A stretch of 61,935 bases of DNA, the filler included, from Sphacelaria rigidula (Eukaryota), in assembly GCA_964200075.2 (NCBI GenBank). It is 11 parts of 11 records of this genome, joined end to end, with 100 filler letters (N's around TTAATTAATTAA, not from the genome) between each part and the next. Parts side by side here need not be neighbours in the genome. Positions count along the whole stretch, not along the records: positions 39,480 to 45,018 come from CAXNAA020026511.1; 10 more parts are not named here. One strand, given 5' to 3'. Positions within the stretch are counted from its first letter, which is position 1. Each line of letters opens with the position of its first letter. Under the pieces are notes generated by a model. The model worked only from the letters and a program-made list of their open reading frames with translations, was not told the origin of the DNA and did no database searches. The translations under genes were made by a program, and so were the position numbers. Of this stretch, positions 1 through 61,935 are shown one piece after another.

Positions 1-62
1 AGGGATGCGTGGTCAATGGTCAAATGACTAAGGCAAGCAACAAATGAGTACGCCCCCCCTCC
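1..62 (+). mobile_element. 3' end of LINE family A ending in a C-run; short copies also at 1020-1094(-), 5451-5540(-), 19335-19550(+), 51946-52020(-), 61514-61588(-)
   Basis: GGGATGCGTGGTCAATGGTCAAATGACTAAGGCAAGCAACAAATGAGTACG(C)n matches the terminus of the RT-encoding element at 52212-56270. Confidence 0.85.
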
Positions 63-66
63 TTAA

Positions 67-205
67 CCCTTTGGGAACTGGACCCCCAGGGGGTGTTGAT
101 TTTTGTTCTTGTGAAACGGCATCATTTTCAGTCATTTTCAAGTCAAGATAATGCCGATTCACAAAGATCCACAAAACAAAAATCAGCAATTTAGTTTCCA
201 AAGGG
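67..205. mobile_element. piggyBac-type MITE
   Basis: TTAA on both sides (63-66, 206-209); TIR CCCTTTGGGAACT / AGTTTCCAAAGGG (12/13); further internal inverted repeats. Confidence 0.85.
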
Positions 206-330
206 TTAATGAACCTCTTGGAGGTGTTGTAGAGACTAACTTTTTACGCCAGGTGGCGGTTGGAAGTTTGCCTTTTCGTTGACATTTCTTTTACGTGCCT
301 TGGGTGATCCAACCAACAATCGCCGCAGAA

Positions 331-585
331 GAGCAGTGCTACGGTCGGAGTGCACTTTTTGCGCAAAATCTTGTCTGGTTCAGGGGCTCCTAACGATTCT
401 AGATGCACAAGAATACGGGTCAGGGCATCCCCGTTTGCGAATTCATTCGGGGTATCCCTGGCACATTGGAAGAGTAATACTGGCATACTCTCACTTGTTT
501 CACAAGTCTTTTTTTGGATGAGATCAAGGGTTCCTAACAACTCTAACCTCAAAAAGTATTTGTGAACCCCTACCTTAGCGCACTT
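331..585. mobile_element. ~255-bp MITE (Harbinger/Tourist-like termini), degenerate copy
   Basis: Aligns end to end with the copies at 6014-6270 and 18990-19243. Confidence 0.75.
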
Positions 586-654
586 GGGAGAGTTTCCGTG
601 AGTTTTGAACTACTTCAGAGGGTATCCACCATGAGTTGGCCCCCGCCATTTTGT

Positions 655-725
655 TGGAGTCCAGGATTTGAACCCGGAACCTTCTGTTCGTGAAGCGTAC
701 GAGCTATCTCTTGGTGCTGCCAGCG
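655..725 (-). mobile_element. tRNA-derived SINE head fragment
   Basis: Minus strand has B-box GGTTCAAATCC preceded by a tRNA-like stretch; no intact cloverleaf. Confidence 0.45.
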
Positions 726-850
726 TGAAAAGGTGATTCCTTGACACAGACACTTGTGGGAATTTGTCCCTTCTATGTGATGGTTCCCACACAAGGACGT
801 GAATAAACGGAGACACTAGCTGAATAGTTGAGATATATATTTGACCATGC

Positions 851-1000
851 CGCGCGTCGAGTTGGAAAGCTGGGTGCCACTCCCTGAAGTCCGAATGACC
901 ACCTGCGGCACCAGGTCTTCTGAGGTTAGCCATATGCATTCTCCTTCTTTTTTATTCATCCCTGTTTTGCTTTTATCGCGTTTTGTGAGTTTTAATCTAG
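851..1000 (+). repeat. Dispersed repeat, probably the 3' end of the RTE-like LINE at 40085-40892
   Basis: High similarity to 40740-40892 (GCGCGTCGAGTTGGAAAGC...GTGAGTTTTAATCTA). Confidence 0.75.
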
Positions 1001-1098
1001 GTCTTTTTCTTCTTTTTTTGGGGGGGGGCGTACTCATTTGTTGCTTGCCTTAGTCATTTGACCATTGACCACGCATCCCTTTCGAGACGGAGCATTAT

Positions 1099-1194
1099 CT
1101 AGCCTGTGACCACGGAAGGCGTCGGCATCAGATGCCCAGTACGTATCTACCGCGCAGATATCGGAATGGTTTTTAATGTGAAGACAACAACAAT
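1099..1194 (+). repeat. Retroposon 3' end with (CAA)n tail; second copy 41512-41636
   Basis: Both copies read TAGCCTGTGACCA.GGAAGGCGTC.GCATCAGATGC...AAGACAACAACAA. Confidence 0.7.
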
Positions 1195-1505
1195 GCCACG
1201 TATGGGCAATGACGACGCGACAGCGCAGCAAGTAAGGCACGCAAAAAAGCGCGTACGATCTCTCCCTCCCCAGCCTAGCTTCACCCATAAACCCATGCCC
1301 ATGTCGCCAGAAAACGAGGAAAACACTGCAAACAAAACACTCGTTGAATCACCGCCGGCGTGCCCAATCAAACACTTTACCTCACATGTCGGCTACGATA
1401 TTGTAGTCAAATCACAATGGCTGTGTCCCAAATAGAGTTTTTGCCCCACGCGCATGTATGACCGACGGACGACTCTCTTCGCAAGATTTCGAAATATGCT
1501 TGCGG

Positions 1506-1900
1506 TAGGGCAGGGTACAACGTGGGGTATCTGAGACACTGGGGTTTCTCGGAAGCCCGTACCTTGGATACCCGGAATAATGAGTACAAGTGCAAAGTAC
1601 TCCGGGCATTACAACGGGTAGTTCAGGGGGCGGGTGCCCAAGGTAAACGGTTCAGTCAACGCTTGTACCCAGTACTCCGCGTTGTCCCACGGGGTATTTC
1701 GGCGAGCCGGTACTCGAAGTATCATGCCGTACTCCGAAATTTTCACGGCCGATAACCGGACAATGGAAGACTCCCTGAGTACCCGGTACCCGGAGTACTT
1801 GGTAGCTGCACTCAATCTTCCGGGTACCACATCGAGTAATTCGATGATCGGGTAACCAATGTGCCCGGGGGTACTCCGTACTTTGGCAGCACACACCCTA
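1506..1900. repeat. GGTAC/GTACC motif-rich low-complexity element
   Basis: Many GTAC-centred motifs (e.g. GAGTACCCGGTACCCGGAGTAC) in both orientations. Confidence 0.6.
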
Positions 1901-1901
1901 C

Positions 1902-2046
1902 GAGTAGCGCCATGGTAGGGGTGCACATTTTTTCTTCCGAGGCTCTTCACCTTGGGAGCCCCCTCGGTGAGAAACGACTGGGCCCAAGCGTACAACCTGA
2001 GACAAGTCTCGGCGTAAAAAGTGCACCCCTACCGCGGCACAACTTC
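1902..2046. mobile_element. Short MITE sharing the TIR core of the 255-bp family
   Basis: GGTAGGGGTGCAC ... GTGCACCCCTACC perfect 13-bp inverted core; TAC flanks both ends; internal sequence differs. Confidence 0.7.
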
Positions 2047-2325
2047 TACCCTAACCACCTGTGCGATATTCCTAACCCGGTCATACTTGTAGGGGATCCA
2101 ACAGCACAACGGCGAGCGGATCAAACCAACTGTTCTCATGAAGCCTTATGATGTCCGACCAAGCAAAACCCCCTCCATAGATGTACAAGTATTCACAAAA
2201 TAGCTATCACCCCCCCCCCCCCTCCGGCGTCTTCGAGCAGAACCTTAGACGTTGCCTGCCCGAATCCCACGTCAGGGGTAGGTACGAAACTATTATTATC
2301 AGGGACCAAATCTATGTCTCTTGTC

Positions 2326-2690
2326 TGGGGATGGGGTATACTCATGATTCTGCATGCCGTAGTCATAAAACCATTGACCTCACATCCCTCACAAAACCAG
2401 GATAGAGCACGCCGGGTTCGCCGAACCAGGCTCGTAATCACCAAGGGCGAAGCGCCATGCAGTGTTCGGCGAGTCAGATGAAGGGTGAGCTTCATCCTGC
2501 TAAAAGATTGTTCGGCCCGAGGCGTATTGATCATCTTGCATATGGGAAACAGCCCCGAATGAGCTGCTTCATTTTCTGCTATCGCCACTTCTACAAACAG
2601 CCACGGGTTACACTGCCTTATGAGTGTATCCCCATTTAAACACTCCGTAGTACGGCCATCCCCTTTCCGTGGAGTTGCGGCTCTCCACCC
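2326..2690 (-). mobile_element. 3' end of a sister LINE family; further copies 2893-2990, 50760-50830, 52037-52098
   Basis: Shared ACAAAGCCGGGACGGAGCACGCCGGGTT block; encodes CEGCEVNG, similar to KGCVVNG of family A; ends ATGAGTA followed by a C-rich tract. Confidence 0.6.
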
Positions 2691-3444
2691 CGCGAAATAT
2701 CATCTAACTCGACCACCATAATGGATACCGCAAATAAAACGCGAGCCAAAAAAGATCCGGTAACCTGGTTGGCTAGCCTACGCGATGAGCGGCGTATTTT
2801 ACAGCGTCATTGTCAATTAGCACAAACCCTCAAACGCTCAAAGGCGTCTCGTGTATGTGTGTGGGTGTTTGTGCGTGTGTGTGTGTGTGTGTGGGATACT
2901 CATGATCTTCATCTCACAGTCATATGACCGTTGACCCTGCATGCCTACAAAGCCGGGACGGAGCACGCCGGGTTTTCGCCGGACCAGACGTGTGGGGGGG
3001 GGGAGGGGGGATCGATGAAGTCACGGGTGATGGTGTGAAGTGCAGGTCATACTCAATGAGGTCTGTGGTTCATCATACTATACACGGCGATTTTTCCAGC
3101 GTCCATCCAGTGTAAACCAACGCAAAACCGCATATCTACAGTGAGAGTACCCCCACAGTGCTGTCAACGTCGCTCTTTACAGGTCCAATCCGCTGTACAT
3201 ATATCAAGTAGTACTGCACTACACGGCAGTATGGTTTCGGGTCCCAACATGGTGCTGCATGCCGGGTCGGCGACCCACCGCACACAAGTGGGACCGCCAC
3301 TATCCCTCAATATTCTTGGGCACAGCAGTCGTAAGGAACAAAAAAACATCAGAGCCGAGACTATTTTGAACAGTCGAAAAACGCCGTGATGTGATACCGA
3401 TGAGATTCCTTCCGTGACGATCTACGAGTGTGTGTGTACACATA

Positions 3445-4040
3445 CTTCCTCCGTCCCGCAAGTATGGGAAATTATGGGCGTTGGATCGTATGGGTATGCC
3501 AACGTTGCCGATCATCCCATAATTGGGTTCGTTCGGAAGATAAAGCGCAAACGAAGCTGATGAAAAGAAAAAGAGGTTCTTCATCAATACTGAAATGATA
3601 TCAAGATATGCCCATTTTTACCCTTTTTTATCCATTTATACCCCATCATTGACCGATTTTTGACGTTTTCACGTCGAGCATTAGCAATTACGTGCTAACA
3701 AAATGTTGGATGGGGCGTGCGTAGGTTAACATCACGGACATGTCCAAAATCAACGGTGGTTTCGCGATTTTCACATTTTCTGGCCTATTTTTCGCGATTT
3801 TTGGTGTTCGCGGGTCTCTCATGCTTTCCTGGGAAAACGAGCAAAAAATGGCCGTTTTCGGACCGACCTACTTTTGCTCGGCCGCGCGGCTGCATGGGTC
3901 AAGCACCCACGTTGTAGAAAGAGTGTTGATTTTAGCTAAAAAAAAACGCCGACGAATGCAATGAAAAGAAAAAAAATCGAATCGGACACGGTTAGGGGGT
4001 CGCACGAACATAACTTCCCAGACTTATGGGACAGAGGAAA
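3445..4040. mobile_element. Stowaway-like (Tc1/mariner) MITE, ~596 bp
   Basis: TA|CTTCCTCCGTCCCGCAAGTATGGGAAATTATG ... CATAACTTCCCAGACTTATGGGACAGAGGAAA|TA; ~30-bp TIR and TA TSD. Confidence 0.8.
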
Positions 4041-4368
4041 TATATATATAGATATATAGATATATCACCCTGGACAAGGAAAAATATATACATTGACAAA
4101 AATTGTACTGCGTACAGTATCGACTATTGCGTCTATTGCAATAGACCATCGATTATATACTGTACACAGTTCATTATTCAACAAAGTAACCTATTGTCCA
4201 GGGTTTTATATATACATATATATATGCTGTACAGTCATCGTAGCGGCAGTTAGCCCCCTTCCTCTTCTAGAGAAATGCCTCCCACTTCCGTCTTGCAAGT
4301 TTTTCCTCAAAACCAAACCACGCAAAATTAGAAACGCCCAACAGGATTCCATCTCGACGAACACTCAC

Positions 4369-4512
4369 TAGCCCCTTGTAGCCGTTGTCGTTCCAAGCGC
4401 TCAGCACGAGAGTCGTTGGGTCTTGTTCCAAGATGGGAGCGTTGTATTCAAAATACTCCAAAAAGTCTGGCGAGAATAGCAGGTCATCCTCCACGATGAT
4501 GACACCCGGAGC
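4369..4512 (-). CDS. MGAT1: Internal exon of a GT13 glycosyltransferase (GnT-I / alpha-1,3-mannosyl-glycoprotein beta-1,2-GlcNAc transferase-like)
   Basis: AG acceptor, 48 codons APGVIIVEDDLLFSPDFLEYF...DPTTLVLSAWNDNGYKGL, GTGAGT donor. EDD and SAWNDNG are GT13 hallmark motifs; the call is family level and orthology is untested. Confidence 0.85.
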
Positions 4513-4972
4513 CTTGAATGGGAATAGCATAGCAGCAACAACAAAAAAAGTAAGAATATAATATACTTCTCGACTTGTTCTGGATGTCCTTCTTGTGAAT
4601 TTTTTCGGTATTATTGTCATGTTTCTTTCCAGGGAGCGGAGGGAAGGGGGCGGGGGGGGGTGAGGTCCGGATGTGTTTTCTCGATACCTTCTATTTACTC
4701 TCGCAATATATGAGGAAGTATGTACGGATGTTTGGCATTCATATTTTCCTGAAAAAACGTACATGCCAAATTGAAAAAAAAAAAATACAAGCAAAAAAAA
4801 AGAGGATGAAGCATAAAACGAAACGGAACGATAACGGAACAAACCTTCAAAAACTTCGAGCTGACAAACAATCGGCGATACCCATCAACCAATGAAATCG
4901 GCATCTATCGAACAATGAATTCGTCGAACTTGACAAGTATTTTATGCCGCACTCGATGAAAAAATATGGTGT

Positions 4973-4973
<1 letters not shown>

Positions 4974-5006
<33 letters not shown>

Positions 5007-5007
5007 C
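4974..5007 (+). repeat. (CAA)n microsatellite
   Basis: About 11 CAA units. Confidence 0.95.
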
Positions 5008-5540
5008 GAAAATAACGTGTAATGCAACGCTATCCTCGTTCAACGAAAACAAATGGACAGAGAGGGAGGAAAAGTAAACAAAAAGCGAACTTCTTCTGTC
5101 AAGTTATGGTTTCAAGTACCGACGGAAATAAAATGCAGGCTACACTGAAGACCACTAAAGAACATTTTATTTGGAGTGAGACTTGGGTTCTTGTTTCCTT
5201 TGTATGCCACCAACAGCCTCAGGGAACAGGTTCTAGTGAGAAGTTCTTATTCAGGCATCACAACTTGTGCTTAACTTCTTACGTGCTTCGAAACCTTTGA
5301 GGCTCAACTTCTCAGCTGCCAGATTCCCAAGTGGTGGCACTACCTGTAACCCCGAAATATAGGAGCCACTCCAACGTGCGTACAAAAAAAAGGGAGCAAG
5401 CAGTACGACCTACATACAGTGCCTCTTGCAGGAGCCGAAAGAAAAAAAGCGGGAGGGGGGGGAAGGGGGGGGGGGGGCGGACTGTTTTGTTGCTTGCCTG
5501 TGTCATTTGACCATTGACAACGCATCCCCTTAGGGACGGA

Positions 5541-5640
5541 NNNNNNNNNNNNNNNNNNNNNNNNNNNNNNNNNNNNNNNNNNNNTTAATTAATTAANNNN
5601 NNNNNNNNNNNNNNNNNNNNNNNNNNNNNNNNNNNNNNNN
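5541..5640. other. Artificial contig linker (44N-TTAATTAATTAA-44N); identical linkers at 11181-11280, 16821-16920, 22461-22560, 28101-28200, 33741-33840, 39380-39479, 45019-45118, 50658-50757, 56297-56396
   Basis: The same 100-bp cassette, with stops in all six frames, recurs ten times and separates segments of exactly 5540 or 5539 bp. Confidence 0.98.
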
Positions 5641-5708
5641 TGGGTTGATCCCTTGAGACCACGGACTCATCCCGAGGAAGGGGAGGGGTTCCAAGCGTGA
5701 GGAAAAAA
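5641..5708 (+). repeat. ~70-bp A-tailed dispersed repeat; second copy 22307-22381
   Basis: GGGT.GATCCCTTGAGACCACGGACTC...GTGA followed by an A-run in both copies. Confidence 0.7.
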
Positions 5709-6013
5709 AGAAATAATATGAAAAAAATAATGATCACTTTTGAACATGAAACGAGATGAAAAAATGCGCATACAAAAAAAAATGTGCATAAAAAGCAAAA
5801 GCGTAGGTGTTTAGTACTGTCCAAGTACCTATGGAGGCAGATGTCTCGTCGCATTGGTTTGGCGGTGCGGATATGCCGTTTAGTGGCCAGCTGAGCGGCT
5901 CCACGAGGGTGAGGCAGTTTTCAATATACTGTGGTATGTTGGATGAGGTAAGCCTCTTGTATTCCTGTTCACACAGACACGCGGCGGAGTTCTCTTTGTG
6001 CGGTTTGTGGGTA

Positions 6014-6270
6014 GAGTGATGCTACGGTAGAGGTGCACAAATATTTTCCGAGGTTATGATTGTTAGGAGCCCTTTATCTCATGCAAAACACGACCTATAA
6101 AAATATGTGAAAGTACGCCAGGATTACTACTCCAATGTGCTCGAAATATACCGAATGAATTTGCAAACGGGGATGCCCTGACCCATATTTTTGTGTATCT
6201 AGAATCGTTAGGAACCGCTGAACTAGATATTATTTCGCGAAAAAAGTGCACCCATACCGTAGCATTGCTC
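6014..6270. mobile_element. ~255-bp MITE (Harbinger/Tourist-like), inverted copy
   Basis: TIR GAGTGATGCTACGGTAGAGGTGCAC / GTGCACCCATACCGTAGCATTGCTC; GTA lies near both ends. Confidence 0.85.
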
Positions 6271-7642
6271 GGTACTGACTGTAGGAGATGGTGATTGCTG
6301 CTGTTGGCGTCAAAATGAGCAGTAACTACGAAATGCGTAGGCTCGTTTGTGCGCAAGGAAAACACGAGTGTTTATTGTGGTTGAAGATGAGTGATCTTTG
6401 GCTATGGAACGTCCTTTGAGGGAATATTTTATTTCGGTCTGGAAGGATGATGTGGCCGGAGTGCCCGTTTGTCTAAGGAAGCGATGCAGGTGAGCTGGAC
6501 CTCTGTTGGGACATGAACTGCATTTTACACCGCGGTTAATCGACTGATGGGATATGACGGTCCTGAATCCAAGTTGGGATATTCTATCTGAGTGCTTTCT
6601 GGGGTGTACCCACGTGGTAAATGGAGTTTGAGAAAGATAGCACTACGGGTGATCAATGATGGTAGAGGTCGAGGTCCGTTTGCTGTTGTTGGGTTGGGAT
6701 ACATAGCTTGAAAAGCGGCTTGAGTCATGGCTTTGTTTTCAGTATGATCATGAGTTGAGTGGTGCAATAAAGCTTTGAAGTTTTCACAAAGAAGAGGTGC
6801 GCGTGCGATGCATACGTTTTCACGGAGTTGAACAAGCAAGATACCAGCTGCGTTCTAGACGTGTTGGATACTTACCACTGCTTTTTACCGAAATGTCCCG
6901 CCTACCGGGCATGGACCGTCAACGATGGTTTCGTAGCCTAAAACACATGTACATATCCGAGAAGATGGGGCACTTTACTCAGTCGTGTCAATTGCCTGCG
7001 ACTCAATCAACTTGGTTGGTGACGTGTATCCCTGCGGCAATCAAGTCAAACATTCCGGCGAAGAAAAATTATCGAGTGCACAGGGGGTAGACACACCGAT
7101 CGCTGAATAGCTCGTGGTGTTTGATGAGGTAGACTGTTCTGAGCTTCCATAGCTTTGCACTGTGGCTGCAACTCGACTGTAGTTTACTGTACTGTAGTCC
7201 AGAGTTATTCAAAATAAAAGAACACTCCTCCGTTAGTCTAAGCAGTACAGTGTTTCATCCAACCCTGCGTAGAGTAGTCCACCTACAGTACACATGTAAC
7301 ATGTAGATATACGGGGGATCCTGGATTTGGTTGAAGGATGACTATTGGATGCGTGACATATCGTGTTCGTGAGGAAAGCCCATGAAGCGTACTTCCGGTT
7401 TTATGAAGGCAACTGTTTGTATAACTTCTTTGTCATGAAGTCTCTGAAGCCCTGCTGGGGAGGAACCCTTTGGAGCAAGCACTTAGACCTTGCTCTGATT
7501 CCAGACAAGTCTACAGTAAACGTTTACTCAAGAAACTTGTGGTTTCTGAACGACGTCGCTGAACCCTAAAAAAGCGAGGACGCACGTTGAATAACAGGGG
7601 GGTAGATACGACGGAGCACGGAGTGCAGGAAGCGTTTGAAAG

Positions 7643-10600
7643 ATGGCGCGAACGAAAGTGAGCAAAGAGCCTAACTCTGACAAGAACGGGGACGAATAAG
7701 AGGTGAAGTTCAATGTAACGGATTCGATTGCCGGGGGATCGCTCAAGACGCCTGAGTATGGGCGCTTCTTCAGTGAGGAAGCATCGCGACGGGTGAACGA
7801 AGCATCGCGACGGTTTCTGCGGAAATATCAGGAGTATGAACAAGCCGTTCTACGACGGAACAAGACTCGAACTGTAAAGAGCACATTGTTTATAGTGCCT
7901 TGGCATGTACAAGGTTGTTTGTCAGACACTATTTTTGATGGCACTGAGCTCTCTAACGCCCGGATTAGGGAAGGGATCACACGGCAAGCGAAATGCTAGG
8001 TAGGAATGGAAATGGATCCAACTTAGGCCGCAGTCGGTGTGAAAAAGGCACTTGCTGCACGATCCGATTCAATTGCCATGCGTCGAGTGGAAGGACAGTG
8101 GAGTGCCTTACAAGAATATTTCAAGGAAAATGAGGATGCCGAGCGTGTTTTCCGCGAAATGGACCCAGTTGGAAAACGTGTTTCCTGGAGTATCAATTGT
8201 CACATCAATCGCACGTGGACACCCGGTAAAGCTGGCTGACGGTAATGTGAAAACTATGCACTCGAAAACGTGCCTGGTTCGTACGACACTCGACACGTGC
8301 TGGGGGCCAGTGATGCTTGAGCCCTGCCGGTATGCGATTATGCCTGGCTCTGATGATGTGGTTATTATCGGGAGCAAAACTCTGGCGAAAATCGGCATCA
8401 ACATCGACAATGATCTGGGCGCATGCGCATAAGCCGAACACCCTTCTTTGCGGGGGGTATCGAGACGCCTGAGTTCCGCGAGTGCAGGCGTGTGAGTCTC
8501 GCGGTGGAGGAGCTCCAGGAGACGGCCGGTCACGAGGTACCGGTGGATTCATCTGTCGAGCGATTGGTGTCACGGGGTCTAAATATGTTTATGCCACCAG
8601 AGCAAGAGCTTGTTGAGCGCAACGTGGCGCTTGAAGAGGCGGTGCAAGCTGCGGCGGATAATGGCATGTCGGAGAACGGGGTGAGCCAGCTGCGAGAAAT
8701 TGTCGGCCGTCGGACCAATGCTTTTCGACGAGCGTTGCGAGGTGACCCGCCTGCTCGCGTGGGGCTTTTGCAGGTACGATTCAAGCCGGGGACTAAAGCA
8801 GTCAAGGCGAGCCCGAGAAGATACTCTCCAGTGAAGAAGAACTGGTTGGCAGGGTGCACGGCTACGCTGGTGTTGCTGGGGTTGATATTTCGCAATATCG
8901 AGGCGGTGTGAGCAAGCGCAGCTGGCTGCGCCCAAGAAGGGCAGCTATCGTCTGGTGAATGATTACAGAGCAGTCAACCGGCAACTCGAGAAGATCCCCA
9001 GTGTTATGCCAAATCATGAGACGGAAATGGCCGACTTGTTGGGTGCATCGTGTTTTGGGGAGCTTGACATGCTACAGGGGTACTGGCAGATGCCGCTAGC
9101 GGCTGAAGCCCAGGAAAGTTTCGCAATTGCGACTCCCGACGGACTTTTCACCCCCACGAGGGTGTCGCAAGGCGTGCTCGACGCTACCGGATATTTTCGA
9201 CAGATAAAATGGGACTGTTGACTGGACTAGACTGCGAGGTATGGGTAGATAATACTTTGTGGTGGGGGATAGATGAGGACTACTTGCTGCGCACGCTAGA
9301 TGTGATCGGCCGATTGGAGGACGTTGGCCTGTTCGCTGCTGCGCACAAGTGCATGTTTTAGGATATCAAGATCACGTGGTGTGGGAAGGTTTTTTTAGGT
9401 GGACAGGTTGCGCATGATCGCGACCGACTGACCGGATTAGACTTCAGGTGGAGCCGCTGCGGGAGCTATTGGAGAAACATCTGCAGGGAAACGCCCGCCG
9501 CACTGAGCGAGTGGCGTCCAATAGTATAATCGAAGATTCGGCGTGTACATTTCAGCGGGGTCAGGCGTGGCATGTTGCGCAAGGTTTGGTGGCGTATGCT
9601 GTCGCTTTGTCGTATCCGAAGGAGGGGTATGAGGTGCTGATGTTTCCAGATGTATCGAATAAACATTGGGGCAGTTTTTTGACGCAGGTGCCGGCCGCTG
9701 AGTTGGATGGGCCACGCTGGTGGTGGAAGACATGAGTCACGAGCCAATGGGATTTCTCAGTGGAACTTTTCGTGGGGCACAAGTTCGATGGGCTACGGTG
9801 GATAAGAAAGGCTACGCCATTGTGAGTACATTCCAAAGAATAGAGTATTTGCTGTGGGGCAGAGCGCAAATTTTCAGTGACCATCGTAATTTGGCATACA
9901 CTTTTATTCCTGAGGCGTGCATGGCATCGTTGTCGAAGACTGCTGCTGCCCAGGGGCTCGAGTAATGGAAGGCTGTGCTCGGGCAATATGATAACACTAT
10001 CAGGCATATTTCTCGGGAGCGCAACTGCTGGGGAGACTCGCTGTCAAGGTGGATAAATGTTCCGGCGGTGTCTGTTCGTGCTCTGGCGATATTCGCGAGT
10101 GTTGAGCCGGATGACACACTACCGACAAAGGACGACATTCGAGCAGCTCAAGAGCAGGCTCGCGCAGGTTCGGGGTGATGGTTAATTGAGCTACCTCGTT
10201 TACTGCCGCTATTGGGCGAGTTTCGAACGACGGTGAGGGCTTGTTTCGCGTGCACGTCGCAGATAAGCATCTGTTGTGGATCCCGCCGCAAGGGAAAGAA
10301 TTGCAAACACGTTTGATGGTGTGTACCCACATGAAGGGGGCAGGCCACCGCGGGGTTGTGGCCACATAGCAACGATTACAGGAATACTGCTGTTGGTACC
10401 AGATGGAAGCTCACGTTACCGATTTCGTGAAAAAATGCTTACACTGCATGGATTCGAAAGCTGGGGAGACGGTCCCGCAACCCGTAGGGGAGGCCGCTCA
10501 TGGTACACGGCCCGGTGAGGTGATGCACTTTGACTATCTCTACATTGGTGAGAGTGGCCTCTTGGGCAAGTGCGGGTTGGATGAAGGCGATGGATACAAG

Positions 10601-11180
10601 TACATTTCAGTGATGATGGAAGATCTGAGCAATTTCGTGTCGTTGGAACCCCCGGAACCTTGCACTGCTGCCTTGACGGTGCAGCATTTATTGACGTGGT
10701 GCAAAACTTTGGGCCCACCGGAGATTTGGGTCAGTGATACCGCGTCGCATTTCAAAACCGTGTGACGCGAGCGCCGGAAAAGGCGCTCAAACGAGACAGG
10801 AGGTTCGCGGTCGCCAACTCGCCGCGATCCAACGGGACTTGCGAACGGATGGTGAGAAAAGTTGTCTGTAGTCTGAAGGCAATGCTTCAGGAGGAGCGGC
10901 GCGATGTTCGTGACTGGGTGGGACTGGTGCCCGGGGTGCAGTGGGCGTTGAATTCGGCATTCCGCAAGCGATATGCCAGTACCCCATACGATGTAATGTT
11001 TGGACGAGCGCCGCGCACGTGTTTTTCAACACTGGCCTCGTCGACGGGCGGCGATTTGCGACTTGATGTGCTAGATGAAAACAGGCTGCGGCAGAAGGTG
11101 GCGTCAGTTTTTGAGGCGCAACAAAAATCTACACGAAAAAAGGGCACCCGCACTACGAAAGATCCGTATGAGACCGATTG
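7643..11180 (+). mobile_element. Degenerate Ty3/gypsy LTR retrotransposon internal region (gag-PR-RT-RNaseH-IN)
   Basis: RT motifs NDYRAVN, LDMLQGYWQ, QGVLDATGYF, VWVDN; RNase H FPDVS and FSDHRNL; integrase HCMDSK, HFDYLYI, VSDTASHF, SNGTCER. Gypsy domain order; many stops and frameshifts. Confidence 0.93.
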
Positions 11181-11899
11181 NNNNNNNNNNNNNNNNNNNN
11201 NNNNNNNNNNNNNNNNNNNNNNNNTTAATTAATTAANNNNNNNNNNNNNNNNNNNNNNNNNNNNNNNNNNNNNNNNNNNNGACCAACTCTGAACAGACCT
11301 GCAGTCTTAGGTCTTAGGATACCCTAAATGAGATTAGCCAGACACATCAACGGGTCTGAAGCGGCATGGCACCATACTAATATGCGTCTTCATGACACTA
11401 ACCCACCCAGACGAACCTTTATTACAGCTGCGAGGATTTATCCCCACAGCAGCGATAACTAAGGTTTTTCTTTACTCGTAAAGACATGAGCGGCTAATAA
11501 AGCATACCTGGGGAAACGCTCCCATACCCAACAGATTTATCCTAAAAGCATTGTAAGGAAACACTCCCGTACCCAACATTCCCGTACCCACTCCCACACC
11601 TCAAAAGAAGGAAAGCATATCCTGCTTCGAGGAGCAGAAAAACTGCTTCGAAACGCGGCAAACTGCTTCTGCGTGCTAGCGATCAACGAAGAAGCATAAA
11701 TTGCTTCGGCATCCTAGCTAAACGAAGGGGGGAAACAGAGAGGTACGACAGGGAGCAGAGCTTCAACCTGGGGAAATCCAAAGAGAACAAATTGCAAGGT
11801 CCGTATGCGACCACGCATGCTGGTAGGGAGCAAAACCTGAAAATCGGTGATCCAACGAAATTTAGCGCCAGCCTAAAGGGGATACTATAGCTCCAGCAG

Positions 11900-13020
11900 T
11901 CGCAGATAATGGGTGTCTTCAGTAATTCTTCAGTCGTCGTCCGATGTAGGTGGTCCTGTTGTGGATGTCGTAGAATAGGGTCCTAGTGAAGAAGGGAGGG
12001 CAAATAATGCTACAGAAGAAGGAGGGCAACAGTTGCGATGAAGGAGCGTGGTTCAAAGCGGGGCATGGGCGTCGTGGGTGTGGTCGATGTTGCGCTGGAG
12101 ATCGGCCCGACTGCCAGGGTCTTGAATGGTCCTGTCCGATTGAGAGACAATTTTGTCTTCAAAATTGTTTCGATGGCTGCCCTGCTGGTGCCTTGGCGGG
12201 TGGTCGACAAACTGTTGTAGATCCAAACCCAATCACCGACTTTCCAGCTGGGGAGTTTGTGCATGAGGCTGTAGAGAGTAGTGTTAGATCTCTCCAGGCG
12301 CGAGGCGTTGATATCATGTTGTTCGCGCACGAGGGTAAACGCTTTGGCTGTAGTGAATGCGCTAGCTCGTGATTGGATATCTGATCCTGATCCAATCCTT
12401 GGTGGCCACCGAACGTGTGTCGCTCAAACACAGTAATGGGCAGCCGAGGGTAACGTCCAAGATGGAGTTCGTTCGGAGAAAGTTTAGTGGCAGCGTTAAC
12501 CGAGTTGTTGTAGGACAAATGATGTGCGAGAGGTGTAGATCCCAGTCATTTTGGCGGTCATTGACAACCATAGAGAGCATCTAGGCCATGGTGTGATTAA
12601 CTCTTTCGGTACCACCGTTACCATGCGGGTGGTAGGCGCTCGTGTCAATTTCGCGGATGGCCAGGAGCTTGTATCATCAGAGAGATGAAGCAAAATTGCT
12701 GACCATTGTCTGAAAGTAGTCGCTTCGGGCAACCGTAGTGCTTCATCTAGTCGTGGACCAATATGTAGGCCGTTCCGGCGGCAGTGAAATTTGCAGCGGT
12801 TACCGCGTACATGGACGCGTGGCGGCTGAAGCGGTCAGTGAAGAGTAAGATGTAGGTGTTGCCGCGACCTGTGGTCGGTAGAGGGCCAAAGTAGTCAAAG
12901 GACACAAGGTAACGTCGCGCGTTGGGGAGTTCCAAAGAGATGACTGTCCAGTGTACTGTCTGCCGTGAAGTCTTTCAGCGAATCCAGAGGGCGGTGGAAA
13001 TTTCCGGTCCATCCGTGCCA
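11900..13020 (-). mobile_element. Degenerate gypsy integrase fragment (second family)
   Basis: VSFDYFGPLPTTGRGNTYILLFTDRFSR, SAYHPHGNGGTERVN, YNNSVNAATKLSPNEL; frameshifted. Confidence 0.88.
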
Positions 13021-13572
13021 TGACATGGTGTCCATCCGTACTTGTGTAGAGTCAACTCCGGCATGACCCCCGAAGGCGTAGCATGCGCCTCCGTAAAAGT
13101 TTAGCTCGATACTCTAGCTGGGAATGGTGCCAGTTCAGTGGGCACCAGGCTAGCTGCTCAAGCACAATCATTAGTATCGAAGCCATTGAGCTCGATTTAC
13201 TAGGTGGGAGTCAACCCACACACCAATGACCAGGCGTCATGCCCAACGTTCACGTCGGAGACAAGACCCATAAAATGCGTGCAGTGCGGGCTGCAGCACA
13301 ACACATGAAGATCAGGCTTACATTGTGTGAAGGCCAAAGGCTCCTCTGAGATAGCAGTCCGAGATAGTGTTGATGCTTCTTGTATTATTGGCAACCGGCT
13401 GATAGCTGCTACGTGTGAGTTGAGATGAGTTCCCAAAAGACTATGTCCGCGGAGGGGGAGACTGTCGAAATCAAACAGACTCAGAATGGCCCATGACCTG
13501 TCGGGCTAGACAACGCAAGAGTATGACACATGAAATCTACTCGACTGGATCATAACCGATAAATCCGGAACA
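13021..13572 (-). repeat. Candidate 3' LTR of the gypsy element at 14271-16820
   Basis: On the minus strand, purine tract AAAAGGCTGGGGGGA is followed directly by TG at 13572. A CA end near 13021 coincides with the point where the other integrase is cut. Confidence 0.5.
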
Positions 13573-14270
13573 TCCCCCCAGCCTTTTAATAAGGCTAAGC
13601 GAAAGAAATGTGGGAAACGAAGCCTGTGCATCAACACCTGAAAATAAAGAAATGAGAAAAACCTGCGACTAATGTTGCAGGGGAAAACTCGGTATCTAAT
13701 AGATAGGTAAACCCCGTTAGACGGGGGAAGCCCTATCCGTTAGGAAAGGAAAACAATCTCTAGCGCCCTTTCCAATCGACAGAAACCGCAGACAAGTGCG
13801 ATCGCTGTCGTTTTCCCGGGATCTCAGTTAGACTGGAGAACGATTAGCTAATTGGCTTCATCGCCCGTCGACACCCTAGATCAGTTACACTGGATTCCAG
13901 GGTAGTGCGGGGCTTTAACTACATCCAACTTACGTTGGATTCGCTAAAAACAACCTTTCCACGAACTCATCAATAGTTACAAGAGTGCAGCTTTTGTGAA
14001 GTACTTGCCTGTAACTACCGATGTTTTATGCTACGAATAGAGCTCACGCGTCTTGGCTCGTAAATATATTTGCATGTTACAAAATGGGAACCAGACAAGG
14101 CCAAAGAACACAAAGAAAAAGAAGAAACAAAAACAGGCACACTCGCAATTCACACTGAAGGGTACGGTACCAACAATTCTTCTTGCTTATTTTACAACCC
14201 CCTTCCCTGTGCAATGATACCCTGTACCATTTCATATATAACGACTATTCCTAGACATTCCCACTCCAGT

Positions 14271-16820
14271 TCAAAGTAGGGGTCCTTTTTCCCGTGTTAA
14301 GCGATCTAGTTCCTGGCGGGATAGCTCCTCCTAGTCTCCGTCTTCGTATCGTACTCGCCAAAAGCGACTCCCGTAGTCATACACCTGACCCTTGACCTTG
14401 AGACCTCCAAAGTCTTTCCAGAAAGTAACACCTATTGGGAAAAGCTTCAAGGCGTCACTGCGCGACAGGGGAGCGGGGCGCTTCTTGGAGTGCGGGGGCG
14501 GATTGGGTGCAATTGCGGGGTTGTACAGGTGCCAAAGTGCGTGGAAAGCGTCTAGTTCCAGAGAGGAAAAGCTGTTTCGGAGCTGGCTCTCTGGCAGCCA
14601 GGCTGACACCTTCCCTTCCAACGACCTGGCCTTGTATTCCCACTGTTTCGTGCCGGCCACGGAGTAGATCTCTCGGCGGTCCACCAAAGTGACGAACTCC
14701 TGAGTTTGGGGAGGAGTGGTGTTGGATTTTCAATCTGAACCCCATACATATTGAGCGAACTCGTCGGCTATCGAGTGCCTGAGATGCGGTGGGCGAGCAG
14801 GGGAGGGTTTCACGTCGGCGACTGCTACTCTACGTGTACGGCGTTTGCGCCCCTGCATGACTACCTCTACACTGAGGCCAGTCATCAGCACTTCCCTCAC
14901 TCTCCAGGGGCCCGTGTACCTTTCGTGCTGCAGTTTCCTCCCCTTACCATCCCGATGTATCGTGCTGTCTGATTCACGTACCATGACCAGATCTCCTTCT
15001 CTCGCCGCCACTCCGGGAGAAGGTCTCAGGATTGAGGCGTTCATCTTCGCACGAGTCGATGCTTTCGCGGCGTGTCTTTTGTCAAGAGCTAGACGTACCT
15101 CCTTCAGGTTTTGTCTACGTTGCTCCACGAAGGCATCCAGATCGTTACTTGATTCCTTCTCCTGGTTCAGGGGGATGAGCGAATCTAGAGACGTGCGAGG
15201 TTCACGACCGAACAGAAGCTCAAACGGGGACATGTCTGAAGGTAGGGAAACGTCTGGCAAGGTACGCTTGATCCAGAGCGCTGGGGGGACGTACTCGTCC
15301 AATCTCTGGGGCCACGACCTACACAGCTCTGCCAGTATGTCTAGTAGCCATCCTCCCAGCCTCTCGACTGCTCCTTGGCCTCTGGGGTGATCAGAGGGCC
15401 CAAAAGCAATGTCTGCTTTCAGCCACCTGCACAAGTGTGTCACCACCTCAGCTCTAAATTCCTTTCCTCCATCACTGCGGATTTTGCGGGGGACGCCGAA
15501 GGTCAAGCAGAGTTCAGCAAGGATGTGAGCTACACTTTCAGCCTGCTTCGTTTGAAGTGGGAAGCCGAAGGGAAACTTGGAGGCTCGGTCTACGATGAAA
15601 AGAATGTACTTGTTGTTCGTAAGCGATGCAGTGTCTATGCTCAGCAGGTCCATCTCCTACTCTTCCCATGGTTCTACGGCTCGTCCCGGTGTCATTGCGA
15701 TCTTACAGCTATTGAACCTTTTCCTTCTTCTACAGCTGCAAGATAACACGTATAGTCTGGCATCCTTCACAATTGACGGCCAGAAAAAAGCGATCTCGCA
15801 TCAAAGACAGCGTGGCTCCTACTCCGATACGGCCATGTAAGGAGTGTACCAACGCCAAGATGTCAGGTACCATAACCGAGGGGATGGCTAGCAACGGTTT
15901 TTTAGTGCCCTTCGTTAGCCACGCCACACCTTGATCGTCTAGACTGTATTGGTGTGCAACGTCATCGCTTACCCCAATCTTGACATCATTTTCCGTACTG
16001 GGTTCCTCTGGTACCTCGTCGGCACTCGCCACAATCTCGCAGTCTGCATCTCTAGTATTGGGCACCTCCTTCCCCCTCTGCGCCTCGTCTGTACTCACCG
16101 TACTCTCGCAGTCTGCATCGCTCGTATTGGGTGCCTTCTTTCCCCCCTGCGCCTCGTCTGCACTCGTCGTACTCTTGCCCTCCTTGTCACCCTTGCCATT
16201 CGTACAGTGTTCCTTCTCTGCGTCCAGTATCGATCTCACCTGCCCCAGGAACGGGTCCTCCTCCTGTGCGCGTTTCAGCGCGGATGTGTTGGTCAACATC
16301 TTGATCGCCCTCTTGAATGCCGACGTGTCTACTGCAGTTTTCACCGTAGACGAGGGTTTGTCCCCCCCTGCGATGAGCACTTCTTCTACTTCCGGCCTTT
16401 CACTGACCGGGGCAGGGGTGATGGGAGTAGGCTCCCTAGTTGGGGCTTCGATAGGTGTGATACCTACCGACGGCTGAAGGTTCATCTGAACATCTGTGGG
16501 CACGGAATGTATGCGAGTAGCGCCTGGGAACTGCAAGCGTACGGACGGACGGCGAATTCTGGGGGAACGACGGGGTGGTTCGTCTTCTATCGACGCGCAG
16601 TCAGCGAACGGGAGCGATCGCGAGGTGCTTACGTATCTCGTCTCATCTATAATCTTCTCTTCTCCCGTGGAATCAAAAGGTGGCAATTCCGACAACCATT
16701 TTCCGTCTAATTGTGGGCCGCAAGACCTCGCGACTTTCGAGGGTGTGCTGGCGGTAAAATCGTCGGGAAATGAGTCGTCTATGTCATCTCCTGGTCCCTG
16801 TTGATGAGGCAGGCGGGACA
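14271..16820 (-). mobile_element. Gypsy pol 3' part: RNase H end, long linker, integrase, chromo-like and Tudor-like C-terminal modules
   Basis: LSRLP at the contig edge; HHCC-like region; core DLL...VDRASKF...IRSDGGKEF...GQGAVER; YTGPW (GPY/F); then VDRR...WEYKAR...SAWLPESQL and FWKDFGG...GQVYDY...WRVRYEDGD*EEL. Two frameshifts and two in-frame stops. Confidence 0.92.
16015..16176 (-). repeat. In-frame 69-bp tandem repeat (x2.3) in the pol linker
   Basis: STTSADEAQGGKKAPNTSDADCE / STVSTDEAQRGKEVPNTRDADCE / IVASADE. Confidence 0.85.
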
Positions 16821-16920
16821 NNNNNNNNNNNNNNNNNNNNNNNNNNNNNNNNNNNNNNNNNNNNTTAATTAATTAANNNNNNNNNNNNNNNNNNNNNNNN
16901 NNNNNNNNNNNNNNNNNNNN

Positions 16921-17028
16921 GTTGGGCATGGTGTAAGAAAAGATCCCAGATCGCTCTGGGAATCGAACCCCACAACTCAACTCTCAGAAGGTTACGAGGT
17001 TACTAACTGAGCCATCGGGGCGACCGGC
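16921..17028 (-). mobile_element. tRNA-derived SINE, truncated by the contig end; second copy 25740-25860(+)
   Basis: A-box TGGCTCAGTTAG, B-box GGTTCGATTCC, then body CGATCTGG...TTTTCTTACACC.TGCCCAAC shared with the second copy. Confidence 0.8.
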
Positions 17029-17164
17029 CAAGTAAATAAGATAAAATGCCGAAACGAGACGCAGAACGGGCGAGAGCTCAACAACCACACCTCACCAGCT
17101 ATAATACAGTATGCTGGACAATTCCTCATCGTTCAGGTAAAAACACAGCAGCAGTTATTTATTC

Positions 17165-17300
17165 TCTATCGTATCGTGCGTATCGTATCGGACTTATCGT
17201 TACCGTCATTGCCATTGTTCTATCGAACTGTTTTCGACACGATATAACGATAGCGATGACGAGATTTCGATGCGTGTATCGAAACTTTTCACACGATGTA
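17165..17300. repeat. TATCG/CGATA motif-rich tract with inverted polarity
   Basis: TATCG motifs on the left, mostly CGATA/CGATG on the right. Confidence 0.55.
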
Positions 17301-18431
17301 TCCAGCACTACTAGAGCACACATACTACCACGCATACTATTATTATTGCGGCTGAACCGTATACTGCGCTGCTGTGCAACGTACAGTGCAGAGTTGCAGA
17401 GTTGCACGGTTTGGCTAAGCCAGCTATGGTCAATAAGCACTATAAAATGAGGGCTAGATAATTATGAGCTTTGTTCGTAGTCGAGCGCACCGCACCTGCT
17501 AGTAGTAGAGCCCTAGTCTGTTATGATGGCACGAATACTGTGCCGATCGTACCGTGAAGCTCGCGGCGGGACGAGCCTCGCAAACATGTTTCGCCGGCGA
17601 TAAGGTGATCTTATTTACAACCCCCCCCTGAGAAAACAAGACATGGCGGAGTCAAGGAGGTCGACAAAGCGCGCCATCACCCCAAAACTGATCTGTATTT
17701 GTAAAAAACTTACAAAGGTATGCGTACGAGTAGTGTTTTTGATGTAATGCCTCGATAATAGTCGGGATAGGTTACCCGTCGAATCAGCATCATTTTCACT
17801 TGAAAAATGACCGCTAGCTCCAGATGGCTCACCCTGTGCGGGGGTCAAACGATTAAAACCCTCCTCCCCGCCATCGAGGGAGATCTGATTAAACGGTCAG
17901 GTGGGCATGTTTCAGGGCGCGTGGGAAATGGAGCAAGATGCGTAAGTTATGTTGTTTCGTGGTGAACCATCCAGAATTATTGTGTGTCCCTTTCTATTTT
18001 TCGCCTACCTGAGCACACTGTAATCATTACGCGAAGCTCGTTCGAGAAGATATCTGAGCTTCTGCTTGTCCCCTCCCCCGATATCACTCCCTCCCTCCCT
18101 CCAATTAATACAAGTGCTTATTTTATTTGGTAAGTTCGAATTGCCCAAGGGGGGCGAATTAGGAAAAAAGTGATGTTCCCTCCCGAATCGCTCCAGGACG
18201 TCTCGACAAGCCGTGGACTCCACATATAATGACAATCTGAGTAAAACAGCCGACGTTATGCTGGAGGCTGCAGAAACGTCTGCCCTGCGTTATCATGAAC
18301 GACGGACACATTTCATACAAACGTTCAGAGAAGGATACCGCTCGAGCAAAAACATGTTGACAGCTGTCTAGTTGTTGAGCGCCTCCTGTTTAAATGAGAT
18401 CATCTCATGGCACGGCACAAGATACAAGAAA

Positions 18432-18854
18432 CACGTGATTTTACAAATTATTGGGGATTGATTTTTTGGGGGGATGAGAACCCGGAGAATAATAGTCTCC
18501 GTATCCATACCAAATCTCCGAAATATGGTTCCATTTCTTCATTCGCTGGTATCTAGTGACTACTACACGTCTTACAAATTCGGATTTTGATAACCGAAAT
18601 GTTGGGGTCCTGAGTGAAGAACCAATTTTGGCGTCCGATCGGATCACCACGATCCCCCAAAATTGGTTCTTCACCTAGGACCCCAACATTTCGGCTATCG
18701 ATATCCGAATTTGTATGGCGTGTAGTAGTTAAATAGCTACCAGCAAGTGAAGAAATGAGACCATATTTCTAACATTTGGTGCGGATACAATATTTTAGGT
18801 CTCCGGGTTCTCATTCCCAATAAAAAATCCATCCCCATTTGGTAAAATCACGTG
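18432..18854. mobile_element. Foldback (near-palindromic) MITE, ~423 bp
   Basis: Termini CACGTGATTTTAC / GTAAAATCACGTG; ~200-bp imperfect arms around a short spacer near 18635-18655. Confidence 0.85.
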
Positions 18855-18989
18855 TTACGAAGCGCCGTTCAATACAACGAGAGTGCGGTCCGTACAGCAC
18901 ACAAAGTTCGCAATGAGTAGTATATAGTGCAGAGCGTCCCCTGTCGATGAACACCCTCGAAGAGAACACCACAGGAAAAACAAGCCTGC

Positions 18990-19243
18990 GAGCAATGCTA
19001 CGGTAGGGGTGCACTTTTTTCGCGATTTTTTGTCTGATTCAGGGGCTCCAGACGATTCTAGATGCACAAAATTATGGGTCAGGGCATGCCGGTTCGCAAA
19101 TTCATTCGGGATATCCCCAGCACATTAAAGTAATCCTAGTGTACTTGCACATATTTTCATAGGTCGTGTTCTGCACGAGTTGAAGGGCTCCAAATAATTC
19201 TAACCTCAGAAAATATTTGTGCACCCCTACCGTAGCATCACTC
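18990..19243. mobile_element. ~255-bp MITE (Harbinger/Tourist-like), best-preserved copy
   Basis: Perfect inverted ATGCTACGGTAGGGGTGCAC / GTGCACCCCTACCGTAGCAT within 25-bp GAG...CTC termini. Confidence 0.88.
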
Positions 19244-20649
19244 ATGCGCTTCATCACTTACTTGGACTATTATAGTCAACCATCCCCAACGCTTTCAGCT
19301 TTCGAGTCTCTCCTTCAACACGATTCCGTCGTATGAGTAAAAAAAACGATGGCAATACTAGGAGATAGATGGTGGGGGATAAGATATATGTACAAGATTT
19401 CTTATGGAAAGAAGGCAATGAGAGCCCAAATGTTGGAGGTGTCTTCATCAGGAGAAAGAGGGGTGCTACATTCCGAGAGGGGTGCGTGGTCAATGATCAA
19501 ATGACGAAGGCAAGCAAAAAATGAGTACCCCCCCCCCCCCCTCCCCCCCATCTCTTAGCCATCTGTCACATACTATCTGATAGAACGGCGGGAGATTTGC
19601 TGATTTCATCATCTGTGCAGACCTCAGCACATTCCCTCGGAGCCCAGGGTTCGAGAACGTCTATAATACGAACTTTATTTCAAATCCCTTAGGTCATCAA
19701 CCCCCCCTGAGACGGAACTACAGGCACTACAGTAGGTTAATCAATGAGAAATGCGCGAGAGTCAACAGTCCAGTTACACAAAGTTCACGAGTCAGGGACT
19801 GTGATTCACAAAATACAAGGAAGAGTGTCTTAATTGGACATCGTTCCTGCAACCGAAAGAGGAGCTGCTCAGTTACAGCGTCTGGGGTGAGATATCGGCG
19901 TTGAAGTTCAACCGTTGATACTATTCCAAAAAGAGGTTCGACACTCAAGGGGTTCGAGGTACTTTCCCCGCAGACTAAATCTATGAAGAAGTTTAATCTC
20001 ACACTCACCATATCTTGATACATACATGCGGCACGAATAAGGGTCAGCCCACAAAACGCAATCCAGTCGTGTACTGCTCGACTGAAAGCGCTGAGCTTTT
20101 GCAGTGATGGTGCACTGAAATTTGCTCCGAAATCGCTTCAACAGAGGCGCCTTGTTTGTTCTTCAGCGAAACACGTCGGCCGTTACTATCCGGCTGCATG
20201 GCTACATGAGTACTCTCATTCAAAAACTGACGCATATAACGCAACAACTGGGTGCGTATCGACATGATTTGCCTTCCACCCGCAACCCTCCAACCTTCCA
20301 CGTGCGAGCACAGAATCCCCGGTGGCGACGGAGGGTGGTGCCCATCATGCAAAAAAACAATATTGCAAGGTACAGCCAACCACTCGAAGGGATACCGACA
20401 GCATTAATAGAGATGACTCACACAATAAGCACATGTACCCACATGATGACAACATAAAAAAACGTTTATACAGATGATTTGGACTTAGAAAAACAGTATT
20501 ACAGATGACTACAGCATAATAAAGACATTTATACCGATGATTGCAACATAATACTAGCATTTGTAAAGATTGTTCCCGAAATGAACATACACCAATCTGC
20601 ACGGCGCCACTCAATCGACCCAACCAACAAAGCCCGTTGCGTGCCGTGG

Positions 20650-20797
20650 TCAAAAGTTTCCCAACGTCAGTACTTCCACCCCGCCCGAAGCAGCGACCAC
20701 CATAGTACTGGCCATGTCCAAGAATAGACCATGCTCCACAACGCCCACCACCCCCGATATCTCTTTCGCAGCTTGCTCCGGGCTGGCAATGGGTTCG
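20650..20797 (-). CDS. rpiA: Terminal exon of ribose-5-phosphate isomerase A
   Basis: CCCTCAG acceptor, then EPIASPEQAAKEISGVVGVVEHGLFLDMASTMVVAASGGVEVLTLGNF*; GVVEHGLF is the conserved RpiA C-terminal motif. Confidence 0.85.
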
Positions 20798-21403
20798 CTG
20801 AGGGACACGTGAAAGCAACAGACGCGAGCAGGAAACGTTTGTGACAACAACTAAACACAACAAACACAAGATACAGCGTAGATGGATGAATGTCGGCAGG
20901 GCGCGGGAGTGGTCATCATCCGACGCTCGACAGTGAAGTGCGAATAAAACAAGGGAATGGATGATGGACGGTTCCGACTACGGACTCATGTCGAGGTGTG
21001 ATTGATTGGTTGAGCGATTGTCGCACTCAACAAATCTCCAAGGAGTCATGATCCAGCCATGATCATTATCCACATGATGGACGTACCCTAAATAAAACGA
21101 AATGGAAGCACTCGCAGAAGAAAACAGAAGAAGTAGAACAGACAGACTGGATTGAGAAAAAGGCATGATAAAAGAAGGAAAGAACAAAAACAAAACAACG
21201 ACGACTCCCCCCTCCCGGCAGTGTCCGCCTCTGCAACATGGCGCCGGTGGAAAAGGTCTTGAGCAAAAATCGCACTCATACCTAGTCGTGAAAAACAAAC
21301 AGCCGCGAGGACAGATCGCGGCTCATCTGTTTCGACCTCACTATTTTGGGTATGCGAAGCCCTCATGGCACGCACCCCGCGGAAACGAGGCAACCAACTG
21401 CTA

Positions 21404-21982
21404 CGAGCTGCGCCAGCAGTAAATCCCGAATTTGCATGTCACCTCTTAACTTATCAAGTTTACAAAATTAGCCCGACTTGAGTATGTCGGTGTGACCTAC
21501 CAACCTGGTGACGCACGGCACCGTCGCTGAATGAAGAAGAGATGAAAAAAAATATACTACATAATACCGACGAGGAAAAACGGAATCTGTCGGGATTCGA
21601 TCTCCATAACTGGAGTCTCTTGTATCACTTGGATTAAACGGGCGCAGCGGTGTCACACCGAAAGTGTCCTGCTGCGCCCAATTTGAGGTATTTGTGGCCG
21701 AAATTGCACCAGGATCTCCTGCACACAAGTAAGCAGAAGAATCCGAGGGATGCCGACGTATTTCTTCATTTTCACGGAGTTTTAGCAATTTCCCAGTTCT
21801 TGCAGAAACTTCAAATCGCTCTAACTTTCTCTTTTTTTTTTCTTCCTATTTCCGTTGCATCTCCCGGAAGGTTATGCATATTGATGATAAAAATATCGTA
21901 TCAAAATTTCAGCGCCCAACTTCCCGAAATATCCACAGCCGGGCCGGGAAACATTAAAAAAACAGTCAGCTGGCTAAGCTCG
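21404..21982. mobile_element. Tc1/mariner-type MITE, ~580 bp
   Basis: TA|CGAGCTGCGCCAGC ... GCTGGCTAAGCTCG|TA; colinear with 29498-30105. Confidence 0.85.
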
Positions 21983-24900
21983 TACTTGCAAAAATCGGGA
22001 GGTAAGACTGAGAGAGAGACTGAGATGAACAAAAAATAGAGAACAGAGAAGGAGACTAAAGAAGTGATGAAACCCGAAGGACACAGGGGAAATCACACTT
22101 TTGCAACAACAACAAAAAAGGCGGTGGCGGACATGGCGGTGTGAACGGGGAGGGGGGGGGAGCTCACGAGGGTCGGGTGGATTCAAGACCCCCGAAATCC
22201 AACGCGTTTTCTTCACGTGTGCGTTACAATTTTGTGAATGACGACTCGGCGTGCAATACACAGCAATGGAAAACATCAGCGATGACAATGTCACAGGGCA
22301 AGAGAGGGGTAGATCCCTTGAGACCACGGACTCGTTCCGAGTAGGGAGAGAGGTTCAAAGTGTGATTGAAAAAAAAAAAAATGGCAGGGATGCGGTGTGT
22401 ACTCGGCTTGGAATTGCGGCAAAAGAGAGCACAGAGAGCCAGAGCGAGGTTACAGTCACANNNNNNNNNNNNNNNNNNNNNNNNNNNNNNNNNNNNNNNN
22501 NNNNTTAATTAATTAANNNNNNNNNNNNNNNNNNNNNNNNNNNNNNNNNNNNNNNNNNNNGGAAACACGATCTCGATGGTTATTGTGAAGAATTTTGAAC
22601 GTATTAATTGATCTGAATATTTACCATTTCGTCGCTGAAGAGCGGGAAAACTGCTTATATTGGACCAAAAACGGTCAATAACACTCTCCTGATAAACGGG
22701 GTATCAAATCCGTATCGCCCCAGAAACACCAACGTGAGCACTGCAGTTTGAGCGCGGCCTACGCTTTCTCCCTAACTCTACCGGCGCTAGCACTTTCAAC
22801 TAGTAGTGGAGAACGGTACTCCGGAAAAACTCAGAAAAAAGGACAACTACGATTTCTGAAAACTTCTGACGCTGACTACTATATACCCTTTCCAAGCTGT
22901 TTTTACCGGGCGTACTACTGGTACAAGTCATGTAGTCATTTTCCATCCCACGGTTCCGAACCTCATTACCCTTATCAGAACCTCGCGGTTCGAACCTTCC
23001 ATAGACAATGATTGAGTTATGCGGAATTCTCGAACACTGAACACGAGGTGAATCTTTTATACAGTTTGACCTGTGACGGCTGTTTGACGACATTGCCGTA
23101 CCTCGTCTGTCGTCCACAATCAACCAGTGACGTGTTGCCGTTCTCCTCTGCAACAATGTCACTGCCTTCAGAAACAGCTTCCGGAGCCGTCACCACCGCT
23201 GCATCAGAAACGGTAGCACAGCGAACAGCAACAGCAGGCGTCGGTCGACGACCTTTTCGAGAGCTGCCCCGCAGGCCAAGATGCGTGATAGACCCTAACT
23301 CCCCTCTGATGACCGATTTAGCGCACATAACTTACAACCTTACTCCAGTCAACGGTGTGCTCCAGATGCTGCGCCACGATGTGAGTTTGCGCTTGGTTCG
23401 TTAGTTAAGCTGTAATCTAGCATGCGGGTTTGTCGGGGAAATGTAGACTATCTAGCTCGTTTTGTCGTAAGCATGAGCATCTCTAGGGTTTGCTCCACAC
23501 ACCAGACACGTACCTTCACGTTGCAACCTTCAGCACCGTATGTTATGGCTACAGTATCATGTGTGTACTGGATGTCACTGTTGTTGTTTGGCCGGTGCTG
23601 CTTCACACCGGTTTCACGGTGCGGTACCACATAATGGATTTGAGGCCGGTTCGTTCTTGTCTCCAATGCCGTGCACTGTATGTTTTTTGCCACCATGAAC
23701 TGAAAAAGTAGTGTCCCACTATCGGTCTAGTGGTATCTCAGTGTCGTAGTCAGCGCATGGTTGCAAGCAGACGGGCTTGCCTTCCTCACCAGGAGACGCG
23801 TTTTCCGTAGTTTGGCTCCGAAATTCCATGGTTGATAATTCTTTGTTCTTATCAAATCCTGCGGCTAGCCATAGCCCCAACCACAACCCAAGAGGGAGTG
23901 CAGAAAGTGCCGAAGGCGAAGTGTGCGCCGGTGAAGCTTCAATCGGCGCAGCAGGTGCCTAATCGCGCCACAAAAGGGTGCTGCGCACATAGGATAATTG
24001 GTGGGGTCTATGCGAGTTTCTTGTCAAATTTTCGTGGTCAACAGTTGGTCGACCTGGTGGCTGAGTTATGGGTGGTGATGGGGGCCGATTTTTGGCACCA
24101 CGAGTATTTTTGGTGAAATTGCGCCCCGAACGCTAGATGCGAAAGAACTGGACCGTAATCGGGCGAATCATATCAATAAAAAATACACGCGTCACCTCGA
24201 AATGACGACCACGCTCATACAAAATTCACTATTTTTATACTACATTGTACCACGAACCTGCCACCTGTGACTGACGTTTCTGTACACCTGTACCAGGGTC
24301 ACAACATCAGGAGGATCGAAACTGCCGCTCCTGTTGTTATTGTGCCCCTCTTTTAGCAGTATGTTGTTGTGCCGATCGCGCAACGCTCAGATCTCGGCAA
24401 CGAAGCGTGGGATTGGACTGCGGTTTTTCGTGTGCGCTTTCCACGTACCCAAGCTGGGTCACCGAATCACTTTTTTGCGTTTGAGAGTGATACTCTGCCG
24501 CGACAAACCCTAAGTATACCAAAATAAGGTGTTTTCGGCTTAGGGGGGCGCGGGGGGGTTCCGGTCCGCTGTCGCGACTTGAGCAAAATGTATAACCACA
24601 TCAGCTGTTGTGTGTATGCGGGGGGCTGTAAAGTGCCGTGGATCGGCATTCTTTCTGTGTCAAGAACCGCGTGATCTCAAGTACTACAGCTGTCACAGAC
24701 TAAACCAAGGTAATGGGTGATGAAGCGGGTGTTCTGTTCGTGAGGGCCTCGGCACAGGTGCGACCACCTACTGACGTGTTCAGTATTCCTCCGTGTTTTT
24801 CATTCGCTTGTGCCTTTCATGCGCATTTTTCCTTCTACTGACAGGTGAATATTGTGTGCCGATTTATGCGTATGTTCATGAAATATGCGCGACTTGTGCG

Positions 24901-25021
24901 CCTTTTTCGCATCCTTCGTGAGGCGATTCCTGGCGGCACTCGTCATGGAATGTACCTTCCAGCATGGAAGAAATAAAATACTCAGGAAAAGGAAAAGCCC
25001 ACGTCTGATTCGAAATATGCG

Positions 25022-25313
25022 CACGTCGGACGAGAGCGCGAGTGTGCCTCGTGGCACTCGCACTCGTCGGGCTGCTCGTCGTAGAAAAAATTAATAGGGC
25101 GAGCACTCAAGTCATGGCTCGTCGTGGAAAAAAATAATAGGGCGAGCACTCGAGTCATTGCTCGTTCTGGAGAAAATGATAGAGCGAGCACTTGAGTCAT
25201 TGCTCGTTCTGGAAAAGAAATTATAGGGCGAGTACTCGAGTCATTCTCGTTGTGTTTTCAAAAAAACATCCACGAATTCACTCGTTTCGACGAGTAATGA
25301 CTTGTCCGACGTG
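25022..25313. mobile_element. CAC...GTG-terminated element containing a ~43-bp tandem array
   Basis: TIR CACGTCGGACGAG / CTTGTCCGACGTG; four units of TAGGGCGAGCACTCGAGTCATTGCTCGT + A-rich spacer at 25095-25255. Confidence 0.75.
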
Positions 25314-25871
25314 TGGGAATATGAAACGTTTTTGCAACATCAGTTTCACATAAACACAAAGTGGCTCACAAACAGCACAATAACCGATATCAGACCCACA
25401 ACAAAGTTAAAAAAAAAATTACCAACACGAACGCCACGACTTCACGAGCCACGCCACATGAAGCGCCCGTGGGCAGCTACTAGCTGCTGGGCACGGGGTA
25501 CATGGTCCCGTTGGAGTACACTATATGCCAAGTTATTCGCGAAACTTAGCTCTGATGCCTTTGCTATGTTGATATCTAAAAAAACACATGATTTTTTAAA
25601 AAACGCGTAAGGCTATGCCCAAAACTCCGTTTTACGCGAAATTGTATGCGCGCATAAAAAGCAAAAGCATAAATGTATATATAGTTATACATATATATAT
25701 ATATATATTCGGGAGAAGTTTTGGTCGTGAAGCCCCTCATTCCGACCCGTATCAGTTGGTAACTCCGAAACCTTCTTACGGTTGATCGTGGGTTCAAATC
25801 CCGGCGCAGTCACACGATCTGGAATTTTTCTTACACCGTGCCCAACGGTGGAGAGCGACTATGCCGTGGGT

Positions 25872-26058
25872 ACAGTTTACGTCACGTTCAAAGTAGGGTA
25901 TTTGGTAATTTGTAGGGGTCTACACGTCACACGTTCACGTTACGTGAATCACGATTGTATAACTTGACGTTCACGTTACGTTTCGTTTGAGAATTTAACG
26001 TTACCTTCACGTCACGTTCATCTCATGAAAATAATTTCAAGTTACGTTTCGTTACAGT
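25872..26058 (+). repeat. CACGTT/TACGTT motif-rich tract
   Basis: More than ten ACGT(T) motifs in ~185 bp. Confidence 0.6.
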
Positions 26059-26061
26059 ATA

Positions 26062-27890
26062 CAGGCTGGTTCACGGAAAAGACCCAAAAAACACTCATCG
26101 GCAAAACTTCACGCCGTTTAAAGGAGTTAGGCCCTGAAATTTTGCACAGGTGTTGTATGGGTCATTACGCTAATTTCCAAGGTCGTTTTTTGTTTTTACT
26201 TCGTGACTTTTTTCGCCGTTTTTCCGAGAGTCCTAGTGTTTTTCGGGGAAACTTTGATCAAGTTGGACCCCCGTTAAACGGTAAAAACGAGAAATATGAA
26301 GGAATAAAACTCGTTCATCCAAAGTTGCGTAATGACCCATAGAACTAAATACCTATGCAAAATTTCAGGGTCTCACTCCCTAAAACGGCGTGAAGTTTTC
26401 CGCGTCTGTGCGATGGACCTTGCCGTGCCACGGTGAAACCGCAAACTACTAGATTTTAGTATGAAACTGGCGTTTTTGGGCCTCCTTTGACGTGCACATG
26501 AAAATTCAACCGCCAGTTAATCGAGTTTGGCCACGAAACTTTGTGGGGTTCTTCCTTGGGTTTTACGGTGACATACAGACTGGTTCACGCAAAAGACTCC
26601 AAATTCTTTCATCAACAAATGCCATCTGCAATACGCACCCAATAGTCGCATACATGGTATCATACTGACCGCAATGAACAGACGAAGAGAGTGACATAGC
26701 CGGGCTTTTGTCCAAAACTATAGCGGCGGCGCTATGGACACAAATGTGTCTCGACCAATCAGCGCCTTCCAAATTGTTCCGGAATTTAATATACGAATTC
26801 CTAGCCCAATTTCCACCGAATCTCCACATGTTTCATATTGTAGTGACCGTCATCACCTCAGGAATCTAACGGGAGAACCAGATTTGACAACGGTTCCAAC
26901 GGGGTCGAATTACACCCGAAACCGTAATGTTTCGGTGATGTGGAGTTTTGGCGTCATCTAATTTCCACTCATGATACGTAGGAACGACTCAGTGACCTTC
27001 GTGACGATTTGACTTATATCTGTCGTAAAAAAGCTCAGATCATCCTCAAACTTGGCAGTTCCGTAGGCATTGATGCTCCAAATGGAAAAATTGTGTTTTT
27101 GGCAAAAGTTTAAAGTTTCTCCGTTCTCTACTGGCTTCCGGAGGTCCCAGTACAAACCCCCCCGGAAGGCGGTACAGAATGACCCAAGAGAAAAAAAAAA
27201 CATGATGCGTCCCGGGATAATCCAAGGCACACATGTACGAAGTTTGGTGGAGAAACTCGAAAATCTCATACAAATTTTCCAACCTTGGAGTAAAATCCAC
27301 CGAAAAAAATATGTTTTCATACCAAAAACCAAATAGTTCGGGGTTTGCACGTTTCAAGCTCACATCCTCGCACAAACGCTTAAACCTTCACGCAGTTATT
27401 AGGAGTTAGACTCGGAAACTTTGCACAAATGTGCTATGAATCATTACGCACGTTTCGATCGACGAGGTTTTTCCACTTCTTGATTTTTTCACCGTTTTTT
27501 GGGGGTCCGACAGGATCCAAGTCGTTTTTTCGAAGTTGTGTATCCTGGGACCCCGGATCCGGCACTACGTTTTTTTTTGTCGCGAACGCTACAGGCTGGT
27601 TCAGGCTCATCGGCGAAACCTCACGCCGTGTAAGAAGTTAGACCCTGAAATTTTGCACAGATGTTCTATGAGGCATTACGCAACTTTCGAAGATCGAGGT
27701 TTTTTTACTTTTCGATTTTTTTCACTCTTTTTCGGGGGTCCCAGTTTTTTCCGGGGAACATCGATCTAATCAGACCCCCGTAGAACGGTGAAGACAAAAC
27801 TCAATAAACCTCGTTCAGCCAAAGTTGCGCAATGAGCCATATGGCACAGTTGTGCAAAATTTCGGGATCTAACTCCTTAACCCTTTTGGA
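26062..27890 (+). mobile_element. Nested or tandem fragments of a non-coding Tc1/mariner-type DNA transposon family
   Basis: Three left ends TA|CAG(G/A)CTGGTTCA at 26062, 26576 and 27592; internal homology to 28201-29228 (inverted) and 54010-54560. Confidence 0.8.
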
Positions 27891-28200
27891 ACCCTCCCCT
27901 CCCGTCCCCGGGCCAGACGCCTCATCATGAGAAGCCCTGACAACGAAGAAAAAATGGAAACAGAAAAGAGCGACGGCAACCATTTTTACTGTTAAAGACC
28001 AAGGAAGACTCCAGAAGCACACGTCATGGATGTACCGAAAATGAAACCCCGGAGCGGTCGGGTTGCGTTTGTCCAATGATATCACGCGACGGGCGAAGTG
28101 NNNNNNNNNNNNNNNNNNNNNNNNNNNNNNNNNNNNNNNNNNNNTTAATTAATTAANNNNNNNNNNNNNNNNNNNNNNNNNNNNNNNNNNNNNNNNNNNN

Positions 28201-29228
28201 TGGGTTGATGCAAAGTGTCCGAAACGTGTGTTGGCGATTTTCCCTGTTTGGGGGTCAAAAAAAGGGTCAAACGTCCCAAAAGTGAACAATCCGTGGGCCA
28301 AAAAACTGTGTGCCGTAAAATCCGGCCTAACTCCTGAAAACGACGTGAAGTTTCGCGCGTTTGCGATTACGTGAGCTTGAAACGTGCAAAATCCCAACTA
28401 CTTGGTTCAAGTATGAAATCGTATTTCGTGGCTGTATTTCACGTTAAGGCCAGAAAAGTGCATGAGTTTTTCGAGTTTCTCGACCAACCTTTGTACACAA
28501 GTTCCTTGGACTACCCCGGGACGCATCATCTTATTGTTTCTCTTGAGGCATTCTGTACGGCCTTCCGGGGGTCTTTACGCTGGCACCCCCGGAACCTGGT
28601 AGAGAACGGAGAAGCTTCGAAATATTGTCAAGAATATAATTTTCCCATGTGGAGCATCAAAGCCTACGGAACTGCCGAGTTTGAGGGCGACCTGAGCTTT
28701 TCTACGACAGATATAAGGGAAACCGTCACGAGGCTCCCTGGGTCTTTCAGGCGTATCATCAGTGGAAATTAGAAGACAAAACTCTATATCACCGAAACAC
28801 CACCGTTTCGGGTGTAATTCGACCCCGTAGTTTTTTCTTTTTTTTCCCCATTACATTTCCCGAGCTGATGGTGGTTATCACGATTTGAAGATTGTGAAGG
28901 TTGAGTGAAAATTGGACTCGTAAATCGTATTTTCGATTTCAGAACAACCTGAAGGGCGCTGATTGGTCGAGGTACCCTTTCGCCCTTAGCGCCACCACAT
29001 GGCCTTTACCCTCAGACAGCGGTGCGGGTAGTACACCCGGATCGCGCATACTTTTTTCATGTCAACATTGATGCCGAATCAGCAGGTTAAGCATAGATCC
29101 GGCTGTCACACTCTTCGGCTGTCTATGGCGTTCAGTATGATGTCATGTATGCAACTTTTGGATAGATATTGCGAAGGGCATTTGCTGATGACACAATAGT
29201 GGGTGATGCATGAGCGTTGACCAGCCTG
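28201..29228 (-). mobile_element. Same non-coding TA-flanked transposon family, inverted, truncated by the contig start
   Basis: Ends TGACCAGCCTG|TA; reverse complement aligns with 26576-27400. Confidence 0.8.
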
Positions 29229-29497
29229 TAGTTACACAGGTTTCTTACTCAATAATTGCTTACCGACAACTGCTACGAGGCATTTTCACCCGATAGTAAT
29301 TTGTAATTTACATAACCAGCCATCAACAGTCATCCTACAGGGTGTGATGAAAACACGAGAAATCGCAATGAGGGCCGATAAGACTCTTGACAAAAAAACA
29401 AAATAGAGTCGAGAGAAAAATCCGCATCCCCATGATTGATGCTCTCGTACAGTTTTTGAGGCCGATGCTTCTTGAATTGCGCGCGATTGGTTGACTA

Positions 29498-30105
29498 CGA
29501 GCTGGGCCAGCAGTAAATCCCGCATTTGCATGTCACACCATAATTTATCAAGTTTAACAAATCAGCTCGACCTGAGTATATCAGTGTGACCTCCAAACCA
29601 ACCTGGTAACGCACGGCACCGCCGCTGAATGAAGAAAAAATTGAAAAAAATTGTACTACATGATGTATTACTTTACCGACGGAACAAAAAGAAATCCGTC
29701 GGGATTCGAACTCGTGACCTCCGTAACTGGAGTCTTCTAAATCACTTAGATTAAAAGGGACGCAGCGGTGTCTCACAAAACGTGCCCTGCTGCGCCGAGC
29801 TTGAGGTATTTTTGGCCGAAATTGCACCAGAATCTCCTGCACACAAGTACGCACATCAACCCGAGGGATGCCGACGTATTTATTTATTATTTTCACGGAG
29901 TTGAAGCATGTTTTCCAGTTTTGCAGAAACTTGAAATCGCTCTGACTTTCCCCTCTTCTTTTTGTCGTTGCTCCCCCCCGAAGGTTGTCCGCATTGATGA
30001 TAAAAATGTCGTGTCAAAATTTCAAAATTTCAGCGCCCAACTTCTCGAATTACGCACACCCGGGCCCGGAAACATTTAAAAAACACTGTCAGCTGGCCCA
30101 GCTCG
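29498..30105. mobile_element. Tc1/mariner-type MITE, ~608 bp, with an internal tRNA-like segment
   Basis: Perfect TIR TA|CGAGCTGGGCCAGC ... GCTGGCCCAGCTCG|TA; minus-strand B-box GAGTTCGAATCC near 29702-29713. Confidence 0.88.
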
Positions 30106-31249
30106 TATGGTACCTTACCCATAATCCACAGAAGAAACGAGGATATGCCTTACCGAGATCAAGCCCCCCCCCCCCCCCCCCAAGTAGATGACGGCCATCG
30201 TCGACATGCGGTTTAACGGCTTTTCAGATACGCCGAATAGACTGTCCGGTAGGGGAACGAACTTTCCGCAATTCAGTTTTGCGCCATATCGTCTATAGAT
30301 CAGTCTCGGCAGAGGTCACGGATACCGGACAACGTGCAAATTCAAACGGTTTACTGACATATCTTCATAGGCCTCGCATTCTGTTCGGCTTCGTCCAGTT
30401 CGCTACGACAATCGGAGGAGTAAACATACTTCGTATACACGTTTTACGGCTGGGGTGCTATCTTTCGTGTAATACTGCCACGAACATAATATCATACGTA
30501 AAGCTACCACCCGTAGATGTGGGGGAAAGAGTCACGGAAGCCACGGACTTGGCCGTGGGACGTGCCTAGACAGCCCGTGCTTACGTGGAAGGGAGATGAG
30601 AGGGTCGAATCGGGGAAGTGCCAAGAGGGGGTGCCTTTGACGGGCGCCGCCTGGCGTTGGAGTATGACCATTACTCCGGGGACAGGATGGACATTGACCC
30701 GAGAGGACGGGCAGTTGCACTACTGCTGTATTGAGCTCCGTTACGCGGTTGGGGCATGTATAATGGTTGCATGCCCAGTATCAACCACTTCAATGAACTC
30801 GAATACAAGCGAGGCGATCAGGAATATCATCCTCAGCAGCTGCTGCGCATGAAAATTCCACGCTATGTCCTTTCGTACGACTTCAGACAAGCGCCGCTCC
30901 CCTACCGCTAGACCGTGCCCGAACATGTGTTTTTGAAAATAGGCTCTGCGAAAAGAGCATCTATCTGAGCGAAAAATCGCCGACACATACTGTACAGCAC
31001 ATCGAGCGGAAACACTGCGGCCCACAGAGATATATCCACAATCCACACACACCCACATCCACACACACCCACACGCACGCACGCAAACACACCTCCGTCG
31101 GGATGAGACCGCTTTAATGGGCAGGGATATCGGCTCCGCACCAGCAGCAGCGTAGGATGCAAGACCGTAGTTGGTGTTATTCTGGCGATGTTGTTGGTGA
31201 CCATGGTGCAAGTAAGGCCCTTCCACAGACTGCCCGCGATGCCCAGATT

Positions 31250-31281
31250 GCTGTTGTTGCTGTTGGCGGCGCTGCTGCTGC

Positions 31282-31317
<36 letters not shown>

Positions 31318-31320
31318 CGT
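31250..31320 (-). repeat. (CAG)n trinucleotide tract; possible polyQ-coding exon (~31093-31424)
   Basis: Minus-strand open frame QQPPRQQQQ...HHGHQQH; no recognisable domain; splice sites uncertain. Confidence 0.5.
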
Positions 31321-33629
31321 GGCGGCTGTTGCACAGAACGGTGCTTCTGCCTGCTATCAAATTTCCCTGGCGGTAAGAGCGAAGCCATGACTTTTACACG
31401 TGGTGTACTGCTGCTGCTGTGCACGGTGCTGAGGTGCTTTGTACAATCAATGAATTTGCCCCGCGTGCTTGCCGCACTACTAAGTAAGTAAAGTATAGCT
31501 CGGTGTCGTACTGATTTTTATTTTTTACCACTCCCCCTGAAAAAACTAAGCCTTAGCGGGTGTACCACCAGTACGCTGACCCAATAAAAAGAGAATATGC
31601 TGTATAACCCAATAGGTACACTTTGATTTAATTATCTGTAGCTACTGTAGCTGCCCATCGTTCGACCATATATTTCACAAACGTACACACCAAATTTAAA
31701 TCCGATGTGTGTATCAGACTGGAATATGACATTACCTAGCCTCGTGCTCAGCGTGACACACTTGAAAAAAAAACGGCCTCTACTGCTTGATCCGGGTCTG
31801 TCAGAACATGCCCTGAAGCTTGCATAACCCCAGCCAGCTACGCACTGGTACTATCTCATCACCCCACGAAAATCAAAGCACAAGCCGTGCCTTCGATTTT
31901 TTTTCACGCCGTTATGACTCGGAGCACGGACAACAAGCTGCAGCGTAAAGGCTGGTGAATGGGCTATTGCCTACGGCGAAGGACAGAGCAAGTTGGTGGG
32001 TGCGGCACGAGAAGGGAGGGCTGTCTCACACATACAGTCCCGCGTAACTTTTGCTATTGCCTTGTTGAATCAGCAGCACCCCGTCAGGAGGTATGTACGT
32101 GATAGCGAGAGCTGTATTAGTATAGTACAACGGTACAGCACTGGCCGAAATAAGCCAAGCGACCAAGTGCCCCGGCCCACCCTAGCATTTCAAAAAGAGC
32201 CAGCGCGTGTTGATAGATCCACGCGCGCTCCATATACACATACACATGCGGACTGGACGTACAGGCAGATATGCGGTGTCAGGCCAAGCTCTCGAAGCAA
32301 TATCTCATCCACACAGACGAGTTGGGCCCTGATCCGGGTATGGTATTAATCATTTGATCGAGGGGAAGATGCCCATGCGCTCACAAATCTGGCCCATTTT
32401 CTTCTCATTGATTAAACGCCATGTCTAGTAGTTTCTACACCGTACGGACATGAGGTCCACACTAACCTCTATATGAAACCGCGAACGATGTATACGGCAG
32501 ATGAGGGTTTTTGGTGTGGACACTCCCTGGAGTACGGGGAAAATGTCGATACCCTCACCTTCACCTGTTTCGTTATCTATCTCGAGATATGGCGCACATA
32601 GTATTCTATACTAAAATCAATACATCACTAGCAGAGGCACTAAATGCACTTCAACTGGATTTCGCGTTTCAGTTTTTGAGAGTTGTGCTTTGACTAGTGG
32701 TATGGAGAATCACTGGGGCAGAACACGAAAAAATCTCGAGCTTTTTGATTTTTTTTTTTCATTTTTCAGGGGCGTTTGAAGGAAAAATAGACGTTGTGCT
32801 TTGCCTCTATCTCACTTTTTCAGCTCAATTCTTAGAATTGTGATTTGAAACTTAAGGCCTGTCTTAGCACTTCTGTTTACGATCGAAAAAATGAGGCGGT
32901 GGAATCGATCTGAGCGAAAATTTCTCGTTTTGATGAAGTTGTGTCCGGATGGATTTTCAAGCTTTCGATCGAAAAAAGACAGTGAAATTCGTGAAACCGT
33001 ACATGGTCACTCGTGTACAGTACAGGCAATCTGTACTGTTTTCACTCCTTGCAAGTAGTGTGTCTTGAGTGCGTGTGTGCGTGTTTCGTGCAGGAGAAGA
33101 TAAAGGGAAAGCGGGCAACGTGCAGTGCCGACAGCCCAGGACTATCAGTTCTCTCCGCTTACAATGCGACGTGAAAATAACTTCAGCAACGTGCAGCTTT
33201 GTACTGCCTGCTGCATTGTCCATGAGCGTGCACGCAACTCGGCTGCCCACCGTACCACGCAGTTCCGTCCCTGATGCCTACCATGAGAGAAGACGCGCAA
33301 GTTTTCGCCAACGAAAAATAAACAAAGCACAACCAACTACTGTAGTGTATCTATCCCTGTGCTCAACTCGTGCTTTATGCTGCAGGGTTGCGGTGGTAGC
33401 TGAGAATGAGTTGAATGGAGTTTGCATGGTCCTGTGAACAGGTGTTATTTGGCGTGGTGGTCTGCAAGATAGGAGTTAAGTGCCGCTTCGTGCCTTTCGA
33501 CCGCATGTTTTCGATCGAAAACGATTGTTCTTTCCCTTGTTGCATTCTTCTCCGCGCGCCGCTAATATAATTTTGAGTTGAAGCCTTCAAGGAGTCACGT
33601 TTTGAGTTGGATTATTTTACTTTGGGGGT

Positions 33630-33740
33630 TGCTTTGCTTAACCAGAGTGGGTCGGGGTTTGATGTGGATGATGGTACAGAGGAGTGGATAAGTGATAATG
33701 GTGCTTCACACCATACCACTGGGTCAATGGTTGGTATGTT
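33630..33740 (+). mobile_element. Ty1/copia protease fragment at the contig end
   Basis: EEWISDNGASHHTTGS resembles the copia WIxDSGAS/TxHMT motif; short. Confidence 0.55.
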
Positions 33741-33984
33741 NNNNNNNNNNNNNNNNNNNNNNNNNNNNNNNNNNNNNNNNNNNNTTAATTAATTAANNNN
33801 NNNNNNNNNNNNNNNNNNNNNNNNNNNNNNNNNNNNNNNNAAGCACAACGCAAGGGTGGAAGGATGTCTGACACACTTATGAGCCTCTTTTTTCGTGCAA
33901 CCAAATACCCCCCCCCCCTATCGTAGGAAGACTCTGCAGTGTTTGTCCCGGAGATTTGGTTGTAGGTTTGTTTTTCGCGCCGCA

Positions 33985-35170
33985 CAGTACGCTTCACAGG
34001 GTTTCGTCACCCCGAGTACTGTTTATTGTCGTTAATATGCTGTACAGCCTTTATAGCGCACATACAATATGCTCTATACAGCATGGGCATGATACTGGCA
34101 GAGAAAAGAGGTCGAGAAATTGCAGTGGTAGGAATAGAACTCACGATTTTGAGCCCGGAATAGCAACCAGGTGTACATTGAGCTACCCGATTTGTTGTTG
34201 ACGACGAAATTGTTTTGTGCTTCTAAGAACTATCGAGCAAATACCTCCATAAACAAAAGCATAATTGAGTATTTTTTTTCTCATCATTCAGTTTCTTTTG
34301 GTAGACACTGGACCGCGGGGCTTCCATAAGCTATGTGCATTCATATACGAGGTATATTCCGTCAATACAGCATATTTACCACGCCTGCCGCGGAAGCGTC
34401 GCTTCGAAGCACAGGCGTGTGGACATACACTCGTAAGCAGTGTGTGGGATCTCTATTCAGCAGAAACTATTGAGAATTCATCCTTTACCCCAATTGGTAC
34501 ATGGACTGGGGGGCAAGAGAATGAATTGCTTTCAAATTTCTTTTCTGCGTGTCGGATCCCATACGCTGGTAGCGGTACAATGTGCGGGATATGCCCAGCT
34601 GACGCTGTTCGCACTGAAGCTCTGTTTGCCCAATTTCCGGATGAATTGGAGGGCAAAGTGAGGCTTTATTTCGAGCTTCTTCTGCTGTTCAAATTCCAAA
34701 TCTGCCAGTGTGCATGAGATTTGCGCAGCAGAAAATGCTGTTCGAAATAGATCTTTTTTCGCCCAATTTAAATGGACGAAAAAAATGACTATTTTGAGTA
34801 GGTTCTTCTGCTGTTCGAAACAACTCCTGTTTTTGCCCAAGTAAATTGGGCGAGAAAAGCATCTGTTTTGAATAGCTTCTCCTGCTTTCCGAGATAAATT
34901 CCTTTTTGACCGATTTACTTGGGCAAAAAAACATTATCTCGGACAACAGGACAAGCTATTCCAAATATATAAATTTACAGATTTTGTACCAAAATAATTT
35001 GGAATTTACAAAAATAAAATAAAATGGGAGGGCCTTTCCACAGGGTTGCTTGCAGGGTTTCGGCAACAACGCTATGCAAAATGCTAGTAGAGGTACCAAG
35101 GTTTGCAAATGCAATGCAGGGTTTCTCACAGAAGACTGTGAAGAACCCTGTGCAGCACGTCCTACAGGGT
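33985..35170 (+). mobile_element. Right part of a CACCCTGT-terminated element; related left part at 49479-50220
   Basis: Shared blocks in the same order (CACAGGGTTTCGTC, tRNA-like segment, TGCTGTTCGAAATA); right end CTACAGGGTG here, left end CACCCTGTGGAG in the other contig; CACAGGG subterminal repeats. Confidence 0.55.
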
Positions 35171-36269
35171 GCTATCTGTCCACATGTGTATGTGCTCTGA
35201 AAATCGGTCAGGTGTAGCGTTTTGGATCCTAACAATTTACCACCCAGGAGGCCACTGCGCAACCGTACTAGTCGGTCCTTATCAGAGGCGCCGCGAGGAG
35301 GGTAGTCAATCTGCATCGTGTATACTTTTTTCAAGTGAAATTGATGCTGACTCAACAGATGACCTATTTCCGCCGTCTAAGTGTTCAGACGTGTTTGGTT
35401 GGGCAAACATGGTTCACTTGGTTGTCACGATTCCCTTTTTCATGATGAAAAGAGGCAGTACGTAATTTGTGATGCCCGGGCAAGATGTTTCCGTGCTTAT
35501 GGCCTCTGATTGAAATCTGATGCCACGGCATCAATTTCTTTCGTACTGCTCATTCACCCGAAGAGAGAGGTAGCAGGTACTTGTAGTGTCCACGTGAGAT
35601 ACGATCGACTGACCCACCGTCGACCGACCCGCTGTCGTCGATAGATGAAAGCTGCAGAACAACTAGGTACCAACGAAGTTTGTGGTACCTGTGCTGCTGT
35701 AGGCCACAAACTTCAATTGTACAGTCTAATTATATGAAGTGTTTCTTTGTTATAAACTCCACATAGTAAAACTAATATAGAAATACTTGGTGACGATAAG
35801 CTGCGCAACACCTCTAGATGAACTGGACAACTGGCGCTCTCGTGCAGACTGGCTCACGTTTATCACCCAAAATGGTATTATCAGCAAATGCATTTCGCAA
35901 TACCTACCCAATAGCCGCGTACATGATATCATACCGACCGCTATGGGCAGCTGAAGAGCATGACGTAGCCGGATTTGTGTGTAAGGTCTGTAGCCTTTGT
36001 CAGACGATCTGGACAAGAGGACTTCCACGAGGAACTCCTCCAGTAGCACTGGCGTCGTGCTCGACACGTCCTTTTTTCTCACTTGTTATTATCACAGAGT
36101 GATCCTATACCGACCACATCAAGAGCCAGACAGCAAGGGGCCACACAGATGAGGGTATATCAATCCAGGATCCCCTGTCCCCTGCCACTGCTTCAATCAT
36201 GCACGCGATTATACTGAAATTTACGGCTTGGTATCATTTGGCTGTAGCACCCCCCAAGTGCACATCACA

Positions 36270-39200
36270 AGGGCTGTATACGGCAACAGAACGAACAGGC
36301 ACGGTAGGAACCTTCACCCAGCGAGGCAACAAATCTCCCCATCAATTGCGCTCTCCAGGAATGTGTTCAATGGCATACCGATTTCGGCTTAGTTCTCCTT
36401 TCCAACTTTCAAGCCGTTGTGCCATGGCCTTCGTCACCGATGTGACACACTCTTCGGGGTTAAAAATGTACTCAAGATTGCGATGATCGGTGAAAATGCG
36501 AACAGCATCCCAAAGCAAGTACTCTAGCCTTCGAAATGTATTGCCTATCGCGAAACCCTTCTTGTCAACTATCTCTCACCGCAACTGTAAACCCTTAAAA
36601 CTACCACTCAGAAAAGCCAGCGGTTCGTGTGACATGTTTTCAAGCGCAAGGGTGCTTTTAAACTCTGCGACAGGCACTTGCGTAAAAAAAGTACCCCCGT
36701 GAAACTCCGAAGCATCTGGAAACATGAGAGCAACGCACCCTGGACGAGAATGATACAGCGGCACCGCCCGCGCCACCAAATCTTGCCCAGAACGCCATGC
36801 CCGCACACGATCATGCGCCCAAGCGTCCCCCGGAATGGTATGATTACGCGCCACTCGCTTGGTCCAACGCGAAGCTTCGGCCATGAGTTGTTCCAGAACT
36901 ACTCGGAGCGGAGCAACCAATTCACCGCCTGCAGAAACTGCATCAGCTCACTAGCGGTTTGAGGACGTCGCATATTGCTCAAAACTTGAATACGGACGGG
37001 GTCATGCGAAACAGCACCCTTGGAGTACACCCTACCACACCAAACCACTTCGCGGGCGAAAAAAGTACACTCATGCGCAGCGACGAACGGACCAACACTC
37101 TCCATGCGGCCAAAATATTCGTCAAGCAAGGCTAACAGTGCTCCTTCGGTTTCAGCAAAGTAGAAAACGTCATCCATCCACACTTTACAATCTAGACCTC
37201 GCAAAATGTCAGGCAGCACGCGTTGGAAATACGTCGTGGCGTTCAACACGCCCTGCGGGACACAAGTAGGCGTAAACAAACGCGTGACAATAGTCAAGAT
37301 TCCCTGAGCCTTCAGCGCCAGAGGCATCTGCCAATATCCCTGTAGCAGGTCCACCCTACCAAAGCATTGTGCTCCCAGCAACTCCCGCATGCCTTCTTGG
37401 CTTGGCATCACCCCCGCAGACTGCTCCACTTGCGCGTTCACCGCCTGATAGTCGTTGGCCACACGGAATGTGTTCTTTTTTGGCACTGTCATCGCCGGAC
37501 TCGCCCACACAGCCTGGATATTCCTCACCACCAAACCAAACGCCACCAAAGCTGAGATGCATGAGGCAAGCCACCCGGTCTTCACCAAATGGTACCGTCT
37601 GGGCTTGGCCTTCACCGCATCTGTCTGGGGCTTGAGCTGCACGCTCATGGGCTCTACGCGCGCTGGCGGATCACCGCGCAGCGCACGGCGAAATGTCTCT
37701 ACGCGACGAGCCAAAATATCACGCAGAAAATGTGCGCCATTGGCGCTCAGGCCCTTCTGCTCGGCCTGCCGCACACTATATCCTCAAGCGCAAGTTCTCG
37801 TGCACCTCTCTCCTCTGCTGGGTCCATGAACGTGTCCGGCCCCCGATCGACCAAGCGCTCCACCGCTTCATCAGCAGGAGCCTCCTCCTCATTGGCGCTC
37901 TGGAATTACCGTATGGATACGATCACACGCCTTGCAGCAAGAGAGGTGTGATTTTTCACGCTGGTTTGCACCGGTACAGCACGCGGACGTAACTTATCCA
38001 ACGCCAGCGGATTCAAACCAATCCCGAGCTCCTTCATTGTCGCCATCTCAAATAGAACACGTTGTCCCTACCGGGCATGATAGTGAAAGCAATGGGAAAG
38101 TAATGGGCTAAAACTGCACAGCCCCCCACGGCGTACGCACGCTAACAGTAATCGGCACCGGTTTGTCTGTGACCGTCACGAGAGCACCCGTGGCGGTCTG
38201 CACCATTTGCGGTCCGTTTCCAAATGGAATCTGAAGCTGAGCGCCGCCAAACTGCGAAGACATCTGTTCTAGCAACCCCGCACTGATCGACATGAGCGCG
38301 GATCTAGAACCCAGAATAACGCGGGCCATGAAGGAACCTACAGAACCAGGCAAGACTAAATCTGCGCGTCAGCATTCAGCCTTGCGATCGACAGGTATCA
38401 CGCCTGCCGAAGAACCCTGTTCTGTACTAAGAGTCACCTGACGCCAGGGCTGCCCTTCAGCACTTGGCATCGATAGCTGCGAATCGTCGGTCCAACCAGA
38501 CCAAGTCTACGAATATACAGGCGGCGCTGTTACAGCTGTCGCAGCAGTAGGGAGTGCACCAGATACGGATCCTGCCTGGCCGAGGGGTTGCGAGCTATTC
38601 GCTCCAGCACTCCCCACCGAAGTATTTGCATTTCCCACGTGCACTGTCCGCCCCACTACGGACAAACCAGAAGATCCAGAGTCACCACCTGATGACGTAG
38701 TAGAAGAAACAGCAGCGGTGGAACCACCATCCGCGGCCGATTGCTTGCTACCGCGGCTGCCACGCCCGCGTCCCTGATTGGCACGGCCCCGTCCACTGTG
38801 GCGACCGCCCCGAGATCCTGATGAATCTCGCGCATTGCCCTGTGCAGCGCCTCAAGCGCGAGGCTTGGGGCAATCCTTGATCATATGTCCGATGTCGCCG
38901 CAGTTGTAACACGTGCGAGTGGACGACGCTCGCGAAGGCAGCTGCTATTTCTGTTACTGTTGGTGTTTGCGGCGCATACCACCTGCACTCGTTGCAGAAT
39001 CGCGCCGGCTATATGCTTCAATGAACTTTCACTGGTCGGCCGCCTCAAATAGGTTTTTGAACACCAACGTCGGGTTCTTTTTTCAGCCGTCAACATACGT
39101 TAGTACACTTCTAACATACGCCTTGAATTGCGGAGGCGAAATCCCGTCCACCAAAGCTATGGAAACCGACTCGGCCGGGCCTGGCAACAAACTCCGTCCT

Positions 39201-39379
39201 CCGCACGGTACATGGCTTATACCGTCAGGTATTCTGAGAAACACCTTTCCATAGCTGAACTGACCATAACCGCACGGTCTTTTACAGGTTTCCCACTGCT
39301 TTGTGGCATAAAACAGGGTTGCCAGAAAAATGAGAACGTATTTTGAAATGAGAATCAACCGCTCCCCAGGATTGTGTCC
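36270..39379 (-). mobile_element. Degenerate Ty3/gypsy internal region (gag zinc knuckle, PR, RT, RNase H), related to 7643-11180
   Basis: CYNCGDIGHMIKDC knuckle near 38865-38910; FRRALRGDPPARV shared with the contig-2 element; VDLLQGYWQ, PQGVLNATTYFQ, VWMDDV; FPDASEFH, IFTDHRNL. Confidence 0.93.
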
Positions 39380-39574
39380 NNNNNNNNNNNNNNNNNNNNN
39401 NNNNNNNNNNNNNNNNNNNNNNNTTAATTAATTAANNNNNNNNNNNNNNNNNNNNNNNNNNNNNNNNNNNNNNNNNNNNGTCAGGGAAAGCACGGCTTTT
39501 GAGTTGAACCTCATTTTGTTTTTCAACCCCATTTTCGAAAATCGGCTGTTATCTGTGTATTGATGTAGTAGCTA

Positions 39575-39910
39575 GCAGCTGTTGGTGCTGCGGCAGTACT
39601 TTTTGGTTGTTTTTCCGGTCTTGTTTATCGGTGGGACGACTACGGAATGGTGGTGGTGAAAATATTGGGGGGGTCAAGGCACACACGGGTGGCCACTGGG
39701 GTGCCTGCAACCTCAAATTTGGACGTTACAGATGATCTTGCTGTGCTTGTTGTGGTGCTGCGGCAGTACTTTTTTTATTGTTTTTCCCGTCTTGTTTGTC
39801 GGTGGGACGACTACGGAATGGTGGTAGTAAAAATATTGCGGAGGTCGAGGCAAACACGGGTGGCCACTGGGGTGCCTGCAACCTCAAATTTGGACGTTAC
39901 AGATCTTGTG
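39575..39910 (+). repeat. ~170-bp direct duplication (2 copies)
   Basis: GGTGCTGCGGCAGTAC...GGACGTTACAGAT occurs twice. Confidence 0.85.
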
Positions 39911-39967
39911 CAATGAGGTCTGTAACGTCCAAATTTGAGGTTGCAGGCACCCCAGTGGCCACCCGTG
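39855..39967. repeat. Perfect 49-bp inverted repeat with 15-nt spacer (mini-MITE / hairpin)
   Basis: 39855-39903 is the exact reverse complement of 39919-39967; CAC...GTG ends. Confidence 0.9.
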
Positions 39968-40084
39968 CAGGGTTTTTTTGCTGTGCGTTATCATCTTGGT
40001 TCACTCGACCGTCTGGCTGAGGATCTTCTTCTGTACAATTATTGTTGGCAGCTCTGCCTAATATGCTTCCCAGGGTTTGCGTCT

Positions 40085-40892
40085 TTTCAAAGGCAATAAA
40101 TTATAATGCCGAAGCCATCGTCCGACAACGACGACTACTGCTGTTCGCGCGGGAGCCCTGGCTAGACCACCGGACAGACGATTACCGAAGCGAACAGCAT
40201 TCATTCGGAACACTAGTCGAGGGGGAGAATCCAGGACAAGGGTGTCCGGAACAAAACTGGTTGAATTGCCCGAGGGGCGATCTTCACGCTCTAGGAGCCA
40301 CAGACGGCTCCACGGACGACAACCGCTAGACGTTCGGAATTTACCGCGTCCTATGGCCCTGAGCAGCGAATTAGGAAGGGGGGTTTGCCGTGGCACGCGG
40401 GAGTGCTGCAGGGAGCGGAGAGGTTCATGATCTCATGACACAGAAAAATAAAGAGGAGGCCAGCCGACTGCGTGCGATTAGACGGGAGACCAACGAAGCC
40501 CACGTAACACAGCATTTACGACGGTCCAGAGAATGGGGGGGGGGGGGGGTGAACCCCCCAATGAGGGATGTCGTTATGTCATGCCGTGCTTTGCTTGATA
40601 CACCTGGTACGCTTGTACGAATGGCTATCGCTTGAGAGGTCGAAAGATGGAACCTTGCGATTCTTGATTCTTTGGTTAGTGGTAATTGGGGCCTTGAGTC
40701 TCGCTGTAGTCGAACCCTACGTTCATTTCTACTTGGCATCGCGCGTCGAGTTGGAAAGCCGGGCGCCACCCTCCTGAAGTCCGAACGGCCACCTGCGCAC
40801 CGTATCTTCTGAGGTTAGCCACATGTGTTCTCTCTCTTCTTTATTACTTCTTTTTGTTTCGCTTGTATCGCGTTTTGTGAGTTTTTAATCTA
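40085..40892 (+). mobile_element. RTE-like LINE 3' fragment
   Basis: Across frameshifts: AIVRQRRLLF-AGALARPPDRRLPKR-FGTLVEGENPGQGCPEQNWLNC..DL, matching the RTE ORF C-terminal pattern; the 3' end recurs at 851-1000. Confidence 0.7.
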
Positions 40893-41707
40893 CAGCAGCA
40901 GTAGGCGGTCTAAATATTCAGTTTATGACATTTTTTTTGTGATTTTTTCGTAATTGGCGATTTTCTCGGACTCTTTTCGCTTGCCATCGCTCATCACATC
41001 GGGGATCTGAAGATAACTCTATCCGCTCCACATTCCGAGAAGAAAAAAACATCTGTACTCAATACTATTGGGTAAGTCACGGGCTGACCAGTCATCGGGG
41101 GTCCTGCCACGTTTCAGCCCAGATTCTTACCCTCTTGTATTTTCGGTCGATTGAGCCTGTCCCGACCATATTTGTCGAGAAATGTACAGTTCTTTCAGAA
41201 ATTCTGCCTACTCATTGCACTACAACAGCCGAAAAACTGTATTTCACGGTCAATACCACCTTTGAGATAAACGGGGTATTTACTCGTTTCGCCCGATAAC
41301 ACCAACTGGCACTGATTTGGACACTGTGTTTCGAGGATGACCTGTTTATCGTACCATAATCTACCGACGCTAGCAATTTCGAGTTTTTTTATCGAAGAGT
41401 AGTAGGCGAGGAAATGCACAAAACACCCGTCAAAAGTTATACCGCCCACTACTGTAGGTATATTCTGCTTTTTTGGGTTTGTTCGTTTTCCCCATACCTT
41501 ATTACGGGTAGCTAGCCTGTGACCAGGGAAGGCGTCCGCATCAGATGCTCGGTACGAGTACGAATGTACCGCGTAGATATCGGACCGGTTGTTCAATGTT
41601 AAGACAACAACAACAACAACAAAAACAACAACAACAGTGGGGACTGTCTGTAGTTAGTTGATGTGTGAAAGTTGATGCAGCAGATCGACCAGTAGTGTTT
41701 GAATTAA

Positions 41708-41804
41708 CCCTTAGACGGCGAGGTTGATCTTTTTGGATTATGCATACTTTTTTCACTTAAAATTGATGCCGATTCAACAGAAGACTAACCTCGCGGTCTA
41801 AGGG
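41708..41804. mobile_element. ~97-bp piggyBac-type MITE; relatives at 42449-42547, ~35280-35385, ~17760-17850
   Basis: TTAA|CCCTTAGACGGCGAGGTT ... AACCTCGCGGTCTAAGGG (17/18); shared core AAAATTGATGCCGATTCA. Confidence 0.8.
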
Positions 41805-41805
41805 T

Positions 41806-42790
41806 ATCTCCCAGAGGGGATGAAATTCTGGAGAAAAAATGACTCTCGTCATAGGTTCGTGACGCGGTTTGTTGTCTACTCTGAGCTGTCGTTCTGAGAA
41901 TTTACTCTTCGAAAAGACGGGCAGGAAAAGTGCATGCGGATAGCCTCTCGCGAGCAGTGGTGCGTGGAACATCTTACACATATCTCGGTATGTATGCTGC
42001 GTGCTCATCGGAAATTGTAGCCAAGTATCTCAAGAGCTCGCCCGTGATAAACGCAGCTTTGCTGTGTTCAGGGTGGGCGGAGTCGAACGGCATGTATGTT
42101 GTGTAACCGTACAGATTAAGGGCTTTCTGGTGGGTCCTGAAATTAAGTATTCCCCTGGGTCCCCAACGGTTTCCCTTGAATATTGTAAGATCCAGGAAAT
42201 CTTTGGAGCGTGGAGAGGATTCGTTGGTAACCACTCAAGAAGGATCTTGGTAGATTTTGGAAATCAGTCTTTTCGAATCATCAGGATCCAGATTCACGAG
42301 AGCCACGATATCGTCGATGTATCTTTTAAAGTACACGACCTCGTTGTGCTCTCGTAGGAATTGATTCTCCAGTATGGCTAGAGTTATCTTCGCGAGGGTG
42401 GGTGCGCTGGGAAGGTCTTGCCGTCTAACTGAGTATAACCCGTTTCAGCCCTTTGACCACGAGGGTTGGTCACCTGCTGAATCGGCATCAATTTTCACTT
42501 GAAAAAAGTATCCATGGACCAGATGGACTGCCCTCGCGGTCTAGGGGTGAAAAACTAATTCCACGACTCATCGTTTCACGAAGGAAAAAGGTTGTCGTCT
42601 GGGCACGTGTTTTTGTAATGATTTTTTGCCGCGATCTTCGTGAGCTCCATGACCTTTTGGATCGGGAGGGATGGATACAGGCTTGTGACATCGGCTGTCA
42701 CTAGCGTCAGGCTGCTGTCGTATTCTCTCTTTCCTAGATCTTGAACGAGCGACCTGCTGTCTTTCAATACCGTGTTGAAGACGTCGGCGG
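41806..42790 (-). mobile_element. Degenerate Penelope-like element reverse transcriptase, interrupted by a MITE at 42449-42547
   Basis: LVTADVTSLYPSLP, APTLAKITLAILE, YFKRYIDDIV, DFLDLTIFK, MPFDSAHPEHSKAAFITGELLRY and LLARGYP appear in the expected order. Confidence 0.85.
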
Positions 42791-43001
42791 TAAGTTGAAG
42801 CCAATGGCGGAGTAGAGAGCTCTACCCGAATTTTGAATTTTCACATTATGGAAAGAAAGATTCAAAGATTCAGCCCTTATGTACAACTTCGTACTTGTGT
42901 ACATGCATGTATATCTGGACCACATAAAATTCCGAGAGTCACCAACCATTCATTACAGAATGAAACGAAAGTACACCACATCGCACCGGCGCCACACTCA
43001 C

Positions 43002-43384
43002 GGAGAGAAATTGCCCAAAGGCCTGAACTGCAATTTGATGACACTGTTGAGCCCCTTGAGAATGCTCTGCGCCGGCGAGGGTGACGTAGTCGATCCATAT
43101 TCCGTCGCCTTGCCTTCGCTGTTCTTCCACACAGCCTCGTAGATTCCACCGAGGGCCGCAGCAATCACCGGAAACAGTAGTAGAAACAGAGCGCGCTGGT
43201 TGTGAGAGGTGCTCATGTTTGCCTCCGAGGTTATGTCATAATCGAGCTCATCGTTCGCGAAAAACCGCTCACGGTACCACTTGCCGCGGGTCATCGCGAG
43301 GTAGAACAGACTGTAGAGGAGCACCGCGCAAGCCAAGAAGCGTAAGCTCATGAGACTAACGCTGGTTGCGGTTGGTCGGCCCAT
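43002..43384 (-). CDS. FRO: First exon of a plant-FRO-like ferric-chelate reductase (N-terminal membrane region)
   Basis: ATCATGG start; two hydrophobic helices; RFLACAVLL...AM...WYRERF, LFLLLFPVIAAALGGIY and RPLGNFS parallel the N-terminus of plant FRO2-type proteins as recalled. The apparent TGA is part of a GTGAGT donor (42996-43001). Catalytic domains are not in the contig. Confidence 0.65.
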
Positions 43385-43667
43385 GATTGATGCCTTGAGT
43401 GGCTAGATTGCCTACCAATGTGTGTGCGTGTGGGGAGGCGGTGTTAGAGAAGTGGAGCGTCCATTGCCGGGTATCGGTGTATCTCTAGCGCCACGGGGGG
43501 GGCTAGTTGAATTATTTTGCGGCACAACAGTTATTGGGCACGCGCTCCGCACCCCAGACGCACGCGCTGGTGTGTGCCACTGGTTTCACCAAATAAATAT
43601 ATCCAAAACTCCACGCCCCCCCATGCCCTCCTCTCACTTCAGAAGTATACATCCAACATCATTAAAC
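43385..43667. promoter_or_regulatory. Candidate bidirectional promoter between the FRO-like and FEA1-like genes
   Basis: 283 bp between divergent ATGs; GCACGCGCT twice (43538, 43560); GGCAC/GTGCC at 43521, 43537, 43574; AT-rich box at 43591-43602. Confidence 0.55.
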
Positions 43668-43894
43668 ATGGCATCTCGAGCGTTATCGATGATGCTGTTG
43701 GCGGCTACTTACCCGAACTACTCAGAGTCGACATCTCCAGTTTTCGACCCCATCGCTGGGTGGACGCCAGTGTCCGATGTTGTGGAGCACTCGAAGCTCG
43801 ACCTCGACACGCTAGCGATGGAGGCTAACGCCGATAATCAAACCGACGCAGGGTTCTTGGCTGCGTATGAAGCATACTCACTCGGGGGAAACAG
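43668..43894 (+). CDS. FEA1: First exon of a FEA1-like low-iron-inducible secreted/periplasmic protein
   Basis: AAACATGG start; signal-peptide-like N-terminus; IAGWTPVSDVVEHSKLDLDTLAMEA...FLAAYEAYSLGGN. The phase-2 donor (AG|GTGTGA) can complete the family G(G/K)NS motif. Confidence 0.78.
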
Positions 43895-44231
43895 GTGTGA
43901 CAGACGACAGAGATAGAATGTCGATGGCAGTTGCATGCACGAATAGTGCAGGTACGCCGTATGATATGTGTGCACCTCCTGTATGATATTCTCGCCTCTG
44001 CAAGTTTTAATTTTGTGCGCCGTCATGACTTTTGGATCCATTCCAGTTCATTCGCGGACTTTTTCATGCGGGGCTGCTTTGAAAAAATGAGGATGCTGCA
44101 CAGCACGCGATTTTTTTCCGGGGCTTGAGGAAAGCGATTCGTTTTTCTCTTCTCAGAAGTCGTGTGGTGTGAATCCGCACCTTGTTCGTCGGTAAAAGTA
44201 CAACCCTGCGGTTGTTGGAAAAAAATACGTA

Positions 44232-44552
44232 CAACAGTGTTTTCGTGAGATTGAGAGTAGTAGTAGATGATACGATTGAGAGTGGCTTTGATCGTTCGCT
44301 TTAAGTGAGTCATTTTCTTATTCCACGTTTGCTTTTCTTCACCTCCATCACTTGCGTGTGCTTACAGCTACACGTCGATATCCTCGATATCCTACCCAGG
44401 GATATCAAGGGCGTCAATGGCCAGCTATTCCAGAAAGCATGTTGGGCCTCGTGGAAGCGCATTTCGGGACTGAAACGATTCATTCATCACTGATTGACCG
44501 CTTTTCACTCTCAATCGTATCATTTACTCTCAATCTGACGAAAACACCGTTA
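44232..44552. mobile_element. TA-flanked MITE, ~320 bp; partial copies 44957-45018 and ~45230-45500
   Basis: TA|CAACAGTGTTTTCGTGAGATTGAGAG ... CTCTCAATCTGACGAAAACACCGTTA|TA. Confidence 0.8.
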
Positions 44553-45583
44553 TACGGGGTACACTCGTGGACAACAGACATTGTCCTCCAAACGAGTCAT
44601 TTTGTTTTCGCAAAGACACACCACTCGTGGGAGAGGTGGGGACATCGGATTCGTGGCGCGAATTAATTGCGGGTGTTCACCTTCTTTTTCACGTTCTCAC
44701 TCGCTGGCACGGGAAAAGAGGCACGCGTTAAGTTGCAAATGTTGCCGACAGCCGATAGGGGCTCGAACCCCAGACGGTGGCCCTAAAAAGTACGAACGGT
44801 CAGAATACAGCGTTTTGACCACGGGAACTTGTTGGTGGAGAACGTGACAAACTCCTTGCTCTTGAAACGGAAATGAAAAGGCCTCATTCCAGGTAGATAT
44901 ACTTGAGGTTACGAAAGAACACAAAATAAACAGAAAATCAACTGTAGCCCGGCTCCTAACAGTGTTTTCGTGAGATTGAGAGTAGATGATACGATTGAGA
45001 GTGAAAAGCGGTCCATCANNNNNNNNNNNNNNNNNNNNNNNNNNNNNNNNNNNNNNNNNNNNTTAATTAATTAANNNNNNNNNNNNNNNNNNNNNNNNNN
45101 NNNNNNNNNNNNNNNNNNTACCTCTGTGCCAACTTTCAGGCCGGTTCGTTCAGACACGGCGGAGAAATCCGCAAGCAAAATAGCGCGCTTGACTTGGCCT
45201 GAAAATACAGTACTAAACCGTCGAAAGATACATGAGGTGCGTTCTCGTATGATTCTCCCTGTTAGTGAATGGATCGTTTCACTTCCGGAATACCCCCCAT
45301 TATGCCCGATACGCTTTTTGTAGTAGCTTGCCACTGAAGCCCGTGATACCCATGAGTAGGATATCGACGTGTAGCTGTAAGCACACGCCAGTGATAGAGG
45401 CAAAAAAAAGTACACACGGAATGAGAAAGTGGCCAAGGTAAAGCGAATAATAAACCCACTCTCAATTAACGCTCTGCTCTCAGTCTCACGAAAAAATGGT
45501 TCCATGCTCCTCCCTCCTAGTTTTGGGTATTGCGTTGCAGGGACGAGCGGGGTGTCGGGTGCAGAGCTTTAACAGCCGGTCTT

Positions 45584-45868
45584 GAGGATGGAGCTTTTCA
45601 TTGAGGATAATAACCCGGAAAAGTGAAAACCTTTGTATCCACATCAATTAATTTCTCGAAATATGATTCCATTCCTCCATCTGCAGTAACCCGGAGAATC
45701 ACAAACTCTGTATATTATCTAGACTATACAAGTTTTCGGAATATACTTCCATTCCTCCATCTGTACCGCGTGAATGGAGGAATGGAAGTATATTCCGAAA
45801 AATTGATGTGGATATGAGGAAGTTTTTACTTTTCTGGGTTATTATTCTCAATGAAAAGCTACATCCTC
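45584..45868. mobile_element. Foldback MITE with long TIRs and an internal hairpin
   Basis: GAGGATGGAGCTTTTCATTGAGGATAATAACCC / GGGTTATTATTCTCAATGAAAAGCTACATCCTC; internal TTTTCGGAATATACTTCCATTCCTCCAT inverted repeat. Confidence 0.8.
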
Positions 45869-46809
45869 GATTTTGATGACCGACTGTTTTTTTTCCTTCC
45901 GGCAGCCTATCTACGTTGACTTCCACGCTATGGCTCACGGCGGAGAGTCTTCACATGGACAGAGTAGTCTGATGCCTCGTCGATTTGTCTATACTGGCTT
46001 GAAGTTTCGAACAGCAGTTGTCTAAGCAACGACTAGCACAATTTCCTATCAAGTATTAACATTGGTACCACCAGTCACTCTGCTGTCCGTTTGACAGGTA
46101 AGTGTTGAACGGGTGCAGAGGTGTGAGATTGAACCTTGCCGTCCCTGGCACTGGGTGTGTTTGAGCGTATTGATCCCCCATCACACACGAAACACACAGC
46201 AAAAGCACCTCATTCACCTGCGCTTTATTGATTTGGGGTCGTTTTCCTTTGCTCATTTGATGCAACAGGTTTTCAGTGAATCACTTCGACAGAATGGGCA
46301 AGGGTTTGACCTTCTTTCAAATCTGAAAATATTGCCATATATTCAACAACCGCTTGTTTTTGTAGTTACTGCTCTCCAGCTCTAGTCTGCATACGCATCA
46401 TACCGACTTCGATGGCAACATAGCTTCAGAGACATACAAACAGCCGATTCTGATTTTTGGAGTTGAACGCTAAAATGGGTTTCAAGTGGCATTTCTTTTT
46501 TGTAGGAACGGCGCGAAACAGTTACACTGAGGGAAACAATTTCCCCCCCCCCCCCGAACTTTTGCAGCAGTTAAGCAGTTGTGGCTAGGTGCACCGAACG
46601 AATGCGAGATACACGCGTGACGATGACGATGCCACCAGAGCAGTAACGGCCGAGAGGAAGCTTCTCGCCCGTGTCATTTTTGTGCCCTCGCTCGGCGATT
46701 ACCAATCGCTCCAAAGACTGGCACCATGCATGCCACCAGCATGTACCCAATTCCCCATGTGCCGGTAGGCAGGTTATACGGCTGCACAGCTCCCCCAAAA
46801 ACATCGAGG

Positions 46810-47335
46810 CACATGTATGCGCGGAGGACGTGGGAACCTAATACGGACAGAAAGCCAACATACGAGAGCTAAAGGAAATAGGCGGGGTAGGAAGCTGTAC
46901 AAATGGAGAATCGATAAACTAGATATGATAGGAAAACGGCAAGAGTTACAAGAAGAGATGGCCAAAAGTGCAGTGGAAATTTCCGAGCTGTTGGAACGCG
47001 AAGGTACAGTTAATACCGAAATGAAAAAAAGATCAGGCATTAGCGAAGATTGTAGAAGAATAGGAGCAGCTGGTCAAGAGCACAGCGAGTAAAGTCATGG
47101 GAAGGAAACTGATAGTATGTAGCAGAGCAGTAAAATCGTGGGATGAGGGAGTCAGAGAGGCTATCAGAGTAAGGAGAGAGGCCCACGCGAGATGGGTGTC
47201 GAGCGAAAGTGCGGTAGGACGGGAGCAGTATTCCCAAGCTCGAAGGAAGTAAAAAAGATGGTACAGAAGAAAAAGCAGGAAGCTCGGGAAGGTGTAGTGA
47301 GAGAAACAAATGAAGATTTCGATGGCGGGATACGA
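46810..47335 (+). mobile_element. Internal fragment of LINE family A (APE-RT linker)
   Basis: HVCAEDVG...KLYKWRIDKLDM matches 55760-56205. Confidence 0.85.
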
Positions 47336-47829
47336 CAAGTGTGCACACCCTGGACAATAGAAGGCATCTATCGCTGTAGCAATAGAATTCACCGTAATAG
47401 ACGAGTATATTCTCGATCGTAATGGCTATCAACGATGAAACTTCTCCGTCCATTGCCCTGACCATGTGTATTGACACAAGAAATTAAAATCCATTCCTGG
47501 TGACCATGTATATCGATGGAACGTTTCGAAAATTCATTGTCACAGACCATTTATATTGATGGAAATTTACGGAATCTATGGCGAAGGACCATGTGTATTG
47601 ACATGAACTTTTCATTGTCCATTTCCATGCACGATGTGTATCGGTGACATGAACCAAAATTTATCGTTACCGACCAGTGCCCATCGGTGTAATATTTCAC
47701 ACATCATTGCCAGTAAAGATATATATCGATGAAAGCATCACCCAGTACGTTGTTTCCAGCAATGGATATGGACAAATATATGTTGCAGTCATTGTTCTCC
47801 CTAATAGATATCGATACACCTTGTGTGGA

Positions 47830-48112
47830 TTCTTTGGATGTGAACATTGCGCCCTACAGGGTGGGTGTCAATAATATGTACATGTTCCCATCGACGGCAG
47901 ACAAAAATGCTCCCCGCAATGGATATCCATCTATCCTCTTGTGTACAATCTTTGGATGTGAACATCGCGCCCTGGGAGTCAATAATATGTACATGTGCCC
48001 ATCGACGGCAGACAAAAATGCTCCCCGCAATGGATATCCATCTATCCTCTTGTGTACAATCTTTGGATGTGAACATCGCGCCCTGGGAGTCAATAATATG
48101 TACATGTGCCCA
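47830..48112 (+). repeat. 111-bp tandem repeat (~2.5 copies)
   Basis: CTTTGGATGTGAACATCGCGCCC at 47950 and 48061; the units are near-identical. Confidence 0.9.
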
Positions 48113-48710
48113 TATCGATTTCCTACAGGTCGAGGGCAGACAACACTGCCCCCCACAAAATATGTTCACCTATTCTCTTGTGTGTATTCTTCGGGTGGGC
48201 CATGTCAGGTCTAGCCAACACTGCATTCCGGCGCTCAAGACCTCATTCATCAGCACCATATACCGTGGATACGAAAGTATATATATTATTATGTCAGCCC
48301 GCAGTAACCCATGGGTCAAGCCATGGTCGCAAAATAGACATACCCAAGAAAAGCGAAACTGCAACACTCGTTCAAGAAAATAAAGGAGCAGAAAAAGGCC
48401 CGACATGCAGGATCATATTTGCGTCTACAGATAGCGTCCGACAGGGCGCGTGCCGATAGTATGCACATGTTCGGATCATTACCCACAGGTTCACAGCCTC
48501 AACTAAAGTTTCTCGTCCTTTGTAATGTCAGTATATACAAGGGCACGAAAGGAAAACGATGGAGCACGTCGTCCTTCGCCCAGGGCATGTCAACACATGC
48601 CATGTCTGCAGAAAAAGGCGTTACATTTTTGGCGACCTGAACACGTGCCAACCCCGACCAAGCACATAACGCAGGAGCACCGCAGTTCGACCACATTTTT
48701 CATCCTCCCC

Positions 48711-49206
48711 ATGAGCGACAACGGTATCCTCCCCATGAGCAACAACGTTGAGCAGAGACCGTCTTCTGCTTCAGGCGAAGCACAGCCTGCCGCCCTTGCC
48801 CCTATATTTGATCTTCGGAACTCGTGTAGCGGAGGTCGTTCCAAAGACAAGTCCGAACAGCTGAACAGCTGAAATTTCCGGAAAACGGACCGATCGCAGT
48901 AAAGACGGCAATCAACAACTACATCCCTGCAGAAGGCAGCTACGTCGCACGCCCAGACGCACGAAGCCCTAGCGTCATTCATTTTTGGGGCGTGCGGTTG
49001 GACACAAAGCCGGAAGAGGAGTGGAGCTACGACGACAAGGGGAAGCCGGTCGAGAGGGAGCAGTCTTTTTCTTGCCAAGCAGATGAAGGTTGTCGCAACA
49101 AAATACCGATGATAAAAATCACGAGTAAGCAAACATCGAGTGCTACGACCCATTTGGACAAGCAGCACAATATCAAGAGCTCCCGGACACAAGCTGCAGA
49201 CGAAAA
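48711..49206 (+). pseudogene. 5' exon of a hAT-like transposase (BED-type zinc finger), frameshifted
   Basis: SVIHFWGVRL...FSCQADEGCR...QTSSATTHLDKQHNIKS (W-C-C-H-H BED pattern); GTGAGT donor at 49207; frame broken by an 8-bp duplication at 48855-48870. Confidence 0.65.
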
Positions 49207-52200
49207 GTGAGTGTGACACCTCTTCCCGTTCGATTGTTTCTCGCGCCTAGAGGAAGTGTCAATCGGTGCTTTGAGGAATATGTGTACGCGCAGTGCTGCC
49301 ACTACACAAGCTACATGGTCGCTGTGGGGAAGCAAGTACGTTATGTTCATTACAGAGTGTTGAATGACGTGAATTTGTACGCATGAAGTTTTTGTTTCCG
49401 GTTGAGTAACAACCAGTAGCAGCGATTGAAGGGGAAAGCTTGAGTGAGCGTTATGCCGCTTCACACGTGGATAGATAGCACCCTGTGGAGGGGGGTTACA
49501 AGGTTTACGTGCTCTGCGCAGTGTCACTGGCGGGAATTTCACTGTACAGTGTTTTATAGCGTAGCACACGACGCTCCACAGGGTTTCTCCACACTGGTCA
49601 TGAATAGTGTGCATCACAGGGTTTCGTCGCCCCGTGAAGAGTTTATCGCTGCTGGCAATGCTGTGCAGTGTGTTTACGCACAAACACTACTCTCCACATG
49701 CTGCTGCGGGCAAGATACTGGCGGAAAAAAAGGACTGGGCATGGTTGGACGGGGAGTCGAACCCACGGCTTCATCGTGACATGGGCAACTGGTTATACAC
49801 TGAGCTACATATGGTAGTCGTTGTAGATGGAGTATACTCTTTGTACTTCTGATTTTTGGGGGGTTTTAATTTTGGGGTCCTCGAAGGTCCTTGTCAACAC
49901 TGAAATCCCCCGGATTGTTTTTAGAAGCACAAGTGCAATGGAAATTTGGAATTTGGACAGCATCTGCTGTTCGAAATAAATCCTAATTCCAAACTTGGAA
50001 TAGATCAAGAAGGATTCATTTGAAATAAACCCTAATTCCAAACTTGGAATAGGGAGAAAAAGGATTCATTCGGAAGAGCTTAAGCTGTACAGATAATCCC
50101 ATATAGACTATATATAGCAGGTAGAATTTGTACACCGCCAATACCTGAAATTGGGCAGAGAAACCACTTGCTCGCGAGCAGCTTCTCCTGTTCAAGTCCC
50201 GCATACTGCACGCAAGGTTTAATTGCAGCTGAGGTAATGATGACATAACGCAATTAACCTCGGTTACCAAATCATATATACCTGATGAAAAACCCGTAGT
50301 CCCGTGTCGACCAAACTAAAACAATACCCGGAATAATGAAACATCTCATCGCGAAACATCTCATCGCGCGGAGGATACTGCGTACTCGGGATATATCTTC
50401 ACAACAATAAGCTGTACTGAACTGTAGAATACCATTGCATGCGGGACAGTGCGCTATACCGTGCTTTTACGTGCGGCGCCATGTACTGCAGATGGCTGGC
50501 TATATATACAATGTAGATGCCTGCAGCTGATTTTGATATATGGGGGTGTTTTATGCCGTCACGAGCTCCAGTATTACGCGGGCGTTCCACAGCATATAAC
50601 AACCGATTTTATATTTTGGGGTTCATACAAAATATGGGGCTGAAGTGGCATATCTGTNNNNNNNNNNNNNNNNNNNNNNNNNNNNNNNNNNNNNNNNNNN
50701 NTTAATTAATTAANNNNNNNNNNNNNNNNNNNNNNNNNNNNNNNNNNNNNNNNNNNNACCCCATCGGGGGTCCGCCCCTACAAAGCCGGGACGGAGCACG
50801 CCGGGTTCTCACCGGACCAAGCGGGGGAGGGGTCGAGCAAGTGACGAGTATAAATTGCTGAATAATATTGAGGCAATCATCGCATCAATCCCTTCACTCA
50901 GACCCGAGGTGGACAGATTGGGAAATCCTGGGCGACTACCGCGCATGAAAAATACTAAAACACCCCCCTGGTGGTGAGGAGGGGTACTTCTGTACAATGG
51001 CTGTGCGTGACCGTAACCTATGGATTGATGCCTGGGGACCGTTTGGTGCAAGATTTCCACAAAACAGTGCACTGCGACAAAGCAATACGGTGATGTTGCC
51101 CTAATGTACAGTACTACTCGGCAGTTGTACAGCACAGTACATTCGAGTATGATAGTGTTTTCCTGAATGTTTTGGAAAATTTAGCGTGACTTGACCAACG
51201 ACCTACCTCTTGGAAAGTACACCCCCAATTCTGAAACTTTGGGACTGGAGTATGACTCGCAGTCACACTCGATGTCCAAGATGGACGGGGGGGGGGGGGG
51301 GGGGGGGGAGGTTACTGCGATGGGGGGGGCGGGAGGTGGCGCTTTTTTCGATAGCCCCCCCCCAAAAACACCCCAAAANNNNNNNNNNGTGCTGAGCCTA
51401 GAGAACTGGAAAGACTGAATGCCAGTACAGGAGGCAGGGGGGGTTGGCGGGGGGGGAGATCGTTACGTTACTGCAATGTCGAGAGCTGCAGATGACGCTT
51501 TTTACGATAGCCTACCCCCAAAATCAGCCCAAAAATTGTCGTGAAAAAAACGGTTATACAGCGCCTAATGTTCGGGTTCAGGCCGCATGAAGCGCCTATA
51601 CGGGCGACATTGGCGAAAACGGACCGAAGCGTGGGAATTCCCAGCTGCTCGCCGTGCTCTGCTTTTTTCCATTTCGATTCGCGTGTACATTTTGCCTTCC
51701 CAAACGAGCTTCCTGTTGTTGTTTTTTTTTGGGGGGGGACTATCGTAGGAAGTGCCAGATGGTCTTATACTCTCCAAAGCTGGAAGAAATACACCACCGT
51801 GCAAACAAACTAGGATATGGGCGAAGAAAAAACAAGATGGCATTGGATGGCACGAACCAGCAGGACAAAGTAATGCTCAGTGACCGAAGTCCAACCTCCA
51901 GGTGATGACCATAACACGGCACAAGCAGTTCATTTCGGGAAGAGAGGGCGCGTGCTCATTTGTTGCTTGCGTTCGTTATTTGACGATTATTGACCACACA
52001 TACCTTTTGAGACGGAGTACCCATGGGCGGGGATGGTGGGGGGTACTCATGATCTTGCATGCTATTGTCATATATATGACCATTGACCATGCATCCTTAG
52101 AACTTATCTTAATTTTGGGTGACAGGCTCCAATGAGTTGCTTCATTTTCTGGGATCGCAACTTCCAGAAGTAGCCACGTGCTGTACGCTGCCTCATGGAT

Positions 52201-52211
52201 TTCTCATCCTC

Positions 52212-55200
52212 GGGGGGGGGAGGGGGGGGGCGTACTCATCTGCTACTTACCTAATTCGTTTCACCATTGACCACGCATCCCTTTCGAAATGGGGCACCGT
52301 TCCTACTCCTAATAGAGACACCCTCAACATTTCGGTGCTCTGTATGTTTCTTCTATACATTATACAAAATATTTTGCACATCTTATCCCCGTCCTGTTTC
52401 GCCGTCTGTGGCCACCATTTATCTCCTAGTACAGCCATCCTTTTTTCCCTACTGTCTAATGCACCAAACGATTTCATGTCACCTTCGTTCACGTCCCGTT
52501 CCTCCTTGTATAGTTCACATTCTGCCACTATATGACCTCTGCTCTCTATTGCTTTTCCACAGGGGCAGTTCTGTGCATCTGCTTCCTCCTCCACACGACT
52601 ACTGGTATATCTCCTTTCTGGCAGGTCCAGGTCTCCCACCCGGAATCACAGTTTCAAGTTCTCGCCACGTCCATTGGGCCATGCAAATATGCTTTCATCC
52701 CTACCCCCTCTCTCAAGCCCCCTTATATCTTCAGGTATTGTTCCTCGTCTACTTCGCGTCTGAGAGCTCCTTTATCTCTTCTTTTTATCATGTCTTTTAC
52801 TTTTGTCTTGTACCCCGCGCCCTCACCCATGGACAGTATTTCGTCTTGGTTCCCTCCTACTGTATCTTCTTCCATACTTTCTTGACTTCTCTACCCCTCC
52901 TTATTCCAGTCTGTAATTTCGTTACTTTCTTCCATACAGCCCCATCAACTATAGCTGGCAATCTCTTTATCTCCATGTTCTTTACGCTATATTGCCACAT
53001 CAATTTTCTCATGTCTGTTTTGAAGGTTACATTCCCAACTCTGCTCTCAGTACTGTAATACTCGTCATTATTGACCACCCAAGTATATTCTTCGCTGCTG
53101 CCATCTGTACTGTTTCCAACTTCTTCACCAACTTCACGTTCCTCTCCCATACTTCTCCCGCATATTCCAGCTCTGGTACGATCACGTTCATCATGATACG
53201 TCTCTTCATCCTAGTATCTAGGTGCGAGTCTCTGAGGATCACGTCCATCCTTCCTATCTGTGCCCTACCCTCTTTTATTACTCTATTTGTGTGTGCATCC
53301 CAAGAACAGATTTTCGATATCTCTACGCCAAGGTATGTATACTGGTCTACGATCGGCAGTTCCTCTTCTCCCAACTTCCATTTGATTTCTAACGGATTTT
53401 TCTTATCCACGTTACATGAAAGTACTGTGCATTTGTTAACCTTCGTCACTCTCCATTTCCTAGTGCATTTTAGCGCCCTGTCTATCTGTTTTCGCAATCC
53501 TCCCGATGTTTCTGATATCCCCACAATATCATCCGCGAACATCAACCCCGTTGCTATACCTTCTCCCCCTTTGACTCATTTTTTGCCGCTTCCATTGCCA
53601 TTATCAGGTCATTAATAAATACCTTGAATAAAGTGGGTGATCACGTACATCCTTGTGCAACTCCTCGTAAAATATAAGAATATTGCGATATTTCCCCGTC
53701 TAGCATCATGGGCACTTTTGGCACATTCTGCTATCTTCTTCACCATTCTCCGCATCTGTCCTCTGATCCTAGTTTCCCACAACTTTTCCCACAACCCATT
53801 TCTCCATACTGTGCCATAGGCCTTTCGCACGTCCAAAAAGAAACAGTGCCTTTTCAGCCCGGCGTCGGTTATACCTTGCATATTCTTAACCAATGTGTAC
53901 ATATGGTTTCCGCAACTACGGTTTGATCTCAATCCTGCTTGCCCCTAGCTGATTTTTCTCCTTTTTCTGCAAGCTGGTTCAGATTGAATACCCAAATTTT
54001 ATTCCCCGGCTAATGACAAACGCAATACCCAGCCAATTCCACAAATGTTGTATCATACTGACCGCGATGAACAGATAAAAAGGGTAACATAGCCGGATTT
54101 TTGTTCAAGGCTATAGCGGTGGCGCTATGGATAAAAATATATCTCGACCAAGCAGCGCCTTTCAAGTTGTTCCGAAATTGAAAATGCAAATTCCAAGCCC
54201 AATTTCCACCGAATCTCAACATGTTTCAAAAAGTAGTTACCGTCATCAGCTTGGGAATCTAACGGGAGAAACAGAGTTGAAAACGGTTCCAACGGGGTCG
54301 AATTTTGCCCAAAACCATGACGTTTCGGTGATGTGGAGCTTTGGCGTCGTCTAATTTCCTCTTATGATACGTACGAAAGACCCACGGAGCCTCGAGACGA
54401 TTTCCCTTTTATCTGTTGGAGAAAAGCTTAGATTGTCCTCAAACTTGGCATTTCCGTAGGTATTGATGCTCCAAAAAAACAATTATACTCTTGGCAAGAT
54501 TTCGACGTTTCTCCGTTCTTTACCGGCTTCCGGGGATCCCAGCATAAAGACCCCCAGAACACCGATACAGAATGCCCCAACACCAAAAATTTGACATGTT
54601 AGGGTTAAGTGGTATCCCAAGGCACATGTGTGCAAATTTTCGTTGCTCAACTCGAAAAACTGAATCGGCTGGGTCTTTTACCGTAAACCAACCCACAACC
54701 CCCCCCCAAAGGGCGATTCTGTACTTCAATCAAGTAATTACAGACTTTTTTATACTTCAGCGCACGTTTTGGCGTATTCCCTCACGCCGTTTTTTCGAGT
54801 TAGACCACGAAAATTTCAAACATGTTCTCGAGGGCACTGTCTGAATCTCGAAGACCGTCTTTTTTTTTTTCAATTTTTTTGTTGATGGCGTTTTATCCAA
54901 GGTCGCGGTTGACCTACTTGACCGGGGGAGGGGTCAGATCCCGACTATCTCGACACAAGAAAAAAAAAACGGTCTTCGAGTATGAGATGGTGCCCTCAAG
55001 AACATGTGTGCAATTTTTCGTGGTTAAACTCGAAAAAACGGCGTGAGGAAATCCCGGGGAATGAATTTTGGGCGTTCAATCTGAACCAGCTCGTAGCATT
55101 GTTCCTACTCTTTCGTTCAGGATCTTACAGAATGTGTTCCCTCCCGTGCACGGTAGCATTATTCCTCCATAGTTCCCTGGGTCAGCCTTGGGTTCTTTCT

Positions 55201-56270
55201 TGAAAAGGTTGACTGCCACTCCCTCTGTATATCTCGGTTGTGTACTCGGTTTCCCATATCCAGTTGTACAGCATAACCATCATGGTAATCGACCCTCCCC
55301 TCCCCCGTACTTCAGAAATTCACTCACTATTCTGTCTGCCCCTGCTGCCTTTCTGCTCTTGAATTTAGCTACGCACTTTTGACTTCATATCTGGTAAATT
55401 CTCTTCGCAATTATTTCGAGCCACTGTCCTCTCGTTTTGACGCCTCTACATTTGCTTCTGCCCACTCGTTGATCTCTTTTTCGAATTCCGTGTCGAACTT
55501 CGTGTTAGTTTCTGGCGTTCCTAGTTTACGGTAGTGCTCGACTAGCACTTCTCTCTTCTCCTTCGAACTGATGACTATTCTTCCGTTCTGTGTCCGTAGT
55601 GTAGCTATCCCGTTGTCCATATTTCTTGCCTGGTTTCCCATAATCCTTTTTATCCCTGCCCACATTGGTTTCATCCCGCCATTGAAATCTCCATTCGTTT
55701 AATTCACTACATCTTCCAATACCTCCCTCTTTTTCTTCTGCATCACATGTTTTACTTCCTATCGAGCTTTAGTATACTTCTCCCATCCTACCGTAGTTTT
55801 GCTCGATATGTATCTTAGGTGGGTCTCTCTCCTTACCTTCATAGCCTCTTTTACTTCATCCCACAATTTTACTGCTCTGTTGCATACGATCAGTTTCTTC
55901 CGTATCAATTCACTCGCTGTGTTCTTGACCAATTGGTCCCATCCTTCTACAACCTTCGCTCCTGCCCGATTCCTTTCCATTTCGGCATCAACTGTACCTA
56001 CGCGTTCCACCATTTCGAAAAATTTCACTGCATTTTTTACCATCTCTTCTTGGAACTCCTGCTGTATTTCTTCCATATCTAGTTTATCGATTCTCCATTT
56101 GTACAACTTCCAACCCCGCTTATTCCTTTCGACTCTCGTCTGTTGGCCTTCTGTCCATATTACGCAATGATCTGTAGTTCCCACGTCCTCCGCGCATACA
56201 TGCACTCCAATTTCATACTATTTCCATGATCTACCACTATAGAGTCCAGAACGGAGCGTTCTCTCTCGGA
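52212..56270 (-). mobile_element. LINE family A, degenerate ORF2 (APE end, RT, CCHC), interrupted at 53970-55093
   Basis: VGTTDHCVIW (APE end); GQAG.RSNRSC; FFLDVRKAY; MFADDIV; YTYLGV; CPCGKAIESRGHIVAEC; C-run terminus. Confidence 0.92.
53970..55093. mobile_element. Complete ~1.12-kb non-autonomous Tc1/mariner-type element inserted in the LINE
   Basis: TIR C(A/G)AGCTGGTTCAGATTGAA..CCCAAA at both ends; flanks TG/TA; the LINE coding sequence resumes across it. Confidence 0.88.
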
Positions 56271-57323
56271 GGGTGAGGGGGGGGGGGGGCGACCTCNNNN
56301 NNNNNNNNNNNNNNNNNNNNNNNNNNNNNNNNNNNNNNNNTTAATTAATTAANNNNNNNNNNNNNNNNNNNNNNNNNNNNNNNNNNNNNNNNNNNNGAGT
56401 TCATGCGTGTCCCCTCCCCCCCCCCGGTGAAGGAGACAAACTTCCCTTTGTATCATACCCCCCCCCCCCCCCCCCCAAGTATCTGTGCACCACTTGACTT
56501 CCACGAGTTTAGAAAGCTGTACGCGTGTCAGGTTACTCGCACACACGCCTCAGGATTCCTCCTGCCCTCCCTCGTCATGCCCGTCCTGTCATATCTTGGT
56601 GATGAATGAGCCCAACGCTTATCGCTTTCTGTCCCCCTCCGCCGTCCGCCCATGTTGACAAGGGGAAAAAATCCAGAACCATGACCACGACGAAAAATAA
56701 TAAGACTATCCACTAGGAAGGGCGTGGTTAACCGCTCTTTCGGTCGCCGACCGTTCATATTGGACATCGATGAAAGAAAAAAAAAAACATCATTTTGAAC
56801 GATAAAAAAACTCAATTCGATCAAAAAGCACGCACTCCACCCGTATATCAGTCAACAAAAAACGAAAACAACAACAAACCACTCTAGCAGCCACGACAAC
56901 GATGATGAGAACGAAGACCACAATAACGGACGTGAAAATGAAGAAGAAAAAAAAAAGCATCCGAGGAGACAACGAGACAATAACAACGAAACATTCACAC
57001 AGAAGAAGGTTGTCGACTATAAATGCTTCATGGGTCCAAAGCGCGAGATTTGGATTTTTGAGTAGCAAAGCCCTTGCGGGGTCCTCGTGCACGCCCCCCT
57101 CAAATACTTGAGGGGACAGGCAGATACGAGAACACAGACGAGGAGCAGTGTCCACATCACTGCCTCGTATGAGGCAATGTTGAAACCTCCCCACCTCGCC
57201 TAAGTCATCACGGGTACACAAGAAATCACCACAAACTTCGCGCCGAAGCCGACAGCAACTCGACAACAAATCCATTCTAACAAAAAACAAAAAAAGGGGG
57301 CGTCCATCGCCCCGACAGATCAA

Positions 57324-58562
57324 TCACCACCGCCCTCGCTTCCCTCCTCTTCCCCCACTAATATCCCGGTCCCGCGAGTCCCTGGCCGACAACTCTCCCC
57401 GCCCGTGGGAGATGCTCCGATGTACGTAGTGCCCAGGATCTCCGCCTGCCCCCCCTCCGCTCCCTCCAAGGGGCATACCGCTCGGCGGACCGGCGTAATT
57501 GTGATAACCCCCGCCCAAAACCGTGGAAACAGGCTGCGCGCTGGAAGACCGCCCTCTGCTTCCAGCCGGGCTGTATTCATGGGATACAAGGCCGCCGGAG
57601 CGTGGAAGGGGCCGCGGCTGCGAACTGCCGCCGCCGCTGCCACTACCACCACCGGAGTCTACCCTACCGCTCAACTTACCACCGTGGACATGATACCCTG
57701 ACGCTGACGCCAATACCTCCCCGCTATTGGAGGACGGGCTGGGCGTGTAGCGAGGGGGTTCGACTCCACCCGCTGCAGAGGACAAGCCGCCGCCGGGGCT
57801 GCTGCCGGCGCCAGGGGCGCGGTGTGGTTGTTGATGATGTTGAGGGGGGTAATGGTGAGGGTGATGGTGGTTAACGCCCCCACTGCCGCCCCCACTGCCG
57901 CCGCTGCCGACACCGTTGCTACCACTGCGATGCATAGAACTCGGGTACGAGGAGTACTTCCCGTACCCGGCGTTCGAGCGCGCGGTGGCGTGCATGCCCG
58001 ACGACCCCCCAGTCCCCGTCCCCGAACCCGCCCCTCCCGACAACGACGCACCGCTAGTGTGGCCCAACGCCGCCGCGACAGCAGCCTGAGCCGCCGCGTA
58101 CCTGGCATCCCCCACGTGCGGGGACTTGTCGCTGGCGCCAGAAGAAGACATGGCCGAACTACCACCGTAACTCCCCCTGTGTTGCGTAGCCGGCTGGGCG
58201 TGCAAGTGGTGGTATCCTCCTGGGCCAGGATGATGACCACCGCTGCTCCCGCTACTATAACCAGTACCGCCGCCGCTGGCACTGCCCAGGCTTCCTCGCC
58301 CGCTGGGAACGGGGGCGCTAGATTGACTACTGAAAGATAGATTGCCCCCCCCGCCGCTGCTGAACCCATACAAGCCCCTGGAAGAGGAACTGGTCGCGTT
58401 GCTGCTGTCGTTGATAGTGTAGCCGCGGTACGAGCTGGCGCCGGAGCCGCGGTACTCTCCCGTTGCCCCCGCCGGGGCAGGCCGGTGAAACTCGTAGTCA
58501 TCGTCTGCGTCCACGTTGTACGTGCGCATGACCCCGTGGGGATGCTGTGACCCGCCTCCCGG
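57324..58562 (-). CDS. Probable terminal exon of an unknown protein, Gly/Ser/His-rich low-complexity region
   Basis: GC-rich open frame of ~412 codons ending RGGKRGRW*; upstream CTAAC/CTCAC branch-like sites and a CAG acceptor (alternative AG 3 nt upstream). Confidence 0.7.
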   Translation of the reverse strand, partial: PGGGSQHPHGVMRTYNVDADDDYEFHRPAPAGATGEYRGSGASSYRGYTINDSSNATSSSSRGLYGFSSGGGGNLSFSSQSSAPVPSGRGSLGSASGGGTGYSSGSSGGHHPGPGGYHHLHAQPATQHRGSYGGSSAMSSSGASDKSPHVGDARYAAAQAAVAAALGHTSGASLSGGAGSGTGTGGSSGMHATARSNAGYGKYSSYPSSMHRSGSNGVGSGGSGGGSGGVNHHHPHHYPPQHHQQPHRAPGAGSSPGGGLSSAAGGVEPPRYTPSPSSNSGEVLASASGYHVHGGKLSGRVDSGGGSGSGGGSSQPRPLPRSGGLVSHEYSPAGSRGRSSSAQPVSTVLGGGYHNYAGPPSGMPLGGSGGGAGGDPGHYVHRSISHGRGELSARDSRDRDISGGRGGKRGRW

Positions 58563-61500
58563 CTGCTCGCGGCGCACAGGGCCGACATAGTGAGGGGGAT
58601 GGTGGGGTTAGGGGAAGGGGTTATCGTGAAATAGTGTTCTCTCTTTCAGCATCGAGCGTCGGGAGGGATCGACGACAGATACAACGAGTGGAGGTTATCT
58701 GTGGGTGGAGTTAGAATAATGCAAGAGGCGAAACAGCTTCGGCGAACACAGTGTGTGCAGCTCCACTTGCTTCCTTTGGAAAATCTTGTGACGGCCGCAC
58801 GACCACGCTATGAATGCCGTACTTTACAGACGTCGTAGGGCGAAGGTGCCACCCGTACCTACCCCTTCGTCTACGGTACAGATATCAGTGCAGCAGTACC
58901 AGAGGCCGTGATGCCTGCTCACCCAAATACAGACAGTGCTGTACTATACAACCAGGAGAGTAGGACAGTACTGTAACGACAGCGTAACAGAGCACCGTTC
59001 ACTACTATAAAACACAACAGCACACAAGCGTAATTTTCGGTCAACCACGCATGTAGAAACCTGCATGATGGTTGGCTGACAAGTTGAACCTGAATCTTCC
59101 ACGCACTTGAATTCATAGATTTCCCCGTGTCCAGGGCGCTTCCAATTTCAATTTATTTCGGTGTTTGTGACGATGGCGTCTCGGATTTCGGCGGTGAACC
59201 CGGAGTGGTCTTGGCTGAGCCCTTCAACTCTAAAATGAAGGTCTGCTCGTACCTCATCTTGTATTTACACGTGGTATTTATCTCCTTACGGTAGGTAGTG
59301 GAGGGACTGGTGGACTCGTTTCAGTACCAAAACGCCCAGATATCAACCTGCAAATGCTTTGTCTCGTGTGTCGTTCGAATCACGTGGTTCACGCTAAAAA
59401 TAAAAACTGCCTGTACTGCAGGTTGGTTGAGTCCTTGCATTCCTTGACAAAAACTGCGCTTCCCGCGTCTCGTACACAGTTCACAGTTCATCATGACCTG
59501 AGCATGTCGGTGCCCTTTAAATCATGCATATCCGTTTTTGAACTGGTACGGTATACTATTCGGTACAGCACGCAGCATCGGCAGTACCAGATCGAAAAAA
59601 ACTAGTCCACCAGACCTCCAAGTGCAACAACGATGGACTCGCTGGCATCCCTTTTGCGCGTTTTCGAATAAAGCGTGATGAAACATGAGGAGCGATACCG
59701 TCACGGGCTGCCACAGGGGAGTACAACGCTAAAGTGCACAAGCGCGCTGACACAATGTCGGCAACACGGAAAATGGCGCACGCGCTACGAGTAGCCCGCG
59801 TGCTGCTTAAAGCGTTCAATTTATTTTAGTGCGTTTTTATTTACTTCGATGCAGAGGTTAGTTGCCCTATGGGTGTGAAGACGACACTGAGTACCAACCG
59901 CAGCGTCACGCGTTGGGCGTTACCACCTGCTCACTGCACAGCGGCAGGGTGCAGGGTGACAAAGCACATCGCAGGACGTGACATCCTTAGGCTATCCCTG
60001 CCCTCGTCGATTTCGCTTTGTCCTATGCAGTTCGCCACATAATGAGTGCAGCCGCTTGTATCGCGGCCAACGTGTACGCAGGATATCACTCCTCGCTACG
60101 TGCTATATTGCCATGTTACATTTTGCAGAGATGTCCGTGTTGCAGCTACAGCGTGCGTTTGCCCCAGGCGGCGCACGCAGGAGTGAAAAACCGCCTGCGC
60201 CGCTGTAATGGCTGCCTGTATCTTGGGCGAAGCTGTATGATAACATAGCCGCGGCTGGTGCGCCCACATATACCGGAAGGTGGACACCGGCGTCCAGAAT
60301 AGATGGGACGACAACACACACAACCCACTGACTTTGCGCAGTACACTTCCAACAACGTGTTCATACTGGCTGTAGAAGTCTTTTGTCCACGGTTGGGTAC
60401 ATTTCCACGTGTAATGTAACGGAGGGTCTGGTACGTTCCGACTTGTGCATGTATGTAATGTTACTCGGTGATATCGGGAAAAAATCCGCAACATCCAGGT
60501 GAACTGCAGGTGAGGCAATCGCCGAAATACACACCTGCAAACTCTGCTCCAGTGCACTGTAAGTTGATATCGCTAGAACAACACTACCATAACCACCTTG
60601 CCGGCTGCGTCCTGACTGTCACAGACTGTCAGGACGTAGGATTCGCCAGCATTGCTACTGTCTGTATGGAAGTGTTGCCTCCTTCTCATATACGTTTTGG
60701 AGCATGATACTAGATGAAGACCGTCCTTCCTACTACATAGGCAGCGGCAACTACTGTGTGTCCAGGTGCCCCTTGGAGCAGGATGCGTCTGTTGTCCGTT
60801 TGACGAAGTTATCCCCCCAAAAACGAAATCAACAGGGGTTTTAGGGTGGAAAAATCCAGCTAAAAAAAAATCGCAAGAATCGGGTCGCAGATATCAAGTC
60901 GCGAGAAACCGGCTAGTCGATTTTTTACTCGCAGCAAAAACCAACTTCACTTTGTGAAATTGGAAAAACTGCATGAGGGAATCGGAATATCCGTCTACAG
61001 GCAGTTTGGTGGTTTATCGAAAAATTAAACCTGAATATTCGGACAGACGTTTTCAAACCTGCATGAAGCATCGCGCCCTTCTTAATCCCTGAATGAAAAA
61101 AAACGGACTCAGGGAAGTTGCCATCCCGAAACTACATGGTAAAACTTCGTGTTGCAATATCCTGAGGAGTAATATCAGCAATCGTTAACGGGATTTTCCT
61201 TCGGACAAAATCTCCGACTTTCTCGGAAAAAAACTAAACAAAATCCCCGTCCGAAAGAGGTTGTGACATAATATTTCTTAGCCAGTTCAGAGCGAAATAT
61301 CAATTCAAGATTGGGTGAGCATTACTCCGAAAATCAAACACCGCCAACATTTGTTCGGCGATCTCTTATCGGAAAAGCCTAAACTAAAAAAAAATCCAAC
61401 CTCACGGGAAAAGTCTGAAAAATCTGACAAAAAAAAAAAAACTAGTATACAATCGGTTTCGTTTTATTGCCCGCCCTCTTCCGAGTCGACGAAAATTCCA

Positions 61501-61676
61501 CGTTTGAGTTGACGGGGGGGCGCTCTCATTTGTTGCTTGTCTTAGTCGTTTGACCATTGACCACGCATCCCTTTCGAGACGGAGCACATTTGAGTTGCGG
61601 AGTGAGGGGGAAAAAGCAAGAAAAAGAGAAGCATCATGCAAAGCCGGAGGAAATGGATGAACAAGGCAGCCTGTAC

Positions 61677-61829
61677 CTTGGTCGGGTTGGCCTCTTTTTC
61701 TTCGCCGACCAGTGCTTCGGCGATTGTGTCGATGAGTCTTGATTCCTCCTCGACCAACTGCCTGTCCTTGTCACTTGAGTTCACGCCACCTACGTGCTGT
61801 CCGACCACGTAGTCCAGAGCCGCGCGGAT
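61677..61829 (-). CDS. Internal exon of an unknown protein, probably the same gene as 57324-58562
   Basis: T-run + CAG acceptor, 51 codons IRAALDYVVG...EEKEANPTK, AAG|GTACAG donor; phase 0, compatible with the terminal exon. Confidence 0.75.
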
Positions 61830-61873
61830 CTGAAAAAAAAAATCCAAGACGGGCCACAATGGTCAGGAGATAA

Positions 61874-61874
<1 letters not shown>

Positions 61875-61935
<61 letters not shown>
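61875..61935 (+). repeat. (AAT)n microsatellite at the contig end
   Basis: About 20 AAT units. Confidence 0.97.

What the first reader, a model, noticed from the sequence alone, without database searches (positions are those of the whole stretch)
43002..43894. Head-to-head ferric reductase (FRO-like) and FEA1-like gene pair: candidate co-regulated iron-uptake module
Seen: two divergent first exons with good ATG contexts and GT donors, start codons only 283 bp apart, in sequence otherwise bloated with transposons. Known: FEA1-family proteins are low-iron-induced secreted iron-assimilation proteins in green algae, and FRO/FRE proteins reduce Fe(III) chelates at the cell surface. Inferred: a capture protein and a reductase driven by one bidirectional promoter would be an operon-like reductive iron-uptake unit. 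I do not know of such a pair described in brown algae. Both assignments rest on N-terminal fragments recognised by eye.
Basis: partly seen in the sequence, partly recalled or inferred. Interest (0 to 1): 0.8.

Follow-up and report, generated by a model that had tools for sequence, protein, structure and literature searches.

The report
Divergent ferric-reductase and FEA1 first exons
A brown-algal ferric reductase gene and a FEA1-type iron-binding protein gene start back to back from one very short shared promoter, but only their first exons lie in this stretch; the rest lies beyond transposon-filled introns tens of kilobases long.

Summary
A minus-strand exon runs from ATG 43384 to 43002 with a GTGAGT donor. 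A plus-strand exon runs from ATG 43668 to 43894 with a GT donor. The start codons are 283 bp apart. Both identifications hold by homology. The minus peptide is 72% identical over its full length to the N-terminus of the Ectocarpus siliculosus ferric reductase (PF01794+PF08030). The plus peptide is 79% identical to the N-terminus of an Ectocarpus protein with two Fea1 (PF07692) and two WSC stretches. Neither exon peptide matches its Pfam family on its own. Contigs from three runs guessed to be RNA cover both exons, and one leaves the genome exactly at the predicted reductase donor. No later exon of either gene lies anywhere in the window: 9 of 9 homologue queries found only exon 1. So the first introns exceed about 43 kb and 18 kb, or the genes are truncated or misassembled. 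Iron co-regulation was not tested. Adjacency in relatives could not be resolved. Head-to-head pairs are common in brown algae, and the diatom FRE2/FBP1 pair is a precedent. Verdict: a real, plausible iron-uptake gene pair, a new member of a known kind, of moderate interest.

The parts
43002..43384 (-). Exon 1 (coding part) of a FRO-type ferric reductase gene. It encodes 127 codons + 2 nt: an N-terminal extension with two hydrophobic segments (about residues 9-33 and 63-86) that precedes the Ferric_reduct domain in the orthologue.
   Evidence: Translation. 72% identity and 100% coverage to Ectocarpus siliculosus ferric reductase CBN80509.1, E 8e-49. tblastn aligns it to P0003 residues 15-143. 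Hydropathy. 11 homologous ORFs align, and all 11 end at the same ...SP/stop.
43000..43001 (-). GT of the exon-1 donor (CC|GTGAGT). The split codon CCN = Pro, as in the orthologues.
   Evidence: Sequence. The X8 contig (267 nt) matches 43002-43097 with its letters 172-267; its other 171 letters lie off the laid stretch (table 8).
43385..43476 (-). Minimum 5' untranslated part of the reductase transcript (at least 92 nt).
   Evidence: The X6 contig of 374 nt covers 43103-43476 without differences (table 8). That the run is RNA is the tool's guess.
43385..43667 (.). 283-bp space between the start codons: the presumed bidirectional promoter. At most 178 bp (43477-43654) are not covered by the two contigs.
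   Evidence: GC 0.53, CpG observed/expected 0.74, no TATA[AT]A match.
43538..43568 (+). Two exact copies of GCACGCGCT, 22 bp apart start to start (43538-43546, 43560-43568), inside the uncovered promoter core. A candidate cis-element, as a lead only.
   Evidence: the repeat finder. 3 matches in the window against 0.36 expected; 1 of 100 shuffles reached 3.
43655..43667 (+). Minimum 5' untranslated part of the FEA1-type transcript.
   Evidence: The X7 contig of 198 nt covers 43655-43852 without differences (table 8). That the run is RNA is the tool's guess.
43668..43894 (+). Exon 1 (coding part) of a FEA1-WSC-type gene, 75 codons + 2 nt. It has a hydrophobic N-terminus (signal-peptide-like) and the first ~58 residues of a Fea1 domain (DPIAGWTPVSDVVEHSKLDLDTLAME...).
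   Evidence: Translation. 79% identity to residues 1-75 of Ectocarpus CBN74008.1. The Fea1 profile covers residues 18-363 of that protein. 8 of 8 unspliced homologous ORFs read on past the same boundary with Arg (AG|G).
43895..43896 (+). GT of the exon-1 donor (AG|GTGTGA). The split codon AGY = Ser, as in the orthologues (GGN-S).
   Evidence: Sequence. Orthologue sequences.
1..42999 (-). Presumed first intron of the reductase gene (lower bound: it runs off the window). It is filled with retroelement remnants and high-copy repeats, and it holds an unrelated GNT-I exon (4369-4512) on the same strand.
   Evidence: No reductase exon was found by tblastn with 3 of 3 reductase queries. No PF01794/PF08030 hit in the minus-strand ORFs (150; 73 of its 99; 110). 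RVT_1, RT_RNaseH and rve hits.
43897..61935 (+). Presumed first intron of the FEA1-type gene (lower bound). An irregular 10-N run at 51379-51388 may be a scaffold gap, so only 7.5 kb are certainly contiguous.
   Evidence: No Fea1/WSC exon was found by tblastn with 6 of 6 FEA1 queries. 0 families in 150 plus-strand ORFs. N runs.

Best explanation
These are the genuine first exons of two brown-algal genes transcribed away from each other from a shared promoter of under about 180 bp.
- One is the orthologue of the Ectocarpus FRO-type ferric reductase, a flavocytochrome that moves electrons from cytosolic NADPH through two hemes to Fe(III) outside the cell.
- The other is the orthologue of an Ectocarpus secreted protein with two Fea1 and two WSC stretches (Fea1 = iron-binding, phytotransferrin-related; WSC = carbohydrate/cell-wall binding).

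Shown:
- the exon anatomy;
- orthology of both N-termini;
- conservation of both exon boundaries in other brown-algal contigs;
- contigs of runs guessed to be RNA that cover both exons, one of which departs from the genome exactly at the reductase donor.

Inferred:
- The remaining exons lie outside the window, behind transposon-swollen first introns (over 43 kb and over 18 kb).
- The compact promoter has been kept free of insertions because both genes depend on it.
- The pair is co-expressed, most likely under low iron, so that a wall-anchored Fe(III)-capturing protein and the reductase that releases Fe(II) appear at the surface together.
For: Identity
- P0001 vs CBN80509.1: 72% identity, 100% coverage, E 8e-49. 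The hit carries PF01794 (residues 151-278) and PF08030.
- The three Ectocarpus reductases examined each have one H-x13-H and one H-x12-H pair and a GGSGVT motif. The meaning of these motifs is recalled knowledge of the NOX/FRE family.
- P0002 vs CBN74008.1: 79% over 75 residues. The Fea1 profile covers residues 18-363 of that protein at E 4e-42, and WSC matches at 6e-31.

Conservation
- 11 of 11 homologous reductase exon-1 ORFs (58-91% identity) end at the same Ser/Phe-Pro-stop, which is what CC|GTGA gives.
- 8 of 8 unspliced FEA1 exon-1 ORFs read Arg after the boundary.

Transcription (table 8)
- X6 contig covers 43103-43476.
- X7 contig covers 43655-43852.
- X8 contig matches 43002-43097 and has 171 further letters off the stretch, so it breaks exactly at the predicted donor.

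Functional link (passages of reviews and papers read)
- Fea1 is related to the phytotransferrin ISIP2a, and Ot-Fea1 binds iron (PMC7676907).
- Ectocarpus takes up iron by a reductive mechanism with a FRO2-like surface reductase (PMC3904714).

Precedent
- Diatom FRE2 and FBP1 are divergent, about 1.5 kb apart, and their expression is correlated and iron-sensitive (PMC6876252).

Linkage clue
- In Ectocarpus sp. 6, one reductase copy (P0009) and the FEA1-WSC protein (P0016) both list a 282000-bp contig.
Against: - No exon beyond the first was found for either gene in 61.9 kb. So no heme, FAD/NAD or complete Fea1 coding sequence is shown for this organism.
- A canonical GNT-I exon on the same strand (4369-4512) sits where the reductase's later exons would be expected. 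A nested gene or a rearrangement would therefore have to be assumed.
- Neither exon peptide matches Ferric_reduct or Fea1 on its own: the reductase peptide has no Pfam hit, and the FEA1 peptide has only an unrelated weak one (E 0.13).
- That runs X6-X8 are RNA is a guess by the tool, and I could not read the 171 off-stretch letters of the X8 contig.
- In E. siliculosus the two orthologues are listed on different records (76577 and 4527641 bp). The complete reductase copy of Ectocarpus sp. 6 (P0008) is on a 52907-bp contig.
- Divergent neighbours with short spacers are the rule in brown algae, so adjacency alone does not show shared regulation.
- No iron-dependent expression data were examined.
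- The orthologue has HAMS where the family usually has HPF[ST], and it has no PF08022 hit.
Confidence: 0.6

Rival explanations
1. The pair is real and expressed, but the adjacency is incidental. It would be one of the many short divergent gene pairs of brown algae, sharing a nucleosome-free region without any iron-specific joint control.
For: In brown algae more than half of adjacent genes can lie on opposite strands. Divergent pairs have shorter spacers and share nucleosome-depleted regions (supplemental results passages of bioRxiv 10.1101/2024.02.19.579948). E. siliculosus lists the two orthologues on different records. No expression contrast was tested.
Against: Only a handful of genes in a genome act in iron uptake, so a chance pairing of two of them is improbable (inference, post hoc). 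There is the same-contig clue in Ectocarpus sp. 6. There is the diatom FRE2/FBP1 precedent and the joint FEA1/FRE1 expression in Chlamydomonas (title of Allen et al. 2007, seen in the reference list of PMC7676907).
Confidence: 0.3
2. It is an orphaned exon-1 pair. A transposon-mediated rearrangement separated the promoter and both first exons from their gene bodies, and what remains is a still-transcribed relic that splices into unrelated sequence.
For: No later exon of either gene was found in the window with 9 of 9 homologue queries. An unrelated GNT-I exon lies on the reductase strand 38 kb downstream. High-copy repeats abut both exons.
Against: Both reading frames, both start codons and both donors are intact. 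The peptides are 91% and 86% identical to their closest library relatives. The GNT-I exon is likewise isolated within at least 4 kb and 8 kb of exon-free sequence, so multi-kb introns look normal here. The DNA contig over 42484-44254 has a depth like neighbouring non-repeat contigs, though the tool warns that depth is not a copy number.
Confidence: 0.12
3. It is an assembly artefact. The about 2.2-kb low-copy island carrying the two exons was joined to the wrong repeat-rich flanks, so the true next exons are near but were placed elsewhere.
For: The island is bounded by repeats whose summed depth is 10^5-10^6. An irregular 10-N run lies at 51379-51388. Logan contigs of the best DNA holder are short here; the longest piece is 1771 nt, 42484-44254.
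Against: No irregular N run lies in the 43 kb on the reductase side. Nothing in the calls shows a misjoin. The laid DNA run may be the window's own source, so it cannot settle this.
Confidence: 0.1

Closest known systems
Phaeodactylum tricornutum FRE2/FBP1 divergent gene pair (Coale et al. 2019, PMC6876252, passages read; review PMC7676907)
   Same: A ferric reductase of the same superfamily sits head to head with a gene for an extracellular iron-substrate-binding protein. In the diatom, expression of the two is correlated and iron-sensitive, and they work as capture plus reduction.
   Different: The partner there is a FhuD-like siderophore-binding protein and not a Fea1 protein. The spacer is about 1.5 kb against 283 bp between ATGs here. 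Co-regulation is shown there and untested here. The diatom genes are compact, whereas here the first introns exceed tens of kb.
Chlamydomonas reinhardtii FEA1/FEA2/FRE1 iron-deficiency regulon (Allen et al. 2007; only the title was seen, in the reference list of PMC7676907)
   Same: [quoted passage not shown]
   Different: Coordination there is by regulon. From recall, not from a call, FRE1 is not the divergent neighbour of FEA1. The green-algal FEA1 has one Fea1 domain and no WSC domains.
Ectocarpus siliculosus ferric reductase CBN80509.1 (D8LNK5) and FEA1-WSC protein CBN74008.1 (D8LDE3)
   Same: They are orthologues of the two exons (72% and 79% identity). Both exon-1 boundaries are at the same residues.
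   Different: The annotated Ectocarpus reductase starts 14 residues further upstream (MDKWQF...), which is closed by a stop here. The two Ectocarpus proteins are listed on different records. Only the first exons are present in this window.
ISIP2a / phytotransferrin and Ostreococcus Ot-Fea1 (review PMC7676907, passages)
   Same: They share the Fea1/ISIP2a domain family. They are surface proteins that bind Fe(III), and repeated multiplication of the Fea1 domain is described.
   Different: Iron binding is shown for those proteins and not for any brown-algal member. The brown-algal orthologue adds two WSC domains. A Nemacystus relative (P0042) instead ends in a hydrophobic stretch after a single Fea1 region (sequence).
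Brown-algal M1PDH3/M1Pase1 head-to-head pair of the mannitol cycle (bioRxiv 10.1101/2024.02.19.579948, passage)
   Same: A functionally linked, divergently transcribed gene pair is conserved in brown algae.
   Different: That spacer grows from about 500 bp to 10 kb in a large genome (Fucus serratus). Here the spacer stays at 283 bp while the surrounding sequence is swollen with repeats. The pathway is different.

Membership tests
Ferric reductase domain superfamily (FRO/FRE/NOX) | Sequence relationship to an established member | tested here: met
   Exon-1 peptide is 72% identical over 100% of its length to Ectocarpus ferric reductase CBN80509.1, which carries PF01794 and PF08030.
Ferric reductase domain superfamily (FRO/FRE/NOX) | Ferric_reduct transmembrane domain (PF01794) with two His pairs for two hemes | tested here: inconclusive
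   Not encoded in the window: 0 hits in the ORF scans and no tblastn hit beyond exon 1. Present in 3 of 3 Ectocarpus orthologues (PF01794 at 151-278 in P0003; H-x13-H at 187, H-x12-H at 268). The exons must lie outside the window.
Ferric reductase domain superfamily (FRO/FRE/NOX) | FAD-binding domain (PF08022, HPF[ST] motif) | tested here: inconclusive
   Absent from the window. The orthologues give no PF08022 hit at E<=0.001 and have HAMS at the expected place. The motif definition is recalled.
Ferric reductase domain superfamily (FRO/FRE/NOX) | NAD(P)H-binding domain (PF08030) | tested here: inconclusive
   Absent from the window. It reaches Pfam's cut-off in the two orthologues scanned (25.9 and 25.0 bits against 22.2; GGSGVT in the three examined).
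Ferric reductase domain superfamily (FRO/FRE/NOX) | Fe(III)-chelate reductase rather than NADPH-oxidase activity | not testable with these tools
   Indirect only: no solved NOX/DUOX chain matches the orthologue at E<=0.001. Ectocarpus is reported to use a FRO2-like surface reductase (PMC3904714).
FEA1 / Fea1 domain family (PF07692) | Match to the Fea1 profile | tested here: inconclusive
   The 75-residue exon peptide alone gives no Fea1 hit even at E<=10. The orthologue it matches at 79% has the Fea1 profile from residue 18, positions 15-340 of 359, E 4e-42. So the exon encodes only the first part of the domain; the rest is outside the window.
FEA1 / Fea1 domain family (PF07692) | Secreted: N-terminal signal peptide | tested here: inconclusive
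   Hydrophobic stretch at residues about 4-14, aligned with the orthologues' N-termini. No signal-peptide predictor was available.
FEA1 / Fea1 domain family (PF07692) | Induction by low iron; iron binding | not testable with these tools
   No iron-contrast data were available. Contigs cannot give expression levels.
Head-to-head gene pair with bidirectional promoter | Opposite strands, transcription starts less than 1 kb apart | tested here: met
   ATGs are 283 bp apart. Contigs of the runs guessed to be RNA reach 43476 and start at 43655, leaving at most 178 bp.
Head-to-head gene pair with bidirectional promoter | Correlated expression of the two genes | not testable with these tools
   Only contigs were available, and the tool states that depth cannot rank genes.
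Head-to-head gene pair with bidirectional promoter | Arrangement conserved in relatives | tested here: inconclusive
   Same 282000-bp contig length for P0009 and P0016 in Ectocarpus sp. 6, but different records in E. siliculosus. Two metagenome scans found no locus. 0 matching contig lengths among the exon-1 ORFs.

The most novel reading that the evidence does not exclude
An ancient brown-algal iron-uptake cassette. A promoter core of under 180 bp, carrying a duplicated GCACGCGCT element, drives a wall-anchored, phytotransferrin-related FEA1-WSC capture protein and a FRO reductase in opposite directions under low iron. It has been kept intact across brown-algal orders even where transposons have stretched the first introns of both genes beyond 18-43 kb, with another gene nested inside one of them. 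It would be the Fea1 counterpart of the diatom FRE2/FBP1 pair and the first defined iron-responsive bidirectional promoter of a seaweed.
Probability: 0.25. Interest if true: 0.6.

Novelty: new member of a known kind. Interest (0 to 1): 0.4.

Why it matters
Iron acquisition in brown seaweeds is known physiologically to be reductive (passages of PMC3904714). Searches of the held library found nothing on their Fea1 proteins or on any reductase/Fea1 gene pairing: 0 papers for Ectocarpus + ferric reductase + FEA1, and 3 papers holding FEA1 + brown alga, of which the 2 listed by title are on other subjects.

If the pair is conserved and iron-regulated, it would give three things:
- a concrete two-gene model, capture then reduction, for iron uptake at the algal wall;
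- a compact natural bidirectional, possibly iron-switchable promoter for brown-algal genetics;
- a parallel to the diatom FRE2/FBP1 module, suggesting that stramenopiles repeatedly couple a reductase to a substrate-binding partner.

The locus also shows how a promoter can stay compact while the introns beside it grow to tens of kilobases.

Tried and rejected
**Whole genome and earlier notes**
- Whole-genome search: no genome is held for this window.
- Earlier notes of this scan: nothing by place, words or sequence.

**Pfam scans**
I switched to stop-to-stop ORFs.
- The two exon peptides alone: no relevant hit.
- Minus-strand ORFs >=35 aa, 27409-43484: I gave 150 of the 172 listed and dropped the 22 lowest (24803-27387). 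There were no reductase domains, only RVT_1 x2, RT_RNaseH, and four weak hits taken as chance: TIR_3 and BssB_TutG below cut-off, Caudo_TAP, and the RVT_1 fragment at 18 bits.
- Plus-strand ORFs >=35 aa, 43407-59978: I gave 150 of 175, dropping 4 with N runs and 21 beyond 59978. 0 families.
- ORFs >=75 aa elsewhere: I gave 99 of the 220 listed. Hits were only GNT-I, rve and one weak Tudor hit.
- Minus-strand ORFs of 28-74 aa in 1-13 kb, 110 in all: no further GNT-I exon and two weak chance hits.

**Sequencing runs**
- No RNA holder is listed on record; X6-X8 are RNA only by the tool's guess.
- The first read-laying request (34001-54000) was turned back because of short pieces between N runs. 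It was repeated on the N-free 39480-45018.
- In that call, the low-copy parts outside the two exons and their spacer (41885-42439, 42625-42994, 43920-44104, 44660-44844) had no cover in X6-X8.
- The 171 off-stretch letters of the X8 contig were not among the loose ends printed (504 were not shown).

**Microsynteny**
- Two scans of metagenome contigs, one with each exon-1 alignment, matched patterns (125 and 146 stretches), but none was confirmed by tblastn.
- Comparing contig lengths of reductase exon-1 ORFs (12 values) with FEA1 exon-1 or full-length entries gave 0 matches. This is uninformative because the library shows only representatives.

**Structures and literature**
- PDB sequence search with the Ectocarpus reductase: 0 hits.
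- The accession numbers of the two Ectocarpus proteins occur in 0 papers.
- Bottger et al. 2012, the paper with the Ectocarpus iron-gene survey, is not held under its DOI or PMC id. Its gene identifiers and any supplement could bear on adjacency.
- Broad searches returned nothing relevant.

**Considered and rejected**
- Chance ORFs: rejected on the E-values.
- A NOX-type oxidase: no EF-hand or NOX match, but not excluded.
- An upstream in-frame ATG at 43623 as the FEA1 start: the orthologues start at the 43668 position.
Full report
**1. Observation**

The region was read directly.
- On the minus strand, an ATG at 43384 follows an in-frame stop at 43405-43403 and opens a frame that runs to 43002. 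There the sequence reads CC|GTGAGT.
- On the plus strand, an ATG at 43668 opens a frame to 43894, followed by AG|GTGTGA.
- The exons are 383 nt and 227 nt, each ending after the second base of a codon.
- Exactly 283 bases lie between the ATGs. Both ATGs have A at -3 and G at +4.

**2. Identity**

On their own the two peptides match neither family in Pfam: the reductase peptide has no hit, and the FEA1 peptide has one unrelated hit at E 0.13. The large protein collection gives the following.
- The 127-residue minus peptide (P0001) is 72% identical over its whole length to the Ectocarpus siliculosus protein named ferric reductase (CBN80509.1, 729 aa, E 8e-49). It is 70% identical to the E. fasciculatus orthologue (2 hits among 574 candidates).
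- Pfam places Ferric_reduct (PF01794) at residues 151-278 and NAD_binding_6 (PF08030) at 452-529 of that protein. tblastn aligns the window's exon to residues 15-143.
- The exon therefore encodes only an N-terminal extension, with two hydrophobic segments, ahead of the catalytic domains.
- The three Ectocarpus reductases examined each have one H-x13-H and one H-x12-H pair in the transmembrane domain and a GGSGVT motif. They have HAMS where the family usually has HPF[ST], and no FAD_binding_8 hit. The meaning of these motifs is recalled, not tested.
- The 75-residue plus peptide (P0002) is 79% identical to residues 1-75 of Ectocarpus CBN74008.1 (934 aa). In that protein Fea1 (PF07692) matches twice, the first time from residue 18 (E 4e-42), and WSC (PF01822) matches twice.
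- So the plus exon encodes a hydrophobic, signal-peptide-like N-terminus and the first fifty-odd residues of a Fea1 domain.

**3. Conservation**
- A search among proteins of similar length found 12 hits among 39 candidates. One is the window's own ORF. The other 11 are 58-91% identical in the alignment, and most come from short unnamed contigs.
- All 11 end with Pro and a stop directly after the residues aligned with 43002. This is what an unspliced CC|GTGA donor gives, so the exon boundary is conserved.
- For the FEA1 exon, an exhaustive search of 1.84 billion representatives gave 42 proteins at E<=0.001.
- Of the ten I read, eight are unspliced ORFs, and all eight continue with Arg after the aligned GGN/GGS/GFN, as the window does. 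Two are spliced models that continue with Ser.
- One of those two is from Choristocarpus tenellus and one from Nemacystus decipiens. The exon is therefore widespread in brown algae.

**4. Transcription**

No run holding the stretch is on record as RNA. Three runs of one study are guessed to be RNA. Their contigs were laid on the N-free stretch 39480-45018 together with the best DNA holder.
- A 374-nt contig of X6 covers 43103-43476: the reductase exon plus 92 nt upstream of the ATG.
- A 198-nt contig of X7 covers 43655-43852: the FEA1 exon from 13 nt upstream of its ATG.
- A 267-nt contig of X8 matches 43002-43097 with its last 96 letters. Its first 171 letters lie nowhere on the stretch.

A contig that departs from the genome at exactly the predicted donor is best explained by splicing. 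I could not read the departing letters, so what the exon joins to is not shown. If these contigs are transcripts, at most 178 bp (43477-43654) separate the two transcribed regions. The best DNA holder has one 1771-nt contig over 42484-44254 without differences. Its depth is like that of neighbouring non-repeat contigs, but the tool warns that depth is not a copy number and that this run may be the window's own source.

**5. The missing gene bodies**
- tblastn against both strands of the whole window was run with three reductases (P0003, P0004, P0008) and six FEA1 proteins (P0006, P0019, P0036, P0042, P0048, P0084). It found only the two first exons.
- Every other hit had E of 0.12 or worse.
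- Pfam scans of stop-to-stop ORFs found no Ferric_reduct, FAD/NAD or Fea1/WSC piece (the subsets given are listed under Tried and rejected).
- The reductase's next exon is therefore more than 43 kb away. The FEA1 gene's next exon is more than 18 kb away, of which 7.5 kb are certainly contiguous, up to a 10-N run at 51379.
- The intervening sequence holds reverse-transcriptase, RNase H and integrase remnants. In the part that was laid, it also holds repeats of very high summed depth close to both donors.
- On the reductase strand, 38 kb downstream, there is a well-formed 144-nt exon of an unrelated GNT-I glycosyltransferase: AG acceptor, GTGAGT donor, EDD motif. No sister exon lies within 4 kb on one side or 8 kb on the other.
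- This cuts both ways. It shows that isolated exons in multi-kb introns are normal in this genome. It also means the reductase's first intron would have to contain another gene, unless the locus is rearranged or misassembled.

**6. Is it a module?**

Shown: two genes whose families act in iron acquisition start within 283 bp on opposite strands.

Support from passages read:
- Ectocarpus takes up iron reductively with a FRO2-like surface reductase (PMC3904714).
- Fea1 is related to the diatom phytotransferrin ISIP2a, an Ostreococcus Fea1 protein binds iron, and Fea1 domains have multiplied repeatedly (PMC7676907).
- The diatom FRE2 and FBP1 genes are divergent, about 1.5 kb apart, correlated and iron-sensitive (PMC6876252).

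Against reading too much into adjacency:
- Brown algae have a strong excess of alternating gene orientation and short divergent spacers with shared nucleosome-free regions.
- At least one other functional head-to-head pair (M1PDH3/M1Pase1) is already described (bioRxiv 10.1101/2024.02.19.579948).

Cross-species adjacency could not be settled:
- In Ectocarpus sp. 6, one truncated-model reductase copy and the FEA1-WSC protein both list a 282000-bp contig. A second, complete reductase copy lists a 52907-bp contig.
- In E. siliculosus the two orthologues are on different records.
- Metagenome scans and contig-length matching gave nothing.

Iron-dependent expression was not testable. The spacer contains two exact copies of GCACGCGCT, 22 bp apart (3 in the window against 0.36 expected). 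From memory, its CACGCG core resembles iron-responsive elements of Chlamydomonas promoters. This is a lead, not a finding.

**7. Verdict**
- The most likely reading (0.6) is a genuine, expressed, divergent reductase/FEA1 pair whose bodies lie beyond giant transposon-filled introns, with joint iron regulation plausible but untested.
- The rivals are incidental adjacency (0.3; this one is compatible with the genes being real), an orphaned exon pair (0.12) and a misassembly (0.1).
- The arrangement is a new member of a known kind: functionally linked head-to-head pairs, with the diatom FRE2/FBP1 pair as precedent.
- The held literature yielded nothing on Fea1 proteins or such a pair in brown algae. 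These searches cover only the held library, and the key Ectocarpus iron paper could not be read.

Noticed in passing
window 4369-4512 (-): An isolated, canonical exon of a GNT-I family glycosyltransferase (PF03071, E 5e-15). It has an AG acceptor at 4514-4513, a GTGAGT donor at 4368-4363 and an EDD motif. No other GNT-I exon was found in minus-strand ORFs >=28 aa within 1-13 kb. It lies on the same strand as the reductase exon, 38 kb downstream.
   Followed up: partly
window 36345-37783 (-), 42238-42444 (-), 14733-15656 (-): Retroelement remnants: RVT_1 (E 1e-9) with RT_RNaseH next to it, an RVT_1 fragment only about 560 bp from the reductase donor, and an integrase core domain (rve).
   Followed up: no
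window 42440-42624, 44105-44659, 44845-45018: Short very high-copy repeats directly beside the two exons. Summed contig depth in the DNA run is 10^5-10^6, against about 65 on the island between them. The 44.2-44.55 kb element shows inverted ends by eye (MITE-like).
   Followed up: no
window 51379-51388: The only irregular N run (10 N). All the others are pairs of 44 N every 5640 bases. It may be a scaffold gap 7.5 kb downstream of the FEA1 exon.
   Followed up: no
window 43623-43625 (+): An upstream ATG in frame with the FEA1 start, 15 codons earlier. Orthologues start at the 43668 position, so it is probably in the 5' UTR or unused.
   Followed up: partly
library proteins P0034, P0084, P0019: Fea1-type units are multiplied to very different degrees in related proteins: 2 in Ectocarpus CBN74008.1, 4 tblastn matches to the exon motif in a 1566-aa Ectocarpus sp. 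6 protein, and 11 matched stretches in an unnamed 4250-aa protein.
   Followed up: no
Ectocarpus sp. 6 proteins P0008 and P0009: Two reductase entries occur in one species on different contigs (52907 and 282000 bp). The second has a frameshifted-looking C-terminus. This could be a duplicate locus, a haplotig or a model error.
   Followed up: no
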